DNA of 64,000 nucleotides from Smithellaceae bacterium (GTDB lineage: Bacteria; Desulfobacterota; Syntrophia; Syntrophales; Smithellaceae). The translations under genes and the position numbers were made by a program. Positions 1-64,000 of this stretch are shown in pieces. Where the stretch lies: the NCBI GenBank assembly GCA_049514435.1, contig JBEKVB010000003.1, positions 72,131 through 136,130 of the forward strand, read 5' to 3'. How positions within the stretch are numbered: the first letter of the stretch is position 1; each line of letters starts with the position of its first letter. The notes beneath the pieces are model-generated. The model was not told the origin of the DNA. It saw nothing but the letters and a program-made list of their open reading frames with translations, and did not search any database.

Positions 1-390
1 CAATTTTTTCCCTTAAAAAAATATTAAGCAAACTTATCTTAAAATACATTTAATGACAAGAACAAGATACTAGTAGTAAACAGCATAATTTATGCCACAG
101 ACCAGGAAAACATTATAATATTAAAGGAATTGGGATTTATTGTGTTTTTGATAAATATCACCGGAGGATAGAAATAAAAAAAGCTATCTGATGTGTGTAA
201 TACAGTTCGCACTGCGAACAGGACTTCACCTGCAAGAATTGATGTTAATAATTTATCCATCGGCCAAAAAGAAATAATTGTTCCATTAAATTATTGTTAT
301 CAATGATAATTCAAGATGGAAACGCTCTGAGGGCACCCAAATATTGTTGTAGAATTTGGTTAAAAATATTGATAAGTATTGTTGCAGATA

Positions 391-1911
391 ATGGATACAT
401 TTACTCTTGCGGCAACCAGCTTTATTATCGCTTTTTCACTCATGCTTACCGGTAAAAAGGATAAGCTGCATGGGTCTTTTGCCGCTCTTTGCACCACCGT
501 TTTTATTTTGCAAATCGCCGTTTTCCTCCGCCCTATCTTCGCTTCCGAATTTTGGGTAACTGCTGAATATATGGGAAGCCTGGCTATTGCGCCTTTTGCT
601 CTTCGCTTTTTCCGCCATCTGACCCGCAATAAATCTTTTATTTCGCGGGGAGTGGTTTTTATTTTCACTATCCTCAGTTCAGCGGGTGTTTTCTCTCTTT
701 TTATGGCAGTATCTGAATTGCCGCATTTTAAAGCTATCATATTATCTTACACCTTTAGTGCTCTCGCGCTCTGCTATATTGCCTTGTTACTTCATGTAAA
801 CAAATTACCTCCCAGCACCGAAAAAAAACGTTTGGGGTACTTGCTCGTTGCTTGTCCCCTTGCTGTGATAGTAAGCACTATTGATCTATTTAGTTACTTA
901 GGATTCAACTTTCCCCCGATAACCGGTCTTGCTCTATCAGCTTTGCTTTATCTAATTTTATTAATCATTGCTTATCCACAGCTCCATGAACTGCATGACT
1001 TTTTCGCCCGGGCGCTGGTAATTTTTATCAGCACGCTTGCCGGCACGATTATATTTTATTTTGTTGCCTTATTTTTCAGCTCCAACATACCTTCTTTTAC
1101 CAGCGTCCTGATGGCTTCTTTTTTAATTGCTATTTCCCTTTCGCCGATAAAAATGATTTTGAAAAAAAGTTTTAGCTACTTTTATCCCGACAGCAAAGAT
1201 GTTTTCACTTCTCTTTATGAATTCGACGAAAAGCTGGAAAGGGAAAAAGCCTTGATGCTGGCGGAAATGGCACCGGTTTTCGCTCATGAAATTCGCAATC
1301 CGCTGGGTTCGATAAAAGGCGCTGCCCAGTACTTGAAATCGGAAACACCATCCGAAGAGCAGCAAAATCTTCTCGATGTCATTATTGAAGAAGTAAACAG
1401 GCTCAATGCCGTAGTCAATCAATTTCTTGATTACGCCCGGCCATACAAACTCGATCTTAAAGCTCAAAACATCAACGTGATTATTCAAAAGGCTATCTCC
1501 ATCATCGCGGCCAATCGGCTGGCGGAAAACATTGCTATTGTCCGGGAGTTGAATCACAACCTGCCCGAAGTGGAAGTAGACGAACAACAATTTATGCAGA
1601 TCATCTTAAATATAGCCCTGAACGCGATCGAAGCAATGCCGCAGGGCGGCACTTTAACTTTTCGCACATCCAACATCGAATCCGGAACCGAAGGAGCAAT
1701 AAGCATAACGATTCGCGATACGGGAAGCGGAATAAGCAAAGAGGAAATAAAAAATATTTTCAAGCCATTTTTCACAACCAAGAAAAGAGGTGTTGGGCTT
1801 GGTCTGGCTATTTGCCAAAGAATCATCAAAGAGCACGGCGGAATCATCCGGGTAAAATCAATTCCTGCGCAAGGAACTGTATTCTTCATCAAGCTCAATG
1901 CAGCCGGCTAA
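391..1911 (+). CDS. membrane-bound sensor histidine kinase
   Basis: ORF 379..1911, first ATG at 391. Multiple N-terminal hydrophobic helices. H-box FAHEIRNPLGSIKGA, N-box LNIALNAIEAM, G-boxes IRDTGSGI and GVGLGLAICQ. Confidence 0.9.
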   Translation: MDTFTLAATSFIIAFSLMLTGKKDKLHGSFAALCTTVFILQIAVFLRPIFASEFWVTAEYMGSLAIAPFALRFFRHLTRNKSFISRGVVFIFTILSSAGVFSLFMAVSELPHFKAIILSYTFSALALCYIALLLHVNKLPPSTEKKRLGYLLVACPLAVIVSTIDLFSYLGFNFPPITGLALSALLYLILLIIAYPQLHELHDFFARALVIFISTLAGTIIFYFVALFFSSNIPSFTSVLMASFLIAISLSPIKMILKKSFSYFYPDSKDVFTSLYEFDEKLEREKALMLAEMAPVFAHEIRNPLGSIKGAAQYLKSETPSEEQQNLLDVIIEEVNRLNAVVNQFLDYARPYKLDLKAQNINVIIQKAISIIAANRLAENIAIVRELNHNLPEVEVDEQQFMQIILNIALNAIEAMPQGGTLTFRTSNIESGTEGAISITIRDTGSGISKEEIKNIFKPFFTTKKRGVGLGLAICQRIIKEHGGIIRVKSIPAQGTVFFIKLNAAG

Positions 1912-1965
1912 ACTTTAAACACAATCCAACTTGATTTAAATGCTAAAGCATAATAATTGTAAACC

Positions 1966-3339
1966 ATGAATAAAATTTTAATCGTTGACGATGAATTAAA
2001 TATGCGGCTGGTGTTGTCCGCCATGCTCAAAAAAGAAGGCTATGAAATTGCTTCCGCCTCCGACGGACGGGAAGCTCTGCAAATTTTAAAATCAAGTAAA
2101 ATAGCCGCGGTCGTATCCGATTTGAAAATGCCGGATATTGACGGCATGGAGCTGCTCAGCCGTATTTCTGAAAAGTATCCGGAAATACCCGTGATTATGA
2201 TTACCGCTCACGGCACTGTCGCCACTGCCGTCGAAGCTCTGAAGAAAGGCGCTTTGGATTATATTACCAAACCGTTTGATATAGATGAGTTAAAAAACGT
2301 TATCTCCAAAGCAATAAAAACACGCACTCTAAAAGAAAACGAATTGTTTTTGCCGCCGGAAGAAATTGAACGCACTGGTATTATCGGCACAAGCAGACGC
2401 ACACTGGAGATATTTGAGGCTATCAAAAGGGTCGCTCCGACGACAACAACAATTATGATCACCGGGGAAACCGGCACCGGAAAAGAGTTAGTGGCCGACG
2501 CCATTCATTATAACTCTCCGCGCAAAAAAAATCCGCTCATCAAAATCAACTGCGCGGCCATTTCTGAAACTCTGATGGAAAGCGAACTATTCGGTTATGA
2601 AAAAGGGGCTTACACCGGCGCCGCCATTACCAAGCCGGGGAAATTCGAATTGGCTCATAAAGGGACTTTGTTTCTGGACGAGGTGGGAGAAATTCCGCGC
2701 GATATGCAGGTAAAACTCTTACGCGTTATTCAGGAGCAGGAATTTGAACGAGTCGGCGGACTAAAAACAATAAAAGTGGATGTACGCATTATTGCCGCCA
2801 CCAATCAAAATCTTTTACAGCAGGTACAGGCGGGAAATTTTCGTGAAGATTTATACTACCGTTTCAATGTTTTTCCTATTGATGTCCCACCGCTCAGGGA
2901 AAGAAAAGAAGACATCCTGCCTCTGGTTGATTATTTCGTGGATAAATTTAATAAAAAGCTGGGGCTCTCTGTAGCTATTGACAGCGAAGTAAAGGAAATG
3001 CTTTTGCGCCATGAATGGCCGGGCAACATCCGCGAACTGGAAAATCTCATCGAAAGAATGATGCTGCTGGCAAAGAATAATCTGATTACGTCCCGGGAAG
3101 TTCCCGGCGAATTCAAGGCCGCTCTGGATAAAATCGTAACGGTGCCGGCAGATGACGGCAAAAAACCATTTAAAGAGTATATGCGTGATCACGTGGAAAA
3201 TGTAGAGAGACAAATGATTATCAAGTGCCTCGAAGAAGCCGGCGGCAACATCACCAACGCGGCTAAACAACTGGGGCTTAGCCGCAAGGGATTGCAATTA
3301 AAGATGATCAAATACAACCTGCGCAAAGAATCAAAGTAA
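1966..3339 (+). CDS. sigma-54-dependent response regulator (NtrC/AtoC family)
   Basis: Receiver domain (DDELNMR, SDLKMPDIDG). AAA+ Walker A GETGTGKE, GAYTGA loop, ESELFG. C-terminal Fis-type HTH NITNAAKQLGLSRKGL. Lies directly downstream of the kinase. Confidence 0.93.
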   Translation: MNKILIVDDELNMRLVLSAMLKKEGYEIASASDGREALQILKSSKIAAVVSDLKMPDIDGMELLSRISEKYPEIPVIMITAHGTVATAVEALKKGALDYITKPFDIDELKNVISKAIKTRTLKENELFLPPEEIERTGIIGTSRRTLEIFEAIKRVAPTTTTIMITGETGTGKELVADAIHYNSPRKKNPLIKINCAAISETLMESELFGYEKGAYTGAAITKPGKFELAHKGTLFLDEVGEIPRDMQVKLLRVIQEQEFERVGGLKTIKVDVRIIAATNQNLLQQVQAGNFREDLYYRFNVFPIDVPPLRERKEDILPLVDYFVDKFNKKLGLSVAIDSEVKEMLLRHEWPGNIRELENLIERMMLLAKNNLITSREVPGEFKAALDKIVTVPADDGKKPFKEYMRDHVENVERQMIIKCLEEAGGNITNAAKQLGLSRKGLQLKMIKYNLRKESK

Positions 3340-3390
3340 AGAATAAGATGTAGTCCTTAGCAATACATCTTTGATAAACTAAGTAAGAGC

Positions 3391-4233
3391 CTACTTACTT
3401 TTTCTTTCCTTCTCGATGAATTTAGTCGTATTGCGAAAACTTAACATACCTGGCAGAGAAAAATAATCCTTATACTTCTTTTTCAGCTCCGCTTGTTTTT
3501 CCGGTTTTCCGATAGCATCGCCGATAGAAACAAAGTAGTCTTTCATTACAGCAAGAGCGCTTTGATCCGAAATCTTTCCATGACCCGGAATTAAGGTTCT
3601 TATTTTATATTTTTGGGAAAGTGAATCAAGAACGCCTATCCAGGAAGCTACGTTGGCGCCACTCTCTGCATGTAAAGCCGCGTGCATATCGAGAAGTACT
3701 AAATCGCCGGCAACGAGAAGTTTACGCTTTTCACAATAGACAACCACATCGTTCCACGTATGCGCCCTCCCCATATTGCGAATGTGCACGGTTTCGCTCC
3801 CAATCTTAATCACTTTTTCCTCACCGGGTTTTAAAGCCAGGTCAGGATACCTGCTGGTTTTTTTAGAATCATTGTCCCACTGTTCATTGGTGTACGCCCC
3901 GGAAATGATTTTTGCCGCTGGATAAAGCGCGTTCCCACCGGTATGATCGTAATGTGCGTGTGTATTGACAATTGTTATCTCCGCAGCCTTCACTTCATCT
4001 CTTAGTTTTTTTGCCGCTCTCATCATCTTTGTATCAACGACAAGAGCTTTGGAGCCATCCTCGGAAGTCAAAACAATCGAGTTTCCTCCGCCGCCGAGAT
4101 ATACCGTCAATTGAGGGTCAAGCTGGACAGTCTCCACTTTTCCGAACTGCTGGTATATTTTCCAGAAATAGAAACCGCCTACAGCAATGATTGCTACAAT
4201 CAACAAAACAACAATAAGCAGAACCTTTTTCAT
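3391..4233 (-). CDS. MBL-fold metallo-hydrolase with N-terminal membrane anchor
   Basis: HxHxDH motif HAHYDHTGG, later His/Asp ligands (PGHG), N-terminal hydrophobic helix. Confidence 0.85.
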   Translation of the reverse strand: MKKVLLIVVLLIVAIIAVGGFYFWKIYQQFGKVETVQLDPQLTVYLGGGGNSIVLTSEDGSKALVVDTKMMRAAKKLRDEVKAAEITIVNTHAHYDHTGGNALYPAAKIISGAYTNEQWDNDSKKTSRYPDLALKPGEEKVIKIGSETVHIRNMGRAHTWNDVVVYCEKRKLLVAGDLVLLDMHAALHAESGANVASWIGVLDSLSQKYKIRTLIPGHGKISDQSALAVMKDYFVSIGDAIGKPEKQAELKKKYKDYFSLPGMLSFRNTTKFIEKERKSK

Positions 4234-4450
4234 AATGCCTCCTTAGGAGTCAATAATGTGGTTATACAACTCCCCTACAATATTGTTGATTAATTTTACT
4301 CTCTTGCTAACTTAGGTGAATACTAAAGATTACATACCGTTATGTCAAGATAAAACCGCCCGGATAAAAACAGCAAAAGCTTCTCGGGTTAGAGATGGAT
4401 ATTCTTGTAATCGCCTTGAAGTTAATGTATAAATTCCGCAAGGAGATATT

Positions 4451-5590
4451 ATGTTGACCAAAGAAGATATTATTGCGGAAGCCAAACGGCTGGGATTTGC
4501 CGATATCGGTTTCACTGACGCGGAGCCTTTTTCCTCTCAAAAAGAATATTTGCTGGCGCATCAGGAAGAGTATGGCTGGACAGAGGCTGCCGGTTTCAGT
4601 TTGCTTGCCGGAACGGATCCCAAAAACATCCTCCCTAATGCAAAATCCATAATCGTACTGTTGGAGTCTTATTTCGAAGAAGCGTTTCCGCTCAAAATGG
4701 AACGTCATTTCGGCCGCTGTTATCATAATGATGATCGGGTTACTAAAGATGGTCTGGCGCTTAAAGTCAAAGCCTTTCGTCAATTCCTCAAGGCGAACGA
4801 CATGGACTCCAAGGTGCCGCCCCACATGCCTCACCGTCTTTCAGCCGCGCGAGCCGGATTAGGGACTTTCGGCAATAACTGCGTTTTTTACGCACGGCGT
4901 GTTGCCCGCGCCAGTTCGTTTGTGTTTCCCATCGCCATTTTAATTGATGCTGAATATCCTCCCGATGAACCGACTATTGCCATCGGTTGTCCGGAATGGT
5001 GCCGTAATGCCTGCGTGGCAGCGTGTCCTACGCACGCGCTCAAAGGAGGTGGGAAGATTGATCCTCACCGCTGCATCTCTTATTTGACATATTATGGCGA
5101 AGGACTCACGCCCCTTGAACTCCGCGAACCCATGGGCATGTATGTGTACGGATGTGATCGCTGTCAGAATGTTTGTCCCCGCAATACCCCCTGGATGGCC
5201 GAAGAAAAGTCTCCCCATGCTAAAGTAGCGGCCAAGGCCGCAAATTTCGATCTGTCCTGCCTCCTACATATGGACAAGCCATACTTCGAGCAGAAGATAT
5301 GGCCGCACATGTTCTATATGTCTGCAGATGATCTCTGGCGCTGGAAGATGAATACGGCTCGCGCCATGGGCAATACTCTCAAACCTGTTTACGTTAAAGA
5401 CCTCATCCGGGCATTCCAAGAAAATTCCGATGAACGCGTAAAGAGTATGATCGTGTGGGCACTAGGCCGTATTGGCGGAAGCCAGGCCAAAACCGCTCTG
5501 AAAAAGTTTCTCCAGGATAGTGCGGGCAAGGTAAAAGAAGAAATCACACAGGCTATTGAAGCATCCGAAAGCAGCATGCTCAGCCGCTAA
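4451..5590 (+). CDS. queG: tRNA epoxyqueuosine(34) reductase-like Fe-S protein
   Basis: QueG-type N-terminus MLTKEDIIAEAKRLGFADIGFT. Two 4Fe-4S motifs (CPEWCRNACVAACP, CDRCQNVCP). C-terminal HEAT-like repeats. Confidence 0.82.
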   Translation: MLTKEDIIAEAKRLGFADIGFTDAEPFSSQKEYLLAHQEEYGWTEAAGFSLLAGTDPKNILPNAKSIIVLLESYFEEAFPLKMERHFGRCYHNDDRVTKDGLALKVKAFRQFLKANDMDSKVPPHMPHRLSAARAGLGTFGNNCVFYARRVARASSFVFPIAILIDAEYPPDEPTIAIGCPEWCRNACVAACPTHALKGGGKIDPHRCISYLTYYGEGLTPLELREPMGMYVYGCDRCQNVCPRNTPWMAEEKSPHAKVAAKAANFDLSCLLHMDKPYFEQKIWPHMFYMSADDLWRWKMNTARAMGNTLKPVYVKDLIRAFQENSDERVKSMIVWALGRIGGSQAKTALKKFLQDSAGKVKEEITQAIEASESSMLSR

Positions 5591-5631
5591 ATATTTCATT
5601 AATGCCAACAATATATCTTGTTTTAATTATC

Positions 5632-5660
5632 TTGACACACAAGTGCCGCCTTCATATACT
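5632..5660 (+). promoter_or_regulatory. sigma-70-type promoter
   Basis: TTGACA (5632-5637), 17 nt spacer, TATACT (5655-5660). About 55 nt upstream of the ATG at 5715. Confidence 0.6.
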
Positions 5661-5714
5661 CGGCAAACCAAAAGCAAGTTTTTAGTAAAAATAATTTGAA
5701 AGGAGTTTGAATCT

Positions 5715-6887
5715 ATGAAAGCAGGAGAAATCAAAACAATCGCAATCGTGGGCGCAGGAGATATGGGCCACGGCATCGCGGAAGTTTGCGCCCTGGCCGG
5801 GTTAAAAGTAAATCTTTATGACATCAAGCAGGAATTTGTAGATAAGGGCAAAGGCAAAATAAAAGAAAGCCTGGAGAAACAGGTCGCCAAACAAAAGATG
5901 ACGGCAGATAATTCCAATAAGATAATGAATAATATCCATGGCTTCACGGTTTTAAAAGAAGCGGTGAAAGATATTGATTACAGTATTGAAGCCGCTCCGG
6001 AAATACTCGAGCTTAAGGTAAAGATATTCAAAGAAATTGACGAAAACGCTCCCAAACAAGCTATACTCGCTTCCAATACATCCAATATGAGTATTACTCA
6101 AATGGCAGCCGCTACAAAAAGACCAGATAAAGTAGTGGGAATTCATTTTTTTAATCCGCCGGTCATGATGGCTCTTGTTGAAGTTATCCGCGGTCAGAAA
6201 ACCTCTGAAGAGACTGTGAACATCAGTTATGATTTTATCCTGAGATTAAAAAACTTCAGAGGCGCTATGGTTCCGGTTCGTGTAGAGAGAGATTCACCGG
6301 GATTTATTTTCAACAGAATTAACGCGCCGGTAGGATTATATCTGGCCGAGATATACGAGAAGGGGCTTATAATTCCTGAGGCCGTTGATGCCAAAATCAG
6401 ATCAATCGGCGCCCCGATGGGCCCATACGAAACAATGGATTTTGCCGGACTTGATGTTTACGCCCATGGTTCGGATTATTTTGCCAAAACATTATCTCCG
6501 GAATTCAAACCTAGTAACTGGTTGAAGAAAATGGTCGAAGCCGGCACGCTGGGCAAAAAGACCGGCAAAGGTATTTTCAATTGGCCGGGAGGCGCCAGGC
6601 CCACGATAGACATGAGTAAAGCCGATCCCAACTTTGACCTGATGGATATTGTATGTCTTCAGGTTAATGAGGGAACCAAACTTTTACAGGAGGGTGTTAC
6701 AAGTAGCGCCGCTGAAATCGATAAGGCCATGATCAACGGAGGCGGTTCGCCCTTTGGACCATTTGCTCTTGCCAAAGGAATGGGCTGGGCAAAAGTAGCC
6801 GAACGATGCGAGGCTATTTCGAAAAAGCTTGGCATTAAGTGGTTTCTGCCCACCGACACGCTGAAAAAAGGGAATATCCAGATTTAG
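5715..6887 (+). CDS. 3-hydroxyacyl-CoA dehydrogenase family protein
   Basis: Rossmann motif IVGAGDMGHGIA. NTSNMSITQMA and HFFNPP motifs typical of 3HCDH N/C domains. RBS AGGAG upstream. Confidence 0.88.
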   Translation: MKAGEIKTIAIVGAGDMGHGIAEVCALAGLKVNLYDIKQEFVDKGKGKIKESLEKQVAKQKMTADNSNKIMNNIHGFTVLKEAVKDIDYSIEAAPEILELKVKIFKEIDENAPKQAILASNTSNMSITQMAAATKRPDKVVGIHFFNPPVMMALVEVIRGQKTSEETVNISYDFILRLKNFRGAMVPVRVERDSPGFIFNRINAPVGLYLAEIYEKGLIIPEAVDAKIRSIGAPMGPYETMDFAGLDVYAHGSDYFAKTLSPEFKPSNWLKKMVEAGTLGKKTGKGIFNWPGGARPTIDMSKADPNFDLMDIVCLQVNEGTKLLQEGVTSSAAEIDKAMINGGGSPFGPFALAKGMGWAKVAERCEAISKKLGIKWFLPTDTLKKGNIQI

Positions 6888-6910
6888 TCATAACCATTGG
6901 AGAATAAGAA

Positions 6911-6946
6911 AAGGGAGCTCATTTAAAAAAATGAACTCCCTTTTTT
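6911..6946. terminator. bidirectional intrinsic terminator
   Basis: Hairpin AAGGGAGCTCATTT/AAATGAACTCCCTT flanked by A-run and T-run. Sits between convergent genes. Confidence 0.7.
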
Positions 6947-7010
6947 AAAACGAACCTCCCTCGCCGCAAGCAGTGGGGTATCTGATCAGAGATATCCCGA
7001 ATCGCTGCGC

Positions 7011-7490
7011 TTAATGCGCTGTTACTTCCATGTTCTCAATCACCAGGTCATCTTTTATTTCTATACAGCCCATGATGCTCTGGGCGGCGGGGCAAAATTT
7101 CAAATAAGAAGAAAAAGCATCCTGTGCTTCGGCTACTTTTTCCGGATGAATTTTTAAATAATACTTAACACGAATTTGAGTGATTTTGAGCACATTATTG
7201 ATATTTTCTATATCTCCTTCAACATCAGCCCGGTAACGTTCTTCAGAAGTGGAAATTTTCTTTCCGGCCAGCAACGCGGCCAGTGTTCCCATCATTCAGG
7301 CGGCAGTCGCCGCTACAATATGATCAAGCGTTGCGGCATGTTCTTTTTCCGGTTCTACTTTATAAAATTTCTTTATCCCGCCATGGACTCCATAATAAAT
7401 CGGTTCATTAAAGCCCTCAATAATGGCCTTTCTTGTCGGGCCATTTTCGCGCACAATTTTAATACGCGATGTATGCACTATCTCTCCCAT
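7011..7490 (-). CDS. OsmC/Ohr-family peroxiredoxin, candidate selenoprotein (in-frame UGA at 7296-7298)
   Basis: ORFs 7296..7490 and 7011..7295 are in the same frame, separated only by TGA. The joined sequence LDHIVAATAA-U-MMGTLAALLAG matches the OsmC helix that carries the peroxidatic Cys. The second motif FCPAAQS is present. Confidence 0.7.
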
Positions 7491-7546
7491 GCGACATCCC
7501 CCCTCTTTATTTTACGGATGGTTAATCCTCGTTATAAGCAACTTTA

Positions 7547-8179
7547 TTAAAATTGAACACCTTGAGCAATAAATACGGCAATGCCTCTGCGAATAATCAT
7601 TACAGCAATTGCCGCCAAAAGCAGGCTGCTGATTTTCGACATCGTCTTCGAACCTGTTTTACCGAGAACGCGATTGATCAGCGGAGCTGAAAGAAAAATA
7701 CCACCGGCGATCAAAATATTGATAATAATCGCCAGAGATGTAATGACCAAAGTGTGCTCATTGATTAGCAGCATTGAGGTGGTCAACACTGCCGGCCCTG
7801 TTATCAGCGGCACACCGATGGGCACGGCGCCCATGCTATCCAGATCAATGGGATATGGACTTTTATCGGTGGAAATAATTTCCCTGATCGAGATAATGAA
7901 AAGGAGCGTTCCGCCAGCGATCATGAAATCAGCAACTGTGATACCGAGTAGGTTCAGTATTATCGTACCCAAGGCAATAAAGGCCAAAGCAACAATTAAC
8001 GCCGTAATCATCGATTGAAAAACAACACGCCTGATTTTTTGCGGCTCAATCCCCTCGGTGAGATTTATAAATAGCGGCAGAACGCCAAAAGCATTTACGG
8101 CCACAAAAAGAGGCACAAAGCACAACCAAAATGATTTCATCATATCCAGGACTCCAATAGTTGATCCATTTATCTGCAT
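7547..8179 (-). CDS. MarC-family (UPF0056) integral membrane protein
   Basis: About 200 aa with six hydrophobic helices and a Gly/Pro-rich loop GAVPIGVPLITGPA, typical of the MarC family. Confidence 0.7.
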   Translation of the reverse strand: MQINGSTIGVLDMMKSFWLCFVPLFVAVNAFGVLPLFINLTEGIEPQKIRRVVFQSMITALIVALAFIALGTIILNLLGITVADFMIAGGTLLFIISIREIISTDKSPYPIDLDSMGAVPIGVPLITGPAVLTTSMLLINEHTLVITSLAIIINILIAGGIFLSAPLINRVLGKTGSKTMSKISSLLLAAIAVMIIRRGIAVFIAQGVQF

Positions 8180-8320
8180 TATACCAAATTGGCGTCAGAA
8201 TGTTACCAAATAAAAGAGCTATTGAGGGGAATATTGGCCATAGCTATCCGGCTTTATAATAGATATTCTTGTAATCATCCAGACATTGTTATATAAGTTC
8301 CATAATTTGTGGAGACGGCA

Positions 8321-9043
8321 ATGCATTTAAAGAGCATAACCATTCATCCGGAAAAATATCCGACTCAAGAGTGTTATCCTTTTTATTTGCCAATTTTTCA
8401 AAAGGCAAAGCAAATTATCTTCAATTCACCGGTTACATTATTTGTAGGCGAAAACGGAACAGGCGAATCTACACTGCTCGAAGCTATCGCCATCGCCTGC
8501 GGCATTCATATCTGGCGCAATTCCGAAAGAAGCCGTCCTGAATACAATCCCTATGAGGATAAACTTCATCAATACATTTCCGTGCAATGGGAAAATGGCC
8601 ATGTTCCCGGATCTTTTTTCGGCTCAAAAATATTTCAGCACTTTGCCGAATTATTAGATGAGTGGGCGGCGGCGGATCGAGGCCAGTTGAATTACTTTGG
8701 CGGAAAATCTTTAACTACTCAGTCTCACGGACAATCGCTGATGTCTTTTTTCCGCAGCCGTTATCAAATTAAAGGGCTTTATCTGCTGGATGAGCCCGAA
8801 ACCGCTCTTTCTCCGAAAAGCCAAATCGAACTGCTTGCCCTCCTTGATAAAATGAGCATCAATGGCCACGCGCAATTCATCATCGCCACTCATTCTCCGA
8901 TATTGCTGGCCTGCCCGGGAGCAAAAATTTATTCATTTGATTATTCCGCGGTCCAGCCAATCCGCTATGAGGAAGCCGCTCACTACCGCCTTTACAAAAA
9001 ATTCATGGAAGACAGAAATGCATTCCTAAATCATGATAAATGA
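8321..9043 (+). CDS. AAA/ABC-like ATPase (soluble)
   Basis: Walker A GENGTGESTLLEA, Walker B LYLLDEPETALSP, H-loop IIATHSP. GGAG RBS 6 nt before the ATG at 8321. Confidence 0.85.
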   Translation: MHLKSITIHPEKYPTQECYPFYLPIFQKAKQIIFNSPVTLFVGENGTGESTLLEAIAIACGIHIWRNSERSRPEYNPYEDKLHQYISVQWENGHVPGSFFGSKIFQHFAELLDEWAAADRGQLNYFGGKSLTTQSHGQSLMSFFRSRYQIKGLYLLDEPETALSPKSQIELLALLDKMSINGHAQFIIATHSPILLACPGAKIYSFDYSAVQPIRYEEAAHYRLYKKFMEDRNAFLNHDK

Positions 9044-9220
9044 GCACCTCGTCAAGACAAGTAATAATACAATCCATTTGTATGCTAATACAACAGCTAT
9101 TATGATTAAATTATTTATTACGTGTATTACTTTTAGTCTTGACATATGATTATGAAATATTTAGAGTTTCATCGCACAAAATATCCTCTTTAAAAGCGAA
9201 GGATACAAATCTTATCTCGC

Positions 9221-10168
9221 ATGAATATTCCAGACCTGCTACAGAAAATGTATCAAGACAAGAGACTGAGCCGGGAACAGCTAAATTCTCTTCTGGATAT
9301 ACATTGGAAAAGACTCTTTTCAGTGCATCACGAATTACGTTTTTTTCTTTATGCTGGTATTTTGCTCATCATCGCCGGGCTGGGTTTTACAATCAAACAA
9401 TACTTCGCACAACTAGGCGATATTGCCATCATCAGCACTTTAACTCTCTGTGCGTGCACCGCTTTTATTTACTGTTTTATTAAGGGGAATAATTATTCCA
9501 AAGAAGAAGTTACCTCGCCCAATCTCCTGTTTGATTACATCCTATTTTTCGGCTGCACCGTCTACTCGATGGATATTGCTTATATTGAAACACAATTCCA
9601 TGTTTTGGGCGATCTTTGGAATAACTATTTATTAGTTTCTGCTGCCTTATTCCTTTTTCTGGCATACCGTTTTGATAATCGCCCTGTTTTATCACTGGGC
9701 TTATCCACTCTCGCGGCCTGGTTCGGTTTTACTTTATCCGGACACCGCTTTTCCTTTCAGGAATATTATCGCCTATACGCTATTACTTACAGCATTATTG
9801 TTTTTTTAGGAGGAGGATTTATCTACTTGCTATCAATGAAGAAACATTTCTTCGATATCTATCTTAATTTCGCTGTTAACTTTCTCTTTATTGCGCTGAT
9901 TTCTGGCGTAATTGATTACAAATTATTCTCTCTTTATTTTCTTGGTTTGCTCGTTGCCTGCATTATTCTTGTTTTATATTCCCTTCATACCCGAAAATTT
10001 CTCTATATGCTTTACGGAATCATCTACGGCTATATAGGAATCAGCATCGGGTTTTTTGATTTAATCCGGCATGAAACTTCGCTGGTGTTTTTGTATTTCA
10101 TTTTTACTTCGTTGGCAGTGATAATTATGATTTTTCTTTTATCCCGCAAGTTCAAGGAGGATGAATGA
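9221..10168 (+). CDS. polytopic membrane protein, unknown function
   Basis: 315-aa ORF with 8 or more hydrophobic helices after a short soluble N-terminus. Overlaps the next ORF by 4 nt (ATGA). Confidence 0.6.
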   Translation: MNIPDLLQKMYQDKRLSREQLNSLLDIHWKRLFSVHHELRFFLYAGILLIIAGLGFTIKQYFAQLGDIAIISTLTLCACTAFIYCFIKGNNYSKEEVTSPNLLFDYILFFGCTVYSMDIAYIETQFHVLGDLWNNYLLVSAALFLFLAYRFDNRPVLSLGLSTLAAWFGFTLSGHRFSFQEYYRLYAITYSIIVFLGGGFIYLLSMKKHFFDIYLNFAVNFLFIALISGVIDYKLFSLYFLGLLVACIILVLYSLHTRKFLYMLYGIIYGYIGISIGFFDLIRHETSLVFLYFIFTSLAVIIMIFLLSRKFKEDE

Positions 10169-11370
10169 ATTTCTGTATTTATACTTCTGAACAGGAAGAA
10201 AACATCTGCACAAGAAAGAAAGCAAAAACATGGCACCGCGCCGGCCTGATTTCCGAAGAACAACTTCGCCTTATGGAGACCGAAATCGAACCCTATGTTA
10301 ACCAGACTAACTTATTCTTTCGCCTGATCTTCTTCTTATTCACATTGCTTTGCGCAACAGCCGTGACCGCTTTTCTCATCTGGCTCATGAAGGAGCCGAG
10401 TGATACAGCGGCAATGTCAATATTGATTTTATTTAGCATCCCTTTTTATGTACTTGCAGAATATGTAATAAAAAAATATCATTTTTATAGGTACGGTATT
10501 GAAGAAGCGCTTGCTATCATTAGCATTGTTTCTTTATGTGTTGGCTGCGGAATCCTTTTGGACAAATATCACCTGGATCATCAATTGGAAGCTATTGCTA
10601 TATCCCTGCTCTTTGCTGTTATCTCTTTTTGGATATATCTGCGCTTCGGTTTTTTGTACTCAGCCTTAATCAGCATTACAGCCCTTTGCGTAATTCCCTT
10701 CCAATTATCACTGCCGCCAACCGAAGAAAGAGCTTTTCTGCTATTTATTTTGTGCCTGATTCTCCTCATAAATATACTCATTGATAAATCAGATAATGAA
10801 GATTTCCGGAAAGAAAGGAACATCCTGATTCAGGCATGTCTTTTGGCGGCTATCTATCTGGCAGTGAACCTGCGGCTACTCGAATTGGCAAGATTATATT
10901 TTGACCATCTCAGCATGATCCTTCAACCCTATGCCGGCTTTCCTCCTTACATTTATTGGTCGTCCTATATACTTACTTTTCTGATTCCCGCTTTGGGGAT
11001 CTACTGGGGAATCAAAGGCCGCAAACGGCTGATCATGAACGTAGGTCTTGTTCTTGCCTGTCTGACGCTCGCTACAAACAAAAGCTATCTGAGCTGGACC
11101 CGCTACGCCTGGGATCCGGCATTTATGGGAATAATACTGATTATCATATCCATTATCATTTCGCGCTGGCTTTCGCGAGGACCAAATAAAACAAGATATG
11201 GTTTCACGACAGAAAACTTACTGAAACCAGAAAACTATGGAATCAACCTGGCAGATATAGGCACAGCCCTTACGCCCGCTTTTGTCGATTCTCAGCAACC
11301 CCCGACACAAACAGAAAAATTCTTCGATGCCGGCAAATCCGGCGGCGGCGGCGCTTCCCGAGACTTCTAA
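10165..11370 (+). CDS. polytopic membrane protein with Gly-rich C-terminus, unknown function
   Basis: 401-aa ORF translationally coupled to the previous gene. Many TM helices. C-terminal GKSGGGGASRDF tail. Confidence 0.6.
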   Translation: MNFCIYTSEQEENICTRKKAKTWHRAGLISEEQLRLMETEIEPYVNQTNLFFRLIFFLFTLLCATAVTAFLIWLMKEPSDTAAMSILILFSIPFYVLAEYVIKKYHFYRYGIEEALAIISIVSLCVGCGILLDKYHLDHQLEAIAISLLFAVISFWIYLRFGFLYSALISITALCVIPFQLSLPPTEERAFLLFILCLILLINILIDKSDNEDFRKERNILIQACLLAAIYLAVNLRLLELARLYFDHLSMILQPYAGFPPYIYWSSYILTFLIPALGIYWGIKGRKRLIMNVGLVLACLTLATNKSYLSWTRYAWDPAFMGIILIIISIIISRWLSRGPNKTRYGFTTENLLKPENYGINLADIGTALTPAFVDSQQPPTQTEKFFDAGKSGGGGASRDF

Positions 11371-11451
11371 TATATATATGAATATCGTGGGCTTTCTTTT
11401 CAACTTTATTTTTTAGAATTTGTTGAATACAAAAACCATTGGAGGATTAAA

Positions 11452-12501
11452 ATGACAGACGGCATCGTAAATAAATTATCCATCATGGATCGCTTTTTAA
11501 CTTTATGGATTTTTATAGCCATTGGTATTGGCATCGCGCTGGGGTATTTTCTTCCCGCGGCGGCAAATTTCATTACCGGCCTGCAAGTCGGAACAACTTC
11601 GATTCCCATTGCCGTAGGACTGATTCTCATGATGTATCCGCCCCTGGCACGGGTCAAGTATGAAGAGATGGGCAGGGTTTTTCAAAACAAAAATCTTCTG
11701 ACGATATCACTTCTGCAAAACTGGGTAATCGGCCCGCTGGTCATGTTTGTGCTGGCGGTAATTTTCCTGCATAACTATCCTGAATACATGATCGGCGTTA
11801 TACTGGTTGGTTTGGCGCGGTGCATTGCCATGGTTATCGTCTGGAATGAGCTTGCTTGCGGCGACCGGGAACTGGCCGTCGGCCTCGTGGCTTTTAACGC
11901 CATCGCGCAAGTGCTTTTTTACGCCTTCTATATTTATTTCTTTATCACCGTAATACTCAACTGGCTGGGACTCGCTCAGTCCGTCAATATCAACGTCTCC
12001 ATGGCCGAATCGGCAAAAACAGTTTTTATCTATCTCGGTATTCCATTTCTCGCAGGCTTGATTACCCGCTATTCAATTATCTGGTGGCGAGGTGAAGATT
12101 GGTTCAATAATGTTTTTATGCCCAAGCTCTCGCCGCTGACGCTTATCGCATTACTCTTTACCATCGTCGTAATGTTTTCTACGCAGGGCAATAAAATTAT
12201 TGAATCGCCTCTGGACGTGTTCCTTGTGGCAATTCCGCTGACCATCTATTTCGTTATCATGTGGTTTGTTACGTTTTTTATCATCAGAAAAATAAGCGGC
12301 AATTACGCCCAAACATGCGCTGTATCCTTTACTGCGGGGAGTAACGATTTTGAGCTGGCAATTGCTGTTGCTATTGCTATTTGGGGTATTGGTTCCGGTC
12401 AGGCATTTGCCGCCGTCATCGGCCCACTCATCGAAGTGCCGGTGCTTATTATTCTGGTGAACGTCGCCTTGAAATTTAAAAATAAGTTTTTTTCTGCTTA
12501 G
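11452..12501 (+). CDS. acr3: ACR3-family arsenite efflux transporter
   Basis: Typical ACR3 N-terminus [10 protein letters not shown]. Conserved LARCIAMV motif with the essential Cys. About 10 TM helices, about 350 aa. Confidence 0.9.
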
Positions 12502-12608
12502 AACGGATAAAATAAAAATCGCCTAACCAAAAAAGGCCAAAGGCAGACTCGACCCCCTTCGCTTATCTGCTCTCGTGGAAAGACAACTCTATAAAATCCC
12601 AAAACTTT

Positions 12609-13268
12609 TTATTCCGGATATCCTACTGCCTGAACCAGAACAATTTTCTGTCTGTCGCGCAACTTCATGTTCTTGGAAAGGGCGTCCCTATCGACCAATC
12701 CGCGAACCCCTGTAACCAGTCCTTCGGAAGAGCAATACAAATAAACGTTCTGGGCAATGAAACCGGTATCCGCAGCCGAATAGAATTTTTTCTCCTCATC
12801 GTTCGTGTAAACGCTCATCTTCGAATAGTCCGCCACATAGATCAATTGCAGCGGCGCGCCTTCTACCGAGCTTCTTGATGGTTGGGGGAACGTGGTCGTG
12901 TTCTTGCGCAGATCGTTTTTCAATACAGGTTCGAGCACATGAGCTTTTGCGTTATAAAAATAAAGGCCTTCTTCCATGGCGACATAGACATCTATTTCCT
13001 GCCGGTTACTGGCGGACGGTGCAGTGCGTTTGCCGCTATCCGGCCGGTTGATACCACAGGCCGACCAGAGAAGATTGGAAAGCACTTCTATCGGCAGTTT
13101 TTTTGTATTGAACGACCGGGATGTTTTTCTCTCCTGCAACGATTGCATCAGAGATTTCCCGCCTTTCATATCGGGCGGAAAAAGTTTAATCGGACTAAGG
13201 TCGGCAGCAATTGAAGAAGAAACAAAACAAAATATAATGGCGACACTCAGCAATATTTTTTTTAACAT
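12609..13268 (-). CDS. secreted nitroreductase-fold (SagB/ThcOx-like) protein
   Basis: ORF 12609..13343. Likely start is MLKKILLSVAIIF (signal peptide). Motifs RKTSRSF and LSNLLWSACGINR. Confidence 0.72.
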   Translation of the reverse strand: MLKKILLSVAIIFCFVSSSIAADLSPIKLFPPDMKGGKSLMQSLQERKTSRSFNTKKLPIEVLSNLLWSACGINRPDSGKRTAPSASNRQEIDVYVAMEEGLYFYNAKAHVLEPVLKNDLRKNTTTFPQPSRSSVEGAPLQLIYVADYSKMSVYTNDEEKKFYSAADTGFIAQNVYLYCSSEGLVTGVRGLVDRDALSKNMKLRDRQKIVLVQAVGYPE

Positions 13269-13470
13269 AATACCCTCCAATATTTTAAAGACTTTTTTAA
13301 CAACGCTCCGATTCTTTTTATCTTCGTCATTCCTGTCCCGCATATGCGGGATAAACTCCGGCCCGCTTGTATGATACAGGGCAAATCCAGATCACCGGAA
13401 AGATAGAGATGGCGATGCTCTGCCGCTATCCGCTAAATAAATACAACCTCCAGGATTATTTTCAATGAAC

Positions 13471-13719
13471 TTAATGCCCGCAGGACGAGCAATTTGATGA
13501 GGAGCACGATGAGCAGCCGGAACTGCCGGAGGAACTGGTGCTGCCGGAACCACCAGAACTAAGCGAGGCATATTTCCCGCGTCCGAATTTGGACATCATT
13601 CTGCTGATCTTTTTGGACTTACATTTCGGACATACGGCATTTGCTTTTTCACTCATGCTCATGGTGACAACTTCAAATTGCTTTTTGCACTTTTCGCATT
13701 GATATTCATAAATCGGCAT
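13471..13719 (-). CDS. FmdB-family zinc-ribbon protein with Ser/Gly/Cys-rich tail
   Basis: MPIYEYQCEKCKKQFEV plus a second CPKC pair (CxxC_CxxC_SSSS family signature). Confidence 0.85.
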   Translation of the reverse strand: MPIYEYQCEKCKKQFEVVTMSMSEKANAVCPKCKSKKISRMMSKFGRGKYASLSSGGSGSTSSSGSSGCSSCSSSNCSSCGH

Positions 13720-13991
13720 ATTTTCATTTCTCTGACGTTTTTTGTTTTAATCTAGAGATTAATGAGGGAAATGTCAATATTCATGTGACAACATATTCTG
13801 CGACATGTTGATGAAGTATCGTCCTTTTAAAAAGAAAGCCCTCGCCAAGGCTGGAAAGATGCTTACGGGATGAAGTCATGCAGCCTAAAAAAACGAGAGA
13901 AACATGATCGTATATTTTTCATGAAAAAGAATATTAAAATGAGGTCAAACTGGATAACCTTTTTTGATCCATTCTTACAATGATAAAAAGT

Positions 13992-14034
13992 CAGGGGCTC
14001 GACCATTTATAAAACAATGGCATTCGAGCCCCTG
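13992..14034 (-). terminator. intrinsic terminator-like hairpin
   Basis: 11-bp perfect stem CAGGGGCTCGA/TCGAGCCCCTG, followed on the minus strand by a T-rich tract. Downstream of the 14131 gene. Confidence 0.55.
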
Positions 14035-14130
14035 AAATAATTACCAAATCATGTGCTTAACAGGTTTTCATATGATTGAGAATTCCTTGGTTAAGACAAA
14101 TTGAGGATTTCTCAAGTCTCTAAGTGAACG

Positions 14131-14505
14131 CTATTCTTTTGTTCCGTCGAAAGTGCCCGTTGCCTGGCCTCCTAAATCAATGGTACCCGACATTTTGTTA
14201 CCATCAACCTTGCCTTTATAAATCGTAAGTGCTCCGCGCATGGTATACTGCATTTCAACGTCTTTACCTTTAACGGTTCCCGTTACCGGTGCCTCTCCGA
14301 AGTAGCCTTTATAGGTTCCCGTCAATTTTTTGCCGGCTTGCTTCAATGTGAAGACAGGAGTGCCTGAACCCTGTGGAGTCGTAACTGACATATTTCACTT
14401 ACCGGTTAAATTCACTTTGCTTTTCGCAGCCGCTTGAATAAATGTCGCTGAAGCTAACAAACCCAGAACAACTAAACACATAACTACTAGATTAAATTTT
14501 TTCAT
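14131..14505 (-). pseudogene. small secreted beta-rich protein interrupted by an in-frame TGA (14395-14397)
   Basis: ATG at 14505 encodes the signal peptide MKKFNLVVMCLVVLGLLASATFIQAAA. It is in frame with ORF 14131..14391, separated only by one TGA. Confidence 0.55.
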
Positions 14506-14734
14506 AACCCCTCCTTTTAATGATATGCTTTTCACTTACTTTGTGCAAACTATAACCTTTTTGCGTTTTATGTGACTATTATAACTTTATCCTGCTGACA
14601 AGATAGAAATACAAATAGAACCAGCCGAAATATTCGCCTTGAACCTCGGCCAAAGATGTCCATTGACCCCCTGCCAGCAAAAAGGGTATAAAAGAAGCCC
14701 TGCGAAGTTGAAAGAACGGAACGAACATTTTATT

Positions 14735-16549
14735 GTGAACGAAACGAAGCCTTTATACGATCCCCCGACAGTTACAGGGATTTTCATGAACCAGGCCCGC
14801 CGCTTCGGCGACAGAACGCTGAAGCTGACAAAAATAGCCGGCAAATGGGAACCCGTCACCTGGCGGGAATCCCTGGAAGCTTTGCCGGCCGGTGTCATGG
14901 GTCTCGTCGCTTTGGGATTCAAGAAAGGGGATACTGTCGGAATCGCCAGCCGCACCCGTAAAGAATGGAGTGAAGCCGATATCGTCATTCTTACCGCGGG
15001 TGGAGTCACGATAGGCCTTTATCCCTCAGCCAGCCTTTGGGAAATGACCCATGTTGTCGCTCACAGCGGCCCTCAGATCTGCTTCGTGGAAGACGACACA
15101 CTTCTGGACAAGCTCCTTACCGTCCAGGCCGAGACGGGCTTACCGAAGACAATGATTCTCTTCGAAACAAACCGAAAGCTTCTTCCTCCCGGCGTGATCA
15201 CCATGGAGGACTTCAGTGTCCAAGGGCGGAGCGTTTATGAAGCCGATCCGGCGCGTTTCGAAACCGTCTGGCGGGCTGTCCAGCCTGAAGATCTGGCGAC
15301 GATTGCCTATACCTCCGGGACAACGGGACCGCCCAAAGGGGCCATGATTACTCACGCCAATCTTTACCATACGGCCATCAATGCCACGAAAATGCACCAT
15401 TACGAAGAAAGCGACTTCGGCATTGCCTTTCTTCCCCTGACCCATATGCTGCAGAGAATGACCGTCTACGCGGCCATACACCTTGGCATTGTCGGTGCTT
15501 ATGCCGAAAGTATCGACAAACTCATAGAGAATTTCCAGGAACTCCGCCCCACCATTCAGGTCAGCGTACCCCAGATCTTTGAGCGGATATACAACCGGGT
15601 CCATCAGATGCTGGCTACCGGGTCTCCCCTAAAACGCCGGATATTTCAATGGGCCATGGCCGTAGGCCACGCAGCGGCGTCCTACCGTCAAAAAAATCGA
15701 TCACTACCACCTTTTTTGGCCATGAAACATACTGTTGCCCATCGTCTGGTTTTTCAGAAAATACATGATGTCTTCGGGGGCCGGGTCAAGTATCTTTTGT
15801 GCGGCGGAGCGCCCATGCCCATGTACCTTCTGGAATTCTTCAATGCCGCGGGGCTCCTGATTCTGGAAGGTTACGGATTGACAGAAACCGTGGCCCCGGC
15901 GGCGGTGAATCGGGCGGAACGTTTCAAATTCGGCACTGTGGGACAATTGATTCCCGGAATGGAGGCAAAGTTCGCCCCCGATGGCGAACTGCTTCTCCGG
16001 GGACAGGGTCTTTTCCACGGCTACTACAAGGATCCGGAGGCAACAGCAGCGGCCATAGACGTTGAAGGCTGGTTTCATACGGGCGATATTGCCATCATGG
16101 ATGACGAGGGGTTCATCACCATTACGGATCGAAAGAAAGATCTGATCGTCACGGCTGGCGGCAAGAACATTGCCCCGCAGAACATCGAAAACCTCATCCG
16201 GACCCTGCCGCTGATCAGTCAGGTCATGGTTTACGGCGATCGCCGCAAGTATCTTACAGCTTTGATGACCTTGAATGAGCATGAACTTCGTGTTTTCGCC
16301 AAACGGGAAAATCTCGCAGACATGGAACCGGCAACCATCGCAGAGGAACAGAAGGTTCGGCAGGCCGTATCCGATCATGTGAAGAATATCAACGGCCGTC
16401 TGGCGCCATACGAACAAATCAAGCGTTTCGCCATCCTCCCGCACGATTTTACCGAAGAGGCCGGAGAACTGACGCCCACGCTCAAGCTCCGCCGCCGCGA
16501 GATCATAAAACGTTACGGCGATACAATTGAGGGCCTCTATAGCGAATGA
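14735..16549 (+). CDS. long-chain fatty-acid--CoA ligase (AMP-forming)
   Basis: AMP-binding motif YTSGTTGPPKGAM, then GYGLTET and TGDIA...DRKKDLI. The start is uncertain: ORF opens at 14639, GTG at 14735, ATG at 14786. Visibly GC-rich segment. Confidence 0.88.
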   Translation: MNETKPLYDPPTVTGIFMNQARRFGDRTLKLTKIAGKWEPVTWRESLEALPAGVMGLVALGFKKGDTVGIASRTRKEWSEADIVILTAGGVTIGLYPSASLWEMTHVVAHSGPQICFVEDDTLLDKLLTVQAETGLPKTMILFETNRKLLPPGVITMEDFSVQGRSVYEADPARFETVWRAVQPEDLATIAYTSGTTGPPKGAMITHANLYHTAINATKMHHYEESDFGIAFLPLTHMLQRMTVYAAIHLGIVGAYAESIDKLIENFQELRPTIQVSVPQIFERIYNRVHQMLATGSPLKRRIFQWAMAVGHAAASYRQKNRSLPPFLAMKHTVAHRLVFQKIHDVFGGRVKYLLCGGAPMPMYLLEFFNAAGLLILEGYGLTETVAPAAVNRAERFKFGTVGQLIPGMEAKFAPDGELLLRGQGLFHGYYKDPEATAAAIDVEGWFHTGDIAIMDDEGFITITDRKKDLIVTAGGKNIAPQNIENLIRTLPLISQVMVYGDRRKYLTALMTLNEHELRVFAKRENLADMEPATIAEEQKVRQAVSDHVKNINGRLAPYEQIKRFAILPHDFTEEAGELTPTLKLRRREIIKRYGDTIEGLYSE

Positions 16550-16858
16550 GGGATAGAACCGCTCCATAATCGGATGAGGCGGCTTTGTATATCAACGATA
16601 CGCCGATTATCTACAAAGGCAGAAGGCCAAATTTTTTTATATGGACGTTGCTATTTTCGATCTGCATTTAAATTGAACCATCCCAAATATTCTGTAATCC
16701 AGTATTTTGTAAAAGTAGGAAAACTAGGGCTGCTGATGGCTTGCGTAGTTCGCCGATTGCAATTGTCAAGAATAGATTTTCCACTAATTAAAAAATGAGC
16801 CATGCAAAGACTTGACGCGTCTGCCCCTCGTCAGAATAACGTTATGATTGATATGTTT

Positions 16859-17764
16859 TTATACAGTATCATTAAGTGTCTTTATTGATATTTCTAAAGC
16901 CATAAGCCCCTTTGAATCCAAAGGCTTTTTTATTGAAATATTAAAACCGGAAAATGTTTCTATTGTAGATTCTTCAAGCGAGGCTTTCCAAATTTTATTA
17001 AAATTTCTATCGATGGCAATAAATATTTCATTATGAATGGGATCAAAGATCATGGAGCATCTGGTAGCTAAACCCGGGTCTTTATTAATAGCTTTTTGTA
17101 GAAGCTCAAATCCTTTGTCTATACTGAAATTATCAACATTGTCTCTGAGATATTCATAAGCAATTTTATACCTGTCCGCTCCCATTCCCTTTGCTTCTGT
17201 GTAATTTTTACCTTTCAAATCATAGACAGGAAAGTTAGTCATGACTATAAAATTGTTTTCAATCTTTGTAATACGATTCTTATCTGTTCCAGGCTCAATG
17301 ATCATGCCATTTCCCGAGGTATCTGCATACAGGTTATGATGGGAAGCTCCCGGAAAATTGATTAGTCTCTTATCCTTTAACAGATTTTCCACTGTTTGAA
17401 CTTTATCCAGAGGCGCAAATGATTCATAAAATATGGGAATGAAAATATCATTAACACCCGCCTGAGAAGGAACTTCAACCGGCGGCATCAGAATCTGACA
17501 TGCTCCAAAAAGACCTTTTGAATTCATCCCGCCTGTTTTTGCAAAAAAATCCATACCTGGAAGCTTGACATTAAATGCCAGATGAAAGGTTTTTATAGAG
17601 CCGTAAGTATCAATAATAAATTTTAAGGGAACAAGAAAATAATCAAAATTCATTCCATAAAGAAAATGGTTACCAAATACAGCAAAGCTAGTACATGCAT
17701 ATAAGGGACTTGCCCAAAAAACAGAACCAATACAAACAATAAGAAAAATATGTATTTTTTTCAT
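16859..17764 (-). CDS. secreted Ntn-hydrolase (choloylglycine hydrolase / linear amide C-N hydrolase family)
   Basis: Signal peptide ends at LYA|CTSFAV, giving an N-terminal nucleophile Cys. The size and YGMNFDY motif fit the family. Confidence 0.8.
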   Translation of the reverse strand: MKKIHIFLIVCIGSVFWASPLYACTSFAVFGNHFLYGMNFDYFLVPLKFIIDTYGSIKTFHLAFNVKLPGMDFFAKTGGMNSKGLFGACQILMPPVEVPSQAGVNDIFIPIFYESFAPLDKVQTVENLLKDKRLINFPGASHHNLYADTSGNGMIIEPGTDKNRITKIENNFIVMTNFPVYDLKGKNYTEAKGMGADRYKIAYEYLRDNVDNFSIDKGFELLQKAINKDPGLATRCSMIFDPIHNEIFIAIDRNFNKIWKASLEESTIETFSGFNISIKKPLDSKGLMALEISIKTLNDTV

Positions 17765-17874
17765 ATTAAAACCTCATTGCAGTATCTCCAGAATTAAATT
17801 GAAGCGCCTTGGATTATATCAAAACTTTTCACCGTAAAATGAGCCATGCAAAGATTTGACCGCGCGCTTCGCCT

Positions 17875-18276
17875 CTAGAATGTAAATCTTTTCGGCGGCT
17901 GGCCGGAAAAGTCACCAATGATTGCCGATCCATGTTCGATATAAAAAGCTTTGAATATGGGATTATTTGCCTTCTGATATATTGATTTTACCAAATCATT
18001 CCCCGCGAGAATCTTTTCTTTGATCTTCATATCCTCTGTAAACGTAATTTTGCCACGCAGCCTCACCCAGACAAAATTGCTGGTTTTGGTGGAAAATTCG
18101 ATAAAAGGTTTTGCCTGTAACTGCTTGTAAACATCCTTGGTGTTATTGGTGCAAAAATAAAATTTTCCGTTTTCTTCAAACAGAAATCCCCATGGCCGAA
18201 CTCGCGGCTCGCCATTCTCCACCGTTGCCAGAAATCCCATTGGATTTTCGGCTAATAACTTGATCACTTCTTTCAT
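17875..18276 (-). CDS. pyridoxamine 5'-phosphate oxidase-like FMN-binding protein
   Basis: 133 aa. N-terminus LAENPMGFLATVENGEPRVRPW is typical of the PNPOx-like split-barrel family. Confidence 0.75.
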   Translation of the reverse strand: MKEVIKLLAENPMGFLATVENGEPRVRPWGFLFEENGKFYFCTNNTKDVYKQLQAKPFIEFSTKTSNFVWVRLRGKITFTEDMKIKEKILAGNDLVKSIYQKANNPIFKAFYIEHGSAIIGDFSGQPPKRFTF

Positions 18277-18438
18277 AAAACACCTCTATTTTATTTTTTA
18301 AGTCCTTGCAAAGATTTAACCCCTTCGCCCCTTGCGTGGTTCGTCGATTGTAATTGACAAGAAAAAAGACCCGACACCCCATTGCCTGGTGTTAGCTTAA
18401 ATTCTCTATAGTTTCGTCCTGAATGCATTAGCCTGCCA

Positions 18439-19161
18439 TTAATGAAAGTACAACCCGCCGTTTACATCAATAGTCTGTCCTGTGACAAATCCGTTCTGAA
18501 CCAAAAACATCACCGCGGAAACGACCTCGTCTATGGTGCCAAACCTCCCCAGCGGTATCAGTTTCGGATCTATTTTAGTGTTTTTTAACATATCGGTCTC
18601 GATAAGAGCCGGCGCCACAGCATTGACCGTGATCCTTTCCCTGACCAGGACATTTGCATAATAACGTGTCAGGCCGATAATGCCCGCCTTGGAAGCGGTA
18701 TACTGCGGCGATACAAGGCCGCCGGTGTGCGCCGCCACCGATGATATATTAACGATCCTGCCCCATCTTCGTTTTCGCATGGTGGGCAGTACGGCGTTCG
18801 TCACCAGAAATACCGATTTCAGGTTCACCCTGATGATTTCGTCCCAGTCGCTTTCGGAGACTTTTTCAAATGATTGGATTTTGGCGATACCGGCATTATT
18901 AATCAGTATATCGATATCGCCGAACGTGTGCGCGGATTCGATTACCAGTCTCTCCACATCTCCTGGTTTTGATACGTCCGCCTGGATAATGCACGCCCTG
19001 CCTCCGCCGGAGTTGATCTCCTTTAAAACGCTTTCCGCTGCGGACTTGTCGGCAATATAATTAATTACGACCGATGCGCCGGACTTTGCCAGTTCGATCG
19101 CCGCTCCCTTGCCTATCCCCCTGCTGCTTCCCGTAATAAGCGCAACCTTGCCTTTAAGCAT
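18439..19161 (-). CDS. fabG: SDR oxidoreductase (3-oxoacyl-ACP reductase-like)
   Basis: TGSSRGIGKG cofactor motif, NNAG, catalytic YTASKAG. 240 aa. Confidence 0.88.
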   Translation of the reverse strand: MLKGKVALITGSSRGIGKGAAIELAKSGASVVINYIADKSAAESVLKEINSGGGRACIIQADVSKPGDVERLVIESAHTFGDIDILINNAGIAKIQSFEKVSESDWDEIIRVNLKSVFLVTNAVLPTMRKRRWGRIVNISSVAAHTGGLVSPQYTASKAGIIGLTRYYANVLVRERITVNAVAPALIETDMLKNTKIDPKLIPLGRFGTIDEVVSAVMFLVQNGFVTGQTIDVNGGLYFH

Positions 19162-19188
19162 ATAATTCCTTTTTGAAAAATATTATTC

Positions 19189-19689
19189 TCAATTCACAAT
19201 GTAGTTTTGCGACCGCAGGTACTGAATAAAGCTCTTATGGGGAGGCGCAACATCCATTTGCCATAACAACGCTATAAGTTCTCCCCGATGATGTGTTTCT
19301 TCCTGGAAAAGGTCGAGCAATATATCCTCAACGGCTACAAGGAATGTCGAGCCGTCCCTTAGCTTTCTCTCAACTTTTCTCGCCAGTTCTTTCGGCTTTA
19401 CTTTACTCAGATAGGCGTTGGCTTTGGATTCCACCTGTTCCAGATATTTCGTGATTTTCTCGATGCTGCCGTATTCATTATAGTTGACGCTCGGATAATT
19501 GGGATTGCCTTGCAATATATAATTAATAAAAACATCCACCACAAAGACAATATGCAGGAAGATATCTCTCAGGGAGGGGAAACTGGCGCCTCGATCTTTG
19601 ATAACTTCCTCCCATGGGAGCTTGCTTAAGGTTTCCAGATATTTGTGCCTTAAAAATTGACTATACTCCAACAGTTTTAAAGTCTTCAT
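19189..19689 (-). CDS. DinB-family four-helix-bundle protein
   Basis: 166 aa with His-containing helices (FLHIVFV, ETHHRGE) characteristic of the DinB/YfiT-like fold. Confidence 0.7.
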   Translation of the reverse strand: MKTLKLLEYSQFLRHKYLETLSKLPWEEVIKDRGASFPSLRDIFLHIVFVVDVFINYILQGNPNYPSVNYNEYGSIEKITKYLEQVESKANAYLSKVKPKELARKVERKLRDGSTFLVAVEDILLDLFQEETHHRGELIALLWQMDVAPPHKSFIQYLRSQNYIVN

Positions 19690-19769
19690 CGTTTCCTCCC
19701 CATTGAAGATTTAATCCCAAGTTTATTCTAAAGTTTATAATTTAAAAGCGTCCCTCTGTTGTCTGAGTT

Positions 19770-20240
19770 TCATCGCTCCTCCGTTTTCATCATTTCCGCT
19801 TGTTCCCATTTGGCAGAGGTAACTTTCCAGTCACTCGATTCTTTTTTCAGTGATACGTCGAAGTCCCAAACGCCGAGCGACTGCGGGATCACGTCAGTTA
19901 AGGAGCCGGTCTTTTCTCCACTGGTCAGGACAGTCTGAAATTCAGCCCTGGCCGATGTGTCCTCAACGGATATCGTGAGACTGTTGATATAGACCGATAT
20001 CTTCGGGTAGCGAAAGAAATAGCCGAGCAGCAGCCCTTTGATACCTTCGTAGTTGAAACCTTGAGGATCGCTGTAGGTTTTCGAAATATGGCTCATGATC
20101 TTCCTGACATCCTTGGCTTCACTCGCTGCCTGGATGTCCGTAATGATCTTTTTAACCTTAACCTGGTCGGTTTCTTTGTGACAACCGAGAACAGCAATTG
20201 CTATAATGAAAATAAGGAAAATCGTCACAACTCGTTTCAT
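19770..20240 (-). CDS. lipoprotein, unknown function
   Basis: Likely start MKRVVTIFLIFIIAIAVLGC (lipobox LGC). The mature part is NTF2/SnoaL-like in size. Confidence 0.6.
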   Translation of the reverse strand: MKRVVTIFLIFIIAIAVLGCHKETDQVKVKKIITDIQAASEAKDVRKIMSHISKTYSDPQGFNYEGIKGLLLGYFFRYPKISVYINSLTISVEDTSARAEFQTVLTSGEKTGSLTDVIPQSLGVWDFDVSLKKESSDWKVTSAKWEQAEMMKTEER

Positions 20241-20350
20241 GGCATATCCTTTCACTTACGCATGCGATACGAAAAACAGGAGAACGTCATTTCCGATTCG
20301 GTTAAGCATAAAAATATTATATTTCAAGATCTGGCCCCAGCTTTCTGACA

Positions 20351-20402
20351 GTAGACAACTATCACTAAATTCAAATTTAAAAGTTGTCTACAAGTTGTCA
20401 AC
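20351..20402. repeat. 52-bp element with three GTTGTCnAC boxes (copy 1, abuts the stop codon)
   Basis: GTAGACAAC ... AAAAGTTGTCTACAAGTTGTCAAC. Matches the 21442-21491 copy at about 37/52 positions, with identical box spacing. Confidence 0.8.
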
Positions 20403-21421
20403 TACTTTTCAGCGCGCCTGATCATGAGCAGAATGTTTTCATTGGCATTTATCACTGTCACCTTGATGTCTTTATGTGCGTTCTTCCAGACGCGGAAGAT
20501 TTCGTCGGCAAAGGCCTGGCCTACGGTTTCCACGTCTTTGAAGTCAAGTTCGATGGTGTTGAATTTCTCCAAACCCGCCAAAATTCTACGGGCCTGCGAT
20601 CGGGATACATAGTCGTTATTTTGACGATACAACTTTACCTTCACGCCTGTTTTACTAAACTGGAAAGACTCGTCAGTGTATTGATTAAACAAATCGGATA
20701 GCGTCTTTTTTGATTTCAAGCCCAACACAAAATCAACCTTTGTTCCCCTGGATGATTGAATATCCTTTACGTAAATATCCTGACCGACATTGTCGAAAAC
20801 GATCTTTTTCCCAAAGCTCTTGATGGTCAATCGATCTGCTATTTTTGATGTAAAAAAGATTCCCTCGCCGCTGTGCCCTTCCGGCGCCGTGGTTTCTTTC
20901 CCTTTAAGCAAATCCTGAATAGCATCCATTGTAGAAACCAGCCGCTTCTTTTTCATAATATTGTTAAAAATGCCGACGCCCTGATCCGCTACAGCAAAAC
21001 GAATATCCATTGATGTTTTCGTGACGATCAGATCAATCTTTTCCGATGAAGAATGTTCAATAGCATTGTTGAGCATTTCGGTAAAAGCGTAATCGATGAT
21101 TGAAGACACATTACCTGCCAGCCTTTGAAAAATAGAGCTTTCCTGCTTGATTTGGCTTAGCACCTTGTCTTCGGCCAGACTCTTGTTGGTGATGATTTTT
21201 CTAACTCTCGAAGGTCTTGCCGTGAGCGCGCCTTTAGCAGATGCAATAACATAATGCGCTTGATTGGCCTTGCCCATCAGAACGATCAAGCCTTCGTCGG
21301 TCAGCTTCTTTAAAAATCTATGCACGTATGCCCGCGAAAGGCCAGTTCTGCTCACAACATCGGCAGCTCTAGCTTTTTCTTTTTTACTGATAATATTGAG
21401 GATTATTTTTTTTATGTCCAT
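20402..21421 (-). CDS. winged-HTH + GHKL-type ATPase-like + STAS-like (DUF4325-type) protein
   Basis: N-terminal wHTH (ARAADVVSRTGLSRAYVHRFLKKLTDEGLI). N-box-like EMLNNAIEHS and DQGVGI. C-terminal ELDFKDVETVGQAFADEIFRVW resembles the STAS-like DUF4325. Confidence 0.65.
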   Translation of the reverse strand: MDIKKIILNIISKKEKARAADVVSRTGLSRAYVHRFLKKLTDEGLIVLMGKANQAHYVIASAKGALTARPSRVRKIITNKSLAEDKVLSQIKQESSIFQRLAGNVSSIIDYAFTEMLNNAIEHSSSEKIDLIVTKTSMDIRFAVADQGVGIFNNIMKKKRLVSTMDAIQDLLKGKETTAPEGHSGEGIFFTSKIADRLTIKSFGKKIVFDNVGQDIYVKDIQSSRGTKVDFVLGLKSKKTLSDLFNQYTDESFQFSKTGVKVKLYRQNNDYVSRSQARRILAGLEKFNTIELDFKDVETVGQAFADEIFRVWKNAHKDIKVTVINANENILLMIRRAEK

Positions 21422-21441
21422 TGTACCTACGCAAATTGTTT

Positions 21442-21491
21442 GTAGACAACTTTATTGTAAACTAATTTTAAAAGTTGTCAACAAGTTATCT
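21442..21491. repeat. 52-bp element with three GTTGTCnAC boxes (copy 2, upstream of the start codon)
   Basis: GTAGACAAC ... AAAAGTTGTCAACAAGTTATCTAC. Same orientation as copy 1. Confidence 0.8.
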
Positions 21492-21627
21492 ACAATAGCG
21501 GGGATGGATAGGGTTGGTTATTATCAAGGAAGCGGCGGAAATAGGTTGAATTCATACAATGATATTCGATAAGCTTGATGAGGCGAAAATAGAACCATCC
21601 CGTTTATCGTTAGTTGACGACGTAACA

Positions 21628-22179
21628 TTACAATCCCAAATCTCCTGCTACTCCCTTCATCGCTTCCAAGCCAAGCTCAATAAATGCATCCAATTCCAAA
21701 CCGATCTCACTGCACTTTGCGATCTGCTCTCGATTCGCGCCCGCCGCAAAGCGCTCTTCTTTGAACCGCTTGCGAATAGATTTGGCTTCCACGGAGGCCA
21801 GCTTTTTATCGGGACGAATTAGCGCTCCGGCAGTGATGAGCCCGGTCAAAGGATCGGCGCAAAAGAGGGCTTTATCCATCAGCGACATACAGGGCTCTCC
21901 GTGCGCTTCGTTGTGGACGAGAATTGCACGACAGATAGCTTCACTTGCGCCCAACTGTTTTGCCATTTCCGCCCCTGGCTTACTGTGGACTTTCAAATCG
22001 GCATGGGTCAGCTCAACATCGATATCGTGAAGCAGACCCGCCAGCCCCCACTCATCTTCGTTTTCGTTGAACCGCCGGGCAAGCGCGCGCATAATGGCTT
22101 CCACAGCCAGCATATGCTTTATGAGGTTTTCATTCTTAACGTTTTCTCTGATGGCTTTCAGTGCCGTTTCCCGATCCAT
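21628..22179 (-). CDS. HD-domain phosphohydrolase
   Basis: 183 aa with H...HD motif (LLHDIDV) and downstream His/Asp residues. Immediately downstream of abfD. Confidence 0.8.
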   Translation of the reverse strand: MDRETALKAIRENVKNENLIKHMLAVEAIMRALARRFNENEDEWGLAGLLHDIDVELTHADLKVHSKPGAEMAKQLGASEAICRAILVHNEAHGEPCMSLMDKALFCADPLTGLITAGALIRPDKKLASVEAKSIRKRFKEERFAAGANREQIAKCSEIGLELDAFIELGLEAMKGVAGDLGL

Positions 22180-22206
22180 AAGTGCCTTTCTATTGTTCTT
22201 TGCTCC

Positions 22207-23748
22207 TTATTTTTTTGCTGTCGGCGGAAAGCTTTGATAGGATGTATCCACCGGCGGCATTTTCACGCAATCCTGAATTCTGGGAAGTTTGCCGTAAACA
22301 GGGTTCTCCTGCCATCCGTTCATATGCGCGGCACGCCTTGCCGCCGCCTGAAACTTTTTCCAGTCAGCACTGCCGTAAAGGAACATCTCCTGCGCGGCCA
22401 TCGAGCCTTCGCCGTGAATGGTGTCCACCTGCCAGTGATTGCCGGTGATGTCCTTGATCAGCCGCAAAATGCGCAGCCGCTCCTCGGTGGGCACGCCGTC
22501 TTTGGCCGCCAGATATTTTTCAATGAACGGTTGAATCTCCGGATTTTTCCAGTCGCGGTAGGCCGGCACGGTAGTGGTCAGTCCGCCGCCGATGTCCTGC
22601 ATGTGCTGACACATCGTGTGGAAGTTGCTCGCGTAGGTCCACTTCGAGGCGTTGATCGCCATGCGGTTGGGCATCATTACATCCATGCCGAATTCCGTTT
22701 GCGGGTCCAGGCAGGCTTGCTTGGCCAGCATCTGCACCGTTTCCGTGATATAGGCCATCCAGGCCAGCTTTTTGCGCACATGCGGAACATTTTGAACGCC
22801 GTTGTATTCGGCAATGAGGCTTGCCGCCCCGGTCATCATTTCCAGCGTGTGCGTCATCTTGCAGGTACCGAACAAGCGGTGGTAGCTCGCAAAGGCGTAA
22901 GCCAGAATCTGCGAGAACTGCCATTCTCCGCACATGAAGACTCGGTCCCAGGGGATGAACACATCGTCAAAGATGATGAGCGATTCCGAAGGTTGAAGAT
23001 GCTGGGACATCGGATAGTCGAATTCCCCTTCGTCGCCGTAGAGGCGCGTGTTGGGTTCCGCACCCAGAAGCTTCACGCCCTTTGCGTTTACAGGCACGGC
23101 AAAACCCAAGGCGTAATCCTTGTCGGCTTCACCGTGGGTCCTGCAGGGCAGGCATAACAGTTCATTGGCGCAGGGCGAGGCGCTGATATGCACCTTGGCG
23201 CCCCGGACGACGATGCCGTTCTTTTTTTTATCCACGATTCTCAAATAAAAATCCTTGTGCTGTTTTTGCTGCGAGGGGTGCAGGCTGCGGTCGCCTTTTA
23301 CGTCGGTAATCGCCCCGGTGAGGGCGAGGTCGTTCTTCTGGAGATAGCGGCGGTAATTTTCGACGCGTTCCATATAGTGGGTACCCAGCTTTTTGTCCAT
23401 CACCTCCGCAGCCACACTGAAAGCGGCCAGAGCGTCCGCGCCCATGCAGTGCACCAGCACGCCGCCGCCCGCCCGCATGCCCACCATGTAGCATTCGCGC
23501 CTGCGAAGCATATCCTGCGGCGTTTTAGGAGAGGTAAGCAGAAAATTGATATCCTCGCCGTCTTGGTCCTGGGTAACGAAAAGGTGCCGGTAGTCGGGGT
23601 GGTTGGGTAAAACGTAATCCATCGCGGCCATTTCCACAATGGTGCTGACCGTGGGATGTGTCCGGACATCGGCCACTTTTTCACCCAGACACCAGACTTC
23701 CCGGCCGTCATTCAAACTTTCCAGATACTGTTCGACTGTTTTAATCAT
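22207..23748 (-). CDS. abfD: 4-hydroxybutyryl-CoA dehydratase / 4-hydroxyphenylacetate hydroxylase-family flavoprotein
   Basis: 513 aa. N-terminus MIKTVEQYLESLNDGREVW...THP is typical of the AbfD/HpaB family. GC-rich segment with long antisense shadow ORFs. Confidence 0.8.
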   Translation of the reverse strand: MIKTVEQYLESLNDGREVWCLGEKVADVRTHPTVSTIVEMAAMDYVLPNHPDYRHLFVTQDQDGEDINFLLTSPKTPQDMLRRRECYMVGMRAGGGVLVHCMGADALAAFSVAAEVMDKKLGTHYMERVENYRRYLQKNDLALTGAITDVKGDRSLHPSQQKQHKDFYLRIVDKKKNGIVVRGAKVHISASPCANELLCLPCRTHGEADKDYALGFAVPVNAKGVKLLGAEPNTRLYGDEGEFDYPMSQHLQPSESLIIFDDVFIPWDRVFMCGEWQFSQILAYAFASYHRLFGTCKMTHTLEMMTGAASLIAEYNGVQNVPHVRKKLAWMAYITETVQMLAKQACLDPQTEFGMDVMMPNRMAINASKWTYASNFHTMCQHMQDIGGGLTTTVPAYRDWKNPEIQPFIEKYLAAKDGVPTEERLRILRLIKDITGNHWQVDTIHGEGSMAAQEMFLYGSADWKKFQAAARRAAHMNGWQENPVYGKLPRIQDCVKMPPVDTSYQSFPPTAKK

Positions 23749-23951
23749 AGTACTATTTCCTTTTTATATTGATGGTGCGGATTAAATTATGAAACACCGC
23801 TTAATAAGCTAAAAAAATACCGAATTATCGAGCTAGTATGACCGTATTTTTTTATTCTCTGTGGCGGTAAAATGTCAAGAGTAAAGATTTGACTCCTGTT
23901 GTACCAAAAAGATCACATTGCTCTTTCAAGAATCTTTTTTAATGAAACTCC

Positions 23952-24431
23952 TTATCTCGTGATTTTAATTTCTCGCAACCACTCGGATACTTTGTTTCGC
24001 GCGGTTTTCACATCCCTTCCCCGAATGGCAGCACCATTTAGCAAGGCCGATTTTGGGCAAAGTTTCGAGATATCCGTAGCGCTTCGTCCCAGACCGCTTC
24101 CTTCGTGCGTGCAAAACGGTGCAATGGTCTTTCCCGAAAAATCGTATTCTGACAAAAAGGTTTTGACTGGAGCGGGAAACGTGCCCCACCAAATAGGGTA
24201 GCCTATGAAAACCAAATCATACGGCTTGATATTCTCCATTTTTGTTTTCAATGCCGGTTTGTAGCCGGAATCCAGTTCTTGCCTTGCTTGTTGTACAACC
24301 GCGTCGTAATCATTAGGATAGGGCTTTACGGCCTGAATTTCAAAAATATCGCCGCCCGCGCTTTTGTGAATTTGGTTGGCAATTTCGTGAGTGTTGCCAC
24401 TATGGGAAAAATAAGCCACCAGAATCATCAT
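23952..24431 (-). CDS. flavodoxin-family protein
   Basis: MMILVAYFSHSGNTHEIA FMN-phosphate loop. 159 aa. Confidence 0.85.
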   Translation of the reverse strand: MMILVAYFSHSGNTHEIANQIHKSAGGDIFEIQAVKPYPNDYDAVVQQARQELDSGYKPALKTKMENIKPYDLVFIGYPIWWGTFPAPVKTFLSEYDFSGKTIAPFCTHEGSGLGRSATDISKLCPKSALLNGAAIRGRDVKTARNKVSEWLREIKITR

Positions 24432-24446
24432 TTTTCCTCCATCAAT

Positions 24447-24770
24447 TTATTGCTGATCAATTGCTTTTTTCAAGTGAGTAAGGCCCGAGGCTGCAGTGGG
24501 CCACCCGGCGTAAAATGCAATATGCGTGATCGCAGCCACAAGTTCTTCCTTCGTGAGGCCGTTTTCCAAAGCCTTTTTAAGATGAAACTCGACCTGTTCG
24601 ATACGATTCAGAGCAACCAGGCATGTGACAGTAATTAAGCTTTTATCGCGCTGCGAGAGTCCGGGACGTTTCCAGATATCACCGAAAAGAAAGTCCTGTG
24701 TAAGTTTCGCAAATTCCGGTGCTACAGTCTTTAAGTCATCTATCGCTTTTTGTTCGTTACTATTTGCCAT
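24447..24770 (-). CDS. carboxymuconolactone decarboxylase (AhpD-like) family protein
   Basis: 107 aa. Motifs DKSLITVTCLVAL and HIAFYAGWP are typical of the CMD family. AAGGAG RBS. Confidence 0.8.
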   Translation of the reverse strand: MANSNEQKAIDDLKTVAPEFAKLTQDFLFGDIWKRPGLSQRDKSLITVTCLVALNRIEQVEFHLKKALENGLTKEELVAAITHIAFYAGWPTAASGLTHLKKAIDQQ

Positions 24771-24956
24771 ATGTATCTCCTTTCTTAATTGTTAGGCACA
24801 ATGATTCCGCTATTTCTCAAATTCCGTGGATGAGCGTTTTGTAAAAATCTTTGGCTCTTACCGGTAAAGAATATTTTTTTCTTAATTGCAGCTTCCTGCG
24901 GGAATGCGCTTCCGGTCAACAGCTCCACAATGGCTCTATTACTTACTTTATTGATC

Positions 24957-25133
24957 TTATACCTCTTGGGATGGTAGATGACTGTTGGTAAAAGCCAGCC
25001 CCCACTCTTCTTCATTTTCAGTGAACCGCCGGGCAAGCGCCCGCATAATGGCTTCCGTAGCCAGCATATGCTTGATCAGGTTTTCATTCTTCACATTTTC
25101 TTGGATGGCTTTCAGTGCCGTTTCCCGATCCAT
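24957..25133 (-). pseudogene. truncated duplicate of the HD-domain gene (first ~47 codons)
   Basis: Translates MDRETALKAIQENVKNENLIKHMLATEAIMRALARRFTENEEEWGLA. This is near-identical to the N-terminus of 21628..22179. It then diverges and stops. Confidence 0.85.
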
Positions 25134-25192
25134 AAGTTCCTCTGCCCAATGAGGTAGTTTTGGTTATTCTGTGACCAGTCTAAAAAAATAGA
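25121..25192 (-). repeat. promoter/leader repeat R1, copy a
   Basis: TTTCCCGATCCATAAGTTCCTCTGCCCAATGAGGTAGTTTTGGTTATTCTGTGACCAGTCTAAAAAAATA. Near-identical copies at 36266-36335 and 42238-42312. Confidence 0.85.
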
Positions 25193-25259
25193 GGCGTCCC
25201 CATTATTTCTCTTTTTCGAAATTTGGAAAAATTAACCGGAATGTTATTTGGCAAAAGGT

Positions 25260-26456
25260 CTATATATTTTCCCTGTTAATGTGCGCGACTTTGGCAACCG
25301 GGAAGCCGTTAAAGTCCGTGGCCGAGGCTAAAGTGTAAGCGCCAATATTTTCCGCGTAAAGCAAATCGTCAATTTGCAAATCTTCCGGCAGTTCATCAGC
25401 CAGTGAGATTGTATCAAAAGCGTCGCAGGTCGGTCCAAAAGTGGCACAAAGTTTGAGTTCGCCATCTTTAAAAGCGTGGAGCGGGTAATGCTGGTGGTCA
25501 TAAACCTGGCCGGAAAAAGTATGATACACGCCATCATCAAGATAATAACAAGTTTTGCCGTCGCGAATGGATTTGCCAATAATTTTTGTCACCAAGGTGC
25601 AGGCTGTGGCCACCATAAATCGGCCAGGTTCGGCAATAACCTGGATGTTGTCTTTGCCGAACAAGCGTTTAATTTCCAAATTCAATTTTTTAGCCAAAGC
25701 AGAAAATGATTTTACATCCGGTGTGTATTTAACCGGAAACCCGCCGCCAATATCCAAAACTTTTTTCTTTTTGCCCTCTTTATCCGTAAAACCAATTTCA
25801 AAATTCCGCAAAGCAACTTCCTTCAAAATAGAATGCGTAAAATTTAGCCCTTGCAAATAGTTGTCAAAATTATTGCATTGACTGCCCACGTGAAAACTAA
25901 TGCCTTCCACATCCAAACCCATGCCAATGGCCTCGGCAATTAGATCCACGGCTTCGCCGGGATGCGCGCCAAATTTGGAAGACAGCTCCACCATACTTCC
26001 GGTGTTGGGCACGCGAATGCGTAAAATTAGCCCTACGTCCGGCGCGCGTTGCTTGATTTTTTTCAGTTCCTCAATATTGTCAAAAGTTACCAAAATTTTG
26101 TACGGGTTTAATTTTGTCAAAACTTTGAACGGTTTAATAGTGTTGGCGTAAATAATTTTGTCCCAAATAAAATCTTGGCGTTCTTTGTCCGGCCAGGTTT
26201 CAATATTTTTATAAATAAGCTTGAATTCGTAAATTGAAGCCACGTCAAAGCTAGAGCCAAGGTCAAACATGGTTTTAATTATCTCAGGATTGGAATTAGC
26301 CTTAACCGCAAAATACGGTTGCACATCCGGCAATTTTTCACGGAATTCCTTAAAATTGTTGCGCAGGACTTCGTGGTCAACCACAAACAGCGGCGTGCCG
26401 TTTTTAGCAGCCAATTCCTGCAAAAGTTGTTTCCTGGTCTCAGTCATAGAGTTCAA
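25260..26456 (-). CDS. PLP-dependent ornithine/arginine/lysine decarboxylase (alanine-racemase fold, ODC-like)
   Basis: PLP-lysine motif PYFAVKANSNPEI, GGGFP, 398 aa. Confidence 0.85.
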   Translation of the reverse strand: MNSMTETRKQLLQELAAKNGTPLFVVDHEVLRNNFKEFREKLPDVQPYFAVKANSNPEIIKTMFDLGSSFDVASIYEFKLIYKNIETWPDKERQDFIWDKIIYANTIKPFKVLTKLNPYKILVTFDNIEELKKIKQRAPDVGLILRIRVPNTGSMVELSSKFGAHPGEAVDLIAEAIGMGLDVEGISFHVGSQCNNFDNYLQGLNFTHSILKEVALRNFEIGFTDKEGKKKKVLDIGGGFPVKYTPDVKSFSALAKKLNLEIKRLFGKDNIQVIAEPGRFMVATACTLVTKIIGKSIRDGKTCYYLDDGVYHTFSGQVYDHQHYPLHAFKDGELKLCATFGPTCDAFDTISLADELPEDLQIDDLLYAENIGAYTLASATDFNGFPVAKVAHINRENI

Positions 26457-26682
26457 ATTAAATATTTTTAAATGGTGCTTGACATAGCAATTTCAATATC
26501 AGATCTTTTTATATTTTCAAGTAAATTGAAACTCATCCATTTAGGGCAATCTTGAAACCGACACGATCCGGGTACGTTTTTTCTTCACCACCCTTGCGTC
26601 TTAGTTTTTGACTTGTCAGTCCTGATCCTTTTGTGATTATTTTATTATAATTAATTGATTCGGGCATACTTTTTATAATTAT

Positions 26683-28134
26683 TTATGGAATAAACCGGAA
26701 GTTTTCAAATTGCCAAACGTCGGCAGTGGGAGTGTTCGCTGGGTTTTCTTTAAAATAGACTACGCGGTTTTTAATGGGAGTCCAGTTCGAGGCCTTGGAA
26801 ATAAAATTGCCTAAATAAGGTTTAGCAATATCCAGTACAAAGTCGTGCGGTAAATCATCGGGTAAATTCAATCCCCTTTTCGGGTTTTCTATCATCCAAA
26901 GTACTGCGCTGATAACCCCGAGCGCGACCTGCAAAGTTGTGGCATTTTGTCCTGGTGCCAGCCTTCTGGCTTCTTCTATGGAAAGATCGCTGCCTGTCCA
27001 CCAGGAAGTGTATTCATGGCCCATAAGCAAAGCGCCTAAGATATCCGCGCCAGTAGTAATTTCATCGCCCATAATTCTTAATTTTGGCGGCAAAACATAA
27101 TTTCTGCCGCGAAGTTCGCAAATGGAAGACAAAGTTTCGTGGCAAGGCATGTATGCGTAATGCACGGTGGGACGGAAAACGGCCTTTTCTTCTTCCCAAA
27201 CTGTAAGTCGATCTGATAATCCAAAAGCTTCGCCATGGCGGATAACCATGCCCACAATTTCCTGGTCTGGAATCCAAGACCTGACCCAGGTGTTCATACC
27301 CATTTGCGCCAAAGCGATTTGGTTTTTTGGGCCATATGGTGGAACATGCGCTAGGTTCGGAAGTTTTTGCTCATGTGTACCCCAGCCCATTTCCGCTGGC
27401 GCTGTGCCTTCTTCCCGAAGGCCTTCTATGCTCCAGGTGCCCACGAATTCATCCACTTCCTTGGGGCGATTAGTAATTTGCGTGTCGCGCTCGCTGCAAT
27501 GAATGACTTTGACCTTTAGTTTTTGGGCAAGCAAATCAAATTTTCGGGATTTGATTAATTCTTCCATTTCTTTGTCTTTCACGGTTACCTTGCCATCAGC
27601 TATCATTTTATTTGCAATATCAATCAGGCCCTGTTTTACAAAATGTGAAATCAGCCCTGGATTAGCGCCATGGTCAACCACTGCACTGGTGGAGTCTTTT
27701 GGCCAGTCTTTGATCATTTCGCGGAGTTTCATTTGCCGCCAGTACAAAGATTTTTCAAACGGACTGTCTTTGTGTATCCCTTCTAAAGAATCCCAAACCT
27801 CAACTGAAGTATTTATGTACAAAATATTATTGTCATGGCACCAGCCAATAATATCATTGGCGCCAATATTCCAGGCCAAATCTATAATCAGGCCGCCATT
27901 GTCAGTGTATTTGGCAAGCTCTTTGCCCATATTTTCCAGGGTAACGCGGTTTCGGACAAATTGTACACCTTTATCAGTAAATTTCTTTAAACTTTGGACT
28001 TTGTCTTCAAAATCCATAACAGTGACATTTTTCGGGTCCACTTTCAAATGCTCAAAAAGAATTGGCAAAGTGCATTGCGAAACCGAGCCATAGCCGATAA
28101 TTAAAATTTTGTGGTCAAATTTTTTCTTAGTCAT
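26683..28134 (-). CDS. hss: homospermidine synthase
   Basis: 483 aa. N-terminal NAD fold KILIIGYGSVSQCTLPIL. Saccharopine-dehydrogenase-like architecture typical of bacterial HSS. Adjacent to the decarboxylase. Confidence 0.8.
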   Translation of the reverse strand: MTKKKFDHKILIIGYGSVSQCTLPILFEHLKVDPKNVTVMDFEDKVQSLKKFTDKGVQFVRNRVTLENMGKELAKYTDNGGLIIDLAWNIGANDIIGWCHDNNILYINTSVEVWDSLEGIHKDSPFEKSLYWRQMKLREMIKDWPKDSTSAVVDHGANPGLISHFVKQGLIDIANKMIADGKVTVKDKEMEELIKSRKFDLLAQKLKVKVIHCSERDTQITNRPKEVDEFVGTWSIEGLREEGTAPAEMGWGTHEQKLPNLAHVPPYGPKNQIALAQMGMNTWVRSWIPDQEIVGMVIRHGEAFGLSDRLTVWEEEKAVFRPTVHYAYMPCHETLSSICELRGRNYVLPPKLRIMGDEITTGADILGALLMGHEYTSWWTGSDLSIEEARRLAPGQNATTLQVALGVISAVLWMIENPKRGLNLPDDLPHDFVLDIAKPYLGNFISKASNWTPIKNRVVYFKENPANTPTADVWQFENFRFIP

Positions 28135-28269
28135 TTTTTTGATCCGTATCCGCCAAATAATAGTGTTCGAGTTTGTTTTGTTTTTTGATAAGATATTGTT
28201 TTTACATGGTTGAACTATAGGAATTACGGTCTTGTGTCAAGGAAATCTTGGCCACAAAATGTAGGTTCG

Positions 28270-28415
28270 GATTATGTTTATTACCGATTGAAATGTTGTA
28301 TGAATTGGGAAAATAAGAAAAACAACATTACAGGAAGAAGTGCTTACTGACTACACCTTTTTATTAACAATTGCCAAGTTTAAATTGAATCGTGGATTAC
28401 CAGTTGAAAGAGAGT
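28270..28415. repeat. cassette-boundary repeat R4, copy A
   Basis: TATTAC-CGA-TTGAAA at 28279 and GATTAC-CAG-TTGAAA at 28395 (116 bp apart). They flank the core ACAGGAAGAAGTGCTTACTGACTACACC. Confidence 0.85.
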
Positions 28416-28515
28416 AAGGCTTAGCGTCACCTGCCGTGAATATCGATGTGTAACTGACTATCCTTACGGAGTCAGCGACGGATCTCCAAAAAGTAAGAAG
28501 ATAAAAATCCAAAAT

Positions 28516-29295
28516 CTAAGGTGTCCTGGCGAGGCGGAACCCTAAGTCGAAGTACCTTAAGTCCGGATAATTATAGTCGCGAACCGCCGTGCGGCAGCGC
28601 CTGGGAAAGTTACTCCAGCTACCGCCACGATTGACCCGGTAAGAGCCTGATGATGGTCCAGCAGGATCCGTAACATGACTTGATGGATATTCTTCATACC
28701 AGTCTTGGATCCACTCCAAGACGTTTCCCGACATGTCGTACAATCCTAGATCGTTCGGTCTCTTCTGACCCACGGGGTGGGTTTTACCTCCGGAGTTTGC
28801 TCCATACCAAGCATAATCTCCCAGGTTCGACTCGCTGGCTGTCCCCGCATATTCTTCCTGCTTACCGCCGCTTCTGGCAGCATATTCCCACTCGGCCTCC
28901 GTAGGCAGGCGGTACTTGTCTGTCCCTTCCATACTGTTCAGCTTTTTGATAAAATCCTGGACGTCGTTCCAAGAGACCTCCTCCACCGGGCAGTCATCGC
29001 CGCAACTGCTGAAATGGGAAGGATTACTCCCCATGACCCATTTCCACTGTCCCTGTGTCACCATCGTAGTCTGCATGTAAAAACTCCGGCTGATAGTTAC
29101 CTGGTGCTGTGTTTCGTTGCCATATCTTCCCAGTTCACTGGAGGGGCTGCCCATTGTGAACGTCCCCGACGGGACCAGTACAAACTTCGCTCCCAGTGTG
29201 GGACTGGTAAAAACCTTCCCCACTGGTGTTTCGCTCATTGCCGGGGAACAAAGAAAGGTTAAAACAAGAAAGATGGAAACGATAACTTTGCGCAT
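28516..29295 (-). CDS. secreted formylglycine-generating-enzyme (SUMF1/EgtB) family protein
   Basis: Signal peptide. Motifs RSGGKQ..YAWY, GNVLEWIQDWY and RVNRGGSW. Confidence 0.85.
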   Translation of the reverse strand: MRKVIVSIFLVLTFLCSPAMSETPVGKVFTSPTLGAKFVLVPSGTFTMGSPSSELGRYGNETQHQVTISRSFYMQTTMVTQGQWKWVMGSNPSHFSSCGDDCPVEEVSWNDVQDFIKKLNSMEGTDKYRLPTEAEWEYAARSGGKQEEYAGTASESNLGDYAWYGANSGGKTHPVGQKRPNDLGLYDMSGNVLEWIQDWYEEYPSSHVTDPAGPSSGSYRVNRGGSWSNFPRRCRTAVRDYNYPDLRYFDLGFRLARTP

Positions 29296-29344
29296 ATTAC
29301 CTCCATTTATACGTTTACATTGTTATCATAATTACCGAGGAAAT

Positions 29345-29490
29345 AACATCAATGATTACGTTTTGAAGTCTTGCATTTTTGTCTAGGTTTGATTTTTGAA
29401 TAGTTTCGGAAGAAGTACTTACTGACTTCACCTACAAACAAACGACTTTGAAAAATCTTGATGTTGTGAATTACGATTTGAAATAGAGTA
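29345..29490. repeat. cassette-boundary repeat R4, copy B
   Basis: GATTAC-GTT-TTGAAG at 29354 and AATTAC-GAT-TTGAAA at 29469 (115 bp apart). Core TCGGAAGAAGTACTTACTGACTTCACCTAC. Confidence 0.8.
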
Positions 29491-29573
29491 ACACGCAGCT
29501 CAGCGAGGGTCGTTTCAATTTGGCAGCAATATGAGAAATTCAATTTACACAGATTAGTTTACGGTCTCGAGTA

Positions 29574-29771
29574 TCATTCTTTATTTCTACAAATATCATA
29601 TAAAATATTACACTTTTGTTCACAAGCTTGATTCAATCCAATTGTCTCTGGGCAATCCCACTTACATGATTGTTTCTCAGTTACGCATTTTATAGTTGTG
29701 CATGAACAACATAACATTGACATTACTAATAACAATACAATTCCTATGATTTTAAAGATACTATTATGCAT
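29574..29771 (-). CDS. small secreted Cys-rich protein
   Basis: 65 aa with a signal-like N-terminus and 8 Cys in the mature part. No recognised family. Confidence 0.45.
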   Translation of the reverse strand: MHNSIFKIIGIVLLLVMSMLCCSCTTIKCVTEKQSCKWDCPETIGLNQACEQKCNILYDICRNKE

Positions 29772-29835
29772 ATTGATTCTTTCCTCCTTTATCCAATTAG
29801 ATACTAAACTTCAGTAGGTGACCTGCCCCTGATAC

Positions 29836-29940
29836 TTTTACCACATGTTAAGTTAGATTTCAGCAGTATTTTGATTATTTCCAATTGAAATGTTGCATGT
29901 AGGAGTTGAATTAGAAAATCAGGACTTCAGGAAGTTATAC
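29836..29940. repeat. cassette-boundary repeat R4, copy C (partial)
   Basis: TTTACCACATGTTAAGTTAGATTTCAGCAG plus GATTATTTCCAATTGAAATGTTGCAT. The core is truncated after CAGGAAGTTA. Confidence 0.75.
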
Positions 29941-29985
29941 TTAAAAAAATCAATGAACGTAAGCACGCTTTATGTATTAAGTTTC

Positions 29986-30810
29986 CTAAGTAGCATCTAT
30001 AATATTATTGGATATAAATTTTCTTCCAATATCATAGATAAGTAAATTTTCATTTTCATACATTGCCACGACCCTTGCCCATCCTGCACTCCTTTTTGCA
30101 AGCTTGATTGGAAAACATGCTACCTTGAAACCAAATGGCTTGGGTAAGGTATCAAGATTTGCGAGTTTCTCTATATGGCAATATTCTTTTTTAATACCCG
30201 CCTTGTGAGCTGTCCATAATATGCTTTTATCATGGGTTCTGCCAAATTCCTCTTTGATTGCATTGAAGGGCCTGTCCCAACCCCATGCGTCGATACCCAT
30301 TACACGGCACCCATGTTCAATCAACCAGAGCGTCGACTCTTCCGTCATGCCGCAACCAACCATGAAATACTCCTGTTTGCCCCACAACTTATCCGCTCCG
30401 GTCTGGATCAGTACTATATCCCACGGTTTGAGGGTATATCCAATTTTTATAAGAGCGTTTTGTATATCATCAATGGAAATACCGGTTCCCTGAGGTTTGT
30501 CCCGGAAATCAAGGACAACACCATCATGAAAAAACCAGTCAAGCGGCATTTCATCGATTATCTTAGCTTTCTTATTTTCAGATAATGGTGAATAATGCCA
30601 CGGAGCGTCAACGTGTGTACCCGAATGAGCGGATAACGATACAGCGTCATCAGCCCAGCCCAGACCGTCCGCCATGTCTTCCTTTTTTGCATCGAAAACC
30701 AATTCAATTAGTGGCAGACTGGAATTATGCGCTTTATGTTCCACTTTCACTGGTTGTGGTTCGCTGGGACTGTCTTCAGTTGGTATGCTCAAATCATATA
30801 TTTTGATCAT
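29986..30810 (-). CDS. cyclase-family protein (kynurenine formamidase-like)
   Basis: HxGTHxDxPxH motif HSGTHVDAPWHY. 274 aa. Confidence 0.85.
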   Translation of the reverse strand: MIKIYDLSIPTEDSPSEPQPVKVEHKAHNSSLPLIELVFDAKKEDMADGLGWADDAVSLSAHSGTHVDAPWHYSPLSENKKAKIIDEMPLDWFFHDGVVLDFRDKPQGTGISIDDIQNALIKIGYTLKPWDIVLIQTGADKLWGKQEYFMVGCGMTEESTLWLIEHGCRVMGIDAWGWDRPFNAIKEEFGRTHDKSILWTAHKAGIKKEYCHIEKLANLDTLPKPFGFKVACFPIKLAKRSAGWARVVAMYENENLLIYDIGRKFISNNIIDAT

Positions 30811-30883
30811 TTAAATTCTCCTCATAGTACATTAATAATTTGATCGATGGAGATTCAAGATTTCTTTGACCTACTATTGGTTT

Positions 30884-31062
30884 TTTTACCACAAGTTAAT
30901 TTAGACTTCAGCAGTTTTTTAATGATTACCAATTGAAAGGTTGTATAAATATCAAGACTGACGAGTTGCGGATAACAGGAAGAACTGCTTACTGAAAACA
31001 CCTACAAAGAAACAATTGTCAGTTTTAAAATGATTGAGGATTACGGATTGAAAGGTGCTATA
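30884..31062. repeat. cassette-boundary repeat R4, copy D
   Basis: TTTACCACAAGTTAATTTAGACTTCAGCAG. GATTAC-CAA-TTGAAA at 30924 and GATTAC-GGA-TTGAAA at 31039 (115 bp apart). Core ACAGGAAGAACTGCTTACTGAAAACACCTAC. Confidence 0.85.
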
Positions 31063-31071
31063 TAATACAAA

Positions 31072-31779
31072 TTAATAATCGTATATTTTCCATTCTCCTT
31101 GATCTTGGGAAAAAGTAAGAGGAAAAGCAAATTCTTGACCATTTTGGATAGTAAAGATTTCATATCTGACCCTATCCCTGAGCCATTGCTCTCTAAAAGG
31201 CAACAAATGCAACTCTTGATTTTGGGAAGCTACTTCTTTTAACTTATCTAGAGGTAAAGCAGAAAACATTTTTCTGTGTCTTTCTTTTGACCAGTGATGA
31301 AAATAGGTCAAAGCTGTCTCAATATCACCATTTTTTAATGCTTCACGCATTTTTTTGAATATTAATCTAAGTTCAGAATCTAAAGTTTTAATTTCTTGTT
31401 CGGTTAGCTGTGATAAATTTTTGGGCTCTATAGATTTTTTTAGCCATTCCCAATTATCATTTACAAGTTTTTCTTGTTGTTTAAGATTGTCTAATTCTTT
31501 TTGAGATAGTTTCTTTTTTGCCTCATTCAATTTCGTAGTTAAGTCTTTTAAATGATTTTTTTCTTGTTCTGATAAATTTTCTGTTATTTCTTTTTTAGTG
31601 CAGGCTGTGATCATTAATTGTTCTGCCGAAAGTCCATTGACAGGAAATTCTTTTTTCATGCTTTGAGATATATAATCTTTACAAATAAAAGTCTGTCTTT
31701 GAATAAAATCATTTTCACTTGCGAAAGCTATATTAACCATTAAAGTTAAAATTATAATACTTGTTGATAATAACTTCAA
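31072..31779 (-). CDS. secreted coiled-coil protein, unknown function
   Basis: 235 aa with signal peptide and a Lys/Glu-rich helical middle. No recognised catalytic motif. Confidence 0.55.
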   Translation of the reverse strand: MKLLSTSIIILTLMVNIAFASENDFIQRQTFICKDYISQSMKKEFPVNGLSAEQLMITACTKKEITENLSEQEKNHLKDLTTKLNEAKKKLSQKELDNLKQQEKLVNDNWEWLKKSIEPKNLSQLTEQEIKTLDSELRLIFKKMREALKNGDIETALTYFHHWSKERHRKMFSALPLDKLKEVASQNQELHLLPFREQWLRDRVRYEIFTIQNGQEFAFPLTFSQDQGEWKIYDY

Positions 31780-31819
31780 AATATCCTCCTGACCATCTGA
31801 TTCTTTTTGAAAAGGATTT

Positions 31820-31965
31820 TTTAACGATTACCGTTTGTAACCTAGCATAAAATTGAAAATTTGAAAAATAAGGATTACAGGAAGAAAGAGATTATTTGTT
31901 TAACCTACAAGTCCACACATGCTACGTGAAAAATAGATTGAAGATTACCATTTGAAACACTTGTA
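31820..31965. repeat. cassette-boundary repeat R4, copy E (diverged)
   Basis: GATTAC-CGT-TTGTAA at 31826 and GATTAC-CAT-TTGAAA at 31943 (117 bp apart). Diverged core ACAGGAAGAAAGAG...AACCTAC. Confidence 0.7.
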
Positions 31966-32072
31966 ATGACTAACTCAACCTCATCTGAAATCTGTCAACT
32001 GAAGAAATACCCGCTATTAAATAATATGACATAGTAGAATACTCAAGAATTGCTGGCAGAAATATTGATAAT

Positions 32073-32110
32073 AAAAGAGGCAAAACCATTTCTGGTTCTG
32101 CCTCTTTTTA
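32073..32110 (-). terminator. intrinsic terminator (T-runs on both strands)
   Basis: AAAGAGGCAAAACC/GGTTCTGCCTCTTT hairpin flanked by T-runs. Downstream of the 32233 gene. Confidence 0.65.
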
Positions 32111-32232
32111 AAGTCATCAACGTAAGCATTCACTTTAAGGCAATGTATATTTAATCTTTGACTTATTATAAGCTTGCCCAACTCCTTCAACAATTAAACT
32201 ACGTGCCTCGCTTTTCATTTCCTTAGCCTCCC

Positions 32233-33318
32233 TTAGGCAACACTGCTCTTTGCTTTGACCTGGTTTGCCCATCTCTCGGCCTCGATCCTCTGTAGGGTGT
32301 CCTGTAAAAAATCTTTAGGAGGCGCTTCCATCCCTGACTTGGCCACCATTGATATGGCTTCCGTCGGACAGGTCGAAACGCAGAGTCCGCATCCGATGCA
32401 TCTTCCTTCGATCATCTCAGAGGAATCCTCTCCCTCTTTAATTGCGGCCATCTGGCATCGTTCAATGCATTGACCGCAGGCAGAACAGAGCTCGGAATCT
32501 ATTTTAGCCTGGTAATAGGATTGGACCATAGCCGCAGGCCGAGGCATCAGCTTTGCATATTTGAGGATTGGACAACAACAGGGGCAACAACAACAAATGG
32601 CTGATAACTCTTGGCTGTTGGTTGGAGACAATACCAGGGCAGATTCCTCTGCCAGGTCAAGGACTCTTAAAACTTCCTCTTTACTGATCGCTCTTGCCCA
32701 TTTGTTGTCAATATAAAACTGGGCCAAGTCTCCAAACGCGAGGCAAGTTTCCTGTGGTCGGTCACACTTCTTGCCAAGAAGCCCTTGCTCTTTGCGGCAG
32801 ATGCACTGTTGTAAAGAAAAGGTCTTTTGCCCTTCTACCAATTCTCGGACCCGATTGTATGTCTCCACCGCATGTGCTGTCCCAACTGCCGATTCTACCG
32901 GAATGACACGCATTTGTTTGGTTTTAACGGGCAAAAAAGACATTCCGAGATAGGGCAGGTATTCTTCAAACATCTGGCAGAATTCCTTGTCCAGGTATTT
33001 GAGCTGAAATTCGTAAACACCAACCATGAACTGAAATGCCTGGTAGAGCGCTTTATTTCCTTTTCTGACCCTGAAGATAAGACCCTTCTGGGCCATTTCC
33101 TCAAGCCTCCGGGTAAGCTCTGACTCCTCAAGGCCGACCCGGGCGGCGATAGCCGGAATTTCTTCCGGTTCGCTCTTTAGTTTCACAGTAAGCTCTGCCT
33201 GTTCTGGCGAAAAGAGCTTTTTCAAGATTCTGATCTCAACCCCAGTCGGCGTTGCAGGGTATCCTACTGGCAGAGTATCCATAAATTCCCTCAGCCTCAC
33301 ATAGACGTCTTCGCCCAT
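32233..33318 (-). CDS. 4Fe-4S dicluster protein with N-terminal wHTH-like domain
   Basis: CSACGQCIERC and CIGCGLCVSTCP ferredoxin motifs plus a CCCCPCCCP cluster. 361 aa. Confidence 0.75.
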   Translation of the reverse strand: MGEDVYVRLREFMDTLPVGYPATPTGVEIRILKKLFSPEQAELTVKLKSEPEEIPAIAARVGLEESELTRRLEEMAQKGLIFRVRKGNKALYQAFQFMVGVYEFQLKYLDKEFCQMFEEYLPYLGMSFLPVKTKQMRVIPVESAVGTAHAVETYNRVRELVEGQKTFSLQQCICRKEQGLLGKKCDRPQETCLAFGDLAQFYIDNKWARAISKEEVLRVLDLAEESALVLSPTNSQELSAICCCCPCCCPILKYAKLMPRPAAMVQSYYQAKIDSELCSACGQCIERCQMAAIKEGEDSSEMIEGRCIGCGLCVSTCPTEAISMVAKSGMEAPPKDFLQDTLQRIEAERWANQVKAKSSVA

Positions 33319-33418
33319 ATCCTTCCTCCGTTTCCTAGATCAAACTAGCGATGAATCATCGTTAAGCAGATTAGTTCTTAATGCCTTTGATAAAATTTAT
33401 ATATTGTGTTGCTGTTTC

Positions 33419-33715
33419 CTACGGTTTTTCCATCATAGGAACATGGCCGCAATCTTTGATGATCACAGTTTTGTGATTTTTTAATCCCTTTTCGAAAACC
33501 GATACGCTGGAAACATCAATGAGTTTATCCTGATTGCCCCAAAGAATTAAAGCTGGTGCTTTTATCTTCGGCAGATCTTTTTCGAGAGAGAAACTATCGG
33601 GATAGATTTCTTTGCCCTCCTTTTCATAAAACTGGCGATTGGCTAAAAAAGTTTTAATCATTACTTTGTCGATAGGATAGGGTACACTCGGCAGATTAAC
33701 AAAAACGATTGGCAT
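33419..33715 (-). pseudogene. C-terminal fragment of an alpha/beta hydrolase
   Basis: Only the C-terminal part is present (ILWGNQDKLID...DCGHVPMMEKP, catalytic His region). The nucleophile elbow is absent. Starts 4 nt after sodC. Confidence 0.65.
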
Positions 33716-33719
33716 CGTT

Positions 33720-34241
33720 TCACTGTATCACGCCGCAGGCAACTCGGGCACCGCCGCCGCCGAGAGCTTCGGGATAGTCTGAATAATTGTCGCTGCCCGC
33801 ATGAACCATCAATGATCTCCCCTTAAGGTCTGAGACTTTCAGCCGCGGTGAGACAACAGGCAGAGTTGCCTTGCCGTCAGTCCCTGCATAAAGGGCGGGT
33901 AGGTCTCCCAGGTGCCCTTTTCCGTATGGCCCTTCATGCTTGCCGGTTTTAAGGGGGTCGTAGTGCCCACCTGCGGCAAGAGCCGCAACATGCTTGCCCT
34001 CTTTCATGGCATGATTGCAATCAGCATTTTGATGTACATGAAATCCATGCATGCCGGGAGAGAGATCGCTTAGTTGAGGGGTGAGAATAAGGCCGTACTG
34101 GCTATCGGTGGCAGTAACGGTGCCAATGTACTTGCCGATACCCTGATCAGTTACCAGATTTACCTTTATTACCATTTCATCAGCCAGGGCATAGCCTGCA
34201 AAAGACATAACAATGAAAAGTATAAATAGTGTTTTCTTCAT
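33720..34241 (-). CDS. sodC: periplasmic Cu/Zn superoxide dismutase
   Basis: Signal peptide. Motifs GFHVHQNADC, GHLGDLP and GGGGARVACGVI. Confidence 0.93.
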   Translation of the reverse strand: MKKTLFILFIVMSFAGYALADEMVIKVNLVTDQGIGKYIGTVTATDSQYGLILTPQLSDLSPGMHGFHVHQNADCNHAMKEGKHVAALAAGGHYDPLKTGKHEGPYGKGHLGDLPALYAGTDGKATLPVVSPRLKVSDLKGRSLMVHAGSDNYSDYPEALGGGGARVACGVIQ

Positions 34242-34400
34242 CTTTTCCTCCTTTTAATCAGTGCTTTCGATAAATCGTGAAATCAGGTTCTTATTTAATT
34301 TTATAAGCTTTTGCTTTCTAACATGAAAAATATAGTAAAGTTCTATTGGTATGTCAATTATTTTTCCCCTGACGGTGTTTTTGATAATTTGATAAGATAT

Positions 34401-34590
34401 TGCTTACTGTCCGAAAAAATCATCTCATTGTGGATAACAATCGATAAAGATTACCATTTGAAAGAAAGTATGCCCATGAAAAATCCCAAATGCTCCCTTA
34501 CAGGAAGAAGTGCTTACTGACTACACCTACTAAGTTTCAGTTTTACGTGGCTCTTAAAATTGAAGATTACTGGTTGTAAGGTGCTAACAT
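34401..34590. repeat. cassette-boundary repeat R4, copy F
   Basis: GATTAC-CAT-TTGAAA at 34449 and GATTAC-TGG-TTGTAA at 34565 (116 bp apart). Core ACAGGAAGAAGTGCTTACTGACTACACCTAC. A partial extra core TGCTTACTGT sits at 34401. Confidence 0.85.
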
Positions 34591-34680
34591 TTAATATACG
34601 AACTTCACTTTCCCCTTCCCCGATGATTTGAATATCGTAAAAGAAACTATTCTACCAGTTTTCTACAATTGTATTTCCCA

Positions 34681-35844
34681 TTAATAAATAAATATCTTAA
34701 CTTCTTTCATAAACGAATATGTTAATATTTTTCCGTCTTTTGTGCGAATCTTTACCATGTCACCGCTAAAACTGATTACTTGTCCTTCAATGACATTCCC
34801 GTTCTGTAATTCTATTCCCTTTAGCCCCTCTATTGCTTGGTAATGCTTTTCTGAATCCACCGGACGATTGGTAACTGAGATATCCTTCTTAGGAACTTTT
34901 ACTTTATATTTGCGTAGTCGCGTACTGTTGTTGTCCTTCTTAAATTGATTTAAAAGGGCAATCACAGAATCAGCATCGCCCTCGTTATAAGTCTTCAGCA
35001 GTGAATCTCTCAAACGCCTTGGTTGTTTTTGTATCCACGCCACAATTCTTCCTGAATCCCTTAAATTATCAAAGTCTGGATGAGCGCTTCTTATGGTATT
35101 AAAATGTTTTTCTTTAGCAATTCTTTCTAAATCTTCATTTGAGGTTGGACCAGTTGGTTGATCTGGTACTGGAGCTGGTGCAGGTGCCGGTTGCGCAACG
35201 GGTGCTTCGACTTTAGGAGTCGCTACCGATACTAGCTCTTCCCTTTTGTTTAGGTTTGCAATTGTGAACAGAATGCCAGCGAGTACGATAATAATTAGTA
35301 TAGATATAATGACAGCTTTATTAAGAGTTTTAGCTTTTAGCTTATTTTCTTCTATATGAGGTTTGCCAACTGCTCTTTGCTGTGGTGATAGTCTCGAAAG
35401 AGTTTCTGCTTTTACCTTTCTTTCTTCTATGTGAGGTGTGCTAACTGCACTTTGCTGTGGTGATGGTCTCGAAAGGGTTTCTGTTTTTACCTTTGTTTCC
35501 TCTATGTGAGGTGTGCTAACTGCACTTTGCTGTGATGATGGTCTCGGAGGTGGTTCCTCGGTTATCTTTGAAACTTCTCGCGGCGGAACTTTTTGTTCTA
35601 ATATATTTTGTTTGGCAACTTTAACCGGAGGTAAGGCCATAGTGCAGTGCCAGCATTTTATTGCATCATCTTGAAGCTCTCCATCACAGAATGGACATTT
35701 TTTCATAGAAACTTTTGGCGGCGGAACTTTTTGTTCTGACGTATCTTGCTTGGCAGCTTTAACCTGAGGTAAAGTCATAGTGCAGTGCCGGCATTTTATT
35801 GCATCGTCTTGAATCTCTCCATCACAGAATGGACATTTCTTCAT
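34681..35844 (-). CDS. single-pass membrane protein with duplicated N-terminal zinc ribbons and a triple internal repeat
   Basis: Two copies of KKCPFCDGExQDDAIKCxHCTM, three copies of SRPSPQQSAVSTPHIEExKVK, one TM helix and a conserved-looking C-terminal domain. Likely start is MKKCPF. Confidence 0.65.
   Translation of the reverse strand: MKKCPFCDGEIQDDAIKCRHCTMTLPQVKAAKQDTSEQKVPPPKVSMKKCPFCDGELQDDAIKCWHCTMALPPVKVAKQNILEQKVPPREVSKITEEPPPRPSSQQSAVSTPHIEETKVKTETLSRPSPQQSAVSTPHIEERKVKAETLSRLSPQQRAVGKPHIEENKLKAKTLNKAVIISILIIIVLAGILFTIANLNKREELVSVATPKVEAPVAQPAPAPAPVPDQPTGPTSNEDLERIAKEKHFNTIRSAHPDFDNLRDSGRIVAWIQKQPRRLRDSLLKTYNEGDADSVIALLNQFKKDNNSTRLRKYKVKVPKKDISVTNRPVDSEKHYQAIEGLKGIELQNGNVIEGQVISFSGDMVKIRTKDGKILTYSFMKEVKIFIY
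35330..35550. repeat. intragenic ~66-bp tandem repeat (3 copies)
   Basis: Repeated CGAAAG(A/G)GTTTCTG(C/T)TTTTACCTTT...TCTATGTGAGGTGTGCTAACTGCACTTTGCTGTG units. They encode the PQQSAVSTPHIEE repeats. Confidence 0.8.
35582..35844. repeat. intragenic ~125-bp tandem duplication (zinc-ribbon module)
   Basis: 35582-35706 and 35720-35844 are near-identical (CATAGTGCAGTGCC.GCATTTTATTGCATC.TCTTGAA.CTCTCCATCACAGAATGGACATTT). Confidence 0.8.
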
Positions 35845-35961
35845 CGCTGCTCCTTTAAAACACAAAACCCTGCGCTCTTTTAATAAACTTAGTTTTTCCA
35901 GATGTGTTGAACATCATTATAGCACATTATTTTTTTTAAAAAAGGAGGGAAACAGAGCATC

Positions 35962-36025
35962 CTTTATTACGGGTTGAAATATTGTGTGAATTGGAAAAAA
36001 CATAAAAACAACATTGTAGGAAGTT
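35962..36025. repeat. cassette-boundary repeat R4, copy G (partial)
   Basis: TATTAC-GGG-TTGAAATATTGTGTGAATTGGAAAAAACATAAAAACAACATTGTAGGAAGTTA. Closely matches the left half of copy A, then breaks off. Confidence 0.8.
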
Positions 36026-36082
36026 AGATTCAGAGATCGCTTTTTTAGAATTGGGATCGAAGCGACGCCGCGCAGCGCCCGC

Positions 36083-36265
36083 ATAATAATGAGACTCGAC
36101 GACTATAGGAGTCGTTAGTCGTAGTGAGACTCGCTGAAAACGAACAAAGTGAAGTTTGAAGAGGAAGTCGAACTATCCAATAGCCAAAGGCTATTGGGAA
36201 TTATCCCAGAAGCGTAGTACCCTGAAGGGCATCTACGACGACGTGGGATTTCTACCTTATGTAAT
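36083..36265 (-). repeat. modular hairpin array R2, short copy
   Basis: Modules begin with TAATGAGAC/TAGTGAGAC. Includes the perfect hairpin CCAATAGCC-AAA-GGCTATTGG and the nested stem CCCA..CGTAG..CCC-TGAA-GGG..CTACG..TGGG. Collinear with 41917-42237. Confidence 0.8.
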
Positions 36266-36335
36266 TTTCCCGATCCATAAGTTCATCCACCCAATGAGAT
36301 GGTTTTGATTATTCTGTAACCAGTCTAAAAAAAAT
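36266..36335 (-). repeat. promoter/leader repeat R1, copy b
   Basis: Same sequence as 25121-25192 and 42238-42312. On the minus strand it contains AGGA-N5-ATGGATCGGGAAAATTACATAAGGTAG (MDRENYIR-stop). Confidence 0.85.
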
Positions 36336-36498
36336 GAATCGCAGCCGTATTCCTTTATCAAACGTCAATGGTAAAGATTTGACCCCACTTTCACTCCATA
36401 ACCGGATAGTTTATGTGCCTCTTTCAACTGTTCAAAAACAACTTGACAAGACGCACCTGATGGCGTTACTACAATATATAAACTGGAATGATTCCGAA

Positions 36499-36933
36499 AT
36501 GAAAAAGATTAACAAAGAAGACCTAATTGGTCAGTTGAAGGAAAAAGGCCTCAAAATTACGCTACAGCGTCTGGCGATTATCGACGCGCTGGCGGAAAAT
36601 TGCGATGCGCATCCGGGCGCTTCGCTCATCTATAATGAGGCCCGAAAGAAAGCCAAACGCGTCAGCCTCTCCACGGTTTACGCAACGCTCAAGGAGTTTT
36701 CCGAAAGCGGACTGATCAAGCAACTGGAGTTTGACCGGATGGAAAACCGTTATGACGGCAATCTGTCTGAACATATTAACCTCATCTGCAAACGGTGCGG
36801 AACAATTATTGATTACCATATTCCTGCGAACCTTGAACCCAAAGACATTGCCCGAAAATCGGGATTTGTCGTCACCGATACCCGGATGGAATTCCACGGG
36901 TATTGCCGCGACTGTCTGAAGCGACCCGACTAA
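36499..36933 (+). CDS. perR: Fur-family regulator, PerR-like
   Basis: Fur fold motifs LKITLQRLAIIDAL, HxH-less CKRCG...CRDC zinc pairs. About 144 aa from the internal ATG at 36499. The upstream part of ORF 36334.. is repeat DNA. Adjacent to katG. Confidence 0.8.
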   Translation: MKKINKEDLIGQLKEKGLKITLQRLAIIDALAENCDAHPGASLIYNEARKKAKRVSLSTVYATLKEFSESGLIKQLEFDRMENRYDGNLSEHINLICKRCGTIIDYHIPANLEPKDIARKSGFVVTDTRMEFHGYCRDCLKRPD

Positions 36934-37051
36934 TCTTCTTATCCTACAGCCTCGCGGCATATAAACCGACGGTGAAAGAAGCAGATAAGCGGCTTTTATT
37001 TTTTGACTGGAATCATTCCAGATTAGATAAGGAAAGGTAAAATAACCATAA

Positions 37052-39295
<2,244 letters not shown>

Positions 39296-39539
39296 TTTTG
39301 GCATAACCGTCTTCGATGGTTCCGGACGGAGCTGCAAAAAAACCATCATCTGACACCGGTTCCAGCGGTCTGCGTATCGCCGCCGCTGAACCGGAACATG
39401 GACGTCCCTTGGATTTCCTTCAATCGGCTATTACCTATGCTGTATGGAGGGGGAAGGCTATTGTTGAGGACAATTCATACCTGATTGAATGAAACTGAAT
39501 TGATATTTTGAAGTACGGCCCCTATTATATTCGGCAACG

Positions 39540-39590
39540 CTGAAAGCGGCCAGAGCGTCCGCCCTTTTTATATTGATGGCATGGTTAAAA
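39540..39590. other. chimeric remnant of an abfD 5' region
   Basis: CTGAAAGCGGCCAGAGCGTCCGC (identical to 23417-23439 inside abfD) is fused directly to CCTTTTTATATTGATGG (identical to 23758-23774 upstream of abfD). Confidence 0.75.
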
Positions 39591-39627
39591 GATTAATTCC
39601 CAAGTATCAACAGCCGACGGGCGCGCG

Positions 39628-40524
39628 TCAGTGCAGTTTTTGGCCGCCCTTTTTCATATTCAGCATTTCCTGCATAAGCTCGTCGATGTTCGCGCCGGGG
39701 GTATAACCGAATTCCTGAAGAACAGCGGCATCGAACATTTCTTCCAGTTTCTGGAGTTGTTTCAGAGCGGTTTCATTCTGGCTGAAGGACTTATCCATCA
39801 TCTCGACCAGATTGTCCGCGGATTTTTTGAGATCGCTCAAATCGATATTCAGAGGCGTAAGGGCGAACACCTTTTTCAAAAGATCGTAGCATGCTTTGGC
39901 GTTAAAAATCTGAATATACGGCGGGACTCTGGCCGTGATGCCAGCCGCCTCGATACCCTCCCCGCCGGCCTGGTTCAACAGCATCGTGGAGAAACTGCAC
40001 GGCCCCGCGTAATTCAGAAATGGGAACGATTTGAATTCGCTCTTCAACTCCGGACGGCTCAGCACGGCAAAGACCTTCGTTTCCCGGGTATGGGGAACCT
40101 GGTCGTAAACGCCGCCCAGCGAATAAATCCTTGGAACCCGATAACGTTTGGCAATGCTCAGAATGGCTGACGCGTATTCCGGCCACCTCAGGTTCGGTTC
40201 GGAGCCTGTAAAAAGAATCAGGTCATGTTCAGCGCCGCTCTTCCAGAAAAAGAATTCACTGGCGGGTTCTGCAAGCGACTTGATCAGGCCTTCTTCGATT
40301 ACCGCATGGGGTCTCATGATCTGAGCCGGATCAAAGCCTGGGACCTGCCAGATATGGAAACGGCTGGAATCGATGTGGGCGAACTTTTGGGCATTAAGCT
40401 TGCGGCGCAGGAAGTCGATGCATCCGGTCGCAACCTCGCCCGCATTCAACCAGCCGTTTAAGCCGATCAGAATGTATGGATTTACAAGGTCGGGTGTATC
40501 CTGAAAAATGAGACTTTCGTTCAT
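39628..40524 (-). CDS. PAC2 (proteasome assembly chaperone 2-like) family protein
   Basis: ILIGLNGWLNAGEVATG motif typical of PAC2/DUF75. AGGAG RBS 6 nt before the ATG at 40524. GC-rich. Confidence 0.75.
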   Translation of the reverse strand: MNESLIFQDTPDLVNPYILIGLNGWLNAGEVATGCIDFLRRKLNAQKFAHIDSSRFHIWQVPGFDPAQIMRPHAVIEEGLIKSLAEPASEFFFWKSGAEHDLILFTGSEPNLRWPEYASAILSIAKRYRVPRIYSLGGVYDQVPHTRETKVFAVLSRPELKSEFKSFPFLNYAGPCSFSTMLLNQAGGEGIEAAGITARVPPYIQIFNAKACYDLLKKVFALTPLNIDLSDLKKSADNLVEMMDKSFSQNETALKQLQKLEEMFDAAVLQEFGYTPGANIDELMQEMLNMKKGGQKLH

Positions 40525-40748
40525 AAGTACTCCTGTATCGTAATTTGCTGCTGCGATCAATCCATGATCGCAAGCTGAAAAAACCATCTCCCCAAAAGAA
40601 AACCGAAACTACAGTGTGATTATTGTTTGTCCGCTCTGCGCAGTCAAGTATTTCTATTTGCAAATTATACCAAAAGAGTTACCTGATTACTGATCATTTA
40701 CAACTGCCCCTAATTGTCCTTTTGAATAATACGGGTGTTCCCCTCATT

Positions 40749-40889
40749 ATTGTTGAAACTCTAATTCCGAAAGCGAAGCATAACGGAATTGGTAAGTTGA
40801 ACAATCCCGTGAAGCGGAGGGTTTAATACCCCGCAGCTTGCTACGGAATCTGTTTCCAAAGCTTGCTTTGGGGTTCATACCCGTGATTT
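40749..40889. repeat. structured repeat R3, copy a (overlaps the 3' end of the 40841 gene)
   Basis: AAACTCTAATTCCGAAAGCGAA...CGGAATTGGTAAGTTGAACAATCCCG...GGAGGGTTTAATACCCCGCAGC...GCTTTGGGGTTCATACCCGTGATTT. Collinear with 41741-41875. Confidence 0.8.
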
Positions 40890-41716
40890 CTAAAAAGTTT
40901 AATCTGTTCCTGATAGATACTCATCTCTTCAGGAGTGACTTTTTCCAAAACACACTCTTCCACCATATAACTTGTTACTTTATCATCAAATTGTATCCTG
41001 GCGCTGCTGTTCCCGGTCACCTCAAGTGCTACTCTGTCTTTTACATATAAAAGCGTTCGTCCTCCGGATTCCAGTTGATGATAAACCATATTTTTTTTCG
41101 GCGTCGGCAGGCCTATCATTTCAGTGTGTTCTTCAAAGTTCTGACGACCAATTTCCGTTTTAACCCCGTCCACAAGAAATAAAACTACGCCTAAAGGCAT
41201 CATTGTTACCATGCCGGCAACTGTAGTTGTCATACCCACGGCAAAACTCGAATAATCCGTAAATGTTCGGGAACGAAGCTCTAAAGGAGTCAATTTACGA
41301 AATTTCAAAACAATGCGACAGCCATAGAAATCCTTAAAGCTTTCCTCCAACTGATAATATTTTAATGCACGCACAATAAATTCGGAGACATGACCAAGGT
41401 AAAGTTTTTCACCGGGCGGCAATTTTACCGATTCCGGATTAACATCGCGCGACAACTTCAGACAACTGAAAAGTGTATCCTGTGCTCCCGGTTGTGTTGC
41501 GCACCCAGGCAACAGAATCGCATTGATTTCACCTCTGGTGGCACGCGCTTTTACCTCTTCTTCATAAGGGTCCATAGTTCTATCGATATAATTCTGATAA
41601 AATGCACCACACCCTGACAAATTAATAACAAGAATGATGCTGCTCAGCAGTAAAATTACCAATCGTACTGCTGTCTTTTTTGTATTTGGTAAAGAATATA
41701 ATTTATACTTGAGCAT
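40841..41716 (-). CDS. lipoprotein, unknown function
   Basis: 291 aa with lipobox LSGC after a hydrophobic N-terminus. No recognised domain. Confidence 0.6.
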   Translation of the reverse strand: MLKYKLYSLPNTKKTAVRLVILLLSSIILVINLSGCGAFYQNYIDRTMDPYEEEVKARATRGEINAILLPGCATQPGAQDTLFSCLKLSRDVNPESVKLPPGEKLYLGHVSEFIVRALKYYQLEESFKDFYGCRIVLKFRKLTPLELRSRTFTDYSSFAVGMTTTVAGMVTMMPLGVVLFLVDGVKTEIGRQNFEEHTEMIGLPTPKKNMVYHQLESGGRTLLYVKDRVALEVTGNSSARIQFDDKVTSYMVEECVLEKVTPEEMSIYQEQIKLFRNHGYEPQSKLWKQIP

Positions 41717-41740
41717 GGCAGGTTCTACTTATTGGATTTT

Positions 41741-41875
41741 ATTGTAAAACTCCAATTACGAAAGTGAAATCCGGCGCATGCCGGACGAAGCGTATCGGAA
41801 TTGGTAAGTTGAACAATCCCGCAAAGTGGAGGGTATAATACCCCGCAGCGAGCTTTGGGGTTCATACCCGTGATT
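41741..41875. repeat. structured repeat R3, copy b
   Basis: Same blocks as copy a. It has an extra palindromic insert TCCGGCGCATGCCGGA in the first hairpin loop and lacks a 27-bp segment present in copy a. Confidence 0.8.
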
Positions 41876-41916
41876 TAGGGTAAAAAATATATGAATAACG
41901 TCTTTTTGTCAAAAAT

Positions 41917-42237
41917 ATAATGAGACTCGCTGATAATGAGACCCAAGCTTCAGAAACAAAGTGAACTGAAGCTTGCTGGTCGTAATGAGACTCGCTGAAA
42001 ACGAACAAAGTGAAGTTTGAAGAGGAAGTCGAACTATCCAATAGCTAAAGGCTATTGGAAATTAATGAAACTCAAATGTTACAAACACAGTGCAGTAACA
42101 TTTGTTAGTTGAATTATCCCGCCGCAGGCGGAGGATATCGCAGATATCCGTGGTATCCCAAGAAGCGTAGTACCCTGAATAACCTGAAGGTCACCATGGG
42201 GGCATCTACGACGACGTGGGACTTCTACCTTATGTAA
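41917..42237 (-). repeat. modular hairpin array R2, long copy
   Basis: Five modules starting (A)TAATGAGAC or TAATGAAAC. Perfect 9-bp hairpins AAGCTTCAG/CTGAAGCTT, AAATGTTAC/GTAACATTT and CCAATAGC/GCTATTGG. Loops share AAAC-A(A/C)AGTG(A/C)A. Confidence 0.8.
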
Positions 42238-42312
42238 TTTTCCCGATCCATAAGTTCCTCTGCCCAATGAGATGGTTTTGATTATTCTGCAACTAGTCTA
42301 GAAAAAATAGAA
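42238..42312 (-). repeat. promoter/leader repeat R1, copy c
   Basis: TTTTCCCGATCCATAAGTTCCTCTGCCCAATGAGATGGTTTTGATTATTCTGCAACTAGTCTAGAAAAAATAG. Confidence 0.85.
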
Positions 42313-42334
42313 CCATTGTCCTTATTATCCGTCT

Positions 42335-42847
42335 TCATGGTATTTGAAGAGGACGTATCTTTGCTTGAACAAGATTGATTAAAGTTACACAATCATCATA
42401 GAACACATCAATCCGTTTAGCGTCTGTCTCACTCGGGAAATTCATATGAGCGACAACATTTCTTGGTAGTCTTAGCTCTTCAATGCCGAGCATCCATTTG
42501 TCCAAATCAGGGATTACTGGAATAAAAAGATTTGCGTTGGCACGGATTATTTCATTAAGGTCTACCAAGTCAATGTAATAAATCCCATGTTTACCGGGTT
42601 TTCCATGCCAAGATTTTTTGAGGTAATTATCTTGAAAGTGCTTTGCCTTTTTTTGGATTTCCTTATCGACGGCAATAATCCACCAATCTGGTGGTATTTG
42701 AACCGACAGCACTGTGTGAATGATGACACGAAATATATTTTCGATACAATACAACTTCCAATATGTTTGGCGTCCAATTAGTTTGCCGCTATTACCAACA
42801 GTACGATAATCAAATGGTGACAAACGAAAGTCTCTTGCAACGGGCAT
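42335..42847 (-). CDS. Swt1-like HEPN-domain protein (putative RNase)
   Basis: 170 aa. N-terminal helix WKLYCIENIFRVIIH and C-terminal R-x4-H motif LRLPRNVVAHMNF. Paralogous to the C-terminal half of 43780..44541. Confidence 0.65.
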   Translation of the reverse strand: MPVARDFRLSPFDYRTVGNSGKLIGRQTYWKLYCIENIFRVIIHTVLSVQIPPDWWIIAVDKEIQKKAKHFQDNYLKKSWHGKPGKHGIYYIDLVDLNEIIRANANLFIPVIPDLDKWMLGIEELRLPRNVVAHMNFPSETDAKRIDVFYDDCVTLINLVQAKIRPLQIP

Positions 42848-42848
42848 A

Positions 42849-43064
42849 TTACTTATTTCTCTTTAGAGATTTTGAAGATTTCTTAGACTTAGACAGAGAA
42901 ACAGCCACCACCGCTGGGTTAGTATCAAGAAACTCAGCAATCTCTATATTAGAAAAACCGGCAATATTAAGTTGGAGAGCTTTCTCCTTTTGTGGCACCC
43001 CTTCCATCGATTGTAGCAGAAGGAGAACTAGTAATCGTTCGATTCTATCTGTTGATGATTCCAT
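42849..43064 (-). CDS. mini-HTH protein, paralog 1 (sigma-70 region-4/LuxR-like HTH + basic tail)
   Basis: 71 aa, LNIAGFSNIEIAEFLDTNPAVVAVSL followed by KSKKSSKSLKRNK. Stop is 1 nt before the HEPN start. Confidence 0.65.
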   Translation of the reverse strand: MESSTDRIERLLVLLLLQSMEGVPQKEKALQLNIAGFSNIEIAEFLDTNPAVVAVSLSKSKKSSKSLKRNK

Positions 43065-43066
43065 TA

Positions 43067-43288
43067 TTATCTCCGTTTCTTGGTTTTTCGTCTGAGGTTA
43101 GATGTAAGAGTTCTAACCGTCTCTATTGACGTATTTAAGACATCTGCGATAGCTTGATTCTCGAGGCCTGCAAGTTTTAATAATCGTGCTCGTTCTGTTA
43201 TACTCTTGTCGACCCCAACCTGAATACTCATCACTTGAAGTATTTGTGTAAGTTTTTCTAGAATTTGTTCGTCGATTGATTTAGACAT
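43067..43288 (-). CDS. mini-HTH protein, paralog 2
   Basis: 73 aa, LLKLAGLENQAIADVLNTSIETVRTL followed by RRKTKKRR. 2-nt gap to the next gene. Confidence 0.65.
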   Translation of the reverse strand: MSKSIDEQILEKLTQILQVMSIQVGVDKSITERARLLKLAGLENQAIADVLNTSIETVRTLTSNLRRKTKKRR

Positions 43289-43293
43289 AATAA

Positions 43294-43542
43294 TTACTCC
43301 TGTTTTATTTTCTTTTTTGAATAGAGATACGGTGAGACATCTGTAGCAGATTTTTTGCCAAGTATTTTAGCAATATCGGTTGGTGTAAGTCCAGAAGACT
43401 TCAAAATCCGCGCCGCCGAGGGCTCGCTAAAGCCATTCTCTCCTTTGTTAATCTCAATAAATAACCTAAGAAGTGCATCAAGTCGCATTACAATTGCATC
43501 TCGTTGGTCAGAAGATTCCTTTTTCATTATCGTACTCTCCAT
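43294..43542 (-). CDS. mini-HTH protein, paralog 3
   Basis: 82 aa, ILKSSGLTPTDIAKILGKKSATDV followed by YSKKKIKQE. First gene after the conserved promoter at 43654-43693. Confidence 0.65.
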   Translation of the reverse strand: MESTIMKKESSDQRDAIVMRLDALLRLFIEINKGENGFSEPSAARILKSSGLTPTDIAKILGKKSATDVSPYLYSKKKIKQE

Positions 43543-43653
43543 ATTTTATGATCGCACCCGGTATAACGGAGCGGCGACCGAACAACGTTTACATGTATCT
43601 TGTACCAAGGGTCTTCGCTCCTCTGCTTTGCGGAATTGGAGTTTCACGAAAAT

Positions 43654-43693
43654 CACGTGCTTAAATATACTCGCAATTTTCTTGATTTCAATT
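43654..43693 (-). promoter_or_regulatory. conserved sigma-70-type promoter module R5, copy 1
   Basis: Minus strand TTGAAA (43691-43686), 16 nt spacer, TATATT (43669-43664), embedded in a 40-nt block. The block is near-identical to 51988-52027 and partly to 47238-47260. Confidence 0.6.
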
Positions 43694-43779
43694 ATCTTTT
43701 GTCATCGACGCGTGTTTTTGCAGCATGTCTCCCAGAATTTGGCCTTGATTAAATAAAACCGTCCCCATTATTCACCCAA

Positions 43780-44541
43780 TCATAACTTGAACATCATAGC
43801 TATTTCTCTAGCCCGTGACTCTACGAGCCCTCTATTTGTCTTATCCAGATATATGCAATGAGCAACATAGTTTCTCGAAGGCAAAATTTTCTTGAATGTA
43901 TTAATAAAACTACTTTTATCTTGTTCTTTTAGAGTTGGTAAAACATCTTTCCAGTTTTTATTTGATGTAATTATTTGAAAAAGATGACCTAATGTAACAC
44001 AATCCAAATCATCTTTTCTTTTATTATGTGTGTAATATGGTTCATTTTTTGCTCTTTTGATATCTTTTTTTATGTTATCATCTAACCTGTTATCCATCCA
44101 GCCTTTCTCATTCCCGAATGTAGAACGTAATAAATTTCTCAATGTATTTTCCAAACAAAAAATAACCCTGTAAGCCTCCATCATTTCCCCAGCTTCTTTA
44201 TAATGGCTTAATGGTTTTAACGGATTGATTGACCTTGTTCCTTCATTTGAAAATCCTTTTCTAGGACTTAAAGAATCTGTAAATTTTACTTTGGCCATTC
44301 GATAAAGATTTTGACCTTTGATCTCGTTTGTCTTTTTCCATTTACCGTCGGCTTTGATAATATAACCGTAACCTTTTGCACGATTAAGAATTGTACTAAC
44401 TGTAGTACTAGCTATACCAACAGCACTCGATATTTCGTGATGGTTTTTGCTTTTTGCCGAATTTAGAACATCAATCGCTTTTTTATGAATAGAAAGCAGC
44501 GCTTGAAGATTTGACGTAAGCTCTTCTGCGTTAGAAGACAT
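43780..44541 (-). CDS. winged-HTH + Swt1-like HEPN fusion protein
   Basis: 253 aa. N-terminal wHTH HHEISSAVGIASTTVSTILNRAKGYGYIIK. C-terminal LENTLRNLLRS helix and R-x4-H motif LPSRNYVAHCIYL. Confidence 0.65.
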   Translation of the reverse strand: MSSNAEELTSNLQALLSIHKKAIDVLNSAKSKNHHEISSAVGIASTTVSTILNRAKGYGYIIKADGKWKKTNEIKGQNLYRMAKVKFTDSLSPRKGFSNEGTRSINPLKPLSHYKEAGEMMEAYRVIFCLENTLRNLLRSTFGNEKGWMDNRLDDNIKKDIKRAKNEPYYTHNKRKDDLDCVTLGHLFQIITSNKNWKDVLPTLKEQDKSSFINTFKKILPSRNYVAHCIYLDKTNRGLVESRAREIAMMFKL

Positions 44542-44802
44542 CTAGATCACCTTCCTATAACCTTTTCCTTCTTTAATTAAGATTCCTTCTGATTCTAATT
44601 TTTTCCACAAATTAATAATTGTACTTGCACTTGTTTTTACTTCTTTGCTTATTTCCCTTTGCCCTTTGATCCCGGTCAAATCATAAATTTTTCTTTCCTG
44701 TGAACTCAATTCCTTTATACTTTCTGAAATGTTTTGTTTAACCAAAAACTCCATCATCTCCCTTATTTTTTTGATGTCTTGGTCATTTATTCTCTCTTCC
44801 AT
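44542..44802 (-). CDS. small winged-HTH protein
   Basis: 86 aa, GQREISKEVKTSASTIINLWKKLESEGILIKEGKGYRKV. Its stop abuts the start of the HEPN fusion gene. Confidence 0.6.
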   Translation of the reverse strand: MEERINDQDIKKIREMMEFLVKQNISESIKELSSQERKIYDLTGIKGQREISKEVKTSASTIINLWKKLESEGILIKEGKGYRKVI

Positions 44803-44943
44803 CCTTCCATTTGCCTTGGGTTTCTCACACCAACTAAAATAGCAATATCTTCCGAGGTCAACCCAAGGTTCTTGAGCGCATACACTTGGTCGTTTTTATC
44901 CTTTAAATTTTGGATTGTAAGTACTACCAATGAACATAAGAAG

Positions 44944-45273
44944 CTATGAGTCTATTTCTTCTTTCCCTTTTTTCTTCATCGACTCCGGTATCGGATAAAG
45001 ATGAAGAATTTTTGCATTTTTCTCAGGACCGATCTGAAATGCAACACCACTCGCAACCCAACGCTTCACTGCCTTGCTTAAGTTGCTGTGATCAATTTTG
45101 CATTTCGTGGCGATTTCGCGTTGCGTTGCTCCGCCGTCACATAAATTGAATGCTTTCACGTATTCTGGTGATGTACAAACAATCTTCTCCACCTTATCCA
45201 CGGGAATGGCAATGCTCCCAACTACTTGAATCAAAATTTTAAGCAAAGGTTCTAGCTTTTCATTATCATCCAT
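44944..45273 (-). CDS. small winged-HTH protein
   Basis: 109 aa, GATQREIATKCKIDHSNLSKAVKRWVASGVAFQIG. Confidence 0.6.
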   Translation of the reverse strand: MDDNEKLEPLLKILIQVVGSIAIPVDKVEKIVCTSPEYVKAFNLCDGGATQREIATKCKIDHSNLSKAVKRWVASGVAFQIGPEKNAKILHLYPIPESMKKKGKEEIDS

Positions 45274-45371
45274 TTTTTGCCTCCTTTGAGGAATTTTACG
45301 AGCAAAAGACTTTCTTACAATTACCTAAAGAAGATACTTTTCTTTAAAAACACGATATTTACCGCCAACTA

Positions 45372-45632
45372 TTAGGACGCTGATTTCTCAGAAACTACTT
45401 TCTTCGCTTTTCCTTTTTGTTTCCTTATAGCGAATAACATGACTCGCACGGTGTTTGGCGAAGTGCCAAGCATATTTGCAATTTCCTTCGGCTGTAATCC
45501 TGCATGTGATAACATCCAAATAAGCTCAGACTGGTTTTTGTTTTCAGATTTAAAAAGAACCATCAATTTGATGATTGCATCTAATTTGGAATTCAAAGAT
45601 ATAATCAGGTTTTGTAATACTTTGTCATTCAT
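45372..45632 (-). CDS. mini-HTH protein, paralog 4
   Basis: 86 aa, MLSHAGLQPKEIANMLGTSPNTVRVML followed by RKQKGKAKK. Overlaps the upstream paralog by 8 nt. Confidence 0.65.
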   Translation of the reverse strand: MNDKVLQNLIISLNSKLDAIIKLMVLFKSENKNQSELIWMLSHAGLQPKEIANMLGTSPNTVRVMLFAIRKQKGKAKKVVSEKSAS

Positions 45633-45867
45633 TGTTGGCTTTCCCTTTCGTCATCCTCGTTTTTCTTTGTGATAGCGTTGCAGTTACGTAGTTTGCTGGC
45701 TTACCAAGAATCCTCGCGATATCCGCTGGAGACACCCCAATCTTGTTCAGCTTAACTATTTTCTCAGCCATCGAGAGGCCATCCTTTTCTCCAGCATCAA
45801 GACCCAATGCTATCAAAATATTCAACCTCTTGACAATTTCATCAATTGTCTTTTCATTTTTTTCCAT
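45625..45867 (-). CDS. mini-HTH protein, paralog 5
   Basis: 80 aa, KLNKIGVSPADIARILGKPANYVTATL followed by QRKTRMTKGK. GGAGGG RBS. Confidence 0.65.
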   Translation of the reverse strand: MEKNEKTIDEIVKRLNILIALGLDAGEKDGLSMAEKIVKLNKIGVSPADIARILGKPANYVTATLSQRKTRMTKGKANNE

Positions 45868-45894
45868 TGTTCCCTCCAGTTAATAGCATGGCTA

Positions 45895-45931
45895 ATGCTA
45901 TCATTCTTTCAACATACTGTCAATACAGTAT
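45895..45931 (-). promoter_or_regulatory. sigma-70-type promoter overlapped by an inverted repeat (candidate operator)
   Basis: Minus strand TTGACA (45923-45918), 17 nt spacer, TAGCAT (45900-45895). The inverted repeat ATACTGT-N4-ACAGTAT at 45914-45931 covers the -35. Confidence 0.5.
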
Positions 45932-46096
45932 TTTTAATATAGATCATTAAGCAATTGTTTTATTTTTTTCAAGCAGGTAGGTTAATCTGGAGGTCTAAGT
46001 TATTCTGGACAATTATATTTTTCTATACATATCTATTTGAAGCGTCCGCAATATTCATTTAATTTTTCGCTACATCTCACCTTCTATTTCATATCC

Positions 46097-46912
46097 CTAA
46101 ATTTGGCTCGATGTTCTCTTTTTAACCTCTTCCACGATTTTTGGTAAAATAGTGCCGGTCTTTCCCCGGATTAGATAATCGGATATACCCTCTTCGGTAA
46201 GCGGTGTGCGATCAGAATTGATTTCAATTATAATTGTTTTCTGTTTAGATTGATACTGTTTTGCCATCCTGGGCAGCATGGCAAAAGGATGAACTACCGC
46301 CGACGTCCCGCAAATCAGCATCAGATCACATCTTCCTACTTCTGCCTGGCTTTCCTGGGATACATCCGCGGGAATAGCTTCATGAAAATGGACGACATCC
46401 GACTTCAGAACACCATTGCATTTTCGGCATAAAGGCGGCAAGCGATCTTCCGCCAGTAACCGATCCAGCTCGAATTCCCTCGGATCAAACCGGGAATCGC
46501 AGGAAAAACATCTCAGTAATGAAATATTTCCATGATAATCCAGAACTCTCTTACTGCCCGCTTTCTGGTGCAGGTTATCAATATTCTGGGTGACGATGCA
46601 TTTCAGGATTGCCATCTTCTCCAATTCGGCCAGGGCAAAATGCCCGGGATTAGGGAGGGCATTAATCAAATCCCCCAGAAGCGAAGCGCCGGTCATGCGC
46701 TCTATCCAGTATTCTTTGGGGTTTTGTTGAAACTTGTAATAACTCTGATAGGCCTTTCTTTCAGCATCGGGGTTTTTGGTCCAAATCCCGTTAGGTCCCC
46801 GAAAATCAGAGATTCCCGATTCGGTGGACATACCGGCTCCGGTCAACCCGATGGCATGTTTGCTTTTGATTATCAGCTGAGCTACTTTTGAAATTAATTC
46901 TTCCATATCCAT
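46097..46912 (-). CDS. cobB: NAD-dependent protein deacylase (sirtuin)
   Basis: GAGMSTESGISDFRGPNG, QNIDNLH, Zn module CFSC...CRKC, GTSAVV. Confidence 0.9.
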   Translation of the reverse strand: MDMEELISKVAQLIIKSKHAIGLTGAGMSTESGISDFRGPNGIWTKNPDAERKAYQSYYKFQQNPKEYWIERMTGASLLGDLINALPNPGHFALAELEKMAILKCIVTQNIDNLHQKAGSKRVLDYHGNISLLRCFSCDSRFDPREFELDRLLAEDRLPPLCRKCNGVLKSDVVHFHEAIPADVSQESQAEVGRCDLMLICGTSAVVHPFAMLPRMAKQYQSKQKTIIIEINSDRTPLTEEGISDYLIRGKTGTILPKIVEEVKKRTSSQI

Positions 46913-46966
46913 TCTTTAGTTATTCTGCAGATAATGAGGGGTCAGGTCTTGAAATATTAGTTCCCC

Positions 46967-47230
46967 CTATCTCGCCTCATGGGCCTTTTTCCCGTAAACC
47001 CTCTCATACGCCGCGCAGTATGGGCATAAGCCATTCTCGATATTCTTGACAAACCAATAAGCGATACCACGCTGTTTCTTCCTCGCGTGCGAGCATACCG
47101 GGCACGTGACGCAGTGCTCGGCCATTTTTTTATCTTTTTCGGTAGCAGTAGTTGTGTTCATATTAAGGTTCTCTGTGATACAAGTGTTATGCAGTCTTGG
47201 ACTACTATTAACATTTTGTCTCCTCTGCAA
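46967..47230 (-). CDS. small Cys-rich (CxxC...CxxC) protein, unknown function
   Basis: ORF of 87 aa. The real start may be the internal MNTTTAT (47161). Motifs CVTCPVC and CPYC. Confidence 0.45.
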   Translation of the reverse strand: MQRRQNVNSSPRLHNTCITENLNMNTTTATEKDKKMAEHCVTCPVCSHARKKQRGIAYWFVKNIENGLCPYCAAYERVYGKKAHEAR

Positions 47231-47237
47231 TAATAAT

Positions 47238-47260
47238 CATGTGCTTAAATATACTCGCAA
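47238..47260 (-). repeat. partial copy of promoter module R5 (copy 2, -10 half only)
   Basis: CATGTGCTTAAATATACTCGCAA matches the -10-proximal half of the 43654 and 51988 modules. Confidence 0.7.
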
Positions 47261-47268
47261 GGGGTTGA

Positions 47269-47580
47269 TCAGCAGGATAGCGTTTCAGCCATAACCGCTC
47301 GTTTGGCCTTTTTCCAGTCTGCCGATTTATGAGAAACTTTCCATAAATCATGATTGCTCTGCATATTCAGCCAAAGCTCAGGTGTCGTATTGAACGTTAC
47401 CGACAGACGTAAAGCCATATCCGGTGTGACAGCTCCACGCCTATTGATGATTTTAGAAACCGTCTTGCGTGATACATTCAACATGCCGGACAGGGCAGAA
47501 ATGTTGAGATTAAGCGGTTCAAGATAATGTTCTTTCAGAATTACGCCCGGGTGAACAGGCTGTCTCTTTTTTGCTCTCAT
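47269..47580 (-). CDS. higA: HigA-family antitoxin (XRE HTH)
   Basis: N-terminus KRQPVHPGVILKEHYLEPLNLNISALSGMLNVSRKTVSKIINRR is typical of HigA. Downstream of the toxin gene, as in higBA. Confidence 0.88.
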   Translation of the reverse strand: MRAKKRQPVHPGVILKEHYLEPLNLNISALSGMLNVSRKTVSKIINRRGAVTPDMALRLSVTFNTTPELWLNMQSNHDLWKVSHKSADWKKAKRAVMAETLSC

Positions 47581-47591
47581 TGTTGTTACCT

Positions 47592-47870
47592 CTAATGATA
47601 ATCTTCATAATTTGTTTCATAGGCAGCACCTTCAAGAAACCTAAACGTTATTCGCCAGTTTCCGGAAACTTTTATTGCCCATCTGTTGTCAGCTTTTGGC
47701 TCCAGTAAATGTAAATACGAACCAGGATAGTTCATGTCACGAATTTCATTTGCCGCATCAAGCCGATCCAAAATAGCGGCAAGCTTCTTCTCATGCTTCG
47801 GCTGTATTCCCTTTTTCGTCCCTTCATAGAAAAAATCTTCCAGCCCTTTATGCATGAATGATTTGATCAT
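47592..47870 (-). CDS. higB: HigB-type toxin (RelE/ParE superfamily, plasmid maintenance system killer)
   Basis: 92 aa. MIKSFMHKGLEDFFYEGTKKGIQPKH and GNWRITFRF motifs are typical of HigB. Confidence 0.88.
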   Translation of the reverse strand: MIKSFMHKGLEDFFYEGTKKGIQPKHEKKLAAILDRLDAANEIRDMNYPGSYLHLLEPKADNRWAIKVSGNWRITFRFLEGAAYETNYEDYH

Positions 47871-47975
47871 GACATTACTGTAACCTATGCGGTTACGGTT
47901 GTCAAGAAATTTCTTTAATGATGGACTTTTCTAATAGAAGAATACGACTATTCACGCTTCACGAGGGCAGCTCTA

Positions 47976-48377
47976 TTATCCTTCTTGACCGGGGACGATA
48001 ATGCGGGAAGCTTCCTGCCTTTGGATCTCCTTCGCTTCGGCAATCATCGCCTGAACTGCTTTTTCAATAGCCGCGGGCAACTTATCCGCTGCTTCGCTGA
48101 GAGTCTTTACCCCTTCAATGATGCACTGAACCGGAATCGGTCCATTGGGGGTCATCAGTTGAGTCATGCCGGTAAAAATACGTTCTCTGCTCTCATCAAC
48201 AGAGCCGTCAATTCTGACCGGCGTGAGGCAACGGATTGTGGCATAGGTAAGGTCGGTGAATGTCTCTTCTTTGTAAAGATTATCCTTATTTATTTTAATT
48301 TCTGTTTTTTTTGATCCGTCAGCGATACTCATGAGGTCTCTCCTTTGCGTGTGGGGTTCTCTGCTCATCTGCTCCAA
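47976..48377 (-). CDS. hypothetical cytoplasmic protein
   Basis: 133-aa ORF (start possibly the internal MSIADGS). No recognised motif. Confidence 0.45.
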   Translation of the reverse strand: MEQMSREPHTQRRDLMSIADGSKKTEIKINKDNLYKEETFTDLTYATIRCLTPVRIDGSVDESRERIFTGMTQLMTPNGPIPVQCIIEGVKTLSEAADKLPAAIEKAVQAMIAEAKEIQRQEASRIIVPGQEG

Positions 48378-48549
48378 AGAATTACGGAAAGCGCAAACCC
48401 AACAGCCCCTGTTTTTCCGGATTATTTCTTAATTGCTACACTGAAAAAGTCGAAGCGTCAAATGACATTTTTAGTCTCCCGGTATTCGTAACCTGAAGGT
48501 CATCATGACCAGGGGTTCGCTGCGGGAAAGATAGAGCAGGATGAATCTC

Positions 48550-51075
48550 TTAAGAGTCTATCTTTCGATAGAATATATTTTTTGCCAGTTCCGCCATTAA
48601 AATATAAAGCACCATAATGATCCCCAGTATCATCAGAAACGACATGGGCAGAGGCACAAAATCAAATATTTTCGCGAGTGGTGTAATAAAAGGAAAGATC
48701 AGCGTAGCAATAACAATAGAAATTGTGGCAATGAGGAGATATTTCCCCGGCCGGCTCTTAAAGAAAGGCCTTCTGCTGCGAATGACAAGCACAATAATTG
48801 AAGCGGAAATAACGGATTCCATAAACCATCCTGTTCGGAATTGATCCGTTGAAGCGTGCAGGATGAGCAACAGAACACCAAAAGTCAGATAATCGAAAAC
48901 TGAGCTGATCAAGCCAAAAGTGATCATGAATTTTTTAATAAAAGATATATTCCACCGTCTCGGTCGATTTACCATTTCTTCGTCTGTCCGATCCGTGGCA
49001 ATGGTCATTTCCGGAAAATCAGTCATCAGGTTCGTCAACAGAATTTGTTTGGGCAACAAGGGAAGAAAAGACAGAAACAGAGAAGCACCAGCCATGCTGA
49101 ACATGTTACCAAAATTAGCGCTGGTAGCCATAAAGACGTATTTCATGGTATTGGCCAGCGTAGTTCTCCCCTGATGGACACCTTGCACAAGCACCTCCAG
49201 ATTCTTTTCCAGAAGCACGATATCGGCCGATTCTTTAGCCACATCCACGGCAGTATCAACAGAAATACTCACGTCCGAGGCGTGGAGGGCGGAAACATCA
49301 TTGATGCCGTCTCCGATATAACCCACAACATGTCCGGCCTTCCTCAGCGCAAGGATAATGCGTTCTTTTTGATTGGGTTCTACTTCGGCAAAGATGTCCG
49401 TTTGGGTTACTTTTTGCAATAGAGCGGCATCACTTATTTCACGCAGTTCGGTACCGGTGAGGATTTTAGCATCAGGCTTTCCCACTTCCTGACTTATCTT
49501 GGCGGCGACGAGACAATTATCTCCGGTGATAATTTTCAGGGAAACACCGAGTTGCTTCAGGCGATTTATTGTTTCCAAAACTCCTTTTTTAGGCGGATCG
49601 AAGAAAAGCAGGAAACCGAGGAAGATCATGTCCCGCTCGGAATCTTTATTGATGACGGACTCACTTCCCATATCCCGCAGGGCAACACCAAGCACGCGGA
49701 AGCCCTGGCTGCTGAGCTCCTCGAACTTCTGCTGAATCTCTTGCGTCACTGTGATCGTGTCTATCTTATCCCCGGCCTTGTTCTCCGCAAAAGGGCAGAC
49801 AGCGAGCACATTCGAGAGTGCCCCTTTCGTAATTATTAAATACCGGCCATCCTTTTTGATCAGGATACTCAATCGCTTGCGGATGAAATCATAGGGAACC
49901 TCGTCAACTTTTTCATATCCGGAAATATCCTGTTTTTTATAAGAACGGATCGCGTCGTCGATAGGATTGGCAAAGCCTTTTTCATAGAAAGAATTCAGAT
50001 AGGCATGAAAGAAAACCCGCTCACTGGGATTGCCGTCGATGTCTATTGCCGAATCAAGGCATACGGTCCCTTCAGTTAGGGTTCCTGTCTTATCCGAGCA
50101 TAGAACGTTCATACTCCCGAAGTTTTCTATGGAGGCAAGCCGCTTTACTATGACCTTTTGCTGAGCCATTTTTCTGGCGCCGTGAGCCAGGTTGATGCTG
50201 ATTATGGCCGGCAGTAACTGCGGCGTCAGTCCGACAGCGAGGGCCAGAGAAAAAAGGAAGGATTCGAGAACAGGGCGATGAAAAAAGACATTGATGGCAA
50301 AAACGGCAATGACCAGTAACAGGGTCACTTCGAGCAGTAAATAACCAAACCGCCGGATGCCATGCTCAAATTCGGTTTCCGGTGGTTTCAATTTCAACCT
50401 CTCGGAGATTTTACCGAATTCCGCCTGCTTTCCCGTAAAAATCACAACAGCCCTGGCTGTACCGCTGACAACATGGGTTCCCATAAAAAGGCTGTTGGTG
50501 CGCTTGCTGAGGGGTGTTTCCGCCGGCAGCGTTCCGGCTTCCTTTTCCACCGGATAAGTTTCACCCGTCAAAGTTGCTTCATCGACAAAGAGATCCCTGG
50601 ATTCCAGAATCATGCCGTCGGCAGGAATCGCATCTCCGGCATTCAATATAACGACATCACCCGGAACAACATCTTCCAGCGCAATATCTTGCTCGCTGCT
50701 GTCACGAAGAACAGTGGTCTTGATCTTGACTATGGCCAGCATTTTTTCGAGAGCATCAACGGCGCCCTTTTCCTGCCAGAATCCCAGAAGACCGCTGATT
50801 AAAACGATCACAATAATAATAGCGGCATCTGCCGGGTCACGAAGAAAAGCAGAGAGCCCGGCTGCAAAAATCAAGGTCAGGATAATAGGACTTTTGAATT
50901 GGGCAATGAGCAGTGCCAGCGTGTCCGACCGTTTCGGGGATGAAAGAAGGTTGGCGCCATACTGGATCAGCCGTTGTTTGGCCTCCTCATTGCTTAATCC
51001 TTCCTTCTGTGCATTAAGCTGGGTCAATAAACCGAGCTGGGGAACACTCCAATATGTTGGCGGCTGCTGGATCAT
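48550..51075 (-). CDS. mgtA: magnesium-translocating P-type ATPase
   Basis: P-type motifs TGES-like TLTGETYP, phosphorylation site CSDKTGTLTEG, hinge GDGINDVSAL. 841 aa, 10-TM MgtA-like architecture. Confidence 0.88.
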   Translation of the reverse strand: MIQQPPTYWSVPQLGLLTQLNAQKEGLSNEEAKQRLIQYGANLLSSPKRSDTLALLIAQFKSPIILTLIFAAGLSAFLRDPADAAIIIVIVLISGLLGFWQEKGAVDALEKMLAIVKIKTTVLRDSSEQDIALEDVVPGDVVILNAGDAIPADGMILESRDLFVDEATLTGETYPVEKEAGTLPAETPLSKRTNSLFMGTHVVSGTARAVVIFTGKQAEFGKISERLKLKPPETEFEHGIRRFGYLLLEVTLLLVIAVFAINVFFHRPVLESFLFSLALAVGLTPQLLPAIISINLAHGARKMAQQKVIVKRLASIENFGSMNVLCSDKTGTLTEGTVCLDSAIDIDGNPSERVFFHAYLNSFYEKGFANPIDDAIRSYKKQDISGYEKVDEVPYDFIRKRLSILIKKDGRYLIITKGALSNVLAVCPFAENKAGDKIDTITVTQEIQQKFEELSSQGFRVLGVALRDMGSESVINKDSERDMIFLGFLLFFDPPKKGVLETINRLKQLGVSLKIITGDNCLVAAKISQEVGKPDAKILTGTELREISDAALLQKVTQTDIFAEVEPNQKERIILALRKAGHVVGYIGDGINDVSALHASDVSISVDTAVDVAKESADIVLLEKNLEVLVQGVHQGRTTLANTMKYVFMATSANFGNMFSMAGASLFLSFLPLLPKQILLTNLMTDFPEMTIATDRTDEEMVNRPRRWNISFIKKFMITFGLISSVFDYLTFGVLLLILHASTDQFRTGWFMESVISASIIVLVIRSRRPFFKSRPGKYLLIATISIVIATLIFPFITPLAKIFDFVPLPMSFLMILGIIMVLYILMAELAKNIFYRKIDS

Positions 51076-51279
51076 ATGGTTTGCTGGTATCTGAGAATTT
51101 AATACAACTGTCTCCGATTATGATCCGGGATATAGGCCTTGATCTGCGGATCATATGTCGGAAAATAAGGTTCTTTTTTTCAAAACCGGCTCCGATCCTT
51201 ATGGCCTAAAGATCATGGAGCTCAAGTTTTGTAATATTTCGCTTTACCGTAACCTGAGGGTCACCTACGACTTAACGGC

Positions 51280-51366
51280 TTACAGATGACCGATATAGAG
51301 CAACAGCAAAATCGCCAGAACATGTAATACCCACCAGCCCGGTTGGAACAATATAAAATATTTCAT
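51280..51366 (-). CDS. candidate 28-aa hydrophobic micro-protein
   Basis: ATG at 51366 preceded by GGAGAG. Sequence MKYFILFQPGWWVLHVLAILLLLYIGHL, then TAA. 12 nt after the upstream gene and upstream of mgtA. Not in the ORF track because it is under 60 aa. Confidence 0.4.
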   Translation of the reverse strand: MKYFILFQPGWWVLHVLAILLLLYIGHL

Positions 51367-51378
51367 GACACTCTCCTT

Positions 51379-51879
51379 CTATTTCCAAAAATAATAACCG
51401 ATAATGTAAACGGTGGTTAAGGTGACAACATGCACAAACCAAAATCCCATGTTCGGGAAGCGGAAAAACCTGCCGCTGCGCATCGGGGCGTCGGGCTCGT
51501 TTACTGTAAGCTCCAGTTCAAAAAGGGCTTTGCCCACGGCAAATTTCCCCCAAAGCAGCACGATATCAGCCAGGAGCGTTCCCATGAGGATTGTCTGTAG
51601 AGTCCATACTTCCGGGGGGTTTTTAATTGAAAAATGAGCCATAGCGATTGTACCGATGATTACCGTCATGCCATTGAGAAGATAAGCAAAAGAGATTGTT
51701 GATCGAAAAATAAAGAGGACAGGAATGATGACCACGCTGATAAACCCGGCCACGAGGGGTATATAATTTTCCGCGTCTTTGGCAAAAGGATGTATCCGCA
51801 GATGGAGCAGCCAGCCACCCAAAGCTAAAAAAAAGATGGCCAAAATCAATATTCTCCGGAGATTGTCTTTCTTCTTCAT
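51379..51879 (-). CDS. integral membrane protein, unknown function
   Basis: 166 aa with about 5 hydrophobic helices. GAGAGGTG RBS. Confidence 0.6.
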   Translation of the reverse strand: MKKKDNLRRILILAIFFLALGGWLLHLRIHPFAKDAENYIPLVAGFISVVIIPVLFIFRSTISFAYLLNGMTVIIGTIAMAHFSIKNPPEVWTLQTILMGTLLADIVLLWGKFAVGKALFELELTVNEPDAPMRSGRFFRFPNMGFWFVHVVTLTTVYIIGYYFWK

Positions 51880-51954
51880 AGTTCACCTCTCTTTTTTTAT
51901 TTTACGGACGTGTGACCTCGTGTGACCTTCAGGTTATTAGGTTATGCACTCGGT

Positions 51955-51980
51955 AAATAGGGAAAGCACCCTATTTTTTT
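51955..51980 (+). terminator. orphan intrinsic terminator on the plus strand
   Basis: ATAGGG-AAAGCA-CCCTAT hairpin followed by TTTTTTT. No plus-strand CDS precedes it. Confidence 0.5.
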
Positions 51981-51987
51981 AAAAAAC

Positions 51988-52027
51988 CACATGCTTAAAT
52001 ATACTCGCAATTTTCTTTATTTCAATT
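51988..52027 (-). promoter_or_regulatory. conserved sigma-70-type promoter module R5, copy 3
   Basis: Minus strand TTGAAA (52025-52020), 16 nt spacer, TATATT (52003-51998). The 40-nt block is near-identical to 43654-43693. Confidence 0.6.
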
Positions 52028-52256
52028 CTTTTTTTAAACGAAGGCTGAAATCTGATTTGTGTCCAAGATTTAATTGACATACAGAACTGAATTTCTTATA
52101 CTCGCCTTTAAAGAGAAAGCTCTTATCAATTCAACTTAATTTACAACAGCTAAGCTTCCAGTTCTGCCAAAAGATACCCGGCGTCTGATCATTATGGAAA
52201 TATTCTCTTTTTCGTGAATCGTGTTTGCAATTGCCGGTGGAGGTCCGGCGAAGAAA

Positions 52257-54047
52257 ATGAAAAATGATAAAAAATCCGAGCAAGAAGCCGCGAAGTTGGA
52301 GCAAAATGATCAAACCAGCAAGCTCATAGCTTCCCTGCAAGAATCTTTGCAAAGATACGAGACGATCCTCAATGATCTCGATGTCTACCTTGGAGAAACG
52401 GATCTCGAGGGAAACATTACTTTCATCAACGATGCCGGATGCAGATTGGCGGAATTGTCGCGGAGAATATTGATAGGTCGTCACTATAAGACTTTTACTG
52501 ATCCGGAGACAGCAGAGAGGATTCGTCAAATTTATGAAAATATATACAAAACCGGCATTCCAGCCAAGAATGTAATTTTTGAAGTCATCGACAAGCATGG
52601 CCGGCGAAGAACGGTCGACCAATCCGTTTCTCTGATTCGCAATACGGAAGGAGTTATTACGGGCTTCCGCAATGTGTCACTTGATATTACCGCCCGCAAA
52701 GAAGCGGAAAATAAATTGACCGAACATCGCTCCCGGCTGGAAGCTATTTTTAGGAGTGTCAAGGATGCCATCATTACCGTTGATCCCAATCTTATTGTCA
52801 TAGAAGCAAATAAATCAATGGAGAATATCTGTGGTACAGAAGTCGAGGAAATTGTCGGTAAGGAATTCCCCCAATGCCAACAGCATTGCAATCAAGCCTG
52901 CCATGAGGTCCTCGGGCAAACGCTGGAAAAGAAGACGGCAATTAAGGAATATCGAATAGAATGCGAGAATCAACATCGGCTTCAACAGGTAGTCAACGTA
53001 TCCAGTTCTCCCCTTCTTGATCCACAGGGTAAATTCATGGGAGCGGTACTTATCATTCGAGATATCACGTTGTTGAGAGAAATAGAAAGGGAATTGCGGG
53101 AGCGCAACCAATTTCAAAATCTGATCGGCAGAAACAAGACCATGCAGGATATTTACAGCCTATTGGAGGATTTGGCTAATCTGGATACAGCGGTTCTAGT
53201 GACAGGTGAAAGCGGCACAGGGAAAGAGCTGGTGGCCCGTGCGCTGCATTACAGCGGGAACCGGGCTTTTAAACCTTTTGTTACAGTCAATTGTTCGGCA
53301 CTGGCGGAAAGCCTGCTGGAGAGCGAGCTGTTTGGCCATGTGCGAGGCGCGTTTACCGGAGCTATCAAGGATAAACAAGGAAGATTTCAGGCCGCTAATG
53401 GCGGGACGATTCTTCTCGATGAGATCGGGGACATATCGCCAATGATTCAGTTAAAACTTCTTCGTGTATTGCAGGAAAAGGAATTTGAGAGAGTGGGTGA
53501 ATCAACGCCTCAAAAGGTAGACGTTCGTGTAATTGCCAGCACCAACAAAGACCTCAAAGGAAAAGTCAACCGCGGTGAATTCCGGCAGGATCTTTATTAT
53601 CGTCTCAAGGTCGTGGAAGTCGCCTTGCCGCCCCTTCGGGAACGGCTGGAGGATTTACCCCTTTTGGTGGATCATTTCCGCTGTTCTTTTAATGAAAGAT
53701 TCAACAAGCATGTCGAGGGCATATCCAATGAGGTTTTAAGTACTTTTATGGATTATAATTGGCCGGGCAATGTGCGGGAACTGGAGCATGTTATGGAACA
53801 TGCTTTTGTCCTTTGCCATGGAGCAACCATTACCATACATCATTTACCGGTGGATCTTCGAAATATTGAGCAAATCAATGATTTACCGCAGATTAAAACC
53901 CCGGCTAAGAAATTCAACGGCGGCCAGGATATTCTGGATGCTTTAAATAAAACCGGCTGGAATAAGACCAAAGCCGCACGCTTGTTGGGCATTAGCCGGC
54001 AAACTGTTTATCGTAAAATCAATAGCCAGCAATTCACGAACAAATAA
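52257..54047 (+). CDS. PAS-domain sigma-54-dependent transcriptional activator
   Basis: Two PAS-like regions. AAA+ GESGTGKE, GAFTGA, ESELFG. C-terminal HTH KTKAARLLGISRQTVYRKI. First ATG is at 52257 within ORF 52221... Confidence 0.92.
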   Translation: MKNDKKSEQEAAKLEQNDQTSKLIASLQESLQRYETILNDLDVYLGETDLEGNITFINDAGCRLAELSRRILIGRHYKTFTDPETAERIRQIYENIYKTGIPAKNVIFEVIDKHGRRRTVDQSVSLIRNTEGVITGFRNVSLDITARKEAENKLTEHRSRLEAIFRSVKDAIITVDPNLIVIEANKSMENICGTEVEEIVGKEFPQCQQHCNQACHEVLGQTLEKKTAIKEYRIECENQHRLQQVVNVSSSPLLDPQGKFMGAVLIIRDITLLREIERELRERNQFQNLIGRNKTMQDIYSLLEDLANLDTAVLVTGESGTGKELVARALHYSGNRAFKPFVTVNCSALAESLLESELFGHVRGAFTGAIKDKQGRFQAANGGTILLDEIGDISPMIQLKLLRVLQEKEFERVGESTPQKVDVRVIASTNKDLKGKVNRGEFRQDLYYRLKVVEVALPPLRERLEDLPLLVDHFRCSFNERFNKHVEGISNEVLSTFMDYNWPGNVRELEHVMEHAFVLCHGATITIHHLPVDLRNIEQINDLPQIKTPAKKFNGGQDILDALNKTGWNKTKAARLLGISRQTVYRKINSQQFTNK

Positions 54048-54052
54048 ACAAC

Positions 54053-54100
54053 TGTAACTTGTTACAACAGTGTCACGATACATAAGTGTAACATGTTACA
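54053..54100. promoter_or_regulatory. pair of 14-bp palindromes, candidate enhancer (UAS) for the adjacent sigma-54 activator
   Basis: TGTAACTTGTTACA (54053-54066) and TGTAACATGTTACA (54087-54100), centres 34 bp apart. They start 6 nt after the activator stop codon. Confidence 0.55.
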
Positions 54101-54182
54101 ACCTACACGATAAAAATATTCACCTATCAATATAAAACATAATGATTACTCCAAACTATATATATGCATATCTTCATGCTTC

Positions 54183-54198
54183 TGGCATGTTTTTTGAT
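54183..54198 (+). promoter_or_regulatory. sigma-54 (-24/-12)-like promoter, distal candidate
   Basis: TGGCAT-N5-TTGA compared with consensus TGGCAC-N5-TTGC. Confidence 0.4.
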
Positions 54199-54361
54199 AA
54201 TAAATTTGCTTAAGCTATTATCCAAAATAGAATTAATGCTCAATTATAGAGAAGGTATTATCCCTAATGATTTTAATCCGGGGAATGCCAGTTTGCAATT
54301 TTAACTACCCTCTATATATCTATCGGTTAAAATAAAGCACAAATTCATATAGTTGTAAAGT

Positions 54362-54377
54362 TGGCAGTTTTATTGTT
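54362..54377 (+). promoter_or_regulatory. sigma-54 (-24/-12)-like promoter, proximal candidate
   Basis: TGGCAG-N5-TTGT, 42 nt upstream of the ATG at 54419. Confidence 0.45.
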
Positions 54378-54418
54378 CTTTAAGATTGGTAAATAAACTA
54401 TACGGAGGAATTATAATT

Positions 54419-56047
54419 ATGAAAAAGAAAAAGTTATCAGATTTTGTTAAGCAGATGAAGTTAACGATGTTCGCAGTTAGTGTTGCCTGTCTTATGTTCA
54501 TGCTGTCCTGTATTACACCTGTGTCGGCTGCCGCTTATGTCTATTCCACCGCTGCGGTGACCTTCACCTCCGCTGACGGAACCCAATTGGCGGGTACTGT
54601 ATTTATTCCCCAGGCGACAAGTGCAAGCCAGACCTTTCCGGCAATTATCTTTATTAACAGCTGGGCTTTTGAAGAGGAAGAATACACTGTTCAGGCCGCA
54701 ATGTTCGCTTCTCAAGGTTATATTGTTCTCAGCTACGATGCGCGTGGCTGGTATTCGTCCACCGGACTAATCGATGTTGCAAAACCTGCAGATGTACAAG
54801 ACCTCTCTGCGGCGGTTGACTGGCTGCAGGCTAACACTCCTGTTGATATGAAAAACATCGGCGCTGCGGGCATATCCTATGGTGCAGGTATATCCCTTTT
54901 AGGTCTCGCCGGTGAGCCCCGTATCAAGACTGCGGCGTCCATGAGCGGTTGGGGAAGTCTCACCAGGGCCCAGTACGAACAGCAGACCCCATCACTGGTC
55001 TGGGGCGCCATTCTTGTTGCCCTAAGCTATCTCGGAAGGCCTGACCCTGCTATTCTTCAGGGTTTTAACGATCTCATTCTTCAGCAAAATATTCCCGCTG
55101 TTGTCGCTGCCATGGAAATTAGCTCCCCGATCAATTACGTGGGCAACATAAATGCCCGCAAGGCACCTGTCTACTTCAGCAACAACTGGGATGATGACCT
55201 GTTTAAGCCCAATTCAATCCTCGACATGTTTTCACAGCTGACTGGCCCGAAGCATCTCGACCTGCTTGCAGGGATACATATGAGTGCAGAAATTTCAGGA
55301 CTTCTCGGCCTTCCTGGCCTTCCTTGGGATAACGTCCATTCCTGGTTCGATTACTGGCTGAAAGGGATAAATAACGGCTTCATGAGCCAGCCTGCAGTCA
55401 CCATGGCGGTCAAGCATACATCGGACACAACAACATTTGCCAGCTGGCCCAGCAGCACTGTCGCCACAAAGACCTTTTACCTCGGGCCCCGAGCCTTCAA
55501 CCCGAGCGGCAAAGGAACTCTCAACAACAGCGCCAACTTAGTAAGCTTTACCGATGCAATCCTCTCTGGTCTGGACACACTGGCAACATCAGGTCAGGTT
55601 CCGGTGATTGCTCAGTTGCTTGAACCGGTTGTTCCGATTACCGTATCCATGTCTGCAATCAGTGTGGTAAACGGTATCGTCTATCAGTCAGGCGCGCTCA
55701 GTTCAGGTATTAAACTGAGAGGGATTCCGAAACTGAATATCTGGATAACCCCATCCCTTGCCCAGGCTGAGCTGGTGGTGTATCTCTATGACGTTGACTC
55801 CACCGGAACAGGCACCCTGATTACCCACGGCCCTGTAAGCCTCCACTCTGCAACCCCGGGAAAGACCATACAACTTTCTATGGAGCTTACAGCCACCGCA
55901 TGGGACGTCCCCGCAGGTCATAGGCTGGCTATTGCCATAGATACTTATGACCCTCTGTACAGTGTGCCAACTCTCAGCCTGTACACTGTTGGGTTCCCCT
56001 TGAGCGCTGGTAAACAGTCTGTTCTGACAGTACAGTACGTGAACTGA
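54419..56047 (+). CDS. secreted CocE/NonD-family (S15 X-Pro dipeptidyl-peptidase-like) alpha/beta hydrolase
   Basis: Signal peptide. FPAIIFINSW...GYIVLSYDARGWYSSTG and GISYGAG nucleophile elbow. GGAGGA RBS before 54419. Confidence 0.78.
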   Translation: MKKKKLSDFVKQMKLTMFAVSVACLMFMLSCITPVSAAAYVYSTAAVTFTSADGTQLAGTVFIPQATSASQTFPAIIFINSWAFEEEEYTVQAAMFASQGYIVLSYDARGWYSSTGLIDVAKPADVQDLSAAVDWLQANTPVDMKNIGAAGISYGAGISLLGLAGEPRIKTAASMSGWGSLTRAQYEQQTPSLVWGAILVALSYLGRPDPAILQGFNDLILQQNIPAVVAAMEISSPINYVGNINARKAPVYFSNNWDDDLFKPNSILDMFSQLTGPKHLDLLAGIHMSAEISGLLGLPGLPWDNVHSWFDYWLKGINNGFMSQPAVTMAVKHTSDTTTFASWPSSTVATKTFYLGPRAFNPSGKGTLNNSANLVSFTDAILSGLDTLATSGQVPVIAQLLEPVVPITVSMSAISVVNGIVYQSGALSSGIKLRGIPKLNIWITPSLAQAELVVYLYDVDSTGTGTLITHGPVSLHSATPGKTIQLSMELTATAWDVPAGHRLAIAIDTYDPLYSVPTLSLYTVGFPLSAGKQSVLTVQYVN

Positions 56048-56127
56048 TCCTTTCATTTCATTTTATCCCCGAACCGCCTCTATATGGGGCAGTCCGGGTA
56101 TTTTGATTTATTAAAGGAGGTAAAAAT

Positions 56128-57717
56128 ATGATAGCGAAAAGAATCTTTTTGTTGTGTGTAGTGTTTATTTTGACAGGGTGGATTTCTGCCTATGGTGCCG
56201 TAACGTCTGTTACGGAAAATATGCCCGGTAGCGGCACGTACGGCCACCCCTACAATGCAGTACCGGTCACGGAAGTCTATCCGGGCGCGCCGGTGATTGA
56301 TCTTGCAGCTCTCGGCTACGTGGAACGGGAGTTCATCATCTCGGGCACAGCCAATACCTATAATCCAAAGGGAATATGGGGCTCGAACGGCAAGTGGAAC
56401 GTTTCTGTTGCTAACGCGAACGTACCGTACACCACGCGCATCATCGTTCGATACCCGACCAGTTCGGCCAAGTTCAACGGCACGGTCGTCTTCGAGTGGC
56501 TGAATGAGATAACGTTTTCCTCGACTTCACCCGACTGGGCGGACTCCCACGATTTCTTCTTCCGGGAGGGTTACGCCTATGTTGGCGTCACCGCCCAAAA
56601 CCTCAATGCGGGTCCGGTGTTCCTGAAGTGGTGGGATCCGGTGCGTTACGGCAATCTGTCAATTAGCGCGGACGGGTTATCATATGACATTTTCACGCAA
56701 GCGGCCCAGGCCGTCAAGACCTACTCGTCGACGATATTAGGCGGACTCACGCCGAAAAAGCTGCTCGCGTGCGGTGATTCGGCATCGGCCATCCGGCTGA
56801 CCACCTACGTCAACGCGATCCATCCCCTCGCCCACCTCTACGACGGCTTTTTGATCCACGGTCGAGCCAGCACCGAGGCCCCGATCGACAACGGCATTAT
56901 ATCGCTTGCCCCGATCACCCAGATCCGCACGGACAACACCACCCCGGTGATCCAACTCCAGGCCGAAGGGGACCTCTACGAGCTCTTTTTCTCGTACGGT
57001 CGGCAGCCGGACAACAACTACCTGCGCACCTGGGAGATGGCGGGTGCAGCACACATCGATCTCCACGAAGGCATCTACGAAGTGACCGTGGCCTATCGGG
57101 ACCTCGGTTGGGTTCCGCCGGTATGCAACTTTGGTGTGCCATCGGATTTCGGCGGCGGACTGGCAAACAGCATGCCCAATTATCGCATCGAGAACGCCGC
57201 CTGGGCGGCTCTCAACAAATGGGTCAACGCGGGCACACGCGCACCTCAAGCGCCACAGATCCAGACGAATCCGTTTTTTTTTAATGCCATCGTGTATGAC
57301 CAATATGGCAATGCGACGGGTGGTCTCCGTCTACCCGACATTGCCGTACCGATAAAGACCTATACCACGTGGAACACGAACACGGAAGCCCTCACCATCC
57401 TCGGCGATAGCCTCAGTAATATCAATGCCAGTACCATGGCCAGCGACCTGTGGAACATATACCAGGCTGTCACTAATCCCGTGTGGGCAGTTAATCCCAC
57501 CACCATGGCTGAGCGTGAATTAGGTATTTGCATATTGGAAGGCTTCGATACGCCGTTCAGCACCCAGGTTCTGGGGAAATTATATTCTTCACCCAGCGAC
57601 TACGTTACGAAATACACGGCAGCAGCCAATAAGCTCTTGAACGCCGGCTTTTTGACCCAGGTGGATTACGACGAGGCGATCGCAGAAGCTAATGCTAATA
57701 GCGTTTTAATCCCCTAA
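56128..57717 (+). CDS. secreted protein, putative alpha/beta-hydrolase-domain protein
   Basis: 529 aa with signal peptide. LLACGDSASA resembles a G-x-S-x-G-type elbow. GC-rich segment. AAGGAGG RBS. Confidence 0.55.
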   Translation: MIAKRIFLLCVVFILTGWISAYGAVTSVTENMPGSGTYGHPYNAVPVTEVYPGAPVIDLAALGYVEREFIISGTANTYNPKGIWGSNGKWNVSVANANVPYTTRIIVRYPTSSAKFNGTVVFEWLNEITFSSTSPDWADSHDFFFREGYAYVGVTAQNLNAGPVFLKWWDPVRYGNLSISADGLSYDIFTQAAQAVKTYSSTILGGLTPKKLLACGDSASAIRLTTYVNAIHPLAHLYDGFLIHGRASTEAPIDNGIISLAPITQIRTDNTTPVIQLQAEGDLYELFFSYGRQPDNNYLRTWEMAGAAHIDLHEGIYEVTVAYRDLGWVPPVCNFGVPSDFGGGLANSMPNYRIENAAWAALNKWVNAGTRAPQAPQIQTNPFFFNAIVYDQYGNATGGLRLPDIAVPIKTYTTWNTNTEALTILGDSLSNINASTMASDLWNIYQAVTNPVWAVNPTTMAERELGICILEGFDTPFSTQVLGKLYSSPSDYVTKYTAAANKLLNAGFLTQVDYDEAIAEANANSVLIP

Positions 57718-57802
57718 TAACGGGTTCATCGATTTTCATCCGCTTACGGACGGCATACCATCCGTAAGCGGATTCGTTTCCTTTGGGCCGGAATTACATT
57801 TT

Positions 57803-58384
57803 CTATTTTTTAAAAGAACCTTCCATGGCGATTTCGGAAACATTCTTTCTTGCCGAAGGAAATTCACGTTCCTGTAAGTACTGAGGCAAATCTTCTTTCT
57901 TTCCTTTTTTACCCACGGCAATCATTGCTTCCACTTGATAGCCATCGGGAATATGCAAAACTTCCTTTGCCTTGTCGTAATCAAAGCCTTGCATACCGTG
58001 CACGACCAGCCCCAGCAGCGATCCTCGCAGTGCAAAATTTTCCCAGGCGGCGCCGGCATCATAGGAGTGCGTCCGCGCATTTTTACCGTTATCAAATGTT
58101 GTTTTGGAAATAACAACTATCAGCACCGCGGCATTTTTAGCCCATCCTTGATTGCCCTCGGCCAGCAGATTGAAGATAGTTGTCCAGTTTTTTGTATTGC
58201 GGCGGCCGTAAATAAATCGCCAGGGCTGATTATTGTTGGAGGAAGGCGCCCACTTCGCCGCCTCAAAAAGAGAAAATAAGGTGGCCTCGTCAATTTCTTC
58301 ACCGGACATCGCGCGCGGCGACCACCGGTTTAAAAATAGTTCATCGACATTATGTTCTGGTTTTCTAAAATCTTTAATATTCAT
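57803..58384 (-). CDS. nitroreductase-family protein
   Basis: RWSPRAM, NNQPWRFIY, 193 aa. Confidence 0.85.
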   Translation of the reverse strand: MNIKDFRKPEHNVDELFLNRWSPRAMSGEEIDEATLFSLFEAAKWAPSSNNNQPWRFIYGRRNTKNWTTIFNLLAEGNQGWAKNAAVLIVVISKTTFDNGKNARTHSYDAGAAWENFALRGSLLGLVVHGMQGFDYDKAKEVLHIPDGYQVEAMIAVGKKGKKEDLPQYLQEREFPSARKNVSEIAMEGSFKK

Positions 58385-58402
58385 AAAGCACCTCCTGCTT
58401 AA

Positions 58403-60130
58403 TTATTGTTTGTTTAGCAAATAAGCTTTCATCCCCTTAAGATTCAGACAATTAAGGCAATCGCCCTTTTCCAGCCATCCTTTACGGGCTATCTTAATTC
58501 CAAAACTAATATCTTGCAATCCCGCTGTCTGATGAGCGTCGGGATTGATGGCAATCTTTACGCCTTTCTTTTTAGCGTGAATGCAGTTGCGCCAATCCAA
58601 ATCCAGACGGTGCGGATTGGCATTGAGCTCGAGGGCCTTGCCGAACTCGGCCGCTGCATCGATAATTTCCATAATGTTTAGCGCGTAAGGTTCCCGCGAT
58701 AAAAGCAGTCTGCCGGTCGGATGGGCGAGCATCGTGGTATAATTATTCTGTAGAGCTTTCTTAATGCGGCCGGTCATCTCGGTCGCGGACATATTGAAAT
58801 TGGAATGAACCGCTGCAATCACAAAATCAAAGCGCGCCAGAATTCCTTCATCATAATCCAAACTGCCGTCAGGTAAAATATCCGCTTCCGTTCCTTTAAA
58901 TATATAAAAAGGCGCGTGCTTATCGTTGAGCTTATCAATAAGCTCATGCTGCCTTTGAATATCCTCCGCTTTCAAGCCTCCAGCGTAATACGCAGAGCGG
59001 CTGTGATCGCTGATACCGATATATTTTAATCCCATTTTTTTTGCCGCCAGTACTATGCTTTCCAGTGTATCCGTTCCGTCACTAAAGTTAGTATGAATAT
59101 GAAAAAGCCCCTGCACGTCTTTTTCTTCGACAAGTTTTGGCAATGTGTCTTTTTCGGCCGCTTCAATCTCGCCCATATTTTCCCGCAATTCCGGTTCAAT
59201 AAATTGCAGATTCAGCGCGGAAAATATATCTTCTTCACTGCGGCATAAAATGTTTTTTTCTCCGCGGAAAAGCCCATATTCATTCATTTTGATGCCCCTG
59301 TCCTTCGCTCTGCCCCGCATGGCGGTGTTATGCTCTTTGCTGCCCGTAAAATGATGCAGGGCATAAGGAAATTCATCTTTCGTGACAATGCGTAAATCGG
59401 CATTGACTCCTGATTTTAAATTTACACTGACCTTTGTTTCACCGCTGGCGATAACAGAGGCAACCTCATCAAGGTTGGCGAAAGCTTGCGCTAGCTTTTC
59501 GGGATTGGACGAACTGGCCAGAATGTCAATGTCCTTGACAGTTTCGTTGCCGCGGCGCAATGAACCGCCGATACTGATGGCAGAAATATTCTTATATTCC
59601 TGCAGAGACTTAAGCAGCGCTTCAGCCTGGCCTTCGACTTCCGCGTAAAGCCTTCTTTCTTTGTAAACCTTCAGCTTTTCAATGCCTGCTAAAATATTTT
59701 CTTGCGACTTTTTGCCGAAACCTTTGAGTTCAACAAGGCGGTTTTCATGGCAGGCATATTCCAGTTCGCCGATAGTTTTTATTCCCAATTGTTCATAAAG
59801 GGCGTGTATTTTTTTTGGGCCTAAGCCGCTTATTTTTAACATTTCCAGATGACCGGAAGGGACAGATGATTTGAGTTTTTCGTAATATTCCAATTTCCCT
59901 GTAGTCATCAGCTCTACAATTTTTTTGCCGATAGCCTCGCCTACGCCTTCGATTTCATAAATTTTCCCCTGCTGCACCACTTCATTAAGATCAGATTCTA
60001 CTTTTTCCAGATTGCGGGCGGCATTCATATAGGCACGGGATTTAAAGGGATTTTCTCCGGTCAATTCCAAAAGAACCGCTATATCTTCAAGAATTTTGAT
60101 GATTGTTTCTTTGGTGACCATTTTTTTCAC
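58403..60130 (-). CDS. polX: DNA polymerase X family protein with C-terminal PHP phosphoesterase domain
   Basis: N-terminal HhH motifs (GVGEAIGKKI, GLGPKK). Nucleotidyltransferase core GSLRRGNETVKDIDIL. PHP motifs HIHTNFSDG and SDHS. 575 aa. Confidence 0.9.
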   Translation of the reverse strand: MKKMVTKETIIKILEDIAVLLELTGENPFKSRAYMNAARNLEKVESDLNEVVQQGKIYEIEGVGEAIGKKIVELMTTGKLEYYEKLKSSVPSGHLEMLKISGLGPKKIHALYEQLGIKTIGELEYACHENRLVELKGFGKKSQENILAGIEKLKVYKERRLYAEVEGQAEALLKSLQEYKNISAISIGGSLRRGNETVKDIDILASSSNPEKLAQAFANLDEVASVIASGETKVSVNLKSGVNADLRIVTKDEFPYALHHFTGSKEHNTAMRGRAKDRGIKMNEYGLFRGEKNILCRSEEDIFSALNLQFIEPELRENMGEIEAAEKDTLPKLVEEKDVQGLFHIHTNFSDGTDTLESIVLAAKKMGLKYIGISDHSRSAYYAGGLKAEDIQRQHELIDKLNDKHAPFYIFKGTEADILPDGSLDYDEGILARFDFVIAAVHSNFNMSATEMTGRIKKALQNNYTTMLAHPTGRLLLSREPYALNIMEIIDAAAEFGKALELNANPHRLDLDWRNCIHAKKKGVKIAINPDAHQTAGLQDISFGIKIARKGWLEKGDCLNCLNLKGMKAYLLNKQ

Positions 60131-60221
60131 AAATATTTAACCTGTTATCTTATCTTTTATATATCCCCAAAGTATTTCGATAAAAGCTAATTCTCTTGTG
60201 ATATTTTTGTTGAGGCATTAC

Positions 60222-60250
60222 TTGACATTCTACATTGAACAATATATAAG
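60222..60250 (+). promoter_or_regulatory. sigma-70-type promoter for tRNA-Glu
   Basis: TTGACA (60222-60227), 17 nt spacer, TATAAG (60245-60250). 33 nt upstream of the tRNA 5' end. Confidence 0.55.
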
Positions 60251-60282
60251 GCGCGCACCTTACATAAAAATTATTTCCCGAC

Positions 60283-60358
60283 GTCCCCATCGTCTAGAGG
60301 CCTAGGACACGGGCCTTTCACGCCTGTAACTGGGGTTCGACTCCCCATGGGGACGCCA
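60283..60358 (+). tRNA. tRNA-Glu (anticodon UUC), CCA encoded
   Basis: Acceptor stem GTCCCCA/TGGGGAC, anticodon loop CTTTCAC, T-arm GGGGTTCGACTCCCC, 3' GCCA. Confidence 0.95.
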
Positions 60359-60370
60359 ATACTTAAAAAA

Positions 60371-60400
60371 GGGCAAACTGCATTCGGTTTGCCCTTTTTT
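60371..60400. terminator. bidirectional intrinsic terminator
   Basis: GGGCAAAC-TGCATTC-GGTTTGCCC hairpin flanked by AAAAAA and TTTTTT. Sits between the tRNA and a convergent CDS. Confidence 0.8.
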
Positions 60401-60413
60401 GTTTACCTGAAGC

Positions 60414-61298
60414 TTATTTTCCTTTTTTCTTAGTTGTGCTCTTTTTCGGCTTTGTTTTGGCCTCCGCGATCGGTTTCTTTTTTGATTTTTTATCAGTGAT
60501 GGCTGCCGTCTTTGTTTTAGGCTTTGGTTTAGGTTTTGGTTCGTCCTTTGCCTTTGGTGTTTTTGGTTTTGGCTTTGCTTTTGGTGCCTCGGCCTTTGGC
60601 TGTTTCTCAGGTTTTAGTGCGATTTTTGCCTCCGGCGCCTTTGCCTTTGGTTTTGGTGCTGGCGGCGCAGGTTCCGGCTCTGGGGCTAAAGGTAGTTTCT
60701 CGGGCTTCGGCTCAGCTGGTATGGGCTTCGGTACCGGAGTAGGTTCCGGCTCTGGAACCAATGGCAGTTTCTCCGGCTCAGGTTCAACTTGCAGGGGCCT
60801 TGGTGCCGGCTCTGGAGGTGGGGCTACTGGTTTTTTCTCCGGCTTAAACTTAGTCATTTCTGGTGGTACCTTTTCTACTGGTACCGGCGGCGGCTCAGGT
60901 TTGGGCACAGGTCTTGGTTTAGGTTCACGTACCGGGGATATTGGCTGTTTCGGGGGCTTCGGTTCAGCCTCAGCAGAAACAGGCTTGGGTTCGGGTGCCG
61001 GTTTGGGCACAGCCTTCGGTTTTTTCTCTTTTTTCTTTGGTTCGGCTAACTTTTGCGCTTTTGCCTGCGCTAATTCCTGGACGCGTTGAACAAATTTCTC
61101 CAGCGCGGCAATTCTTATATTGGTTTGTCTGATTTTTGCCTTAAGATTTTTAACAAGGGGGTCGCTCTGCGCTTTTTCTTTGCTGATCCCCTTTTGGGCT
61201 AATTTCTGCAATCGTAAATCCAGTTTTTTCTCTAGGATCCGGCGCTGTTCAATTCTCACATTTTTACTTTTCGACGGCATTTTTTCCTCCACATGCAT
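60414..61298 (-). CDS. Pro/Lys/Glu-rich low-complexity protein with N-terminal coiled coil
   Basis: 294 aa. About 200 aa of PEPKP/KPKPK repeats and no TM helix. The antisense 217-aa ORF is a shadow. Confidence 0.6.
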   Translation of the reverse strand: MHVEEKMPSKSKNVRIEQRRILEKKLDLRLQKLAQKGISKEKAQSDPLVKNLKAKIRQTNIRIAALEKFVQRVQELAQAKAQKLAEPKKKEKKPKAVPKPAPEPKPVSAEAEPKPPKQPISPVREPKPRPVPKPEPPPVPVEKVPPEMTKFKPEKKPVAPPPEPAPRPLQVEPEPEKLPLVPEPEPTPVPKPIPAEPKPEKLPLAPEPEPAPPAPKPKAKAPEAKIALKPEKQPKAEAPKAKPKPKTPKAKDEPKPKPKPKTKTAAITDKKSKKKPIAEAKTKPKKSTTKKKGK

Positions 61299-61439
61299 TT
61301 TAAAATAGTTTACTGATTAATATAAGCTAACAATATTTTTCACCGAAATCTACAAAAATATTTTTACTGTTTACTCGATGTTAGTTTTTCCTAATTATTT
61401 TCCCGGCACCAACTTACCGCCTAAGCTACCATCTTTTGT

Positions 61440-62603
61440 TCATCTTGTCGCCAATAAACCGATTACTTCAATATGCTCGGTTTGTGGAAACATGTCCACA
61501 GGTAAAAGGCTAAGCAGGGCATAACCATGCTCATCTAAATATTTAACGTCCCGCGCCTGCGTCGCCGGATTGCAGGAAACATAAATAATCCTTTGCGGCT
61601 TTAAATCCGTAATTGTCTTCAATACTGATTCGCTACAGCCGCTGCGGGGCGGATCAAGCACAAGCAAATTGCTTTCTCTTTTTGAAGATAAAAATTACCC
61701 CGGCAAAACATTTTCGACTTTTCCCTGGATAAACCTAACGTTCTTCACATCCGCGTTTTCGGCATTTATTTGCGCATATTTTACCGATTTTTCGCTTATT
61801 TCAATACCGACAATACTTTGGGCATAAGGCGCCAGAAAAATCGAAAAAAGACCGCTGCCGCAATAGGCATCAATTAAAATATTTATTTCTTTAGACATTG
61901 CCAGACGGCAAACCTCATCCACCAATTGATCTGTCAAATACAGATTTGCCTGAAAAAATCCTCCTCGATGCACTAAAAACGTTTTCCCCCTAACCACCCT
62001 GGTGACTGTACCTTTCTGATCGGCAAGAAGACCTGACCAAATTGTTAAACGAGCATCATTATTGCGCAACTGTTGTTTATTTAGCCGCAATATACGCAAT
62101 TTGTCATTTATTGTTTCTTCCATAATTTCACAGCGCTCAATATCCACAATTTCCCCGCCGGAAACATCTAAGAAACCGATTTTACAGCCGCTAGATGTTA
62201 TCAAGGAATGAAGCTCGGCCTTTCCCCGATAATTATAAACGTTTGAGGCAGCTATGGTCTTCCCAATGGATGGAGTCACAATTTTGCCGATTTTTCGGAA
62301 TACTTCTTCTACCTGCTTTTTTTTAATTTCCAGTTGGTATTCATAATTTAAGTGCTGGTAGCAACAACCGCCGCAGTTTTCATAATAGCAGCACAAAGGG
62401 CTTATTCGCACCGGTGACGGTTTGACTATCTGCAATATTTTACCGCGGGCAAATTTCTTTTTGAGCTGAACAATTTCAACTTCCAGTTCATCTTCCGGAG
62501 CGGCAAAGGGAACGAATACCACAAAATTGTCGACGCGTCCGACTCCTTCCCCGCCAAATGCTACTGATTCGATTTTTATAACAATGCGGTCTTTGAGCTG
62601 CAT
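61440..62603 (-). pseudogene. 23S rRNA (uracil-5-)-methyltransferase RumA/RlmD family, interrupted by an in-frame TAA (61695-61697)
   Basis: N-terminal TRAM domain, Fe-S Cys cluster (CCYYENCGGCCYQH) and SAM motif DAYCGSG in ORF 61695..62603. The C-terminal VLDPPRSGC...VSCNPATQARD lies in the same frame after a single TAA. Confidence 0.75.
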
Positions 62604-62762
62604 AACTCTCCAGTTTAGACTTTTACAAAACTTTCCTGTTCAGCGGGAGCATATAGTATATGAGAAATAATAGTCAATACGAGCAGTATTTTCTTTACAA
62701 CTTGGATTAATGTTGTTAATTAAATCCGCAACTAAAATTATAATGGATTAATAGGAATTAAT

Positions 62763-63614
62763 ATGTCCTCGAAAAGAAAATCTATCCTCTGCCCCAACTG
62801 CCGCAAGCTTATCAGCTCTGACGAGCCTTCCTGCCCTTATTGCGGACTTTTACGCCCGGGTTTGCACAATACTGCAGGAATTATCAGAAATATTTTCTTC
62901 GCTTTCAACCCGGTAATGACCATTATCTACATCAACATCGCTTTTTATATTCTGGCCTTGCTTTTAAATCCACAGGGAATGTTTTCCGGCGGCAGCCCTT
63001 TTACTTTTCTCTCTCCTTCGGGTCAAAGCCTTTTTCTATTGGGAGCAACCGGAACAGTGCCCGTATTTGAATTTCACCGCTTTTGGACTTTAATTTCCGC
63101 TTCATTTCTGCACGGAGGAATTTTGCATATTGCTTTTAATATGATGGCTTTATACCAATTGGGACCTTTCACCCTACAGATATTCGGATTTCACCGTTTC
63201 TTGATCATATATATTCTGTCTGGAATTGCTGGTTTTGCCGCCTCATTGCTGTTTGGTATTGCCTTCACCATCGGCGCGTCGGCTAGTATCTGCGGATTAA
63301 TCGGCGCAATTTTATATTATGGAAAAAGCCGCGGCGGTTATTACGGAGAGATTATATATAAACAAGCCCTAGGCTGGATTATCGGATTAATAGTCTTCGG
63401 AATTATAGTCAGCGGCATAAATAACTGGGCTCATGGCGGCGGACTGCTCTCGGGGATACTTTTTGCTTTTCTGATGGGGTATAATGAAAAAAAACAGGAA
63501 ACGGCAGGACATAAACTTTTGGCCTATGCCTGTATCTTAATTACGGCCGGTATTTTAATCTGGTCGGCTGTTTATTCCCTAATTTATGTTATCGCGCCTT
63601 CAATGCGTTCATAA
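62763..63614 (+). CDS. rhomboid-family intramembrane serine protease with N-terminal zinc ribbon
   Basis: CPNCRK...CPYCG ribbon. Rhomboid motifs FLHGGILHIAFNM, catalytic GASASICGLIGA and AHGGGLLSG. Confidence 0.88.
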   Translation: MSSKRKSILCPNCRKLISSDEPSCPYCGLLRPGLHNTAGIIRNIFFAFNPVMTIIYINIAFYILALLLNPQGMFSGGSPFTFLSPSGQSLFLLGATGTVPVFEFHRFWTLISASFLHGGILHIAFNMMALYQLGPFTLQIFGFHRFLIIYILSGIAGFAASLLFGIAFTIGASASICGLIGAILYYGKSRGGYYGEIIYKQALGWIIGLIVFGIIVSGINNWAHGGGLLSGILFAFLMGYNEKKQETAGHKLLAYACILITAGILIWSAVYSLIYVIAPSMRS

Positions 63615-63617
63615 TTC

Positions 63618-64000
63618 ATGACAGAAAAACCCAAAGAAGAAAACAAAAGATCTATTAGAGCATTTGCCTGGGCTTCTTTCTTGAATGATTTTGGTTCGGA
63701 TATGATCTATCCGGTTTGGCCATTGTTTGTAACTTCCGTTATGGGAGCAAATATGGCCATGCTGGGATTGATTGACGGATTGGGTGAAACTTTCGTTTCC
63801 ATCTCTAAAGCTGTATCCGGCTATATTTCCGACAGAATCAGAAAGAGGAAATTTTTTATATGGTCTGGTTATATTTTGGGTTCAATATCGCGATTTGGTT
63901 ATGCGCTCGCCCCTAACTGGCAGTGGCTGATCCCCCTTAAAATATTAGACCGCTCCGGAAAAATCCGCTCCGCCCCCCGTGATGCGCTCGTTGCCGACAT
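63618..64000 (+). CDS. MFS-type transporter, 5' partial (runs off the window)
   Basis: ATG at 63618. FAWASFLNDFGSDMIYPVWPLF and D-R-x-G-K-x-R-like motif LDRSGKIRSAP. Open to position 64000. Confidence 0.7.
   Translation, partial: MTEKPKEENKRSIRAFAWASFLNDFGSDMIYPVWPLFVTSVMGANMAMLGLIDGLGETFVSISKAVSGYISDRIRKRKFFIWSGYILGSISRFGYALAPNWQWLIPLKILDRSGKIRSAPRDALVAD

Follow-up and report, generated by a model that had tools for sequence, protein, structure and literature searches.

On the minus strand of the 64-kb stretch of DNA analysed here, to which we refer as the window, two ORFs follow each other in the same frame, one running from 7490 to 7296 (64 amino acids and a TGA) and the other from 7295 to 7011 (94 amino acids). 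The TGA at 7298..7296 is their sole separator, as the first-pass annotation of this DNA had described from sequence and translation. Read through, they form a recoded OsmC-like gene at 7011..7490 (minus strand) of 159 codons, which ends in a TAA at 7013..7011 and carries the in-frame UGA (7296..7298) as codon 65. This codon takes the position of a peroxidatic cysteine and is the proposed codon for selenocysteine (Sec), U65. The joined translation comprises 159 residues and reads ...ATLDHIVAATAA-[UGA]-MMGTLAALLAGKK..., or equally ...EHAATLDHIVAATAA-U-MMGTLAALLAGKK...SYLKFCPAAQS...; the FCPAAQS motif, which the same annotation had placed downstream in the joined reading, is found at residues 132-138. 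The tryptic peptide predicted to span residue 65 is EHAATLDHIVAATAA-U-MMGTLAALLAGK. In the public gene calls examined the gene appears as two ORFs. NCBI names the 94-amino-acid fragment 'OsmC family protein' (P0031, P0032), so that the gene is mis-annotated in public data; the 64-amino-acid part appears in public calls as 'hypothetical'.

A strong Shine-Dalgarno sequence, GAGGGGGG, lies at 7498..7505 (minus strand), 7 nt before the ATG at 7490, and an intrinsic-terminator-like hairpin of 16 bp followed by a T run lies at 6909..6944 (minus strand), 67 nt past the TAA stop. Upstream, co-oriented and 57 nt from the OsmC-like gene, is a gene for a marC-family membrane protein (7547..8179, minus strand; Pfam MarC, 118 bits), preceded by a promoter-like site at 8206..8178 on the same strand that matches at 10 of 12 positions and has an extended TG. 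The order of MarC and then the OsmC-like gene is also found in the related loci L001 and L002. We infer that marC and the OsmC-like gene probably form one operon. The listed marC start is 8179, yet the promoter-like site ends at 8178 and the Pfam MarC match begins at residue 14; the true marC start is probably an internal Met codon near 8143-8140.

The in-frame TGA and the genetic code of the window

Contigs of four independent DNA runs, from different studies, show zero differences across 6950-7560, and from this agreement it follows that the TGA is no sequencing or assembly error. The first-pass annotation had allowed that resequencing might turn the codon into TGC or TGT; it is TGA in all four assemblies. 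The exact 611-bp stretch is present in at least 20 independent metagenome runs from peat, wetland and soil. Metatranscriptome contigs from two runs (7011-7346 and 7164-7344) cross the UGA and leave 7296-7298 unchanged. The locus is thus transcribed as one RNA, with no sign of editing.

TGA serves as the terminal stop in 8 of the 38 Pfam-supported genes of the window, and Trp is encoded 182 times by TGG, which excludes a UGA-reassigning genetic code in the window and agrees with the earlier proposal of a local recoding event under the standard code. The only in-frame TGA among these 38 genes is that of the OsmC-like gene. Scanned for ORF pairs that are split by a TGA, the window yielded about 40 candidates. 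Ten of these were examined by read-through, and nine of the ten are antisense or intergenic noise. The tenth, with a TGA at 14395-14397, was considered as a second Sec codon and rejected, the position being a near-invariant Trp for which near-identical strains have TGG. It lies in a gene at 14131-14505 (minus strand) for a small secreted protein with a signal peptide and a Gly-rich beta domain, one homolog of which is labelled 'DUF2147 family' by JGI. Three related loci (L088-L090) have TGG there and differ at just two other bases, and the TGA itself is present in four independent assemblies. This TGA arose from TGG by a recent nonsense mutation at strain level and is silent on the use of Sec.

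An OsmC-type protein and its conserved UGA column

With Cys entered for Sec, the joined protein matches the Pfam OsmC family PF02566 at 38.2 bits (cutoff 27.5; E = 2e-09), and the match covers residues 56-146 and therefore spans the UGA. A sequence search of the PDB returned a single, weak match, the Ohr structure 6d9n, at E = 0.1 with the single sequence and 0.007 with a profile. Both alignments match the UGA column to the Cys in ...SACF..., which is the first active-site residue of this Ohr, and C133 of CPAAQS to the Cys of CPYS. The first of these, following the Ohr/OsmC literature, we take to be the peroxidatic Cys, and the second, in the CP motif, the resolving one. The codon of Cys133 in FCPAAQS lies at 7092..7094 (minus strand). 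This Cys is near-invariant in two homolog alignments, with a conservation of at least 90% among homologs, and is the proposed resolving residue. The catalytic roles of U65 and C133 would accordingly be those of their Ohr counterparts by analogy, and the identification of FCPAAQS as a resolving-Cys motif in the first-pass annotation is consistent with the alignment to the CP-motif Cys of 6d9n, the resolving role itself being assigned by homology.

Because the PDB sequence search was marginal, we turned to structure prediction followed by a fold search. The fold was assessed on a confident AlphaFold model of P0001, a natural Cys-form homolog that is 84% identical to the window protein (pLDDT 82.4, pTM 0.79). 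All of the top 50 PDB matches of this model are OsmC/Ohr proteins, at probability 1.00 and E-values from 2e-6 to 2e-4. The TM-scores are just 0.45-0.62, at a sequence identity of 12-22% to the OsmC/Ohr structures; these modest scores might stem from the domain-swapped dimer of the OsmC fold. The Pfam score and a model that matches OsmC/Ohr proteins and nothing else support the membership of the protein in the OsmC superfamily, as had been suggested from the sequence. Its scores against the curated subfamilies are low. The protein reaches 15.1 bits against a cutoff of 88.85 for Ohr (TIGR03561), 16.5 against 85.8 for OsmC (TIGR03562) and 17.6 against 166.15 for the SACOL1771 family (TIGR03563). 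Against the NCBIfam model NF041052 it scores 18.3 bits (E = 0.0017), far below the 95-bit cutoff of that curated family, and we have therefore kept it apart as a member of a separate OsmC-superfamily selenoprotein clade.

A protein search returned about 19 full-length homologs (152-164 amino acids) together with more than 100 fragments of 88-94 amino acids that start just after the UGA position, which is the product expected when gene callers split a selenoprotein gene. In the full-length database proteins the UGA column holds C or W. The C of P0001 is a genuine TGC in the DNA. The Smithella fragments are TGA-split genes. The W of P0007 has a different origin, since the DNA at its locus (L004:770-772) reads TGA and the database protein is not reproduced under table 11; its W is an artefact of a caller that used a code in which UGA is Trp. 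Trp is also given at the Sec column in P0008, P0010, P0012, P0013, P0014, P0017 and P0046, which like P0007, the entry checked at the DNA level, come from JGI, ENA and Logan calls. Such W-bearing entries could mislead alignments of this OsmC-like Sec clade.

Of 449 relatives detected in species-representative genomes, 80 loci were kept. They come from metagenome-assembled genomes (MAGs) labelled Syntrophales/Syntrophaceae, Smithella, Syntrophus, Syntrophobacter, Desulfobacterales, Desulfomonilia, other Thermodesulfobacteriota, Nitrospirota/Thermodesulfovibrionales, Candidatus Abyssobacteria and others. Across the related loci, the window included, codon 65 is TGA in 79 of 87 and TGC or TGT in 8 of 87. 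Carriers of TGC or TGT are L001-L003, L014, L016, L017, L018, L021, L091, L093 and L094. TGA is retained at this codon down to a protein identity of 72%. The homolog alignment that had been suggested as a check places the UGA on the first of the two active-site Cys residues in Ohr 6d9n, and relatives have a true TGC or TGT at the same place. Just upstream of the UGA, D56, H57, A60 and A61 are identical in all 76 distinct genes, and their codons vary synonymously by 0.9-1.9 bits. Residues that are conserved while their codons are free indicate that the upstream ORF is translated in one frame with the downstream ORF and that purifying selection acts on it, and on this ground a pseudogene is excluded.

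Some further features of the relatives were seen along the way. Several of them carry a second, canonical OsmC gene of 132 amino acids within 0.1-2 kb of the Sec or Cys gene (L001:6558-6956, L005:12347-12745 and equivalents); the annotated ORFs of the window include no gene of this kind. Positions 1-13300 of the window are collinear with three MAGs labelled 'uncultured delta proteobacterium' (L008, L010, L011) at about 88-92% DNA identity, and the window, which has a GC content of 44%, also matches in part, at 84-95%, a MAG from a fen labelled 'Syntrophaceae bacterium' (L009). These matches point to a Syntrophales-like bacterium of peat or wetland that differs from every species representative compared; MAGs at roughly 90% identity to it are CAVXLI01, CAVPJZ01 and CAVWEH01.

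The hairpin downstream of codon 65

A SECIS-like hairpin lies at 7264..7283 on the minus strand, separated from the UGA by a spacer of 12 nt. In the mRNA it reads CUGGCC-GCGUUGCU-GGCCGG and starts at the 13th nucleotide past the UGA (+13 to +32). It has a stem of 6-7 bp, CUGGCC(G/A)...UGGCCGG, and a small apical loop. The first-pass annotation had described this hairpin and its distance from the UGA correctly, but had placed it at 7254-7273, about 10 nt away from its correct position at 7283..7264. Folded as a single sequence, the 71 nt of 7230-7300 give a z-score of 0.00, and 93 of 200 shuffled sequences fold at least as well. The significance of the hairpin comes for this reason from the comparative data only.

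All 79 Sec forms fold the hairpin, and the mean minimum free energy over the 48 nt from the UGA is -12.9 kcal/mol in the Sec forms compared with -6.3 kcal/mol in the 8 Cys forms. Counted from the U of the UGA, a 7-bp helix pairs columns 16-22 with columns 29-35, and 97.4% of its cells are paired in the ungapped alignment of 71 distinct sequences, compared with 2-53% for control helices in which the 3' arm was slid by 1-3 columns. The pair 16-35 changes from C-G to U-A, a compensatory exchange, in 6 sequences. In L035 (10193-10240), L046 (5299-5346) and L072 (same position) the stem is register-shifted to CUGGCA...UGUCAG with both arms changed, at the cost of an Ala-to-Ser replacement in the protein, a clear case of RNA structure overriding protein sequence. 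These three loci belong to Desulfobacterales/Desulfatibacillum MAGs. The apical loop holds a near-invariant G at 7275 (minus strand; column 24 from the U of the UGA), which is G in 73 of the 76 distinct Sec genes, and such a G, conserved within a small apical loop, is a published hallmark of the bacterial SECIS (PMC1088965). A hairpin conserved at this spacing, with its arms and loop maintained, agrees with the earlier proposal that it occupies the position of a bacterial SECIS element.

The stem is partly dictated by the conserved Leu-Ala...Leu-Ala-Gly peptide that it encodes. The strongest evidence for the hairpin comes from synonymous positions within these genes. At the hairpin codons 69-76 the synonymous entropy has a mean of 0.57 bits (0.32-0.86), compared with 1.74 bits at the remaining 64 degenerate codons in these 76 genes (Mann-Whitney p = 1e-9). 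At codons 71 and 75, 89% of the Ala codons are GCC, compared with 39% in the rest of the gene. From this suppression of synonymous variation it follows that selection acts on the RNA over and above the constraints set by the peptide.

In the Cys clade of L001 and L014 a mid-stem G-to-U change has abolished the hairpin, and in L091, also a Cys form, it is absent; the Cys lineage of L093 and L094 has kept a 5-bp version. The hairpin is lost, then, in two of three independent Cys lineages; a Cys codon and a missing hairpin go together well, though with an exception. Compared with the bacterial SECIS of the E. coli fdhF type, studied by Böck and by Engelberg-Kulka, the stem in the window is shorter (6-7 bp) and unrelated in sequence, and we regard it as a putative SelB target.

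Proposed decoding of the UGA, known relatives and redox context

The gene at 7490..7011 is very probably a real selenoprotein gene in which the catalytic Cys has been replaced by a UGA-encoded Sec. It had been put forward as a candidate OsmC selenoprotein with UGA at the peroxidatic Cys, and the prevalence of TGA among its relatives, the existence of Cys homologs and the conserved hairpin all lend weight to that proposal. Very likely the hairpin brings SelB and Sec-tRNA(Sec) to the UGA, so that a single OsmC/Ohr-type selenoprotein of 159 amino acids is made. The complex of SelB and Sec-tRNA(Sec) would be recruited by the mRNA hairpin at 7283..7264, and codon 65 would be decoded as Sec. If the enzyme works as Ohr and OsmC do, U65, which sits where the long helix begins at its N-terminus, would then attack a hydroperoxide and be converted to a selenenic acid, which Cys133 (CPAAQS) may resolve to a selenenylsulfide. 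A thiol or dithiol donor, possibly a lipoyl protein or a thioredoxin-type reductant, would reduce this selenenylsulfide and thereby recycle the putative peroxidase.

The stop codon and the next start codons are directly juxtaposed at this site, the sequence UGAAUGAUGGG is invariant in 71 sequences, and gene callers predict exactly the 64- and 94-amino-acid ORFs. These observations would suit a reading in which the UGA is a true stop and termination-reinitiation at UGA-AUG-AUG yields two proteins of 64 and 94 amino acids, perhaps a split OsmC-like fold without Sec. We consider this very unlikely, because the split would delete the catalytic residue, the UGA column being the Cys of Ohr, and because Met66 and Met67 are equally conserved in the Cys forms (CMMGT), where a restart is needless. 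AUG66 moreover has no purine-rich Shine-Dalgarno run in the preceding sequence UAGCGGCGACUGCCGCC, and the codons just upstream are synonymously free (1.8-1.96 bits). Reinitiation would also leave the selected hairpin 12 nt downstream with no role, though in its position and its loop G it resembles a bacterial SECIS.

It takes a single-base change to turn TGC into TGA, and the window does hold one genuine recent nonsense mutation, the TGG-to-TGA change at 14395-14397, so that the TGA of codon 65 might be thought a nonsense mutation from TGC or TGT in a pseudogene, or a sequencing or assembly error in an ordinary Cys-type OsmC gene. The two cases behave differently, however. The codon at 14395 reads TGG in near-identical strains, whereas the TGA of codon 65 is kept even in distant relatives and occurs in 79 sequences, with purifying selection on both of its sides; the four assemblies that are identical at the locus speak against an error as well. 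A pseudogene or an error is thus extremely improbable. The same must be said of a UGA that is read as a standard amino acid, whether through a variant code that gives Trp or Gly (tables 4 or 25) or through near-cognate read-through. The W at the Sec column of P0007, P0008, P0010 and other database entries would fit it, but in the entry that was checked against its DNA the W reflects the choice of code by the caller, and the window uses TGA as a stop and TGG for Trp. Trp or Gly at this position would also abolish the peroxidatic chemistry, while the natural homologs have Cys.

Selenoproteins of the OsmC type are known as such. An OsmC-like selenoprotein family has been listed since the analysis of the Sargasso Sea data in 2005 by Zhang, Fomenko and Gladyshev, with three Sec sequences, an assignment to COG1765/YhfA and PF02566 and the motif UxxT (PMC1088965), and an 'OsmC-like protein' is still among the selenoprotein families in reviews of 2022 and 2026 (PMC9312934, PMC13188914); the mention of metagenomic OsmC-like selenoproteins in the first-pass annotation thus has a published basis. 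The window protein shares with that family the Pfam superfamily, the replacement of an active-site Cys by Sec, the existence of Cys homologs and a discovery by computation only, as well as a stem-loop in the coding region past the UGA with a G in its small apical loop. It differs in its motif, which is U-M-M-G-T (UxxxT) in place of UxxT. The habitats differ too: the published family is from marine plankton, the window clade from Thermodesulfobacteriota and Nitrospirota that live as anaerobes in peat, wetland and soil. Whereas Sec is dominant in the window clade, the Cys homologs are the more numerous in the published family (PMC1088965, table). Unlike the members of the 'OsmC-related (seleno)protein' family NF041052, the window protein falls below the curated cutoff.

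The predicted fold of P0001 matches that of the Cys-based enzymes, E. coli OsmC (1nye, 1qwi) and Ohr (6d9n, 1n2f, 1zb9), and the two redox residues are equivalently placed, one at the start of the long helix and one in the CP motif; unlike these enzymes, the window protein would have Sec for the first Cys. The logic of Sec replacing Cys at the peroxidatic residue is that of the Sec forms of peroxiredoxin and glutathione peroxidase (PMC1088965), but these have a thioredoxin fold and the window protein an OsmC fold. The general kind, an OsmC-type selenoprotein, is therefore already known, and the window protein represents a divergent, apparently undescribed subfamily outside the curated family. 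In a full-text literature search, no paper dealt with the window clade, and for no OsmC selenoprotein was experimental work found.

More tentatively, and with rather more doubt than conviction, we suggest that this is a distinct, undescribed OsmC clade in which Sec is both ancestral and dominant, being used in about 90% of the species-level genomes. It would be widespread among the Thermodesulfobacteriota and Nitrospirota that live as strict anaerobes in peat and wetland, and have a clade-specific SECIS and possibly another substrate or reductant than Ohr and OsmC. The Cys sub-lineages would then be recent reversions from Sec to Cys.

As a selenoprotein gene the finding is solid and useful for annotation, and it will leave specialists unsurprised. 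The curated NCBIfam selenoprotein model misses the window clade, which adds a Sec-dominant branch to the OsmC superfamily. Since public calls split the gene or give a Trp, functional inventories would lack an antioxidant enzyme that is common in the anaerobes of peat and wetland. Close sister lineages with Sec and with Cys, with and without the hairpin, offer a natural experiment on why peroxidases keep or abandon selenium.

None of the roughly 48 Pfam-annotated ORFs of the 64-kb window is selA, selB or selD, and none belongs to another known selenoprotein family. ARAGORN detected no tRNA-Sec in the window, and Rfam at gathering thresholds returned tRNA-Glu only. The lineages involved belong to groups that have been reviewed as the richest in selenoproteins (PMC9312934). 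In a Nitrospirota MAG with the TGA form (L068), a tRNA-Sec (14273-14370, complement) lies 4 kb from the OsmC-like gene; selA and selB were not found among the genes around it. At 10552-12629 of the same locus the OsmC-like gene is directly followed by msrA and a gene for a pyridine-nucleotide disulfide oxidoreductase of 497 amino acids, a possible redox partner.

The window itself holds a group of oxidative-stress genes at 33720-39295, in what is presumably an anaerobic host, 26-32 kb from the OsmC-like gene. The group includes a Cu/Zn superoxide dismutase (33720-34241, minus strand), a Fur-family regulator (36334-36933, plus strand) that may be PerR-like, and a KatG-type catalase-peroxidase of 746 amino acids (37055-39295, plus strand). 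These genes and the neighbours in L068 fit an oxidative-stress role of the OsmC-like gene without proving it. Further along, at 40841-48377, ORFs that have no Pfam match (40841-41716, 42335-42847, 43355-43756, 43780-44541 and 47976-48377) and the unannotated gaps at 44541-46097 and 46912-47976 surround a SIR2-family gene at 46097-46912.

Follow-up and report, generated by a model that had tools for sequence, protein, structure and literature searches.

A family of two-module intergenic repeats in Smithella-like Syntrophales and the exchange of gene units at its borders

Integrative and cis-mobilisable elements can accrete in tandem with attL, attP-like, and attR joints, the internal joints carrying both arms and the ends of the array only one. 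In a lambda-type att site, inverted recombinase sites enclose a 6-8-bp overlap to form the core, which is accompanied by arm-type sites and served by a cognate integrase, and IS200/IS605-type elements are defined by subterminal hairpins that are strand-specific and adjoin precisely cleaved positions, and by a Y1 HUH transposase. An integron needs an IntI integrase, which is by definition missing from a CALIN, and its attC sites combine R'' (RYYYAAC) and R' (GTTRRRY) motifs 50-140 nt apart; as imperfect palindromes they fold, when single-stranded, into one long hairpin, and the cassettes mostly lack promoters and are transcribed from a common one. Acinetobacter pdif/dif modules (XerC/XerD) are small gene modules with short conserved recombination sites and no adjoining dedicated recombinase; the 28-bp XerC-6-XerD pdif sites alternate in orientation on plasmids, and the modules are shuffled between replicons (PMC6449649, PMC13141974). 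IS1202-family elements target pdif at a fixed position (PMC10132070). REPs are 20-40-nt palindromes, usually found in inverted pairs, not tied to gene orientation and associated with RAYT transposases (PMC3116915, PMC2817692, PMC3733652), and putative mobile promoters are very similar promoter regions that occur before unrelated genes within and between genomes (PMC3575422).

Within the 64-kb window, which is the whole stretch of DNA analyzed, we found 12 exact matches to the box motif ATTAC-N3-TTGWAR, all on the + strand and confined to 28280-35979. Allowing one mismatch gave 18 matches versus 6.1 expected, a number reached by 0 of 100 shuffles. The ~30-nt conserved core described in the initial annotation recurs as a 31-nt core three times at ≤3 mismatches (0 expected), and a search with a profile made from full copies recovered the seven same-strand copies (A-G, 28262-36023) that had been said to separate the units. 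The genes of the array, all on the minus strand, are likewise as first described.

25122-25200: R1, partner of the copy at 36267..36340
25217..28337, - strand: hss-ODC unit including its L module; block shared horizontally
25260-26456, - strand: ODC, part of the hss-ODC unit
26683-28134, - strand: hss, saccharopine-dehydrogenase-type, part of the hss-ODC unit
TTGACA 28240-28235 / TATAGT 28219-28214, - strand: predicted hss promoter-like site
28262-28437, + strand: copy A, full junction; boxes 28280-28293 and 28396-28409
28516..35865, - strand: array cargo genes, total span
28516-29295, - strand: FGE-sulfatase gene
29339-29508, + strand: copy B, full junction; boxes 29355-29368 and 29470-29483
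29352-29325, - strand: predicted copy B promoter-like site, TTGATG-16-TATGAT
29574-29771, - strand: 65-aa Cys-rich peptide gene (p65)
29861-29934 (29820-29934 including extension), + strand: copy C, L module only (left half)
29986-30810, - strand: cyclase gene
30909-31066 (30868-31066 including left extension), + strand: copy D, full junction; boxes 30925-30938 and 31040-31053
31072-31779, - strand: 235-aa protein gene
31816-31958, + strand: copy E, full junction with a degenerate linker (centre); boxes 31827-31840 and 31944-31957
32073..32108, - strand: terminator-like hairpin and T-run, after the Fer4 gene and upstream of copy E
32233-33318, - strand: Fer4/HTH protein gene
33419-33715, - strand: alpha/beta-hydrolase fragment
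33720-34241, - strand: SodC gene
34329..34357, - strand: sigma70-like promoter of the SodC unit, TTGACA-17-TATATT, downstream of that unit's L module
34439-34607, + strand: copy F, full junction; boxes 34450-34463 and 34566-34579
34681-35865, - strand: zinc-ribbon gene
35953-36023, + strand: copy G, L module only (left half), end of array, from the profile search
36267..36340, + strand: R1 copy bounding the array's island; more copies at 22168 and 42240

What had been taken for a single ~150-bp element proved to be two independent modules, L and R, lying side by side, and the repeats within it are direct rather than inverted, as first reported. The L module, which ends in CAGGAAG(AA), immediately precedes the left-hand gene's promoter, and the R module begins with CACCTAC and trails the 3' end of the right-hand gene. 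In gene orientation, a junction consists of R', a 3' trailer (GTTACTCTC-TTTCAAnnnGTAATC, ~30 variable nt, GTAGGTG), then a linker of 16-55 nt, then L', which comprises (TT)CTTCCTG, a stem of variable sequence, and TTTCAAnnnGTAATC; the next gene has its sigma70-type promoter within 0-70 nt of L'. In the L stem, 65.8% of cells pair, versus 35-47% in slid controls, which leaves about a third of cells unpaired, and the stem's covariation score of 0.20 (0.08-0.13 for comparison) was reached by 0 of 500 shuffles. Whole elements fold no better than shuffles, and a stem on the R side is present in one subfamily only. The R module holds a GTAG/CTAC motif, and the module end CAGGAAG(AA) is conserved more than the module interior.

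In copy A, the L module runs up to GGAAG (28337) and goes with hss, and the R module, after a 16-nt linker, goes with the FGE gene. The R part of copy B, from CACCTAC at ~29427, travels with the 65-aa gene, and at copy F the SodC unit owns L and the zinc-ribbon gene owns R. Copies C and G do stop at one point of the core, both right after GGAAG and followed by TT; with the border marked by a slash, copy C ends GGAAG/TTATAC and copy G GGAAG/TTAGATTC. The extra left block attributed to copies C and D is indeed shared, and is more correctly a conserved promoter-bearing extension (29820-29860 in copy C) that is also present at many other loci. A box spacing of 115-117 bp, initially thought to be fixed, holds for copies A, B, D, E, and F and breaks down in the long-linker members of the family; it is limited to short-linker variants, namely the 16-nt v1 of the window and the similar v5, and the linkers of other family members measure 40-55 nt.

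To understand how the units behave in related genomes, we compared them across loci. The hss-ODC-L block is 94-99% identical at the nucleotide level in eight genomes (L160-L165, L167, L183) with unrelated flanks, and other shared genes in that comparison are ~84-86% identical. Identity with the eight other genomes ends at 28337, exactly at the GGAAG/ border, and none of the array cargo genes lies beside hss in them; six relatives retain the hss L module at the orthologous position. The p65, SodC, and zinc-ribbon units recur in other contexts, with BLAST identity breaking at 28337, 29934, and 34507: L020 matches window positions 29429-29934 at 99.4%, L041 matches 33712-34507 and ends at GGAAG, and L030 has the R part of copy F with the zinc-ribbon gene. 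The junction and flank of copy G are also present in L030, and in L161, which retains the ancestral junction of the two, this flank directly borders the hss L module. One R part pairs with different L parts and vice versa (L030 with copy F, L013 and L040 with copy E, L027 with copy D): L027 and copy D have their L part in common and differ in linker and right side, and L013 and L040 combine the R part of copy E with different L parts. In six loci, one right side with its linker variant is joined to five different L parts, which places the exchange point to the left of the linker, and at least nine independent L-only copies end at GGAAG. L026 differs from L009 by one extra unit, flanked by two 95% identical L modules. 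In none of 128 locus pairs did we see a bare module inserted between conserved genes in one member and absent from the other. The repeats thus bound same-strand, gene-sized units as proposed, and relatives checked for an invariant gene order instead vary unit by unit exactly at repeat borders. Judged from these alignments, gene units really are exchanged at module borders, each module remains with its own gene, and the joining point lies between ...CAGGAAG and the linker or R module.

The units had been called promoter-poor, a description contradicted by the sigma70-like promoters of the window and by the enrichment of promoter-like sites ≤60 nt past L boxes (75 of 240 copies, ~30 in shuffles). 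Their median length is 1327 nt (~1.3 kb), with one to three genes per unit and sizes of up to 2-3 kb. With a promoter of its own near L, a module kept with the gene, and the joining point described above, each unit of one to three genes is a self-expressed gene module. Such modules are stacked co-directionally in flexible islands and differ between close relatives.

The L and R modules make up a large family of intergenic repeats in Smithella-like Syntrophales that apparently has not been described before. About 350 profile matches came from Smithella/Syntrophaceae MAGs and from peat or sediment metagenomes, comprising 180 L-only, 66 R-only, and 104 joined copies; modules are commoner alone than together, and L-only is the most frequent form. 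A core-pattern search gave five true matches in MAGs and 35 true loci of 37 in metagenomes, and the L-module pattern returned >117 genome loci, mostly in Smithella/Syntrophaceae and with many loci per genome. Copies cluster co-oriented ~1.3 kb apart, with both orientations in only 9 of 116 loci, and 205 of 286 ORFs are antisense to the + orientation of the element. A generic repeat had been expected to scatter genome-wide without relation to gene boundaries; the copies are indeed scattered over many loci, but their tie to gene boundaries and orientation is strict. The family sits in variable parts of the genomes and is rare in core-genome context (six matches in 0.60 Mb around serA). Many matches sit at the ends of contigs, where repeats that break assemblies are expected, and one contig (L112) has a terminal repeat.

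The array itself lies inside a larger R1-bounded island. R1, once suggested to drive the whole array, is an island-bounding, att-like repeat in four copies whose sequence comes from the 5' end of a gene for an HD-domain protein, rather than a dedicated array promoter. The tRNA-Lys in L160 follows an accretion-like logic at this larger scale, as do the R1 repeats of the window. A mobile element that encodes two tyrosine recombinases of the Xer-like type has its exact insertion point at the CACCTAC of the R module; this R start is the 7-bp crossover of the element, which occurs in three diverged versions. As the initial annotation had it, no integrase is in view: the window holds no tyrosine-recombinase motif or HMM match. 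Recombinases of related loci score 75-95 bits, the integron-integrase cut-off being 265 bits, and those nearby are Xer-like or phage-type enzymes using other sites, none linked to the GGAAG/ border.

Each described system shares part of this picture. Like tandemly accreted elements, the L/R units seem by analogy to lack an integrase of their own and to carry both arms at internal joints and one at the ends; they differ in having no core with a proven overlap, an inter-arm linker that varies from 16 to 55 nt, and no integrase found. The window-type linker reads CAGGAA-GAAGTGC-TTACTG in lambda-type terms, and the long-linker variants have no right arm. The likeness to pdif lies in small gene modules with short conserved sites, no adjoining dedicated recombinase, and a specialized mobile element, here the two-recombinase element, at a fixed site position. 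In contrast to pdif, these sites are ~70-250 nt long, all direct, chromosomal, and unlike dif; by inspection, the core fits the XerC arm at only 5 of 11 positions. REP/BIME/REPIN sequences are similarly abundant, lineage-specific, structured, and modular extragenic repeats, whereas the L/R modules are longer, strictly gene-oriented, promoter-carrying or promoter-adjoining, and move with genes. Similar regions in front of unrelated genes recall mobile promoters, but most of what is shared here precedes the promoter and has a sharp conserved distal end; the repeats also form arrays and have a partner module that follows the 3' ends of genes. With integrons and CALINs the locus shares co-oriented, unrelated, gene-sized units each bounded by one repeat family, arrays whose content changes from strain to strain one cassette at a time at the repeat borders, half-sites at array ends, and specific invasion of the site by other mobile elements. 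It differs in its bipartite direct-repeat site without R''/R' or L''/L' palindrome, in the 70-130 nt on each side of the crossover that stay with the neighboring genes, and in having its own promoters, no IntI, and copies over many loci.

We consider the best explanation, with a probability of roughly 0.4, to be a two-module family whose units are joined site-specifically by an enzyme acting in trans. Joining and loss of units would most likely be catalyzed by a strand-specific, site-specific recombinase or transposase cutting at ...GGAAG/, beside a structured site made of box and stem. The conserved boxes are candidate protein-binding sites, arm-type or IHF-like; internal L+R junctions may be attP-like joints of tandemly accreted non-autonomous elements, with L-only or R-only copies as array ends, and transfer between genomes could proceed via the larger integrative islands, bounded by R1 in the window and by tRNA elsewhere. 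Against a dedicated joining enzyme, none is tied to the border, and RecA-type exchange could give equal breakpoints, given that joined copies conserve 20-30 nt and that L families are near-identical over 60-80 nt; the extra L026 unit fits homologous recombination. The unpaired third of cells in the L stem, the shuffle-like folding of whole elements, and the lack of any circular unit among our loci also count against this explanation. The R and L modules around a unit occur independently (108 of 190 observed, 103 expected), which does not fit an obligatory two-ended element, and L-only is the commonest form.

That independence, and a linker length that is free, also suits a somewhat less probable account, in which the modules act as portable repeats with a regulatory or structural role (L an upstream promoter element, R a 3' trailer) and shuffling is a mere by-product of ordinary homologous recombination between dispersed copies and of island transfer, with no dedicated cutting at module ends. 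The position of L directly upstream of a promoter-like site, the orthologous retention of the hss L module, the near-identical L modules around the L026/L009 polymorphism, and the described re-use of promoters before unrelated genes (PMC3575422) agree with this account, which we nonetheless regard as somewhat unlikely. It leaves the spread of hundreds of near-identical modules to unrelated genes unexplained; nor does it fit the module end that is better conserved than the interior, the covarying stem, the L-only junctions that meet unrelated DNA without homology to recombine on, or the site-specific element that takes the R start as its crossover.

Improbable, in our view, is an account of the modules as selfish transposable elements of a non-autonomous kind (MITE, REPIN/BIME, or IS200/IS605-end-like) that insert themselves into intergenic DNA, mobilized by a transposase encoded in single copy at another genomic location, with the genes between them as bystanders. 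High copy number with many loci per genome, the frequent position at contig ends, a strand-specific architecture with a subterminal stem beside a sharp end, and the GTAG/CTAC motif would be expected of such elements, and REPs and REPINs behave alike (PMC3116915, PMC2817692). As to an IS200/IS605-end (PATE-like) relation, the stem beside the GGAAG/ end is itself modestly supported, and no transposase was found. However, the outer ends of 44 full copies have no terminal inverted repeats (longest inverted word, mean 5.41 nt versus 5.36 shuffled), profile matches never form the inverted pairs of BIME/REPIN, bare modules show no insertion polymorphism, modules travel with their genes, and no HUH transposase is among the 25 most frequent families listed for 146 neighboring proteins.

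The resemblance to an integron first proposed does not extend to membership, and we reject as exceedingly improbable a classical cassette array (a CALIN with unusual attC sites and IntI beyond the window), despite its co-oriented array, unrelated cargo, and strain-variable content: 28135-36100 holds no R''/R' pair on either strand (shuffled mean 1.55), neither strand of copies A, D, and F folds, when single-stranded, into a long hairpin between the two ends (z -0.83 to +0.92, ends unpaired), the repeats run in direct orientation, the units have promoters, sizes of up to 2-3 kb, and up to three genes, and nearby recombinases score far under the IntI cut-off (94.7 versus 265 bits).

A stronger version of the trans-acting site-specific joining that we favor is fairly unlikely, namely that these arrays are a hitherto unrecognized gene-capture system of syntrophic Deltaproteobacteria, with promoter-carrying units and a bipartite, direct-repeat, partly structured site, joined and excised at ...GGAAG/ by a non-IntI enzyme acting in trans. 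If that reading were true, integron-like arrays would be built inside integrative islands.

Twelve exact ATTAC-N3-TTGWAR boxes occur in the 64-kb window, all on the plus strand and all between 28280 and 35979, confirming that the repeat array is real. When one mismatch is allowed, the window contains 18 matches versus 6.1 expected, a count reached by 0 shuffles, and the 31-nt core is found three times at ≤3 mismatches where 0 occurrences are expected. Repeat finding combined with a profile search called seven copies, which separate genes that all lie on the minus strand and have the content described in the initial annotation:

Copy A, 28262-28437
Copy B, 29339-29508
Copy C, 29861-29934, left half only, ending directly after GGAAG
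Copy D, 30909-31066
Copy E, 31816-31958
Copy F, 34439-34607
Copy G, 35953-36023, left half only, ending directly after GGAAG

Among the genes between these copies, the alpha/beta-hydrolase ORF (33419-33715, minus strand) covers only the C-terminal 98 aa of the fold and is therefore a gene fragment; in locus L041, a 143-aa ORF occupies the corresponding place beside SodC. The zinc-ribbon gene contains internal tandem repeats (35323-35837) of 75 nt (three copies, 75-87% identity) and 138 nt (two copies, 88%), the latter duplicating the zinc-ribbon motif. A single tRNA is present in the window, at 60283.

Each copy consists of two gene-bound modules, L and R. In the plus orientation of the window, L comprises the box (TTTCAAnnnGTAATC), ≈38 nt, and the invariant end CAGGAAG(AA), and R begins with (T/A)CACCTAC, followed by ≈30 variable nt and then AATTGAGGATTACnnnTTGAAAGAGAGTAAC. 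The L end is sharp and conserved. The linker joining the two is 16 nt long in the window type (AAGTGCTTACTGAnnn) and is either a different 17-nt sequence or 40-55 nt long in other subfamilies, so the box spacing of 115-117 bp, proposed as fixed, holds for short-linker variants but not for the family as a whole. CAGGAA-N7-TTACTG is likewise absent from the long-linker variants and was rejected as a universal core site. After merging of nearby halves, the profile matches comprise 180 L-only, 66 R-only, and 104 joined modules, and the presence of R on one side of a unit (one to three genes bounded by modules) is statistically independent of the presence of L on the other (108 observed versus 103 expected of 190).

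The modules are not a protein-coding mini-gene, as the core displays wobble-like variation without a kept frame, several copies have GTA in place of GTG, and the stops are not the same from copy to copy. An Rfam scan gave no match at gathering thresholds and, at E values up to 5, four subthreshold chance matches, 0 of them at the repeat copies, and a known RNA family was rejected accordingly. Intrinsic terminators were also rejected, the stems being AT-rich and lacking a U-tract. Because RNAalifold returned no consensus structure for all L or all R halves, we assessed pairing by counting one named stem, formed by the TTGAAA half of the box and the bases preceding CAGGAAG. Its sequence varies by subfamily (AATGTTGT/ACAACATT, ACAAAGCAT/ATGCTTTGT, or GAAGTC/GACTTC), and in 52 distinct copies, 65.8% of cells pair versus 35-47% in slid controls, with a covariation score (0.20 versus 0.08-0.13) that 0 shuffles reached. 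This signal is real but modest; folding of the whole element was no better than that of shuffles.

Across 43 loci, 205 of 286 ORFs run antisense to the plus orientation of the element. Read in gene direction, with the modules denoted L' and R', a stop codon is followed by R', and L' by the next gene. A sigma70-like promoter starts within 60 nt past the L' box in 75 of 240 copies compared with ≈30 in shuffles, and this excess fades beyond ≈70 nt. Examples precede the FGE gene (TTGATG-16-TATGAT), SodC (TTGACA-17-TATATT), hss (TTGACA-15-TATAGT), and a unit in locus L026 (TTGACA-17-TATACT). The extra left block of copies C and D is a conserved extension present in many loci and, by inspection, holds such a promoter. 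The L module itself was rejected as a promoter since it contains no conserved −35/−10, sigma54, or ECF pattern, the promoters lying just beyond it. The units are thus not promoterless, contrary to the earlier description of them as promoter-poor, but self-expressed. They hold up to three genes, and their cargo is very diverse: 146 proteins span 244 Pfam families and include large transporters, sensors, and enzymes.

The repeat belongs to a large family. A 22-base core pattern recovered full elements in MAGs labeled Smithellaceae, "delta proteobacterium," Dehalococcoidia, and Prolixibacteraceae, as well as 37 contigs of peat, bog, and sediment metagenomes, with many matches at contig ends. A left-half pattern identified >117 genome loci among the matches listed, mostly in Smithella, Syntrophaceae, or Syntrophales MAGs. 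Many loci per genome are common: Smithella SPRUCE_522 has matches on at least 12 contigs, and one 2.78-Mb contig (CAWEQT010000001.1) has them in at least four separate places. A profile HMM collected ≈350 copies in 168 loci; orientation within one locus is nearly always the same, and the copy-to-copy spacing is gene-sized (quartiles 840, 1327, and 1985 nt). The family is concentrated in flexible islands, the core context being poor in copies (6 matches in 0.60 Mb around serA from 44 Smithella-like genomes). Annotated plasmid and phage collections yielded 0 matches, and the core pattern had none in IMG/VR, where a single L module was found on a prophage-like contig. There, the module and its promoter extension (L320:13871-13930, UViG_3300002821_000280) directly follow the terminase large-subunit gene, and the contig also carries a D5-type primase and ParB. 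Another contig, L112, is 5081 nt long and encodes a WD40-caspase protein and a HicAB pair next to a single L module; it shows a direct repeat of 119 nt at its termini (1-119 and 4939-5057) and could be circular or a tandem repeat. A full-text literature search found no description of the family, an absence that does not prove novelty.

Strains differ in unit content at the module borders, the kind of variation that the initial annotation had proposed to look for. The two halves are swapped among loci: the R part of copy F is joined to another L part in L030, the R part of copy E to other L parts in L013 and L040, and the L part of copy D to another linker and right side in L027. One right side, including an AAAAC linker variant, is common to six loci behind five different L parts, which locates the exchange to the left of the linker. 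Between the window and other contigs, BLAST identity breaks off at module borders, running from CACCTAC to GGAAG for L020 (window 29429-29934), ending at GGAAG for L041 (window 33712-34507), and ending at 28337 for L160.

The block made up of the hss and ODC genes and their L module (25217-28337) is 94-99% identical in eight MAGs, compared with ≈84-86% for the other genes common to the window and L161. Its flanks are unrelated in all eight, and none of the eight has the window's other cargo genes near hss. In L161, the hss L module adjoins, via a 9-bp microhomology, sequence found right of copy G in the window, so that the 7.7-kb array has the appearance of an insert separating GGAAG from TTAGATTC. 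Locus L006 was rejected as syntenic to the hss side, as it lacks hss and its similarity is the element itself. A single-unit difference separates L026 from L009: the extra unit encodes a secreted protein of 96 aa, has a promoter of its own, and is flanked by two L modules that are 95% identical. The hss-ODC spacer (26451-26682) is ≈230 nt in the window and ≈90 nt in L160, and six relatives have no spacer but a 4-nt overlap of the two genes. Beyond the Smithella-like bacteria, the homospermidine-synthase-type protein is most closely matched (65-82% identity) in MAGs of Patescibacteria, Methanosarcinales, and Omnitrophota (L166-L239), a patchy spread that suggests horizontal transfer of the gene.

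Motif and HMM searches found no recombinase in the window, in agreement with the earlier statement that no integrase is in view. Elsewhere, a 2.1-kb element with tandem genes for two Xer-like tyrosine recombinases (of 297 and 384 aa), both scoring under the XerC, XerD, and IntI cut-offs, is found inside the repeat in L014, L020 (345-2492), L027, L030, and L038. Diverged versions occur in L047 (4943-7151; 72-86% amino acid identity) and, inverted, in L045 (4230 onward; 54-58%), making three versions in both orientations. The flanks are always CACCTAC|CTATACGTAAC ... GTTACGTATAG|CACCTAC, with 11-bp terminal inverted repeats (CTATACGTAAC); the element's own site is thus an 11-bp inverted repeat around the 7-bp CACCTAC opening the R module. 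This arrangement shows that a tyrosine recombinase uses the R start as its crossover. Because its own crossover is CACCTAC and unit exchange maps left of the linker, we rejected this element as the unit-exchange enzyme; it is best seen as a specialized invader, comparable to the insertion sequences that target pdif sites (PMC10132070). A 279-aa recombinase is present in L028 as ordinary cargo, and in L110 a phage-type integrase and an Xre-like gene lie beside a tRNA, with an L-only junction 289 nt away. A candidate integrase behind the common right side of L002, L024, and L028 was dismissed, as the ORF is 34 aa and the real gene, oriented as cargo normally is, encodes a membrane protein of 177 aa.

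At a larger scale, the array sits in an island bounded by direct copies of a second repeat, R1, with an invariant 18-19-nt core, TTTCCCGATCCATAAGT(T/G)C, that derives from the start and leader of an HD-domain gene (21628-22179, minus strand):

R1 copy 1, 22168-22185
R1 copy 2, 25122-25200
R1 copy 3, 36267-36340
R1 copy 4, 42240-42306

Copies 1 and 2 share the gene-side arm, copies 3 and 4 another arm, and copies 2-4 the right arm. These arms resemble attL-type and attP-type joints of islands that may have integrated in tandem at the 5' end of the HD-domain gene, and the pattern is that expected for tandemly accreted islands at 22.2-25.1, 25.1-36.3, and 36.3-42.2 kb. Both L030, which tracks the window to the R1 end and then jumps 3.3 kb, and L161, which lacks the 22.2-25.1-kb island, depart from the window exactly at R1 repeats. 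Beside the second R1 copy lies a pseudo-copy of the HD-domain gene's first ≈55 codons (24980-25170, minus strand; MDRETALKAIQENVKNENLIKHML...), and a shorter scrap is present at ≈36075-36100. The noncoding stretch between copy G and R1 (36024-36266, minus strand) folds at −70.3 kcal/mol (z = −3.1 versus shuffles), has no Rfam match, and recurs in part left of the R1 copy at 42240. In L160 (9481-13644), hss, ODC, and the L module occupy a ≈4-kb island that has no integrase and is bordered by tRNA-Lys(UUU) and by a 48-nt repeat of the tRNA 3' half; L241 shows the empty site (serA, tRNA, thioesterase), and serA neighbors the thioesterase gene in L258 and L240 as well. On the basis of the R1-bounded and tRNA-Lys islands, transfer between genomes is explained by ordinary integrative islands, with the L and R modules structuring their cargo.

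For the cargo itself, our tentative reading, to which we assign a probability of roughly 0.4, is site-specific joining and loss of units. A strand-specific, site-specific enzyme acting in trans would join and remove units, cutting at GGAAG|, beside the box and stem. The boxes would be protein-binding sites; they agree at 7 of 9 positions with the IHF consensus, WATCAANNNNTTR. The main rival, which we consider somewhat unlikely, holds that L and R are portable repeats of the promoter side and the 3' side, respectively, on which RecA-type recombination and island transfer produce the same pattern. Homology alone would fit the mutual independence of R and L around units and the free linker length, and the L026/L009 case is compatible with homologous recombination. 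That the repeat transposes by itself seems improbable. By inspection, the copies are not dif-like sites; they have no terminal inverted repeats, as a MITE would, and are not in inverted pairs, as in REP/BIME elements. The integron or CALIN-like array originally proposed is highly implausible, with direct repeats, promoters present, no R''/R' pairs, no end-to-end hairpin, and no IntI.

Syntrophs such as Smithella and its relatives, which are uncultured or difficult to grow, play a central part in the methanogenic turnover of carbon in peat and sediments. Strain-level variation in Smithella-like MAGs would be explained by a repeat family in which accessory genes come as self-expressed units with marked exchange points; such a family would also account for assembly breaks at repeat loci and would offer a way to search for the accessory genes of these bacteria. 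A dedicated enzyme, if there is one, would make the system a second answer, by a different mechanism, to the problem solved by integrons, one whose cassettes would carry their own promoters.

Follow-up and report, generated by a model that had tools for sequence, protein, structure and literature searches.

The hairpin-rich DNA around 42 kb in the window (the whole 64,000-nt stretch analysed here) most probably represents a local cluster of lineage-specific interspersed palindromic DNA cassettes, broadly REP/BIME-like or MITE-like, with a proposed single-stranded DNA type of spread; the probability of this reading is put at roughly 0.7. The arrays look like a genomic repeat rather than a regulatory RNA, and the REP/BIME-like family to which they belong is apparently undescribed, since full-text literature searches found no description of such repeats in Smithella or Syntrophus. 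Their building blocks are a 54-nt two-tier cassette bounded by TAATGA and GAATTA, several shorter AAYTATCC-hairpins and a mini-hairpin of about 20 nt lodged in loops. A preliminary description of positions 41917-42312 had instead proposed a promoter with a peptide leader, followed by a dedicated structured RNA. The sequence does show all of the features described, far above chance: hairpins, motifs in common, indels that respect helix boundaries and, at 36 kb, a short collinear copy. Their interpretation held only in part.

The array starts at about 41744, not at 41917, and includes F- and G-type modules (41744-41880) that recur at 40751-40889. The F-type module (41744-41813, + strand; GTAAAACTCCAATT...GGAATTGGTAAGTTGAACAAT), identified by repeat search, belongs to the 54-nt cassette family and has an extra small loop hairpin, TCCGGCGCATGCCGGA. 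It gives a weak covariance-model match at 41748-41813 (17.5 bits), and its intact paralogue at 40751-40804 reaches 31 bits. The G-type module (AATCCCGCAAAGTGGAGGGTATAATACCCCGCAGC..TTTGGGGTTCATACCCGTGATT; 41814-41880, + strand) is 88-93% identical to 40774-40889 and forms the array end in the loci L023, L041, L025 and L026. Further along the + strand lies a cassette head, TAATGAGACTCGCTGA (41918-41933), which corresponds to the 5' 16 nt of a C-type cassette. The same head stands 5' of A-type cassettes in about 20 other loci, and in two of the loci studied (L027 and L056) it covaries with a distal C-type tail. An A-type 54-nt cassette follows on the same strand (41934-41988; stem CAAGCTTCAG/CTGAAGCTTG, loop AAACAAAGTGAA; 66 bits, E = 1.6e-12), which the alignment shows to be missing from the 36-kb copy. 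The C-type cassette at 41989-42036 (+), with tandem G.A mismatches in its stem, is found in both places (36122-36175 in the 36-kb copy); the two score 42 and 57 bits with the covariance model, and the repeat pair is 97% identical. Also common to both copies, and recurring in many loci, is the E-type short hairpin CCAATAGCTAAAGGCTATTGG with its AAYTAT linkers (42037-42062, +).

The 36-kb copy also lacks the A3-type 54-nt cassette (42063-42116, +; stem AAATGTTAC/GTAACATTT; 72.2 bits, E = 6e-14) and the H-type pair of short hairpins (42117-42156, +), CCCGCC-GCA-GGCGG and GGATATC-GCA-GATATCC, both with G-N-A triloops, the second at 42133-49; the pair is also found in L027 and L056. Such whole extra modules appear as clean blocks in the alignment of the two copies. 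The last hairpin is the D-type CCCA..GCGTAG / CGACGTGGG (42157-42221, +), whose nested stem CCCA..TGGG spans 42157-42220 and which carries a 21-nt mini-hairpin insert, TACCCTGAA..GGGCATCTACGA. A second mini-hairpin, TAACCTGAAGGTCACCATGG (42180-42199, +), is nested in the loop of the first and corresponds to a 20-column gap against the 36-kb copy. An insertion in the loop of this last hairpin had been correctly located beforehand, with a length of 20 nt and not of 21 nt as then given. The short collinear copy (36083-36335, +) consists of a variant cassette, the C cassette, the E hairpin, the D hairpin with one mini-hairpin insert, and the R1 block. A separate small array of the same family (40751-40889, +), made of F and G modules, overlaps the 3' end of an ORF at 40841-41716 on the minus strand.

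The motifs on which the modular view was founded are borne out by counting. The element TAATGARAC, said to open the modules, occurs six times in the window against 1.2 expected, and none of 100 shuffles reached six; its positions include 41918, 41934, 41983 and 42063 in the 42-kb array and 36087 in the 36-kb copy. The shared loop motif AAACAMAGTGMA recurs in the same units, starting at 41954, 42003 and 42083 in the 42-kb array and at 36142 in the 36-kb copy. The perfect stems listed earlier lie where they were claimed, for example AAGCTTCAG at 41945-53 with CTGAAGCTT at 41966-74, and AAATGTTAC at 42074-82 with GTAACATTT at 42095-103. Both copies fold better than their shuffles, with z = -4.05 (minus strand) and -5.06 (plus strand) for the 42-kb region and z = -3.25 for the 36-kb copy folded as DNA. 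These motif counts and fold z-scores, together with covariance-model E-values down to 6e-14, rule out chance, and dozens of further genomes carry these cassettes. It is thus hardly conceivable that the hairpins are a chance or compositional artefact, or ordinary segmental duplicates with random indels, even though the 36-kb and 42-kb stretches are true duplicates of each other, with a fragment of a gene in what they share.

This gene fragment accounts for the R1 block, which occupies 42222-42312 on the minus strand. Positions 42222-42240 are a repeat-derived linker; ATGGATCGGGAAA, at 42241-42253, is a relic of the start of an HD-domain gene, and 42254-42312 correspond to sequence upstream of that gene. 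The gene itself, of the HDIG family, is intact at 21628-22179 on the minus strand. A third and longer relative of R1 at 24994-25190 comprises a 148-nt 5' fragment of the HD gene plus the R1 upstream sequence, whereas the 36-kb and 42-kb copies retain just 13 nt of HD coding sequence before running into repeat sequence. R1 aligns with this pseudogene fragment at 25 kb and with the beginning of the complete HD gene. It also aligns with sequence 5' of the complete HD gene in L032, a locus from a related MAG, which shares with the window a PAC2-family gene (95% identical) and the HD gene (90%). R1-like sequence lies there directly 5' of that HD gene; the site matching the 36-kb copy has 29 codons of HD sequence joined to an array, and an array with an R1 remnant adjoins the PAC2 gene at the site matching the 42-kb copy.

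The proposed 8-codon leader MDRENYIR is thus a truncation product, ATGGATCGGGAAA joined to repeat sequence, because ATGGATCGGGAAA is the start of the HD gene and because the relative L032 keeps R1 beside that gene. On these alignments R1 is a truncated relic of the HD-gene 5' region, neither a dedicated promoter nor a leader. The short ORF is not conserved as a coding unit, since L032 has a different and longer HD fragment at the equivalent place. The motif AGAGGAA stands 3 nt from the ATG, and not 4 nt as first given. In addition, the minus strand of R1 yields nothing like a sigma-70 promoter in a consensus scan, which also speaks against transcription of the array from this block. An HD-gene 5' fragment was joined to an array and later copied, with part of that array, to a second place, giving the 36-kb and 42-kb copies.

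Comparison of many copies brought some order into the apparent diversity of the modules. Those designated A, A2, A3, A4, C and F, seemingly different, form one family of fixed length: of 79 distinct core-cassette copies, 63 are exactly 54 nt long and align without a gap. Each cassette begins with TAATGA, a 4-bp basal helix with a 2-nt bulge and a 10-bp helix, and continues through an internal loop into a 2-bp helix closed by an N-N-A triloop, before ending in GAATTA. Paired cells amount to 90.4% in the alignment of the 63 copies; shuffles give 69.4%, and sliding the partners never more than 35%. Changes on both sides are seen in 14 of the 16 base pairs of the cassette, and compensatory cells number 205 against 61 in shuffles, these counts being taken over paralogous copies and hence referring to sequences, not to independent events. 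The earlier idea that the hairpins are structurally constrained, with indels at helix boundaries, is well supported by this strong covariation, part of which could nevertheless stem from template-switch correction of DNA palindromes instead of selection. The internal mismatches of the cassette are tandem G.A pairs on the TAATGA strand, and its ends form imperfect terminal inverted repeats, TAATGAGAC / GTCGAATTA, complementary at 7 of 9 positions. Cassettes had also been considered by eye as small coding ORFs, in view of the TAATG stop-start overlap; this was dropped, as substitutions track the pairing and arrays are found in every orientation.

A covariance model built from the gap-free alignment of the 63 54-nt copies detects seven cassettes in the window, all on the plus strand: 42063-42116, 41934-41988, 36122-36175, 41989-42036, 40751-40804, 36087-36121 and 41748-41813. 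Rfam gave no relevant match, either for the whole window at the gathering threshold or for 40600-42400 at E-values up to 10. Nothing was found for retrons, attC sites or type III antitoxin repeats either, in agreement with the preliminary description, which could not place the structure in a known family.

A pattern scan for TAATGAGAC-N(6-16)-AACAAAGTGAA, with one genome per species, returned 61 loci. About 50 of them belong to Smithella, to Syntrophaceae and to related delta-proteobacterial MAGs, a single genome having up to about 10. The scan places the window itself among Smithella/Syntrophaceae; an archaeal source, at first suggested by PAC2 and TrmB-like Pfam hits, was rejected on this ground. 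In these roughly 50 loci, the motif TAATGAGAC-N12-AACAAAGTGAA belongs to arrays that combine these modules in varying orders. BLAST with a library of 11 modules drawn from the loci then delineated 115 arrays in the 61 pattern-matched loci plus the window. They are composed of A- to H-type modules, separated by TAATGA or AAYTAT linkers, in an order that differs by locus. Within an array the modules have essentially a single orientation (+n/-0 or +0/-n), with rare single exceptions. The arrays are intergenic; the few overlaps with ORFs all involve short or over-extended ORFs. A first density figure of about one array per 4-7 kb was discarded as inflated by ascertainment. In 586 kb of loci of the Smithellaceae type, chosen originally with another repeat in view, the covariance model found 16 further cassettes, or about one per 37 kb. 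Density varies strongly among related genomes, and cassettes are much sparser in Smithella M82. Comparison by blastn with phage and plasmid collections gave no match in either; among viral contigs there was a single chance-like hit.

The arrays have no preferred orientation and no tie to the direction of transcription. Among 63 arrays classified by their flanking genes, 20 lie between divergent genes, 19 are sense to both neighbours, 17 antisense to both, and 7 lie between convergent genes. Nor could any association be found between array orientation and local GC skew (Fisher p = 1.0), this skew being a weak proxy for replication direction. At least nine arrays start precisely where the stop codon ends the gene upstream. 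The supply of stop codons was also considered as a general rule, and rejected: it is real in single cases, but out of 154 cassettes only 9 terminate an ORF of 80 codons or more (5.8%; background 3.3%).

One strand of the cassettes is clearly distinguished by its loops. Over 14.9 kb of arrays, the TAATGA strand contains 63 copies of GCGNAGC and a single copy of the complement; in the same way, R-N-A triloops number 88 and T-N-Y triloops 14. Triloops of the C-GNA-G type, as in d(GCGAAGC), form exceptionally stable DNA mini-hairpins. Stem mismatches show no wobble bias (21 G.T against 17 A.C) and are thus uninformative about one-strand folding. Because the loops are strand-asymmetric and the arrays indifferent to the direction of transcription, it is more likely that one DNA strand, the TAATGA strand, is the one that folds. 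Cassettes would then fold as hairpins on this strand, with their G/A-N-A triloops and tandem G.A internal mismatches.

The same data bear on the possibility that the arrays encode a structured RNA, whether a multi-hairpin leader, a UTR element or a small RNA acting as a protein sponge or as a stabilizer against RNases. Transcription would start at the R1 promoter relic or come in from neighbouring genes, and hairpin number would vary as it does in modular RNAs. The conservation of both pairing and unpaired loop nucleotides would fit such an RNA. Both window copies stand between R1 and a downstream minus-strand gene, where they could be 5' UTRs, some other arrays lie behind promoters or at UTR positions, and a head and tail around two inner hairpins would make a multi-helix junction. 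However, a riboswitch or cis-acting leader is expected to have a fixed orientation and place ahead of a coherent set of genes and a conserved architecture at orthologous sites, whereas orientation is here random and content turns over, with no Rfam match. The 17 arrays antisense to both neighbours on the loop-asymmetric strand include the 42-kb array itself, and the strand that R1 would transcribe in the window bears T-N-Y loops, not G-N-A. Furthermore, G.U-compatible mismatches are not in excess on either strand, and array content is not conserved at orthologous sites. An RNA function of the arrays appears therefore unlikely. The preliminary description had itself accepted that a mobile or repeat element would speak against its RNA leader, and what is found is a dispersed family at more than 100 places, with no gene-orientation preference and a fast turnover at orthologous sites.

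This turnover could be followed directly by comparing two loci, L025 and L026, whose orthologous intergenic regions have flanks 90-94% identical. At one site the array content has been replaced completely. Elsewhere, a 75-nt two-cassette array is present in one genome and missing in the other, without target duplication. In a third case the exact 54-nt frame that holds a C-type cassette in one genome holds an A-type one in the other, between neighbouring modules that are about 95% identical. Module content also differs between the window and L032 at both shared sites. Cassettes are thus gained, lost and swapped one by one between close relatives, without target-site duplication. Arrangements of the form head(C)-A-B-tail(C) are frequent, with head and tail covarying, and they show that cassettes are nested inside one another. 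Exchange could proceed by gene conversion between the conserved linkers.

Replacement within a fixed 54-nt frame might also be expected if the arrays were domesticated sites for a host protein (nucleoid, gyrase or IHF-type), read as double-stranded or cruciform DNA and kept for chromosome organization rather than for mobility. The linkers TAATGA, GAATTAT and AAYTATCC and the loop bases are conserved, the arrays are clustered and intergenic, and the BIMEs of E. coli, for which such binding has been proposed, provide a precedent (references in PMC12306157). A positional function is hard to reconcile with content, or even presence, differing at the same site in close relatives, and with a density so variable between related genomes; the strong strand asymmetry of the loops is moreover unexpected for a site read as double-stranded DNA. 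Such a role as the reason for the arrays is accordingly regarded as quite improbable.

The 20-nt block at 42180-42199 turned out to be a copy of a recurrent mini-hairpin, in which 4-8 nt accompany a core of TAACCTRAAGGTCA or TACCCTRAAGGGCA. The window plus the loci, about 0.5 Mb in all, contain 31 occurrences, mostly within hairpin loops. The loops concerned are those of cassettes of the A/C, D and F kinds, those of REPs with a GTAG tag, and those of unrelated hairpins whose stems are very different; repeatedly, one mini-hairpin is nested in the loop of a second. The D hairpin provides a complete series, being empty in L032 (CCCAGGAGCGTAGCGACGTGGGA), filled with one insert at 36 kb (as also in L017, L014 and L045), and carrying a second insert nested in the first at 42 kb. 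Other copies in the window lie at 48489 and 51936, the latter again nested in another. The tail of the mini-hairpin is variable, often ..CTACGA, which reads GTAG on the other strand. No target-site duplication accompanies these nested insertions.

Cassettes and mini-hairpins would then spread as single-stranded DNA, beside or into existing hairpins, moved by an HUH/Y1-type transposase acting in trans or by a similar enzyme. A hairpin substrate of such IS200/IS605-like enzymes would be expected to insert without duplication, to have hairpin ends and a strand-specific structure, and to show an orientation bias relative to replication. For the cassettes, no duplication was seen and the loops are strand-asymmetric, and no link to GC skew was found at the local scale compared. 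GTAG-tagged REPs (GTAGG-stem-CCC/TCC-stem) are abundant in Smithella genomes, among the matches listed. One MAG has a gene that matches the NCBIfam REP-associated tyrosine transposase (RAYT) model NF047646 with 107.9 bits (cut-off 80) and is flanked by GTAG REPs. Smithella sp. M82 and a MAG that carries arrays have homologues with 59-62% identity, likewise flanked by GTAG REPs. Enzymes of a kind that can move hairpin DNA are therefore present in these organisms, as candidates only where the cassettes are concerned. The flanks of the RAYT genes in L145, L186 and L189 consist of GTAGGG..CCC.. REPs and not of TAATGA cassettes; in L189 an array lies about 300 nt beyond the REPs, without flanking the RAYT gene, and Smithella M82 has a RAYT together with much sparser cassettes. 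The window contains neither a RAYT nor a REP of the GTAGGG-N7-CCC-N7-CC type, and tblastn over the first 0.44 Mb, with approximate E. coli RAYT and IS200 TnpA queries, gave no match.

A bolder proposal, to be taken as tentative and rather doubtful, is that the 54-nt cassette and the mini-hairpin make up a new kind of single-stranded DNA mobile cassette system, with insertion at hairpin apices or of units behind one another. This would cover the absence of target duplication, the co-oriented arrays and the fixed-frame exchange, with the RAYT of the lineage acting in trans, or another enzyme, as the driver. If true, the mini-hairpin would be among the smallest mobile DNA units.

Among known systems, the arrays appear by analogy to work most like BIMEs and other mosaic REP clusters. 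Like the BIMEs of E. coli and other Enterobacteria, they are high-copy extragenic mosaics of a few types of imperfect palindrome, joined by a small set of conserved linkers in locus-specific combinations at UTR-like positions. The definition of a REP as a short imperfect palindrome in many extragenic copies agrees with the number and density of the arrays and cassettes found. In contrast, the REPs of a BIME alternate in orientation, whereas cassettes are co-oriented within an array. BIME REPs measure 20-40 bp and bear an unpaired GTAG/CGTC tag, while the core cassette, 54 nt long, folds into two tiers, is bounded by TAATGA and GAATTA and has no such tag. The arrays also comprise more module types, nesting included. 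With REPIN-RAYT systems the cassettes share a hairpin-centred structure, insertion without target duplication and restriction to a lineage, and their spread across relatives suggests that the family is probably vertically persistent. Related genomes, among them one that carries arrays, have a genuine RAYT flanked by GTAG REPs, and the GTAG reading of the mini-hairpin tail is a further likeness. Yet the mobile unit of a REPIN, moved by a single-copy RAYT, is an inverted REP doublet, seen here only for the separate GTAG REPs, and a RAYT is flanked by its own repeat, whereas the cassettes do not flank the RAYT genes examined.

Other comparisons are instructive for single features. REPs inserted in larger 'target palindromes', and mosaic intergenic arrays of interleaved repeat families in Neisseria, have been described (Di Nocera et al. 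2013, PMC3733652). They likewise place small palindromes in the apex of larger ones, in other sequences and taxa; the insert described here differs in being about 20 nt long, in nesting within itself and in occupying several unrelated hairpin types. MITEs such as Correia, RUP and Nezha are, like the cassettes, short, non-autonomous and intergenic, with imperfect terminal inverted repeats and an occasional supply of stop codons. They produce a target-site duplication, whereas none is seen at the single clean filled/empty pair (L025/L026), and the cassettes are much shorter, form head-to-tail arrays and have no known parent insertion sequence. Closer in taxonomy are the multicopy intergenic nucleotide sequences catalogued in Geobacter genomes (Aklujkar et al. 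2009, PMC2700814). These are also short palindrome-containing intergenic repeats of a delta-proteobacterial lineage, a likeness drawn from their description; they are described as single elements, in contrast to the co-oriented cassette arrays.

For the 42-kb region, a false lead is removed, with no new riboswitch or leader peptide at the array. Any influence of the arrays on neighbouring genes, through UTR structure or new stop codons, would be secondary. In practical terms, short-read assemblies break at such arrays, spurious small ORFs and altered gene ends arise from them, and RNA-motif screens based on covariation among paralogous copies can be misled. What emerges is an elaborate palindromic repeat system, apparently undescribed, in syntrophic alkane-/propionate-degrading bacteria of the Smithella type. 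Its natural series of empty, filled and doubly filled sites, together with the in-frame swaps, provides rare clean material on how REP-like elements spread and are tolerated.

Two copies of a 52-nt repeat, at 43649-43700 and 51983-52034, look like a promoter, reading TTGAAAT..N..TATATT on the minus strand. Downstream of one copy lies GTGAAACTCCAATT, the head of the two-tier hairpin cassette (43634-43645), and downstream of the other are nested mini-hairpins, around 51936. Since the promoter-like repeats stand upstream of them, these cassette-head and mini-hairpin pieces are probably located in 5' UTRs. Additional copies of the mini-hairpin, a recurrent unit of about 20 nt (TAACCTGAAGGTCA), were observed at 48489-48510 and 51915-51950, not within any cassette array, the latter with one copy nested inside another, as ACCTAA[TAACCTGAAGGTCACACG]AGGTCACACG. 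A further array module, of the G type, covers at 40841-40889 the final ~16 codons of a lipoprotein-like ORF (40841-41716, minus strand), the C-terminus and stop codon of which are encoded by repeat sequence.

The 5' part of the HD-domain gene, together with the R1 sequence upstream of it, recurs at 24994-25190, where 148 nt are 91% identical to 22040-22187. This copy is a pseudogene fragment of the HD-domain gene, with no hairpin array adjoining.

A second kind of palindrome cluster is present in this lineage, namely the runs of GTAG-tagged REPs of Smithella sp. M82, each with eight co-oriented copies within ~700 nt (L077 3923-4661; L095 1891-2572). Clusters of such REPs, of the forms GTAGGGACTGTTC-CCC-GAACAGTCC, GTAGGGCGCGTTC-CCC-GAACGCGCC and similar, were also found on either side of REP-associated tyrosine transposase genes (L145 3160-3951; L186 1850-2930; L189 2180-3130), in an Elusimicrobia-labelled MAG, Smithella sp. 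M82 and an array-bearing delta-proteobacterial MAG. At L189, one GTAG REP is interrupted by reversed mini-hairpin copies.

Two segments of the window were probably acquired. The catalase-peroxidase-type gene at 37055-39295, with two domains of Pfam peroxidase, has a G+C content of ~60%, compared with a window mean of ~43%, and probably arrived by horizontal transfer. The segment 42335-46000, of low G+C (0.34-0.39), carries small helix-turn-helix genes and is probably an acquired island adjoining the array. Its 170-aa ORF matched nothing in Pfam or NCBIfam, and relatives of it, at 71-75% identity, were found only in two MAGs, one of Ignavibacteriales and one unclassified.

Repeats of other types are also present. 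Within the zinc-ribbon ORF 34681-35865 (minus strand), a 75-nt unit occurs three times in tandem (35323-35547) and a 138-nt unit twice (35562-35837), both in frame. ORF 20402-21421 is flanked by a 52-nt repeat pair (20351-20402 and 21442-21493), the GTAGACAACT...AAAGTTGTCTAC palindromes of which resemble operator sites. A conserved block of 60-79 nt, ATTACCGATTGAAATGTTG...ACATTACAGGAAGAA, is found six times (28280-28358, 29877-29955, 30925-31003, 31827-31886, 34450-34528 and 35966-36044). Read along the minus strand, each copy closely precedes a gene encoded on that strand, and the block looks like a common promoter or operator. The genes behind it (saccharopine-dehydrogenase-like, FGE-sulfatase-like, Cu/Zn superoxide dismutase, 4Fe-4S/HTH protein and zinc-ribbon repeat protein) possibly form a stress regulon, next to the Fur-family and catalase-peroxidase genes.

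Follow-up and report, generated by a model that had tools for sequence, protein, structure and literature searches.

The 64,000-nt stretch of Smithellaceae DNA analysed here (the window) contains a 3.6-kb GC-poor island, whose genes have 31-41% GC as compared with ~44% across most of the window. The minus strand of this island carries nine ORFs between positions 42335 and 45931, all of which had been recognized in the original prediction (Table 1). They had been described as one array with two sub-operons; this gene content holds, but instead of one idiosyncratic array the locus comprises two separate cassettes in tandem, each conserved in its own right. Cassette A consists of mini-HTH genes followed by wHTH-109, wHTH-86 and the gene for a wHTH::HEPN fusion protein, and cassette B has the order m3-m2-m1-HEPN170. 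The claimed packing of 0-5 nt applies to cassette B, with gaps of 5, 2 and 1 nt (the last between the m1 stop and the HEPN170 start), and to the junction at which the wHTH-86 stop codon abuts the start of the fusion gene (0 nt). In cassette A, m5 and m4 overlap by 8 nt, and the claim does not extend to the wider gaps that separate m4 from wHTH-109 (98 nt) and wHTH-109 from wHTH-86 (141 nt). The latter gap contains a 47-aa TTG ORF that was absent from the earlier description. All ten proteins of the locus are basic (pI 8.1-10.4). The higBA pair reported next to the locus is located at 47269-47870, neighbouring the island.

Table 1. Coordinates of the genes and promoter-like regions of the two cassettes within the window.
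Feature	Position	Strand	Description
Cassette A	45867-43780	-	Mini-HTHs, wHTH-109, wHTH-86, wHTH::HEPN fusion
P1	45883-45937	-	Cassette A promoter-like region; TTGACA (45923-45918)-17-TAGCAT (45900-45895), consensus scan
m5	45625-45867	-	80-aa mini-HTH; amphipathic N-terminal helix, LuxR/sigma-r4-like HTH, basic tail; mini-HTH HMM E 3e-23
m4	45372-45632	-	86-aa mini-HTH; mini-HTH HMM E 3e-26
wHTH-109	44944-45273	-	MarR/ArsR-like winged-HTH; MarR_2 E 1.6e-5
47-aa TTG ORF	44787-44930	-	From ORF list; HTH-like 'LKNLGLTSEDIAILVG' stretch
wHTH-86	44542-44802	-	Obligate partner of the fusion HEPN
wHTH::HEPN fusion	43780-44541	-	253 aa; motifs E131-N132-x2-R135 and R223-N-Y-V-A-H228
Cassette B	43542-42335	-	m3-m2-m1-HEPN170
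P2	43651-43691	-	Cassette B promoter-like region; TTGAAA-16-TATATT (43691-43664), consensus scan
m3	43294-43542	-	Accessory third mini-HTH; 82 aa from first ATG; mini-HTH HMM E 7e-21
m2	43067-43288	-	73 aa, distal core mini-HTH
m1	42849-43064	-	71 aa, proximal core mini-HTH
HEPN170	42335-42847	-	Stand-alone Swt1/Abi2-clade HEPN, predicted RNase effector; motifs E36-N37-x2-R40 and R129-N-V-V-A-H134

Judged by their sequences, the two larger proteins fall into a single HEPN family of the Swt1/Abi2 clade. The (I/L)EN..R helix and RN(V/Y)VAH motif originally noticed in both are indeed present and are kept in their homologues. The 25 sequences of the HEPN170 family show no variation at E36, N37, R40, R129, N130 or H134, nor do the 19 of the fusion family at E131, N132, R135, R223 or H228, with N224 at least 90% conserved. 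The invariance of R-N-x3-H and E-N-x2-R in both families, across phyla and domains, is what an active site would be expected to show. The assignment to the HEPN fold is borne out by Pfam profiles at the family level, with both window proteins falling under the curated threshold. HEPN_Swt1 is the sole Pfam family matched by relatives of HEPN170 (9 of 25 members) and the top one for relatives of the fusion (10 of 19, best E 1.8e-6); HEPN170 itself matches it with an E value of 0.017 (15.8 bits, curated cutoff 27.5), and the fusion protein has no Pfam HEPN match at all. The two families are homologous to each other (hhalign probability 96.3%, E 1.5e-9), and both window proteins match the PADLOC family PDC-M34B, HEPN170 with E 4.9e-27 and the fusion with E 4.7e-17 over residues 112-236. 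The AF2 model of HEPN170 is all-alpha (pLDDT 89.8); Foldseek gave no significant match to a solved structure, the best PDB hits being weak ones to Csm6 HEPN domains (E 0.26, TM 0.38-0.43). In the model of the fusion (pLDDT 79.9), a wHTH (residues ~5-70) is joined by a disordered basic linker (~80-102) to the HEPN domain (~114-249), and the wHTH locally matches IclR/MarR wHTH structures with an rmsd of 1.3-1.5 A over 56-59 residues.

The five mini-HTH proteins (71-86 aa) have a HTH of the LuxR/sigma-70-region-4 type and are genuine paralogues, as had been proposed: pairwise BLASTP E values range from 1e-4 to 1e-7, and across the 64-kb window a family HMM matches m1-m5 and no other ORF (E 5e-23 to 1.5e-26, with 7e-21 for m3 taken singly). 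m4 matches Sigma70_r4_2 with E 2.3e-5 (24.4 bits, cutoff 25.7), m2 matches GerE with E 1.7e-4 (21.6 bits, cutoff 23.5), and m5 (pI 9.7) has weak HTH_23 and Sigma70_r4_2 matches. The true start of m3 is probably the ATG at 43527, which is preceded by GGAG and gives a protein of 77 aa, the length found in public gene calls. Orthologues of m3 sharing its C-terminal 'KKSATxVAPYLYxKK' occur in four related loci (L014, L015, L017, L019), and the WOR-3 orthologues of m2 and m1 are 86% and 65% identical to them, respectively.

Co-occurrence of mini-HTH and HEPN genes elsewhere, a test posed by the original prediction, was found in every complete related locus examined. We collected 44 complete HEPN170 loci from Acidobacteriota, Ignavibacteria, WOR-3, Chloroflexota, CPR, Nitrospirota, Myxococcota, Bathyarchaeia and others, and mini-HTH genes lie directly upstream of the HEPN gene in all 44. 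A gene of the m2 type is present in 44/44 and one of the m1 type, always between m2 and HEPN, in 43/44; the m2-m1 order is kept in 43 loci, with a gap to the HEPN gene of -8 to +49 nt. Both partners have co-diverged with the HEPN protein (Mantel r 0.72 for m2 and 0.65 for m1, with none of 2000 permutations as high). In one copy the HEPN gene is frameshifted and its m2 and m1 are intact.

Cassette A is conserved in a similar manner around its own HEPN protein. An orthologue of wHTH-86 (55-66% identity) directly precedes the fusion HEPN in 9/9 other distinct loci, Nanoarchaeota included, and eight of the nine, among them the 36%-identical Nanoarchaeota copy, have one to four mini-HTHs upstream; in the ninth, the contig stops 324 nt upstream of wHTH-86. 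By comparison, wHTH-109 is an optional member, whose homologues are placed likewise in the operons of L009, L010 and L068. The 47-aa TTG ORF may be a decayed mini-HTH. It has no mini-HTH HMM match and no visible Shine-Dalgarno sequence, and its slot is occupied in two other operons (L006, L012) by a small gene of 57-66 aa.

The promoters placed at 45.9 and 43.67 kb correspond to promoter-like sites ahead of cassettes A and B, respectively. P1 contains two perfect 7-nt palindromes, ATACTGT-n4-ACAGTAT over the -35 and ATAGCAT-n5-ATGCTAT over the -10, which are candidate operators and hint at autoregulation. P2 lies within a 26-45-nt element that is repeated at 47235-47260 and 51985-52010. No operator motif common to the upstream regions of different loci was found.

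The low GC of the island and the genomic neighbourhoods suggest horizontally mobile modules in a conflict setting. Insertion sites of the cassette copies are unrelated, no Pfam family being shared by more than 3 of the 150 genes that flank them; some copies sit among PemK, HicAB, BrnT and MazE modules, one lies inside a type I R-M operon, and higBA is close by in the window. Speaking against such a role, the flanking genes are mostly housekeeping ones and not defence islands, no member of the family occurs in the phage and IMG/VR collections, and plasmids have almost none. One could regard the locus as the regulatory genes of a mobile element that has integrated or decayed, in which the small HTHs would be ordinary transcription factors and the large proteins non-catalytic HEPN-like or FadR-like regulators rather than toxins. 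Integrase genes do occur near two related loci, and the HEPN matches of the window proteins are, as mentioned, sub-threshold. Anantharaman et al. (2013, PMC3710099) describe certain HEPN domains, MtlR among them, as regulators without catalytic activity. The top whole-chain Foldseek matches of the fusion are likewise regulators of the FadR/GntR type (E 0.015-0.1); however, with a TM of just 0.16-0.19 and an rmsd of 17-22 A, these are not meaningful. Moreover, there is no integrase among the annotated window ORFs (34.7-51.9 kb), the cassette stands by itself, with no further genes of an element, at many chromosomal locations that are unrelated to each other, and the catalytic-type residues are invariant in both families. 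We therefore consider this explanation improbable.

Several known systems resemble the cassettes in part. HEPN-MNT (HepT-MntA) is also a small mobile operon with a HEPN R-x4-6-H RNase toxin downstream of a neutralizing partner, roles that are here predicted from the genes. However, the HEPN clade is Swt1/Abi2 instead of DUF86 and the partner is a set of HTH proteins instead of a minimal nucleotidyltransferase, so that an AMPylation mechanism cannot apply; a profile search of the locus found no MNT, in agreement with the first description. Abi2 (AbiD/AbiF) and bacterial Swt1-like HEPNs belong to the same clade as the window proteins. Members of this clade are described as often lying within R-M operons and as sometimes fused to a wHTH. 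The other fusions described are to AAA+ ATPases, to transmembrane helices or into giant helicase/REase proteins, and in the passages of that survey consulted, no conserved operon is reported in which mini-HTH genes are duplicated (Anantharaman et al., 2013, PMC3710099). PrrC (EcoprrI), RnlA-RnlB and LsoA-LsoB comprise HEPN RNase effectors held latent by protein partners. PrrC is encoded inside a type I R-M operon, as is the related locus L012, but it is an ABC ATPase fusion that the R-M proteins themselves mask, and neither RnlB nor LsoB is a HTH protein. In the tripartite type II systems omega-epsilon-zeta, PaaR2-PaaA2-ParE2 and HipBST, two small proteins, one of them a DNA-binding regulator, are encoded upstream of the toxin. 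The cassette core shares this three-gene layout, but its small proteins are mutual paralogues that both carry a HTH, and the predicted toxin is a HEPN protein. Finally, the CRISPR-associated Csa3/CasR and Csx1/Csm6 combine a CARF domain with a wHTH and a HEPN domain, respectively. The wHTHs of wHTH-86 (E 1.8e-5) and the fusion resemble the C-terminal wHTH of Csa3/CasR/CARF3 (E 1.8e-5 to 1e-2, covering only the wHTH portion), and the best structural matches of HEPN170, weak as described above, are HEPN domains of Csm6. Unlike these systems, the window proteins have no CARF domain; none of the ORFs profiled was recognized as a cas gene, and no array of the CRISPR type was detected.

A relative by sequence is PDC-M34, a PADLOC phage-defence candidate (cassette CAS_00130, FAM_01148>>FAM_01657) drawn, like other PDC candidates, from genes inside type I R-M, BREX or DISARM systems (Payne et al., bioRxiv 10.1101/2024.01.29.577857). 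Its B component is clearly homologous to both window HEPNs, and the fusion-HEPN operon L012 is itself embedded in a type I R-M system, between hsdM and hsdS/hsdR. This raises the possibility of a dedicated anti-phage defence in which the HTH proteins act not as antitoxins but as sensors or adaptors: a mini-HTH/wHTH hetero-oligomer could bind DNA or a phage component and license the HEPN RNase or bring it into position, for instance so that it cleaves transcripts of the bound foreign DNA, possibly together with R-M. The partners are all basic and of a nucleic-acid-binding type, and the effector carries a wHTH on its disordered basic linker. Arrays of mini-HTHs are also found ahead of other effectors, one of which is a Hypoth_Ymh HEPN matching PD-Lambda-3_B, and in a sister genome the PAC2 flanks hold an SMC-like ATPase cluster, Fic and AbiEii in place of the island. 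The mini-HTHs have mean pairwise identities of 0.58 and 0.54 as compared with 0.50 for the HEPN protein. Antitoxins conserved at least as well as their toxin are unusual, and this suggests that the mini-HTHs have a conserved target of their own, which would fit an external one. On the other hand, PDC-M34A matched none of the nine window proteins or 56 mini-HTH family members, so the partner genes differ from those of PDC-M34; the window copy lies outside any R-M system, and most of the 44 loci are outside recognizable defence islands. A dedicated defence also has no nameable trigger or target, and it overlaps with a toxin-antitoxin role, as many such systems act as Abi systems. We regard it as the less likely of these roles, though not a negligible one.

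The analysis establishes the gene content, the homology and the conservation of catalytic-type residues, as well as strict co-occurrence, gene order and co-divergence across phyla and domains. Our preferred reading, which we hold with reasonable but far from complete confidence, is that of two tandem, self-contained and horizontally mobile HEPN-RNase modules of one superfamily, toxin-antitoxin-like or acting in abortive infection, restrained and autoregulated by their HTH partners. The effector would be a dimeric, metal-independent endoRNase with an R-N-x3-H site, presumably toxic. Its gene would share a transcript, with translational coupling, with upstream genes for small HTH proteins dedicated to it. 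In cassette B, these partners would be a diverged LuxR/sigma-r4-type pair (m2 then m1) with m3 as an accessory; in cassette A, mini-HTHs together with two small winged-HTH proteins, the effector bearing its own N-terminal wHTH. Most likely, the HTH proteins would repress their own promoter, at P1 perhaps through the palindromes, and keep the RNase inactive in a direct complex. Phage infection, element loss or proteolysis may remove or displace them, and the RNase, once released, would bring the cell to arrest. The cassettes would thereby form a tripartite or multipartite type-II-like toxin-antitoxin or abortive-infection system, albeit one to which the acidic-antitoxin/basic-toxin pattern does not apply, since all proteins are basic. 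Although the HEPN component is already known as a PADLOC candidate family, in both cases with a predicted function only, we found no publication describing its arrangement with mini-HTHs. The cassette is widespread across bacterial and archaeal phyla, and in it a predicted RNA-cutting HEPN protein is always accompanied by tiny DNA-binding proteins.

The nine minus-strand ORFs of the original prediction are all present, but the single array that it described is in fact a tandem of two cassettes, each distinct and conserved individually, separated by 237 nt. Cassette A carries two mini-HTH genes (m5 and m4), two winged-HTH (wHTH) genes and a wHTH::HEPN fusion gene, whereas cassette B consists of three mini-HTH genes (m3, m2 and m1) followed by a stand-alone HEPN gene, HEPN170. 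The cassette genes have a GC content of 31-41%, against roughly 44% across most of the window. The packing proposed for all nine genes (gaps or overlaps of 0-5 nt) is found throughout cassette B (5, 2 and 1 nt) and at the 0-nt junction between wHTH-86 and the fusion gene, and m4 overlaps m5 by 8 nt; cassette A nevertheless contains gaps of 98 and 141 nt. The latter, between wHTH-109 and wHTH-86, houses a previously overlooked 47-aa TTG ORF with an HTH-like stretch (LKNLGLTSEDIAILVG) resembling the mini-HTH core. This ORF has no visible ribosome-binding site and no match to the mini-HTH family HMM, and its slot is filled by a small gene of 57-66 aa in two homologous loci from other genomes, L006 and L012. 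It may be a decayed gene or a very divergent member of the mini-HTH family.

Genes of the two tandem cassettes (window numbering)
Feature	Coordinates	Strand	Length	Cassette
m5	45867-45625	(-)	80 aa	A
m4	45632-45372	(-)	86 aa	A
wHTH-109	45273-44944	(-)		A
47-aa TTG ORF	44930-44787	(-)	47 aa	
wHTH-86	44802-44542	(-)		A
wHTH::HEPN fusion	44541-43780	(-)	253 aa	A
m3	43542-43294	(-)		B
m2	43288-43067	(-)		B
m1	43064-42849	(-)		B
HEPN170	42847-42335	(-)	170 aa	B

The proposed association of mini-HTH and HEPN genes holds well outside this genome. Scanning one genome per species, we recovered 45 loci related to HEPN170, 44 of them complete, in Acidobacteriota, Ignavibacteria, WOR-3, Chloroflexota, CPR groups, Nitrospirota, Myxococcota, Bathyarchaeia and others. 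Mini-HTH genes lie directly 5' of the HEPN gene in 44/44 complete loci, at -8 to +49 nt from its start; 43 have an m2-type gene followed by an m1-type gene, and one has m2 alone. Additional upstream mini-HTH genes occur in a minority of loci (at most five, in L036), and orthologues of m3 with the same C-terminus are present in the closest relatives (L014, L015, L017 and L019). The three conserved proteins co-diverge, with Mantel r values of 0.72 (m2 versus HEPN) and 0.65 (m1 versus HEPN) that were reached in 0/2000 permutations. In L058 (4001-4440), the HEPN170 gene is frameshifted and the upstream m2 and m1 are intact.

Cassette A is conserved in its own right. In nine further distinct loci of the fusion family, several of them with neighbours and BRE/TATA-like promoters of archaeal type, an orthologue of wHTH-86 (55-66% identity) always stands immediately 5' of the fusion gene. 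One to four mini-HTH genes are found in eight of the nine, the ninth contig ending 324 nt upstream of wHTH-86, and some also have a homologue of wHTH-109. The gene order of L068 is that of the window, and a fusion copy from Nanoarchaeota, only 36% identical, retains the mini-mini-wHTH-HEPN order. An exhaustive profile search for the HEPN family returned 1004 clusters at 50% identity (E<=1e-3); beyond the 170-aa group, the matches are mostly proteins of 250-275 aa with the domain at the C-terminus, the architecture of the fusion. The archaeal contig L021 (1469-2281) provides a second instance similar to the tandem of the window, with an m2-m1-HEPN170 trio followed by two mini-HTH genes and by a gene for a wHTH protein like the fusion N-terminus, cut by the contig end.

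The HEPN superfamily, of which the Swt1/Abi2 clade is the one considered here, is recognized by an R-x4-6-H motif, typically R-N-x3-H, in the last core helix. Conservation of the R-x4-H residues, on which the HEPN assignment had been staked, is clear in both families: R129, N130 and H134 never vary across 25 homologues of HEPN170, and R223 and H228 are invariant in 19 homologues of the fusion, N224 being at least 90% conserved. An E-N-x2-R motif is likewise invariant in both alignments. Profile-profile comparison shows the two families to be homologous (96.3%, E 1.5e-9), and both window proteins match the PADLOC profile PDC-M34B (PDLC04592; HEPN170, E 4.9e-27; fusion residues 112-236, E 4.7e-17). 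The anticipated Pfam match to HEPN_Swt1 (PF18731) was obtained for the families but not for the window proteins themselves, which fall under the cutoff (HEPN170, 15.8 bits versus 27.5, E 0.017; fusion, no match). It is the sole Pfam family matched among HEPN170 homologues (9/25 members, best E 3.1e-4) and the top one among fusion homologues (10/19, best E 1.8e-6), and one homologue has a precomputed PF18731 match. AlphaFold2 modelled HEPN170 as a confident all-alpha domain (pLDDT 89.8) and the fusion as a wHTH (about residues 5-70) joined by a disordered basic linker (about 80-102) to an all-alpha domain (about 114-249). Structure searches gave no significant match for either model: the top Foldseek matches of HEPN170 in the PDB are Csm6 HEPN domains, weakly scored (E 0.26-3.8, TM 0.38-0.43), and for the fusion the wHTH is locally well matched, whole-chain FadR-type matches (TM <0.2) being meaningless. 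Searches by sequence likewise retrieved no homologue of solved structure. At the level of sequence and motif, membership of both proteins in the HEPN superfamily is well supported, the modelled fold not being proof of it, and metal-independent endoRNase activity is predicted.

The five mini-HTH proteins are, as proposed, genuine paralogues (pairwise BLASTP E 1e-4 to 1e-7), and a family HMM based on 17 members picks all five and no other ORF in the 64-kb window (E 5e-23 to 1.5e-26). They are predicted to carry an HTH of LuxR/GerE and sigma-70 region 4 type. Those of the window score narrowly under the Pfam cutoffs for GerE (PF00196, 21.6 versus 23.5) and Sigma70_r4_2 (PF08281, 24.4 versus 25.7), and among 56 family members, 26 match Sigma70_r4_2 and 19 GerE; in JGI annotation, homologues appear as DNA-binding proteins of CsgD/NarL/FixJ type. 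Two apparent Rosetta-stone fusions of m2 and m1 (P0140 and P0141) seem to result from frameshifts or merged gene calls and not to be real fusions. A further family of HTH-like proteins of 58-62 aa ('...KIVGCxMNRxNxxxKHxxK'), most of them missed by the mini-HTH HMM, is often encoded 5' of the arrays in Acidobacteriota and other inspected loci (for example L047, 1525-1909, and just upstream of m2 in L028 and L031-L034). Other candidate effectors lie between these genes and the trio, namely a Hypoth_Ymh HEPN protein (L040) and unassigned proteins (L026, L039, L047 and L054).

Among the winged-HTH proteins, wHTH-109 is MarR/ArsR-like and wHTH-86 is similar to the C-terminal wHTH of Csa3 and CasR models. 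The likeness to CARF-HEPN/Csa3 systems goes no further, as matches to CARF3, Csa3 and CasR models are limited to that C-terminal wHTH, with no CARF sensor domain and no cas genes recognized among the ORFs profiled. A CRISPR connection, raised by weak CasR, Csa3 and Cbp1 matches, was rejected: these involve wHTH regions only, and Tandem Repeats Finder detected no CRISPR-like array in the window.

Both promoter-like sites lie where they had been placed, P1 of cassette A at 45923-45895 (TTGACA-17-TAGCAT) and P2 of cassette B at 43691-43664 (TTGAAA-16-TATATT). Two perfect 7-nt palindromes cover the -35 and -10 of P1, hinting at possible autoregulation. Across the 44 complete HEPN170 loci, we saw no common operator motif upstream of m2, these regions being heterogeneous and often coding. 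A 26-nt element (TTGCGAGTATATTTAAGCACGTGATT) occurs three times in the window (43651-43676, 47235-47260 and 51985-52010, all on the minus strand) with 0-2 mismatches, where chance would give 0 copies, and each one stands 5' of a different minus-strand gene. About 45 nt, including -35-like and -10-like hexamers, are common to the copies at 43.67 and 52.0 kb. This element looks like a promoter cassette reused in the genome and now putatively driving cassette B.

In the other loci inspected, unrelated genes lie 3' of the HEPN gene. In the window, HEPN170 is followed by 618 nt of non-coding DNA (41717-42334) whose predicted folding is much stronger than that of shuffled sequence (z = -6.0), with several perfect hairpins, a 22-nt direct repeat at 41918 and 41983, and no Rfam match. 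We considered and dismissed an RNA antitoxin or known ncRNA, since Rfam matches in the 41.6-46.2 kb region are at chance level and the repeat has just two copies. Further along, repeat blocks at 40774-40889 and 41786-41876 (69 nt at 88% and 30 nt at 93% identity) flank a gene for a 291-aa protein with no Pfam match (40841-41716). An integron cassette, suggested by attC-like repeats at 40774-40842 and 41786-41854, was also discarded: the window contains just two copies of the core motif, and no integrase is found among the annotated ORFs between 34.7 and 51.9 kb.

The m2-m1-HEPN170 trio is found at unrelated insertion sites, no Pfam family being represented more than 3 times among 150 flanking genes, and homologous copies lie among PemK, HicAB, BrnT/BrnA and MazE modules. 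The higBA pair reported next to the window island is indeed close, at 1.4 kb. In L012 (3539-12274), a fusion-HEPN operon (79, 73, 57, 82 and 262 aa) sits within a type I restriction-modification (R-M) system, with hsdM on one side and hsdS/hsdR on the other, and with an adjoining integrase, an arrangement that recalls PrrC in EcoprrI. In a sister genome with a PAC2 of at least 90% identity (L073, 1-18897), the PAC2 flanks hold, in place of the island, a 401/150/60/804-aa cluster with an SMC_N/AAA_23 ATPase, Fic and AbiEii, which shows the neighbourhood to be variable and to abound in conflict genes. The HEPN family had no matches in phage and IMG/VR collections, and its carriage by plasmids is nearly nil, the sole match being a distant HEPN protein of different architecture. 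Elsewhere in the window, katG (catalase-peroxidase; 37001-39000) has a GC content of 60-62%, which suggests a separate horizontal acquisition, and tandem repeats (75 nt x 3 and 138 nt x 2, 86-89% matches; 35323-35844) lie within an ORF for a 394-aa zinc-ribbon protein (34681-35865).

How does this arrangement compare with known systems? The absence of an MNT partner was correctly noted: none of the nine proteins has a nucleotidyltransferase domain, so they do not belong to the HEPN-MNT (HepT/MntA) systems, and NTP_transf_2 is found in just 2 of 150 genes flanking homologous loci. The phage-defence candidate PDC-M34 shares its B component with both window HEPN proteins, but its A component (FAM_01148) gave no match in the nine window proteins (E<=1) or in 56 mini-HTH family members (E<=0.1); PDC-M34 is itself a 'guilt-by-embedding' candidate, likewise experimentally untried. 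The passages of the 2013 HEPN survey (PMC3710099) that describe the Swt1/Abi2 clade, its occurrence inside R-M operons and some fusions to wHTH contain no such operon. [quoted passage not shown]

The model with the most support is that of a multipartite, type-II-like module acting in TA or abortive infection. The effector would be a HEPN RNase, and the upstream HTH proteins, produced first via translational coupling, would autorepress the operon and keep the RNase inactive. A classical antitoxin role is weakened, however, because every protein of both cassettes has a basic pI, which disfavours simple charge complementarity, because the HTH partners match the effector in conservation, and because no operator is common to the loci. 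These features leave room for a less probable alternative, with the HTH proteins bound to nucleic acid and serving together as a sensor or licensing platform. Arrays of mini-HTH genes are also found 5' of other effectors, one of them a Hypoth_Ymh HEPN protein matching PD-Lambda-3_B. A broader and, in our judgement, improbable proposal is that the mini-HTHs are an unrecognized cross-domain class of modular control units. One to five paralogous mini-HTHs of sigma-r4/LuxR-like type, in many cases together with small wHTH proteins, would form an array on nucleic acid and gate effectors that can be exchanged for one another, so far two Swt1-like HEPN architectures, a Ymh-type HEPN and possibly nuclease-like proteins in other loci. 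If true, this would define a new family of defence systems based on multi-HTH licensing, unlike classical antitoxin neutralization.

The original observation is confirmed, and its interpretation as a HEPN conflict module is supported in outline. What emerges is a HEPN conflict module of predicted function with a new, strictly conserved partner set, widespread in both prokaryotic domains. In many immune and addiction systems (Cas13, Csm6, HepT, RnlA and PrrC among them), the component that kills or arrests the cell is a HEPN RNase, and the key mechanistic question is how each such RNase stays silent. Full-text literature searches found no description of a HEPN and mini-HTH arrangement, and the partner type, duplicated mini-HTHs in fixed order strictly tied to one HEPN clade in Bacteria and Archaea, appears new with respect to the literature searched. 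Its interest would rise if multi-HTH control proved mechanistically new. The minimal m2-m1-HEPN170 unit, three genes in about 1.2 kb, is easily cloned and tested. Should the HTH proteins be sensors or licensing factors and not simple antitoxins, they would represent a new control logic for HEPN effectors and would explain a recurrent 'hypothetical' cassette of environmental genomes.
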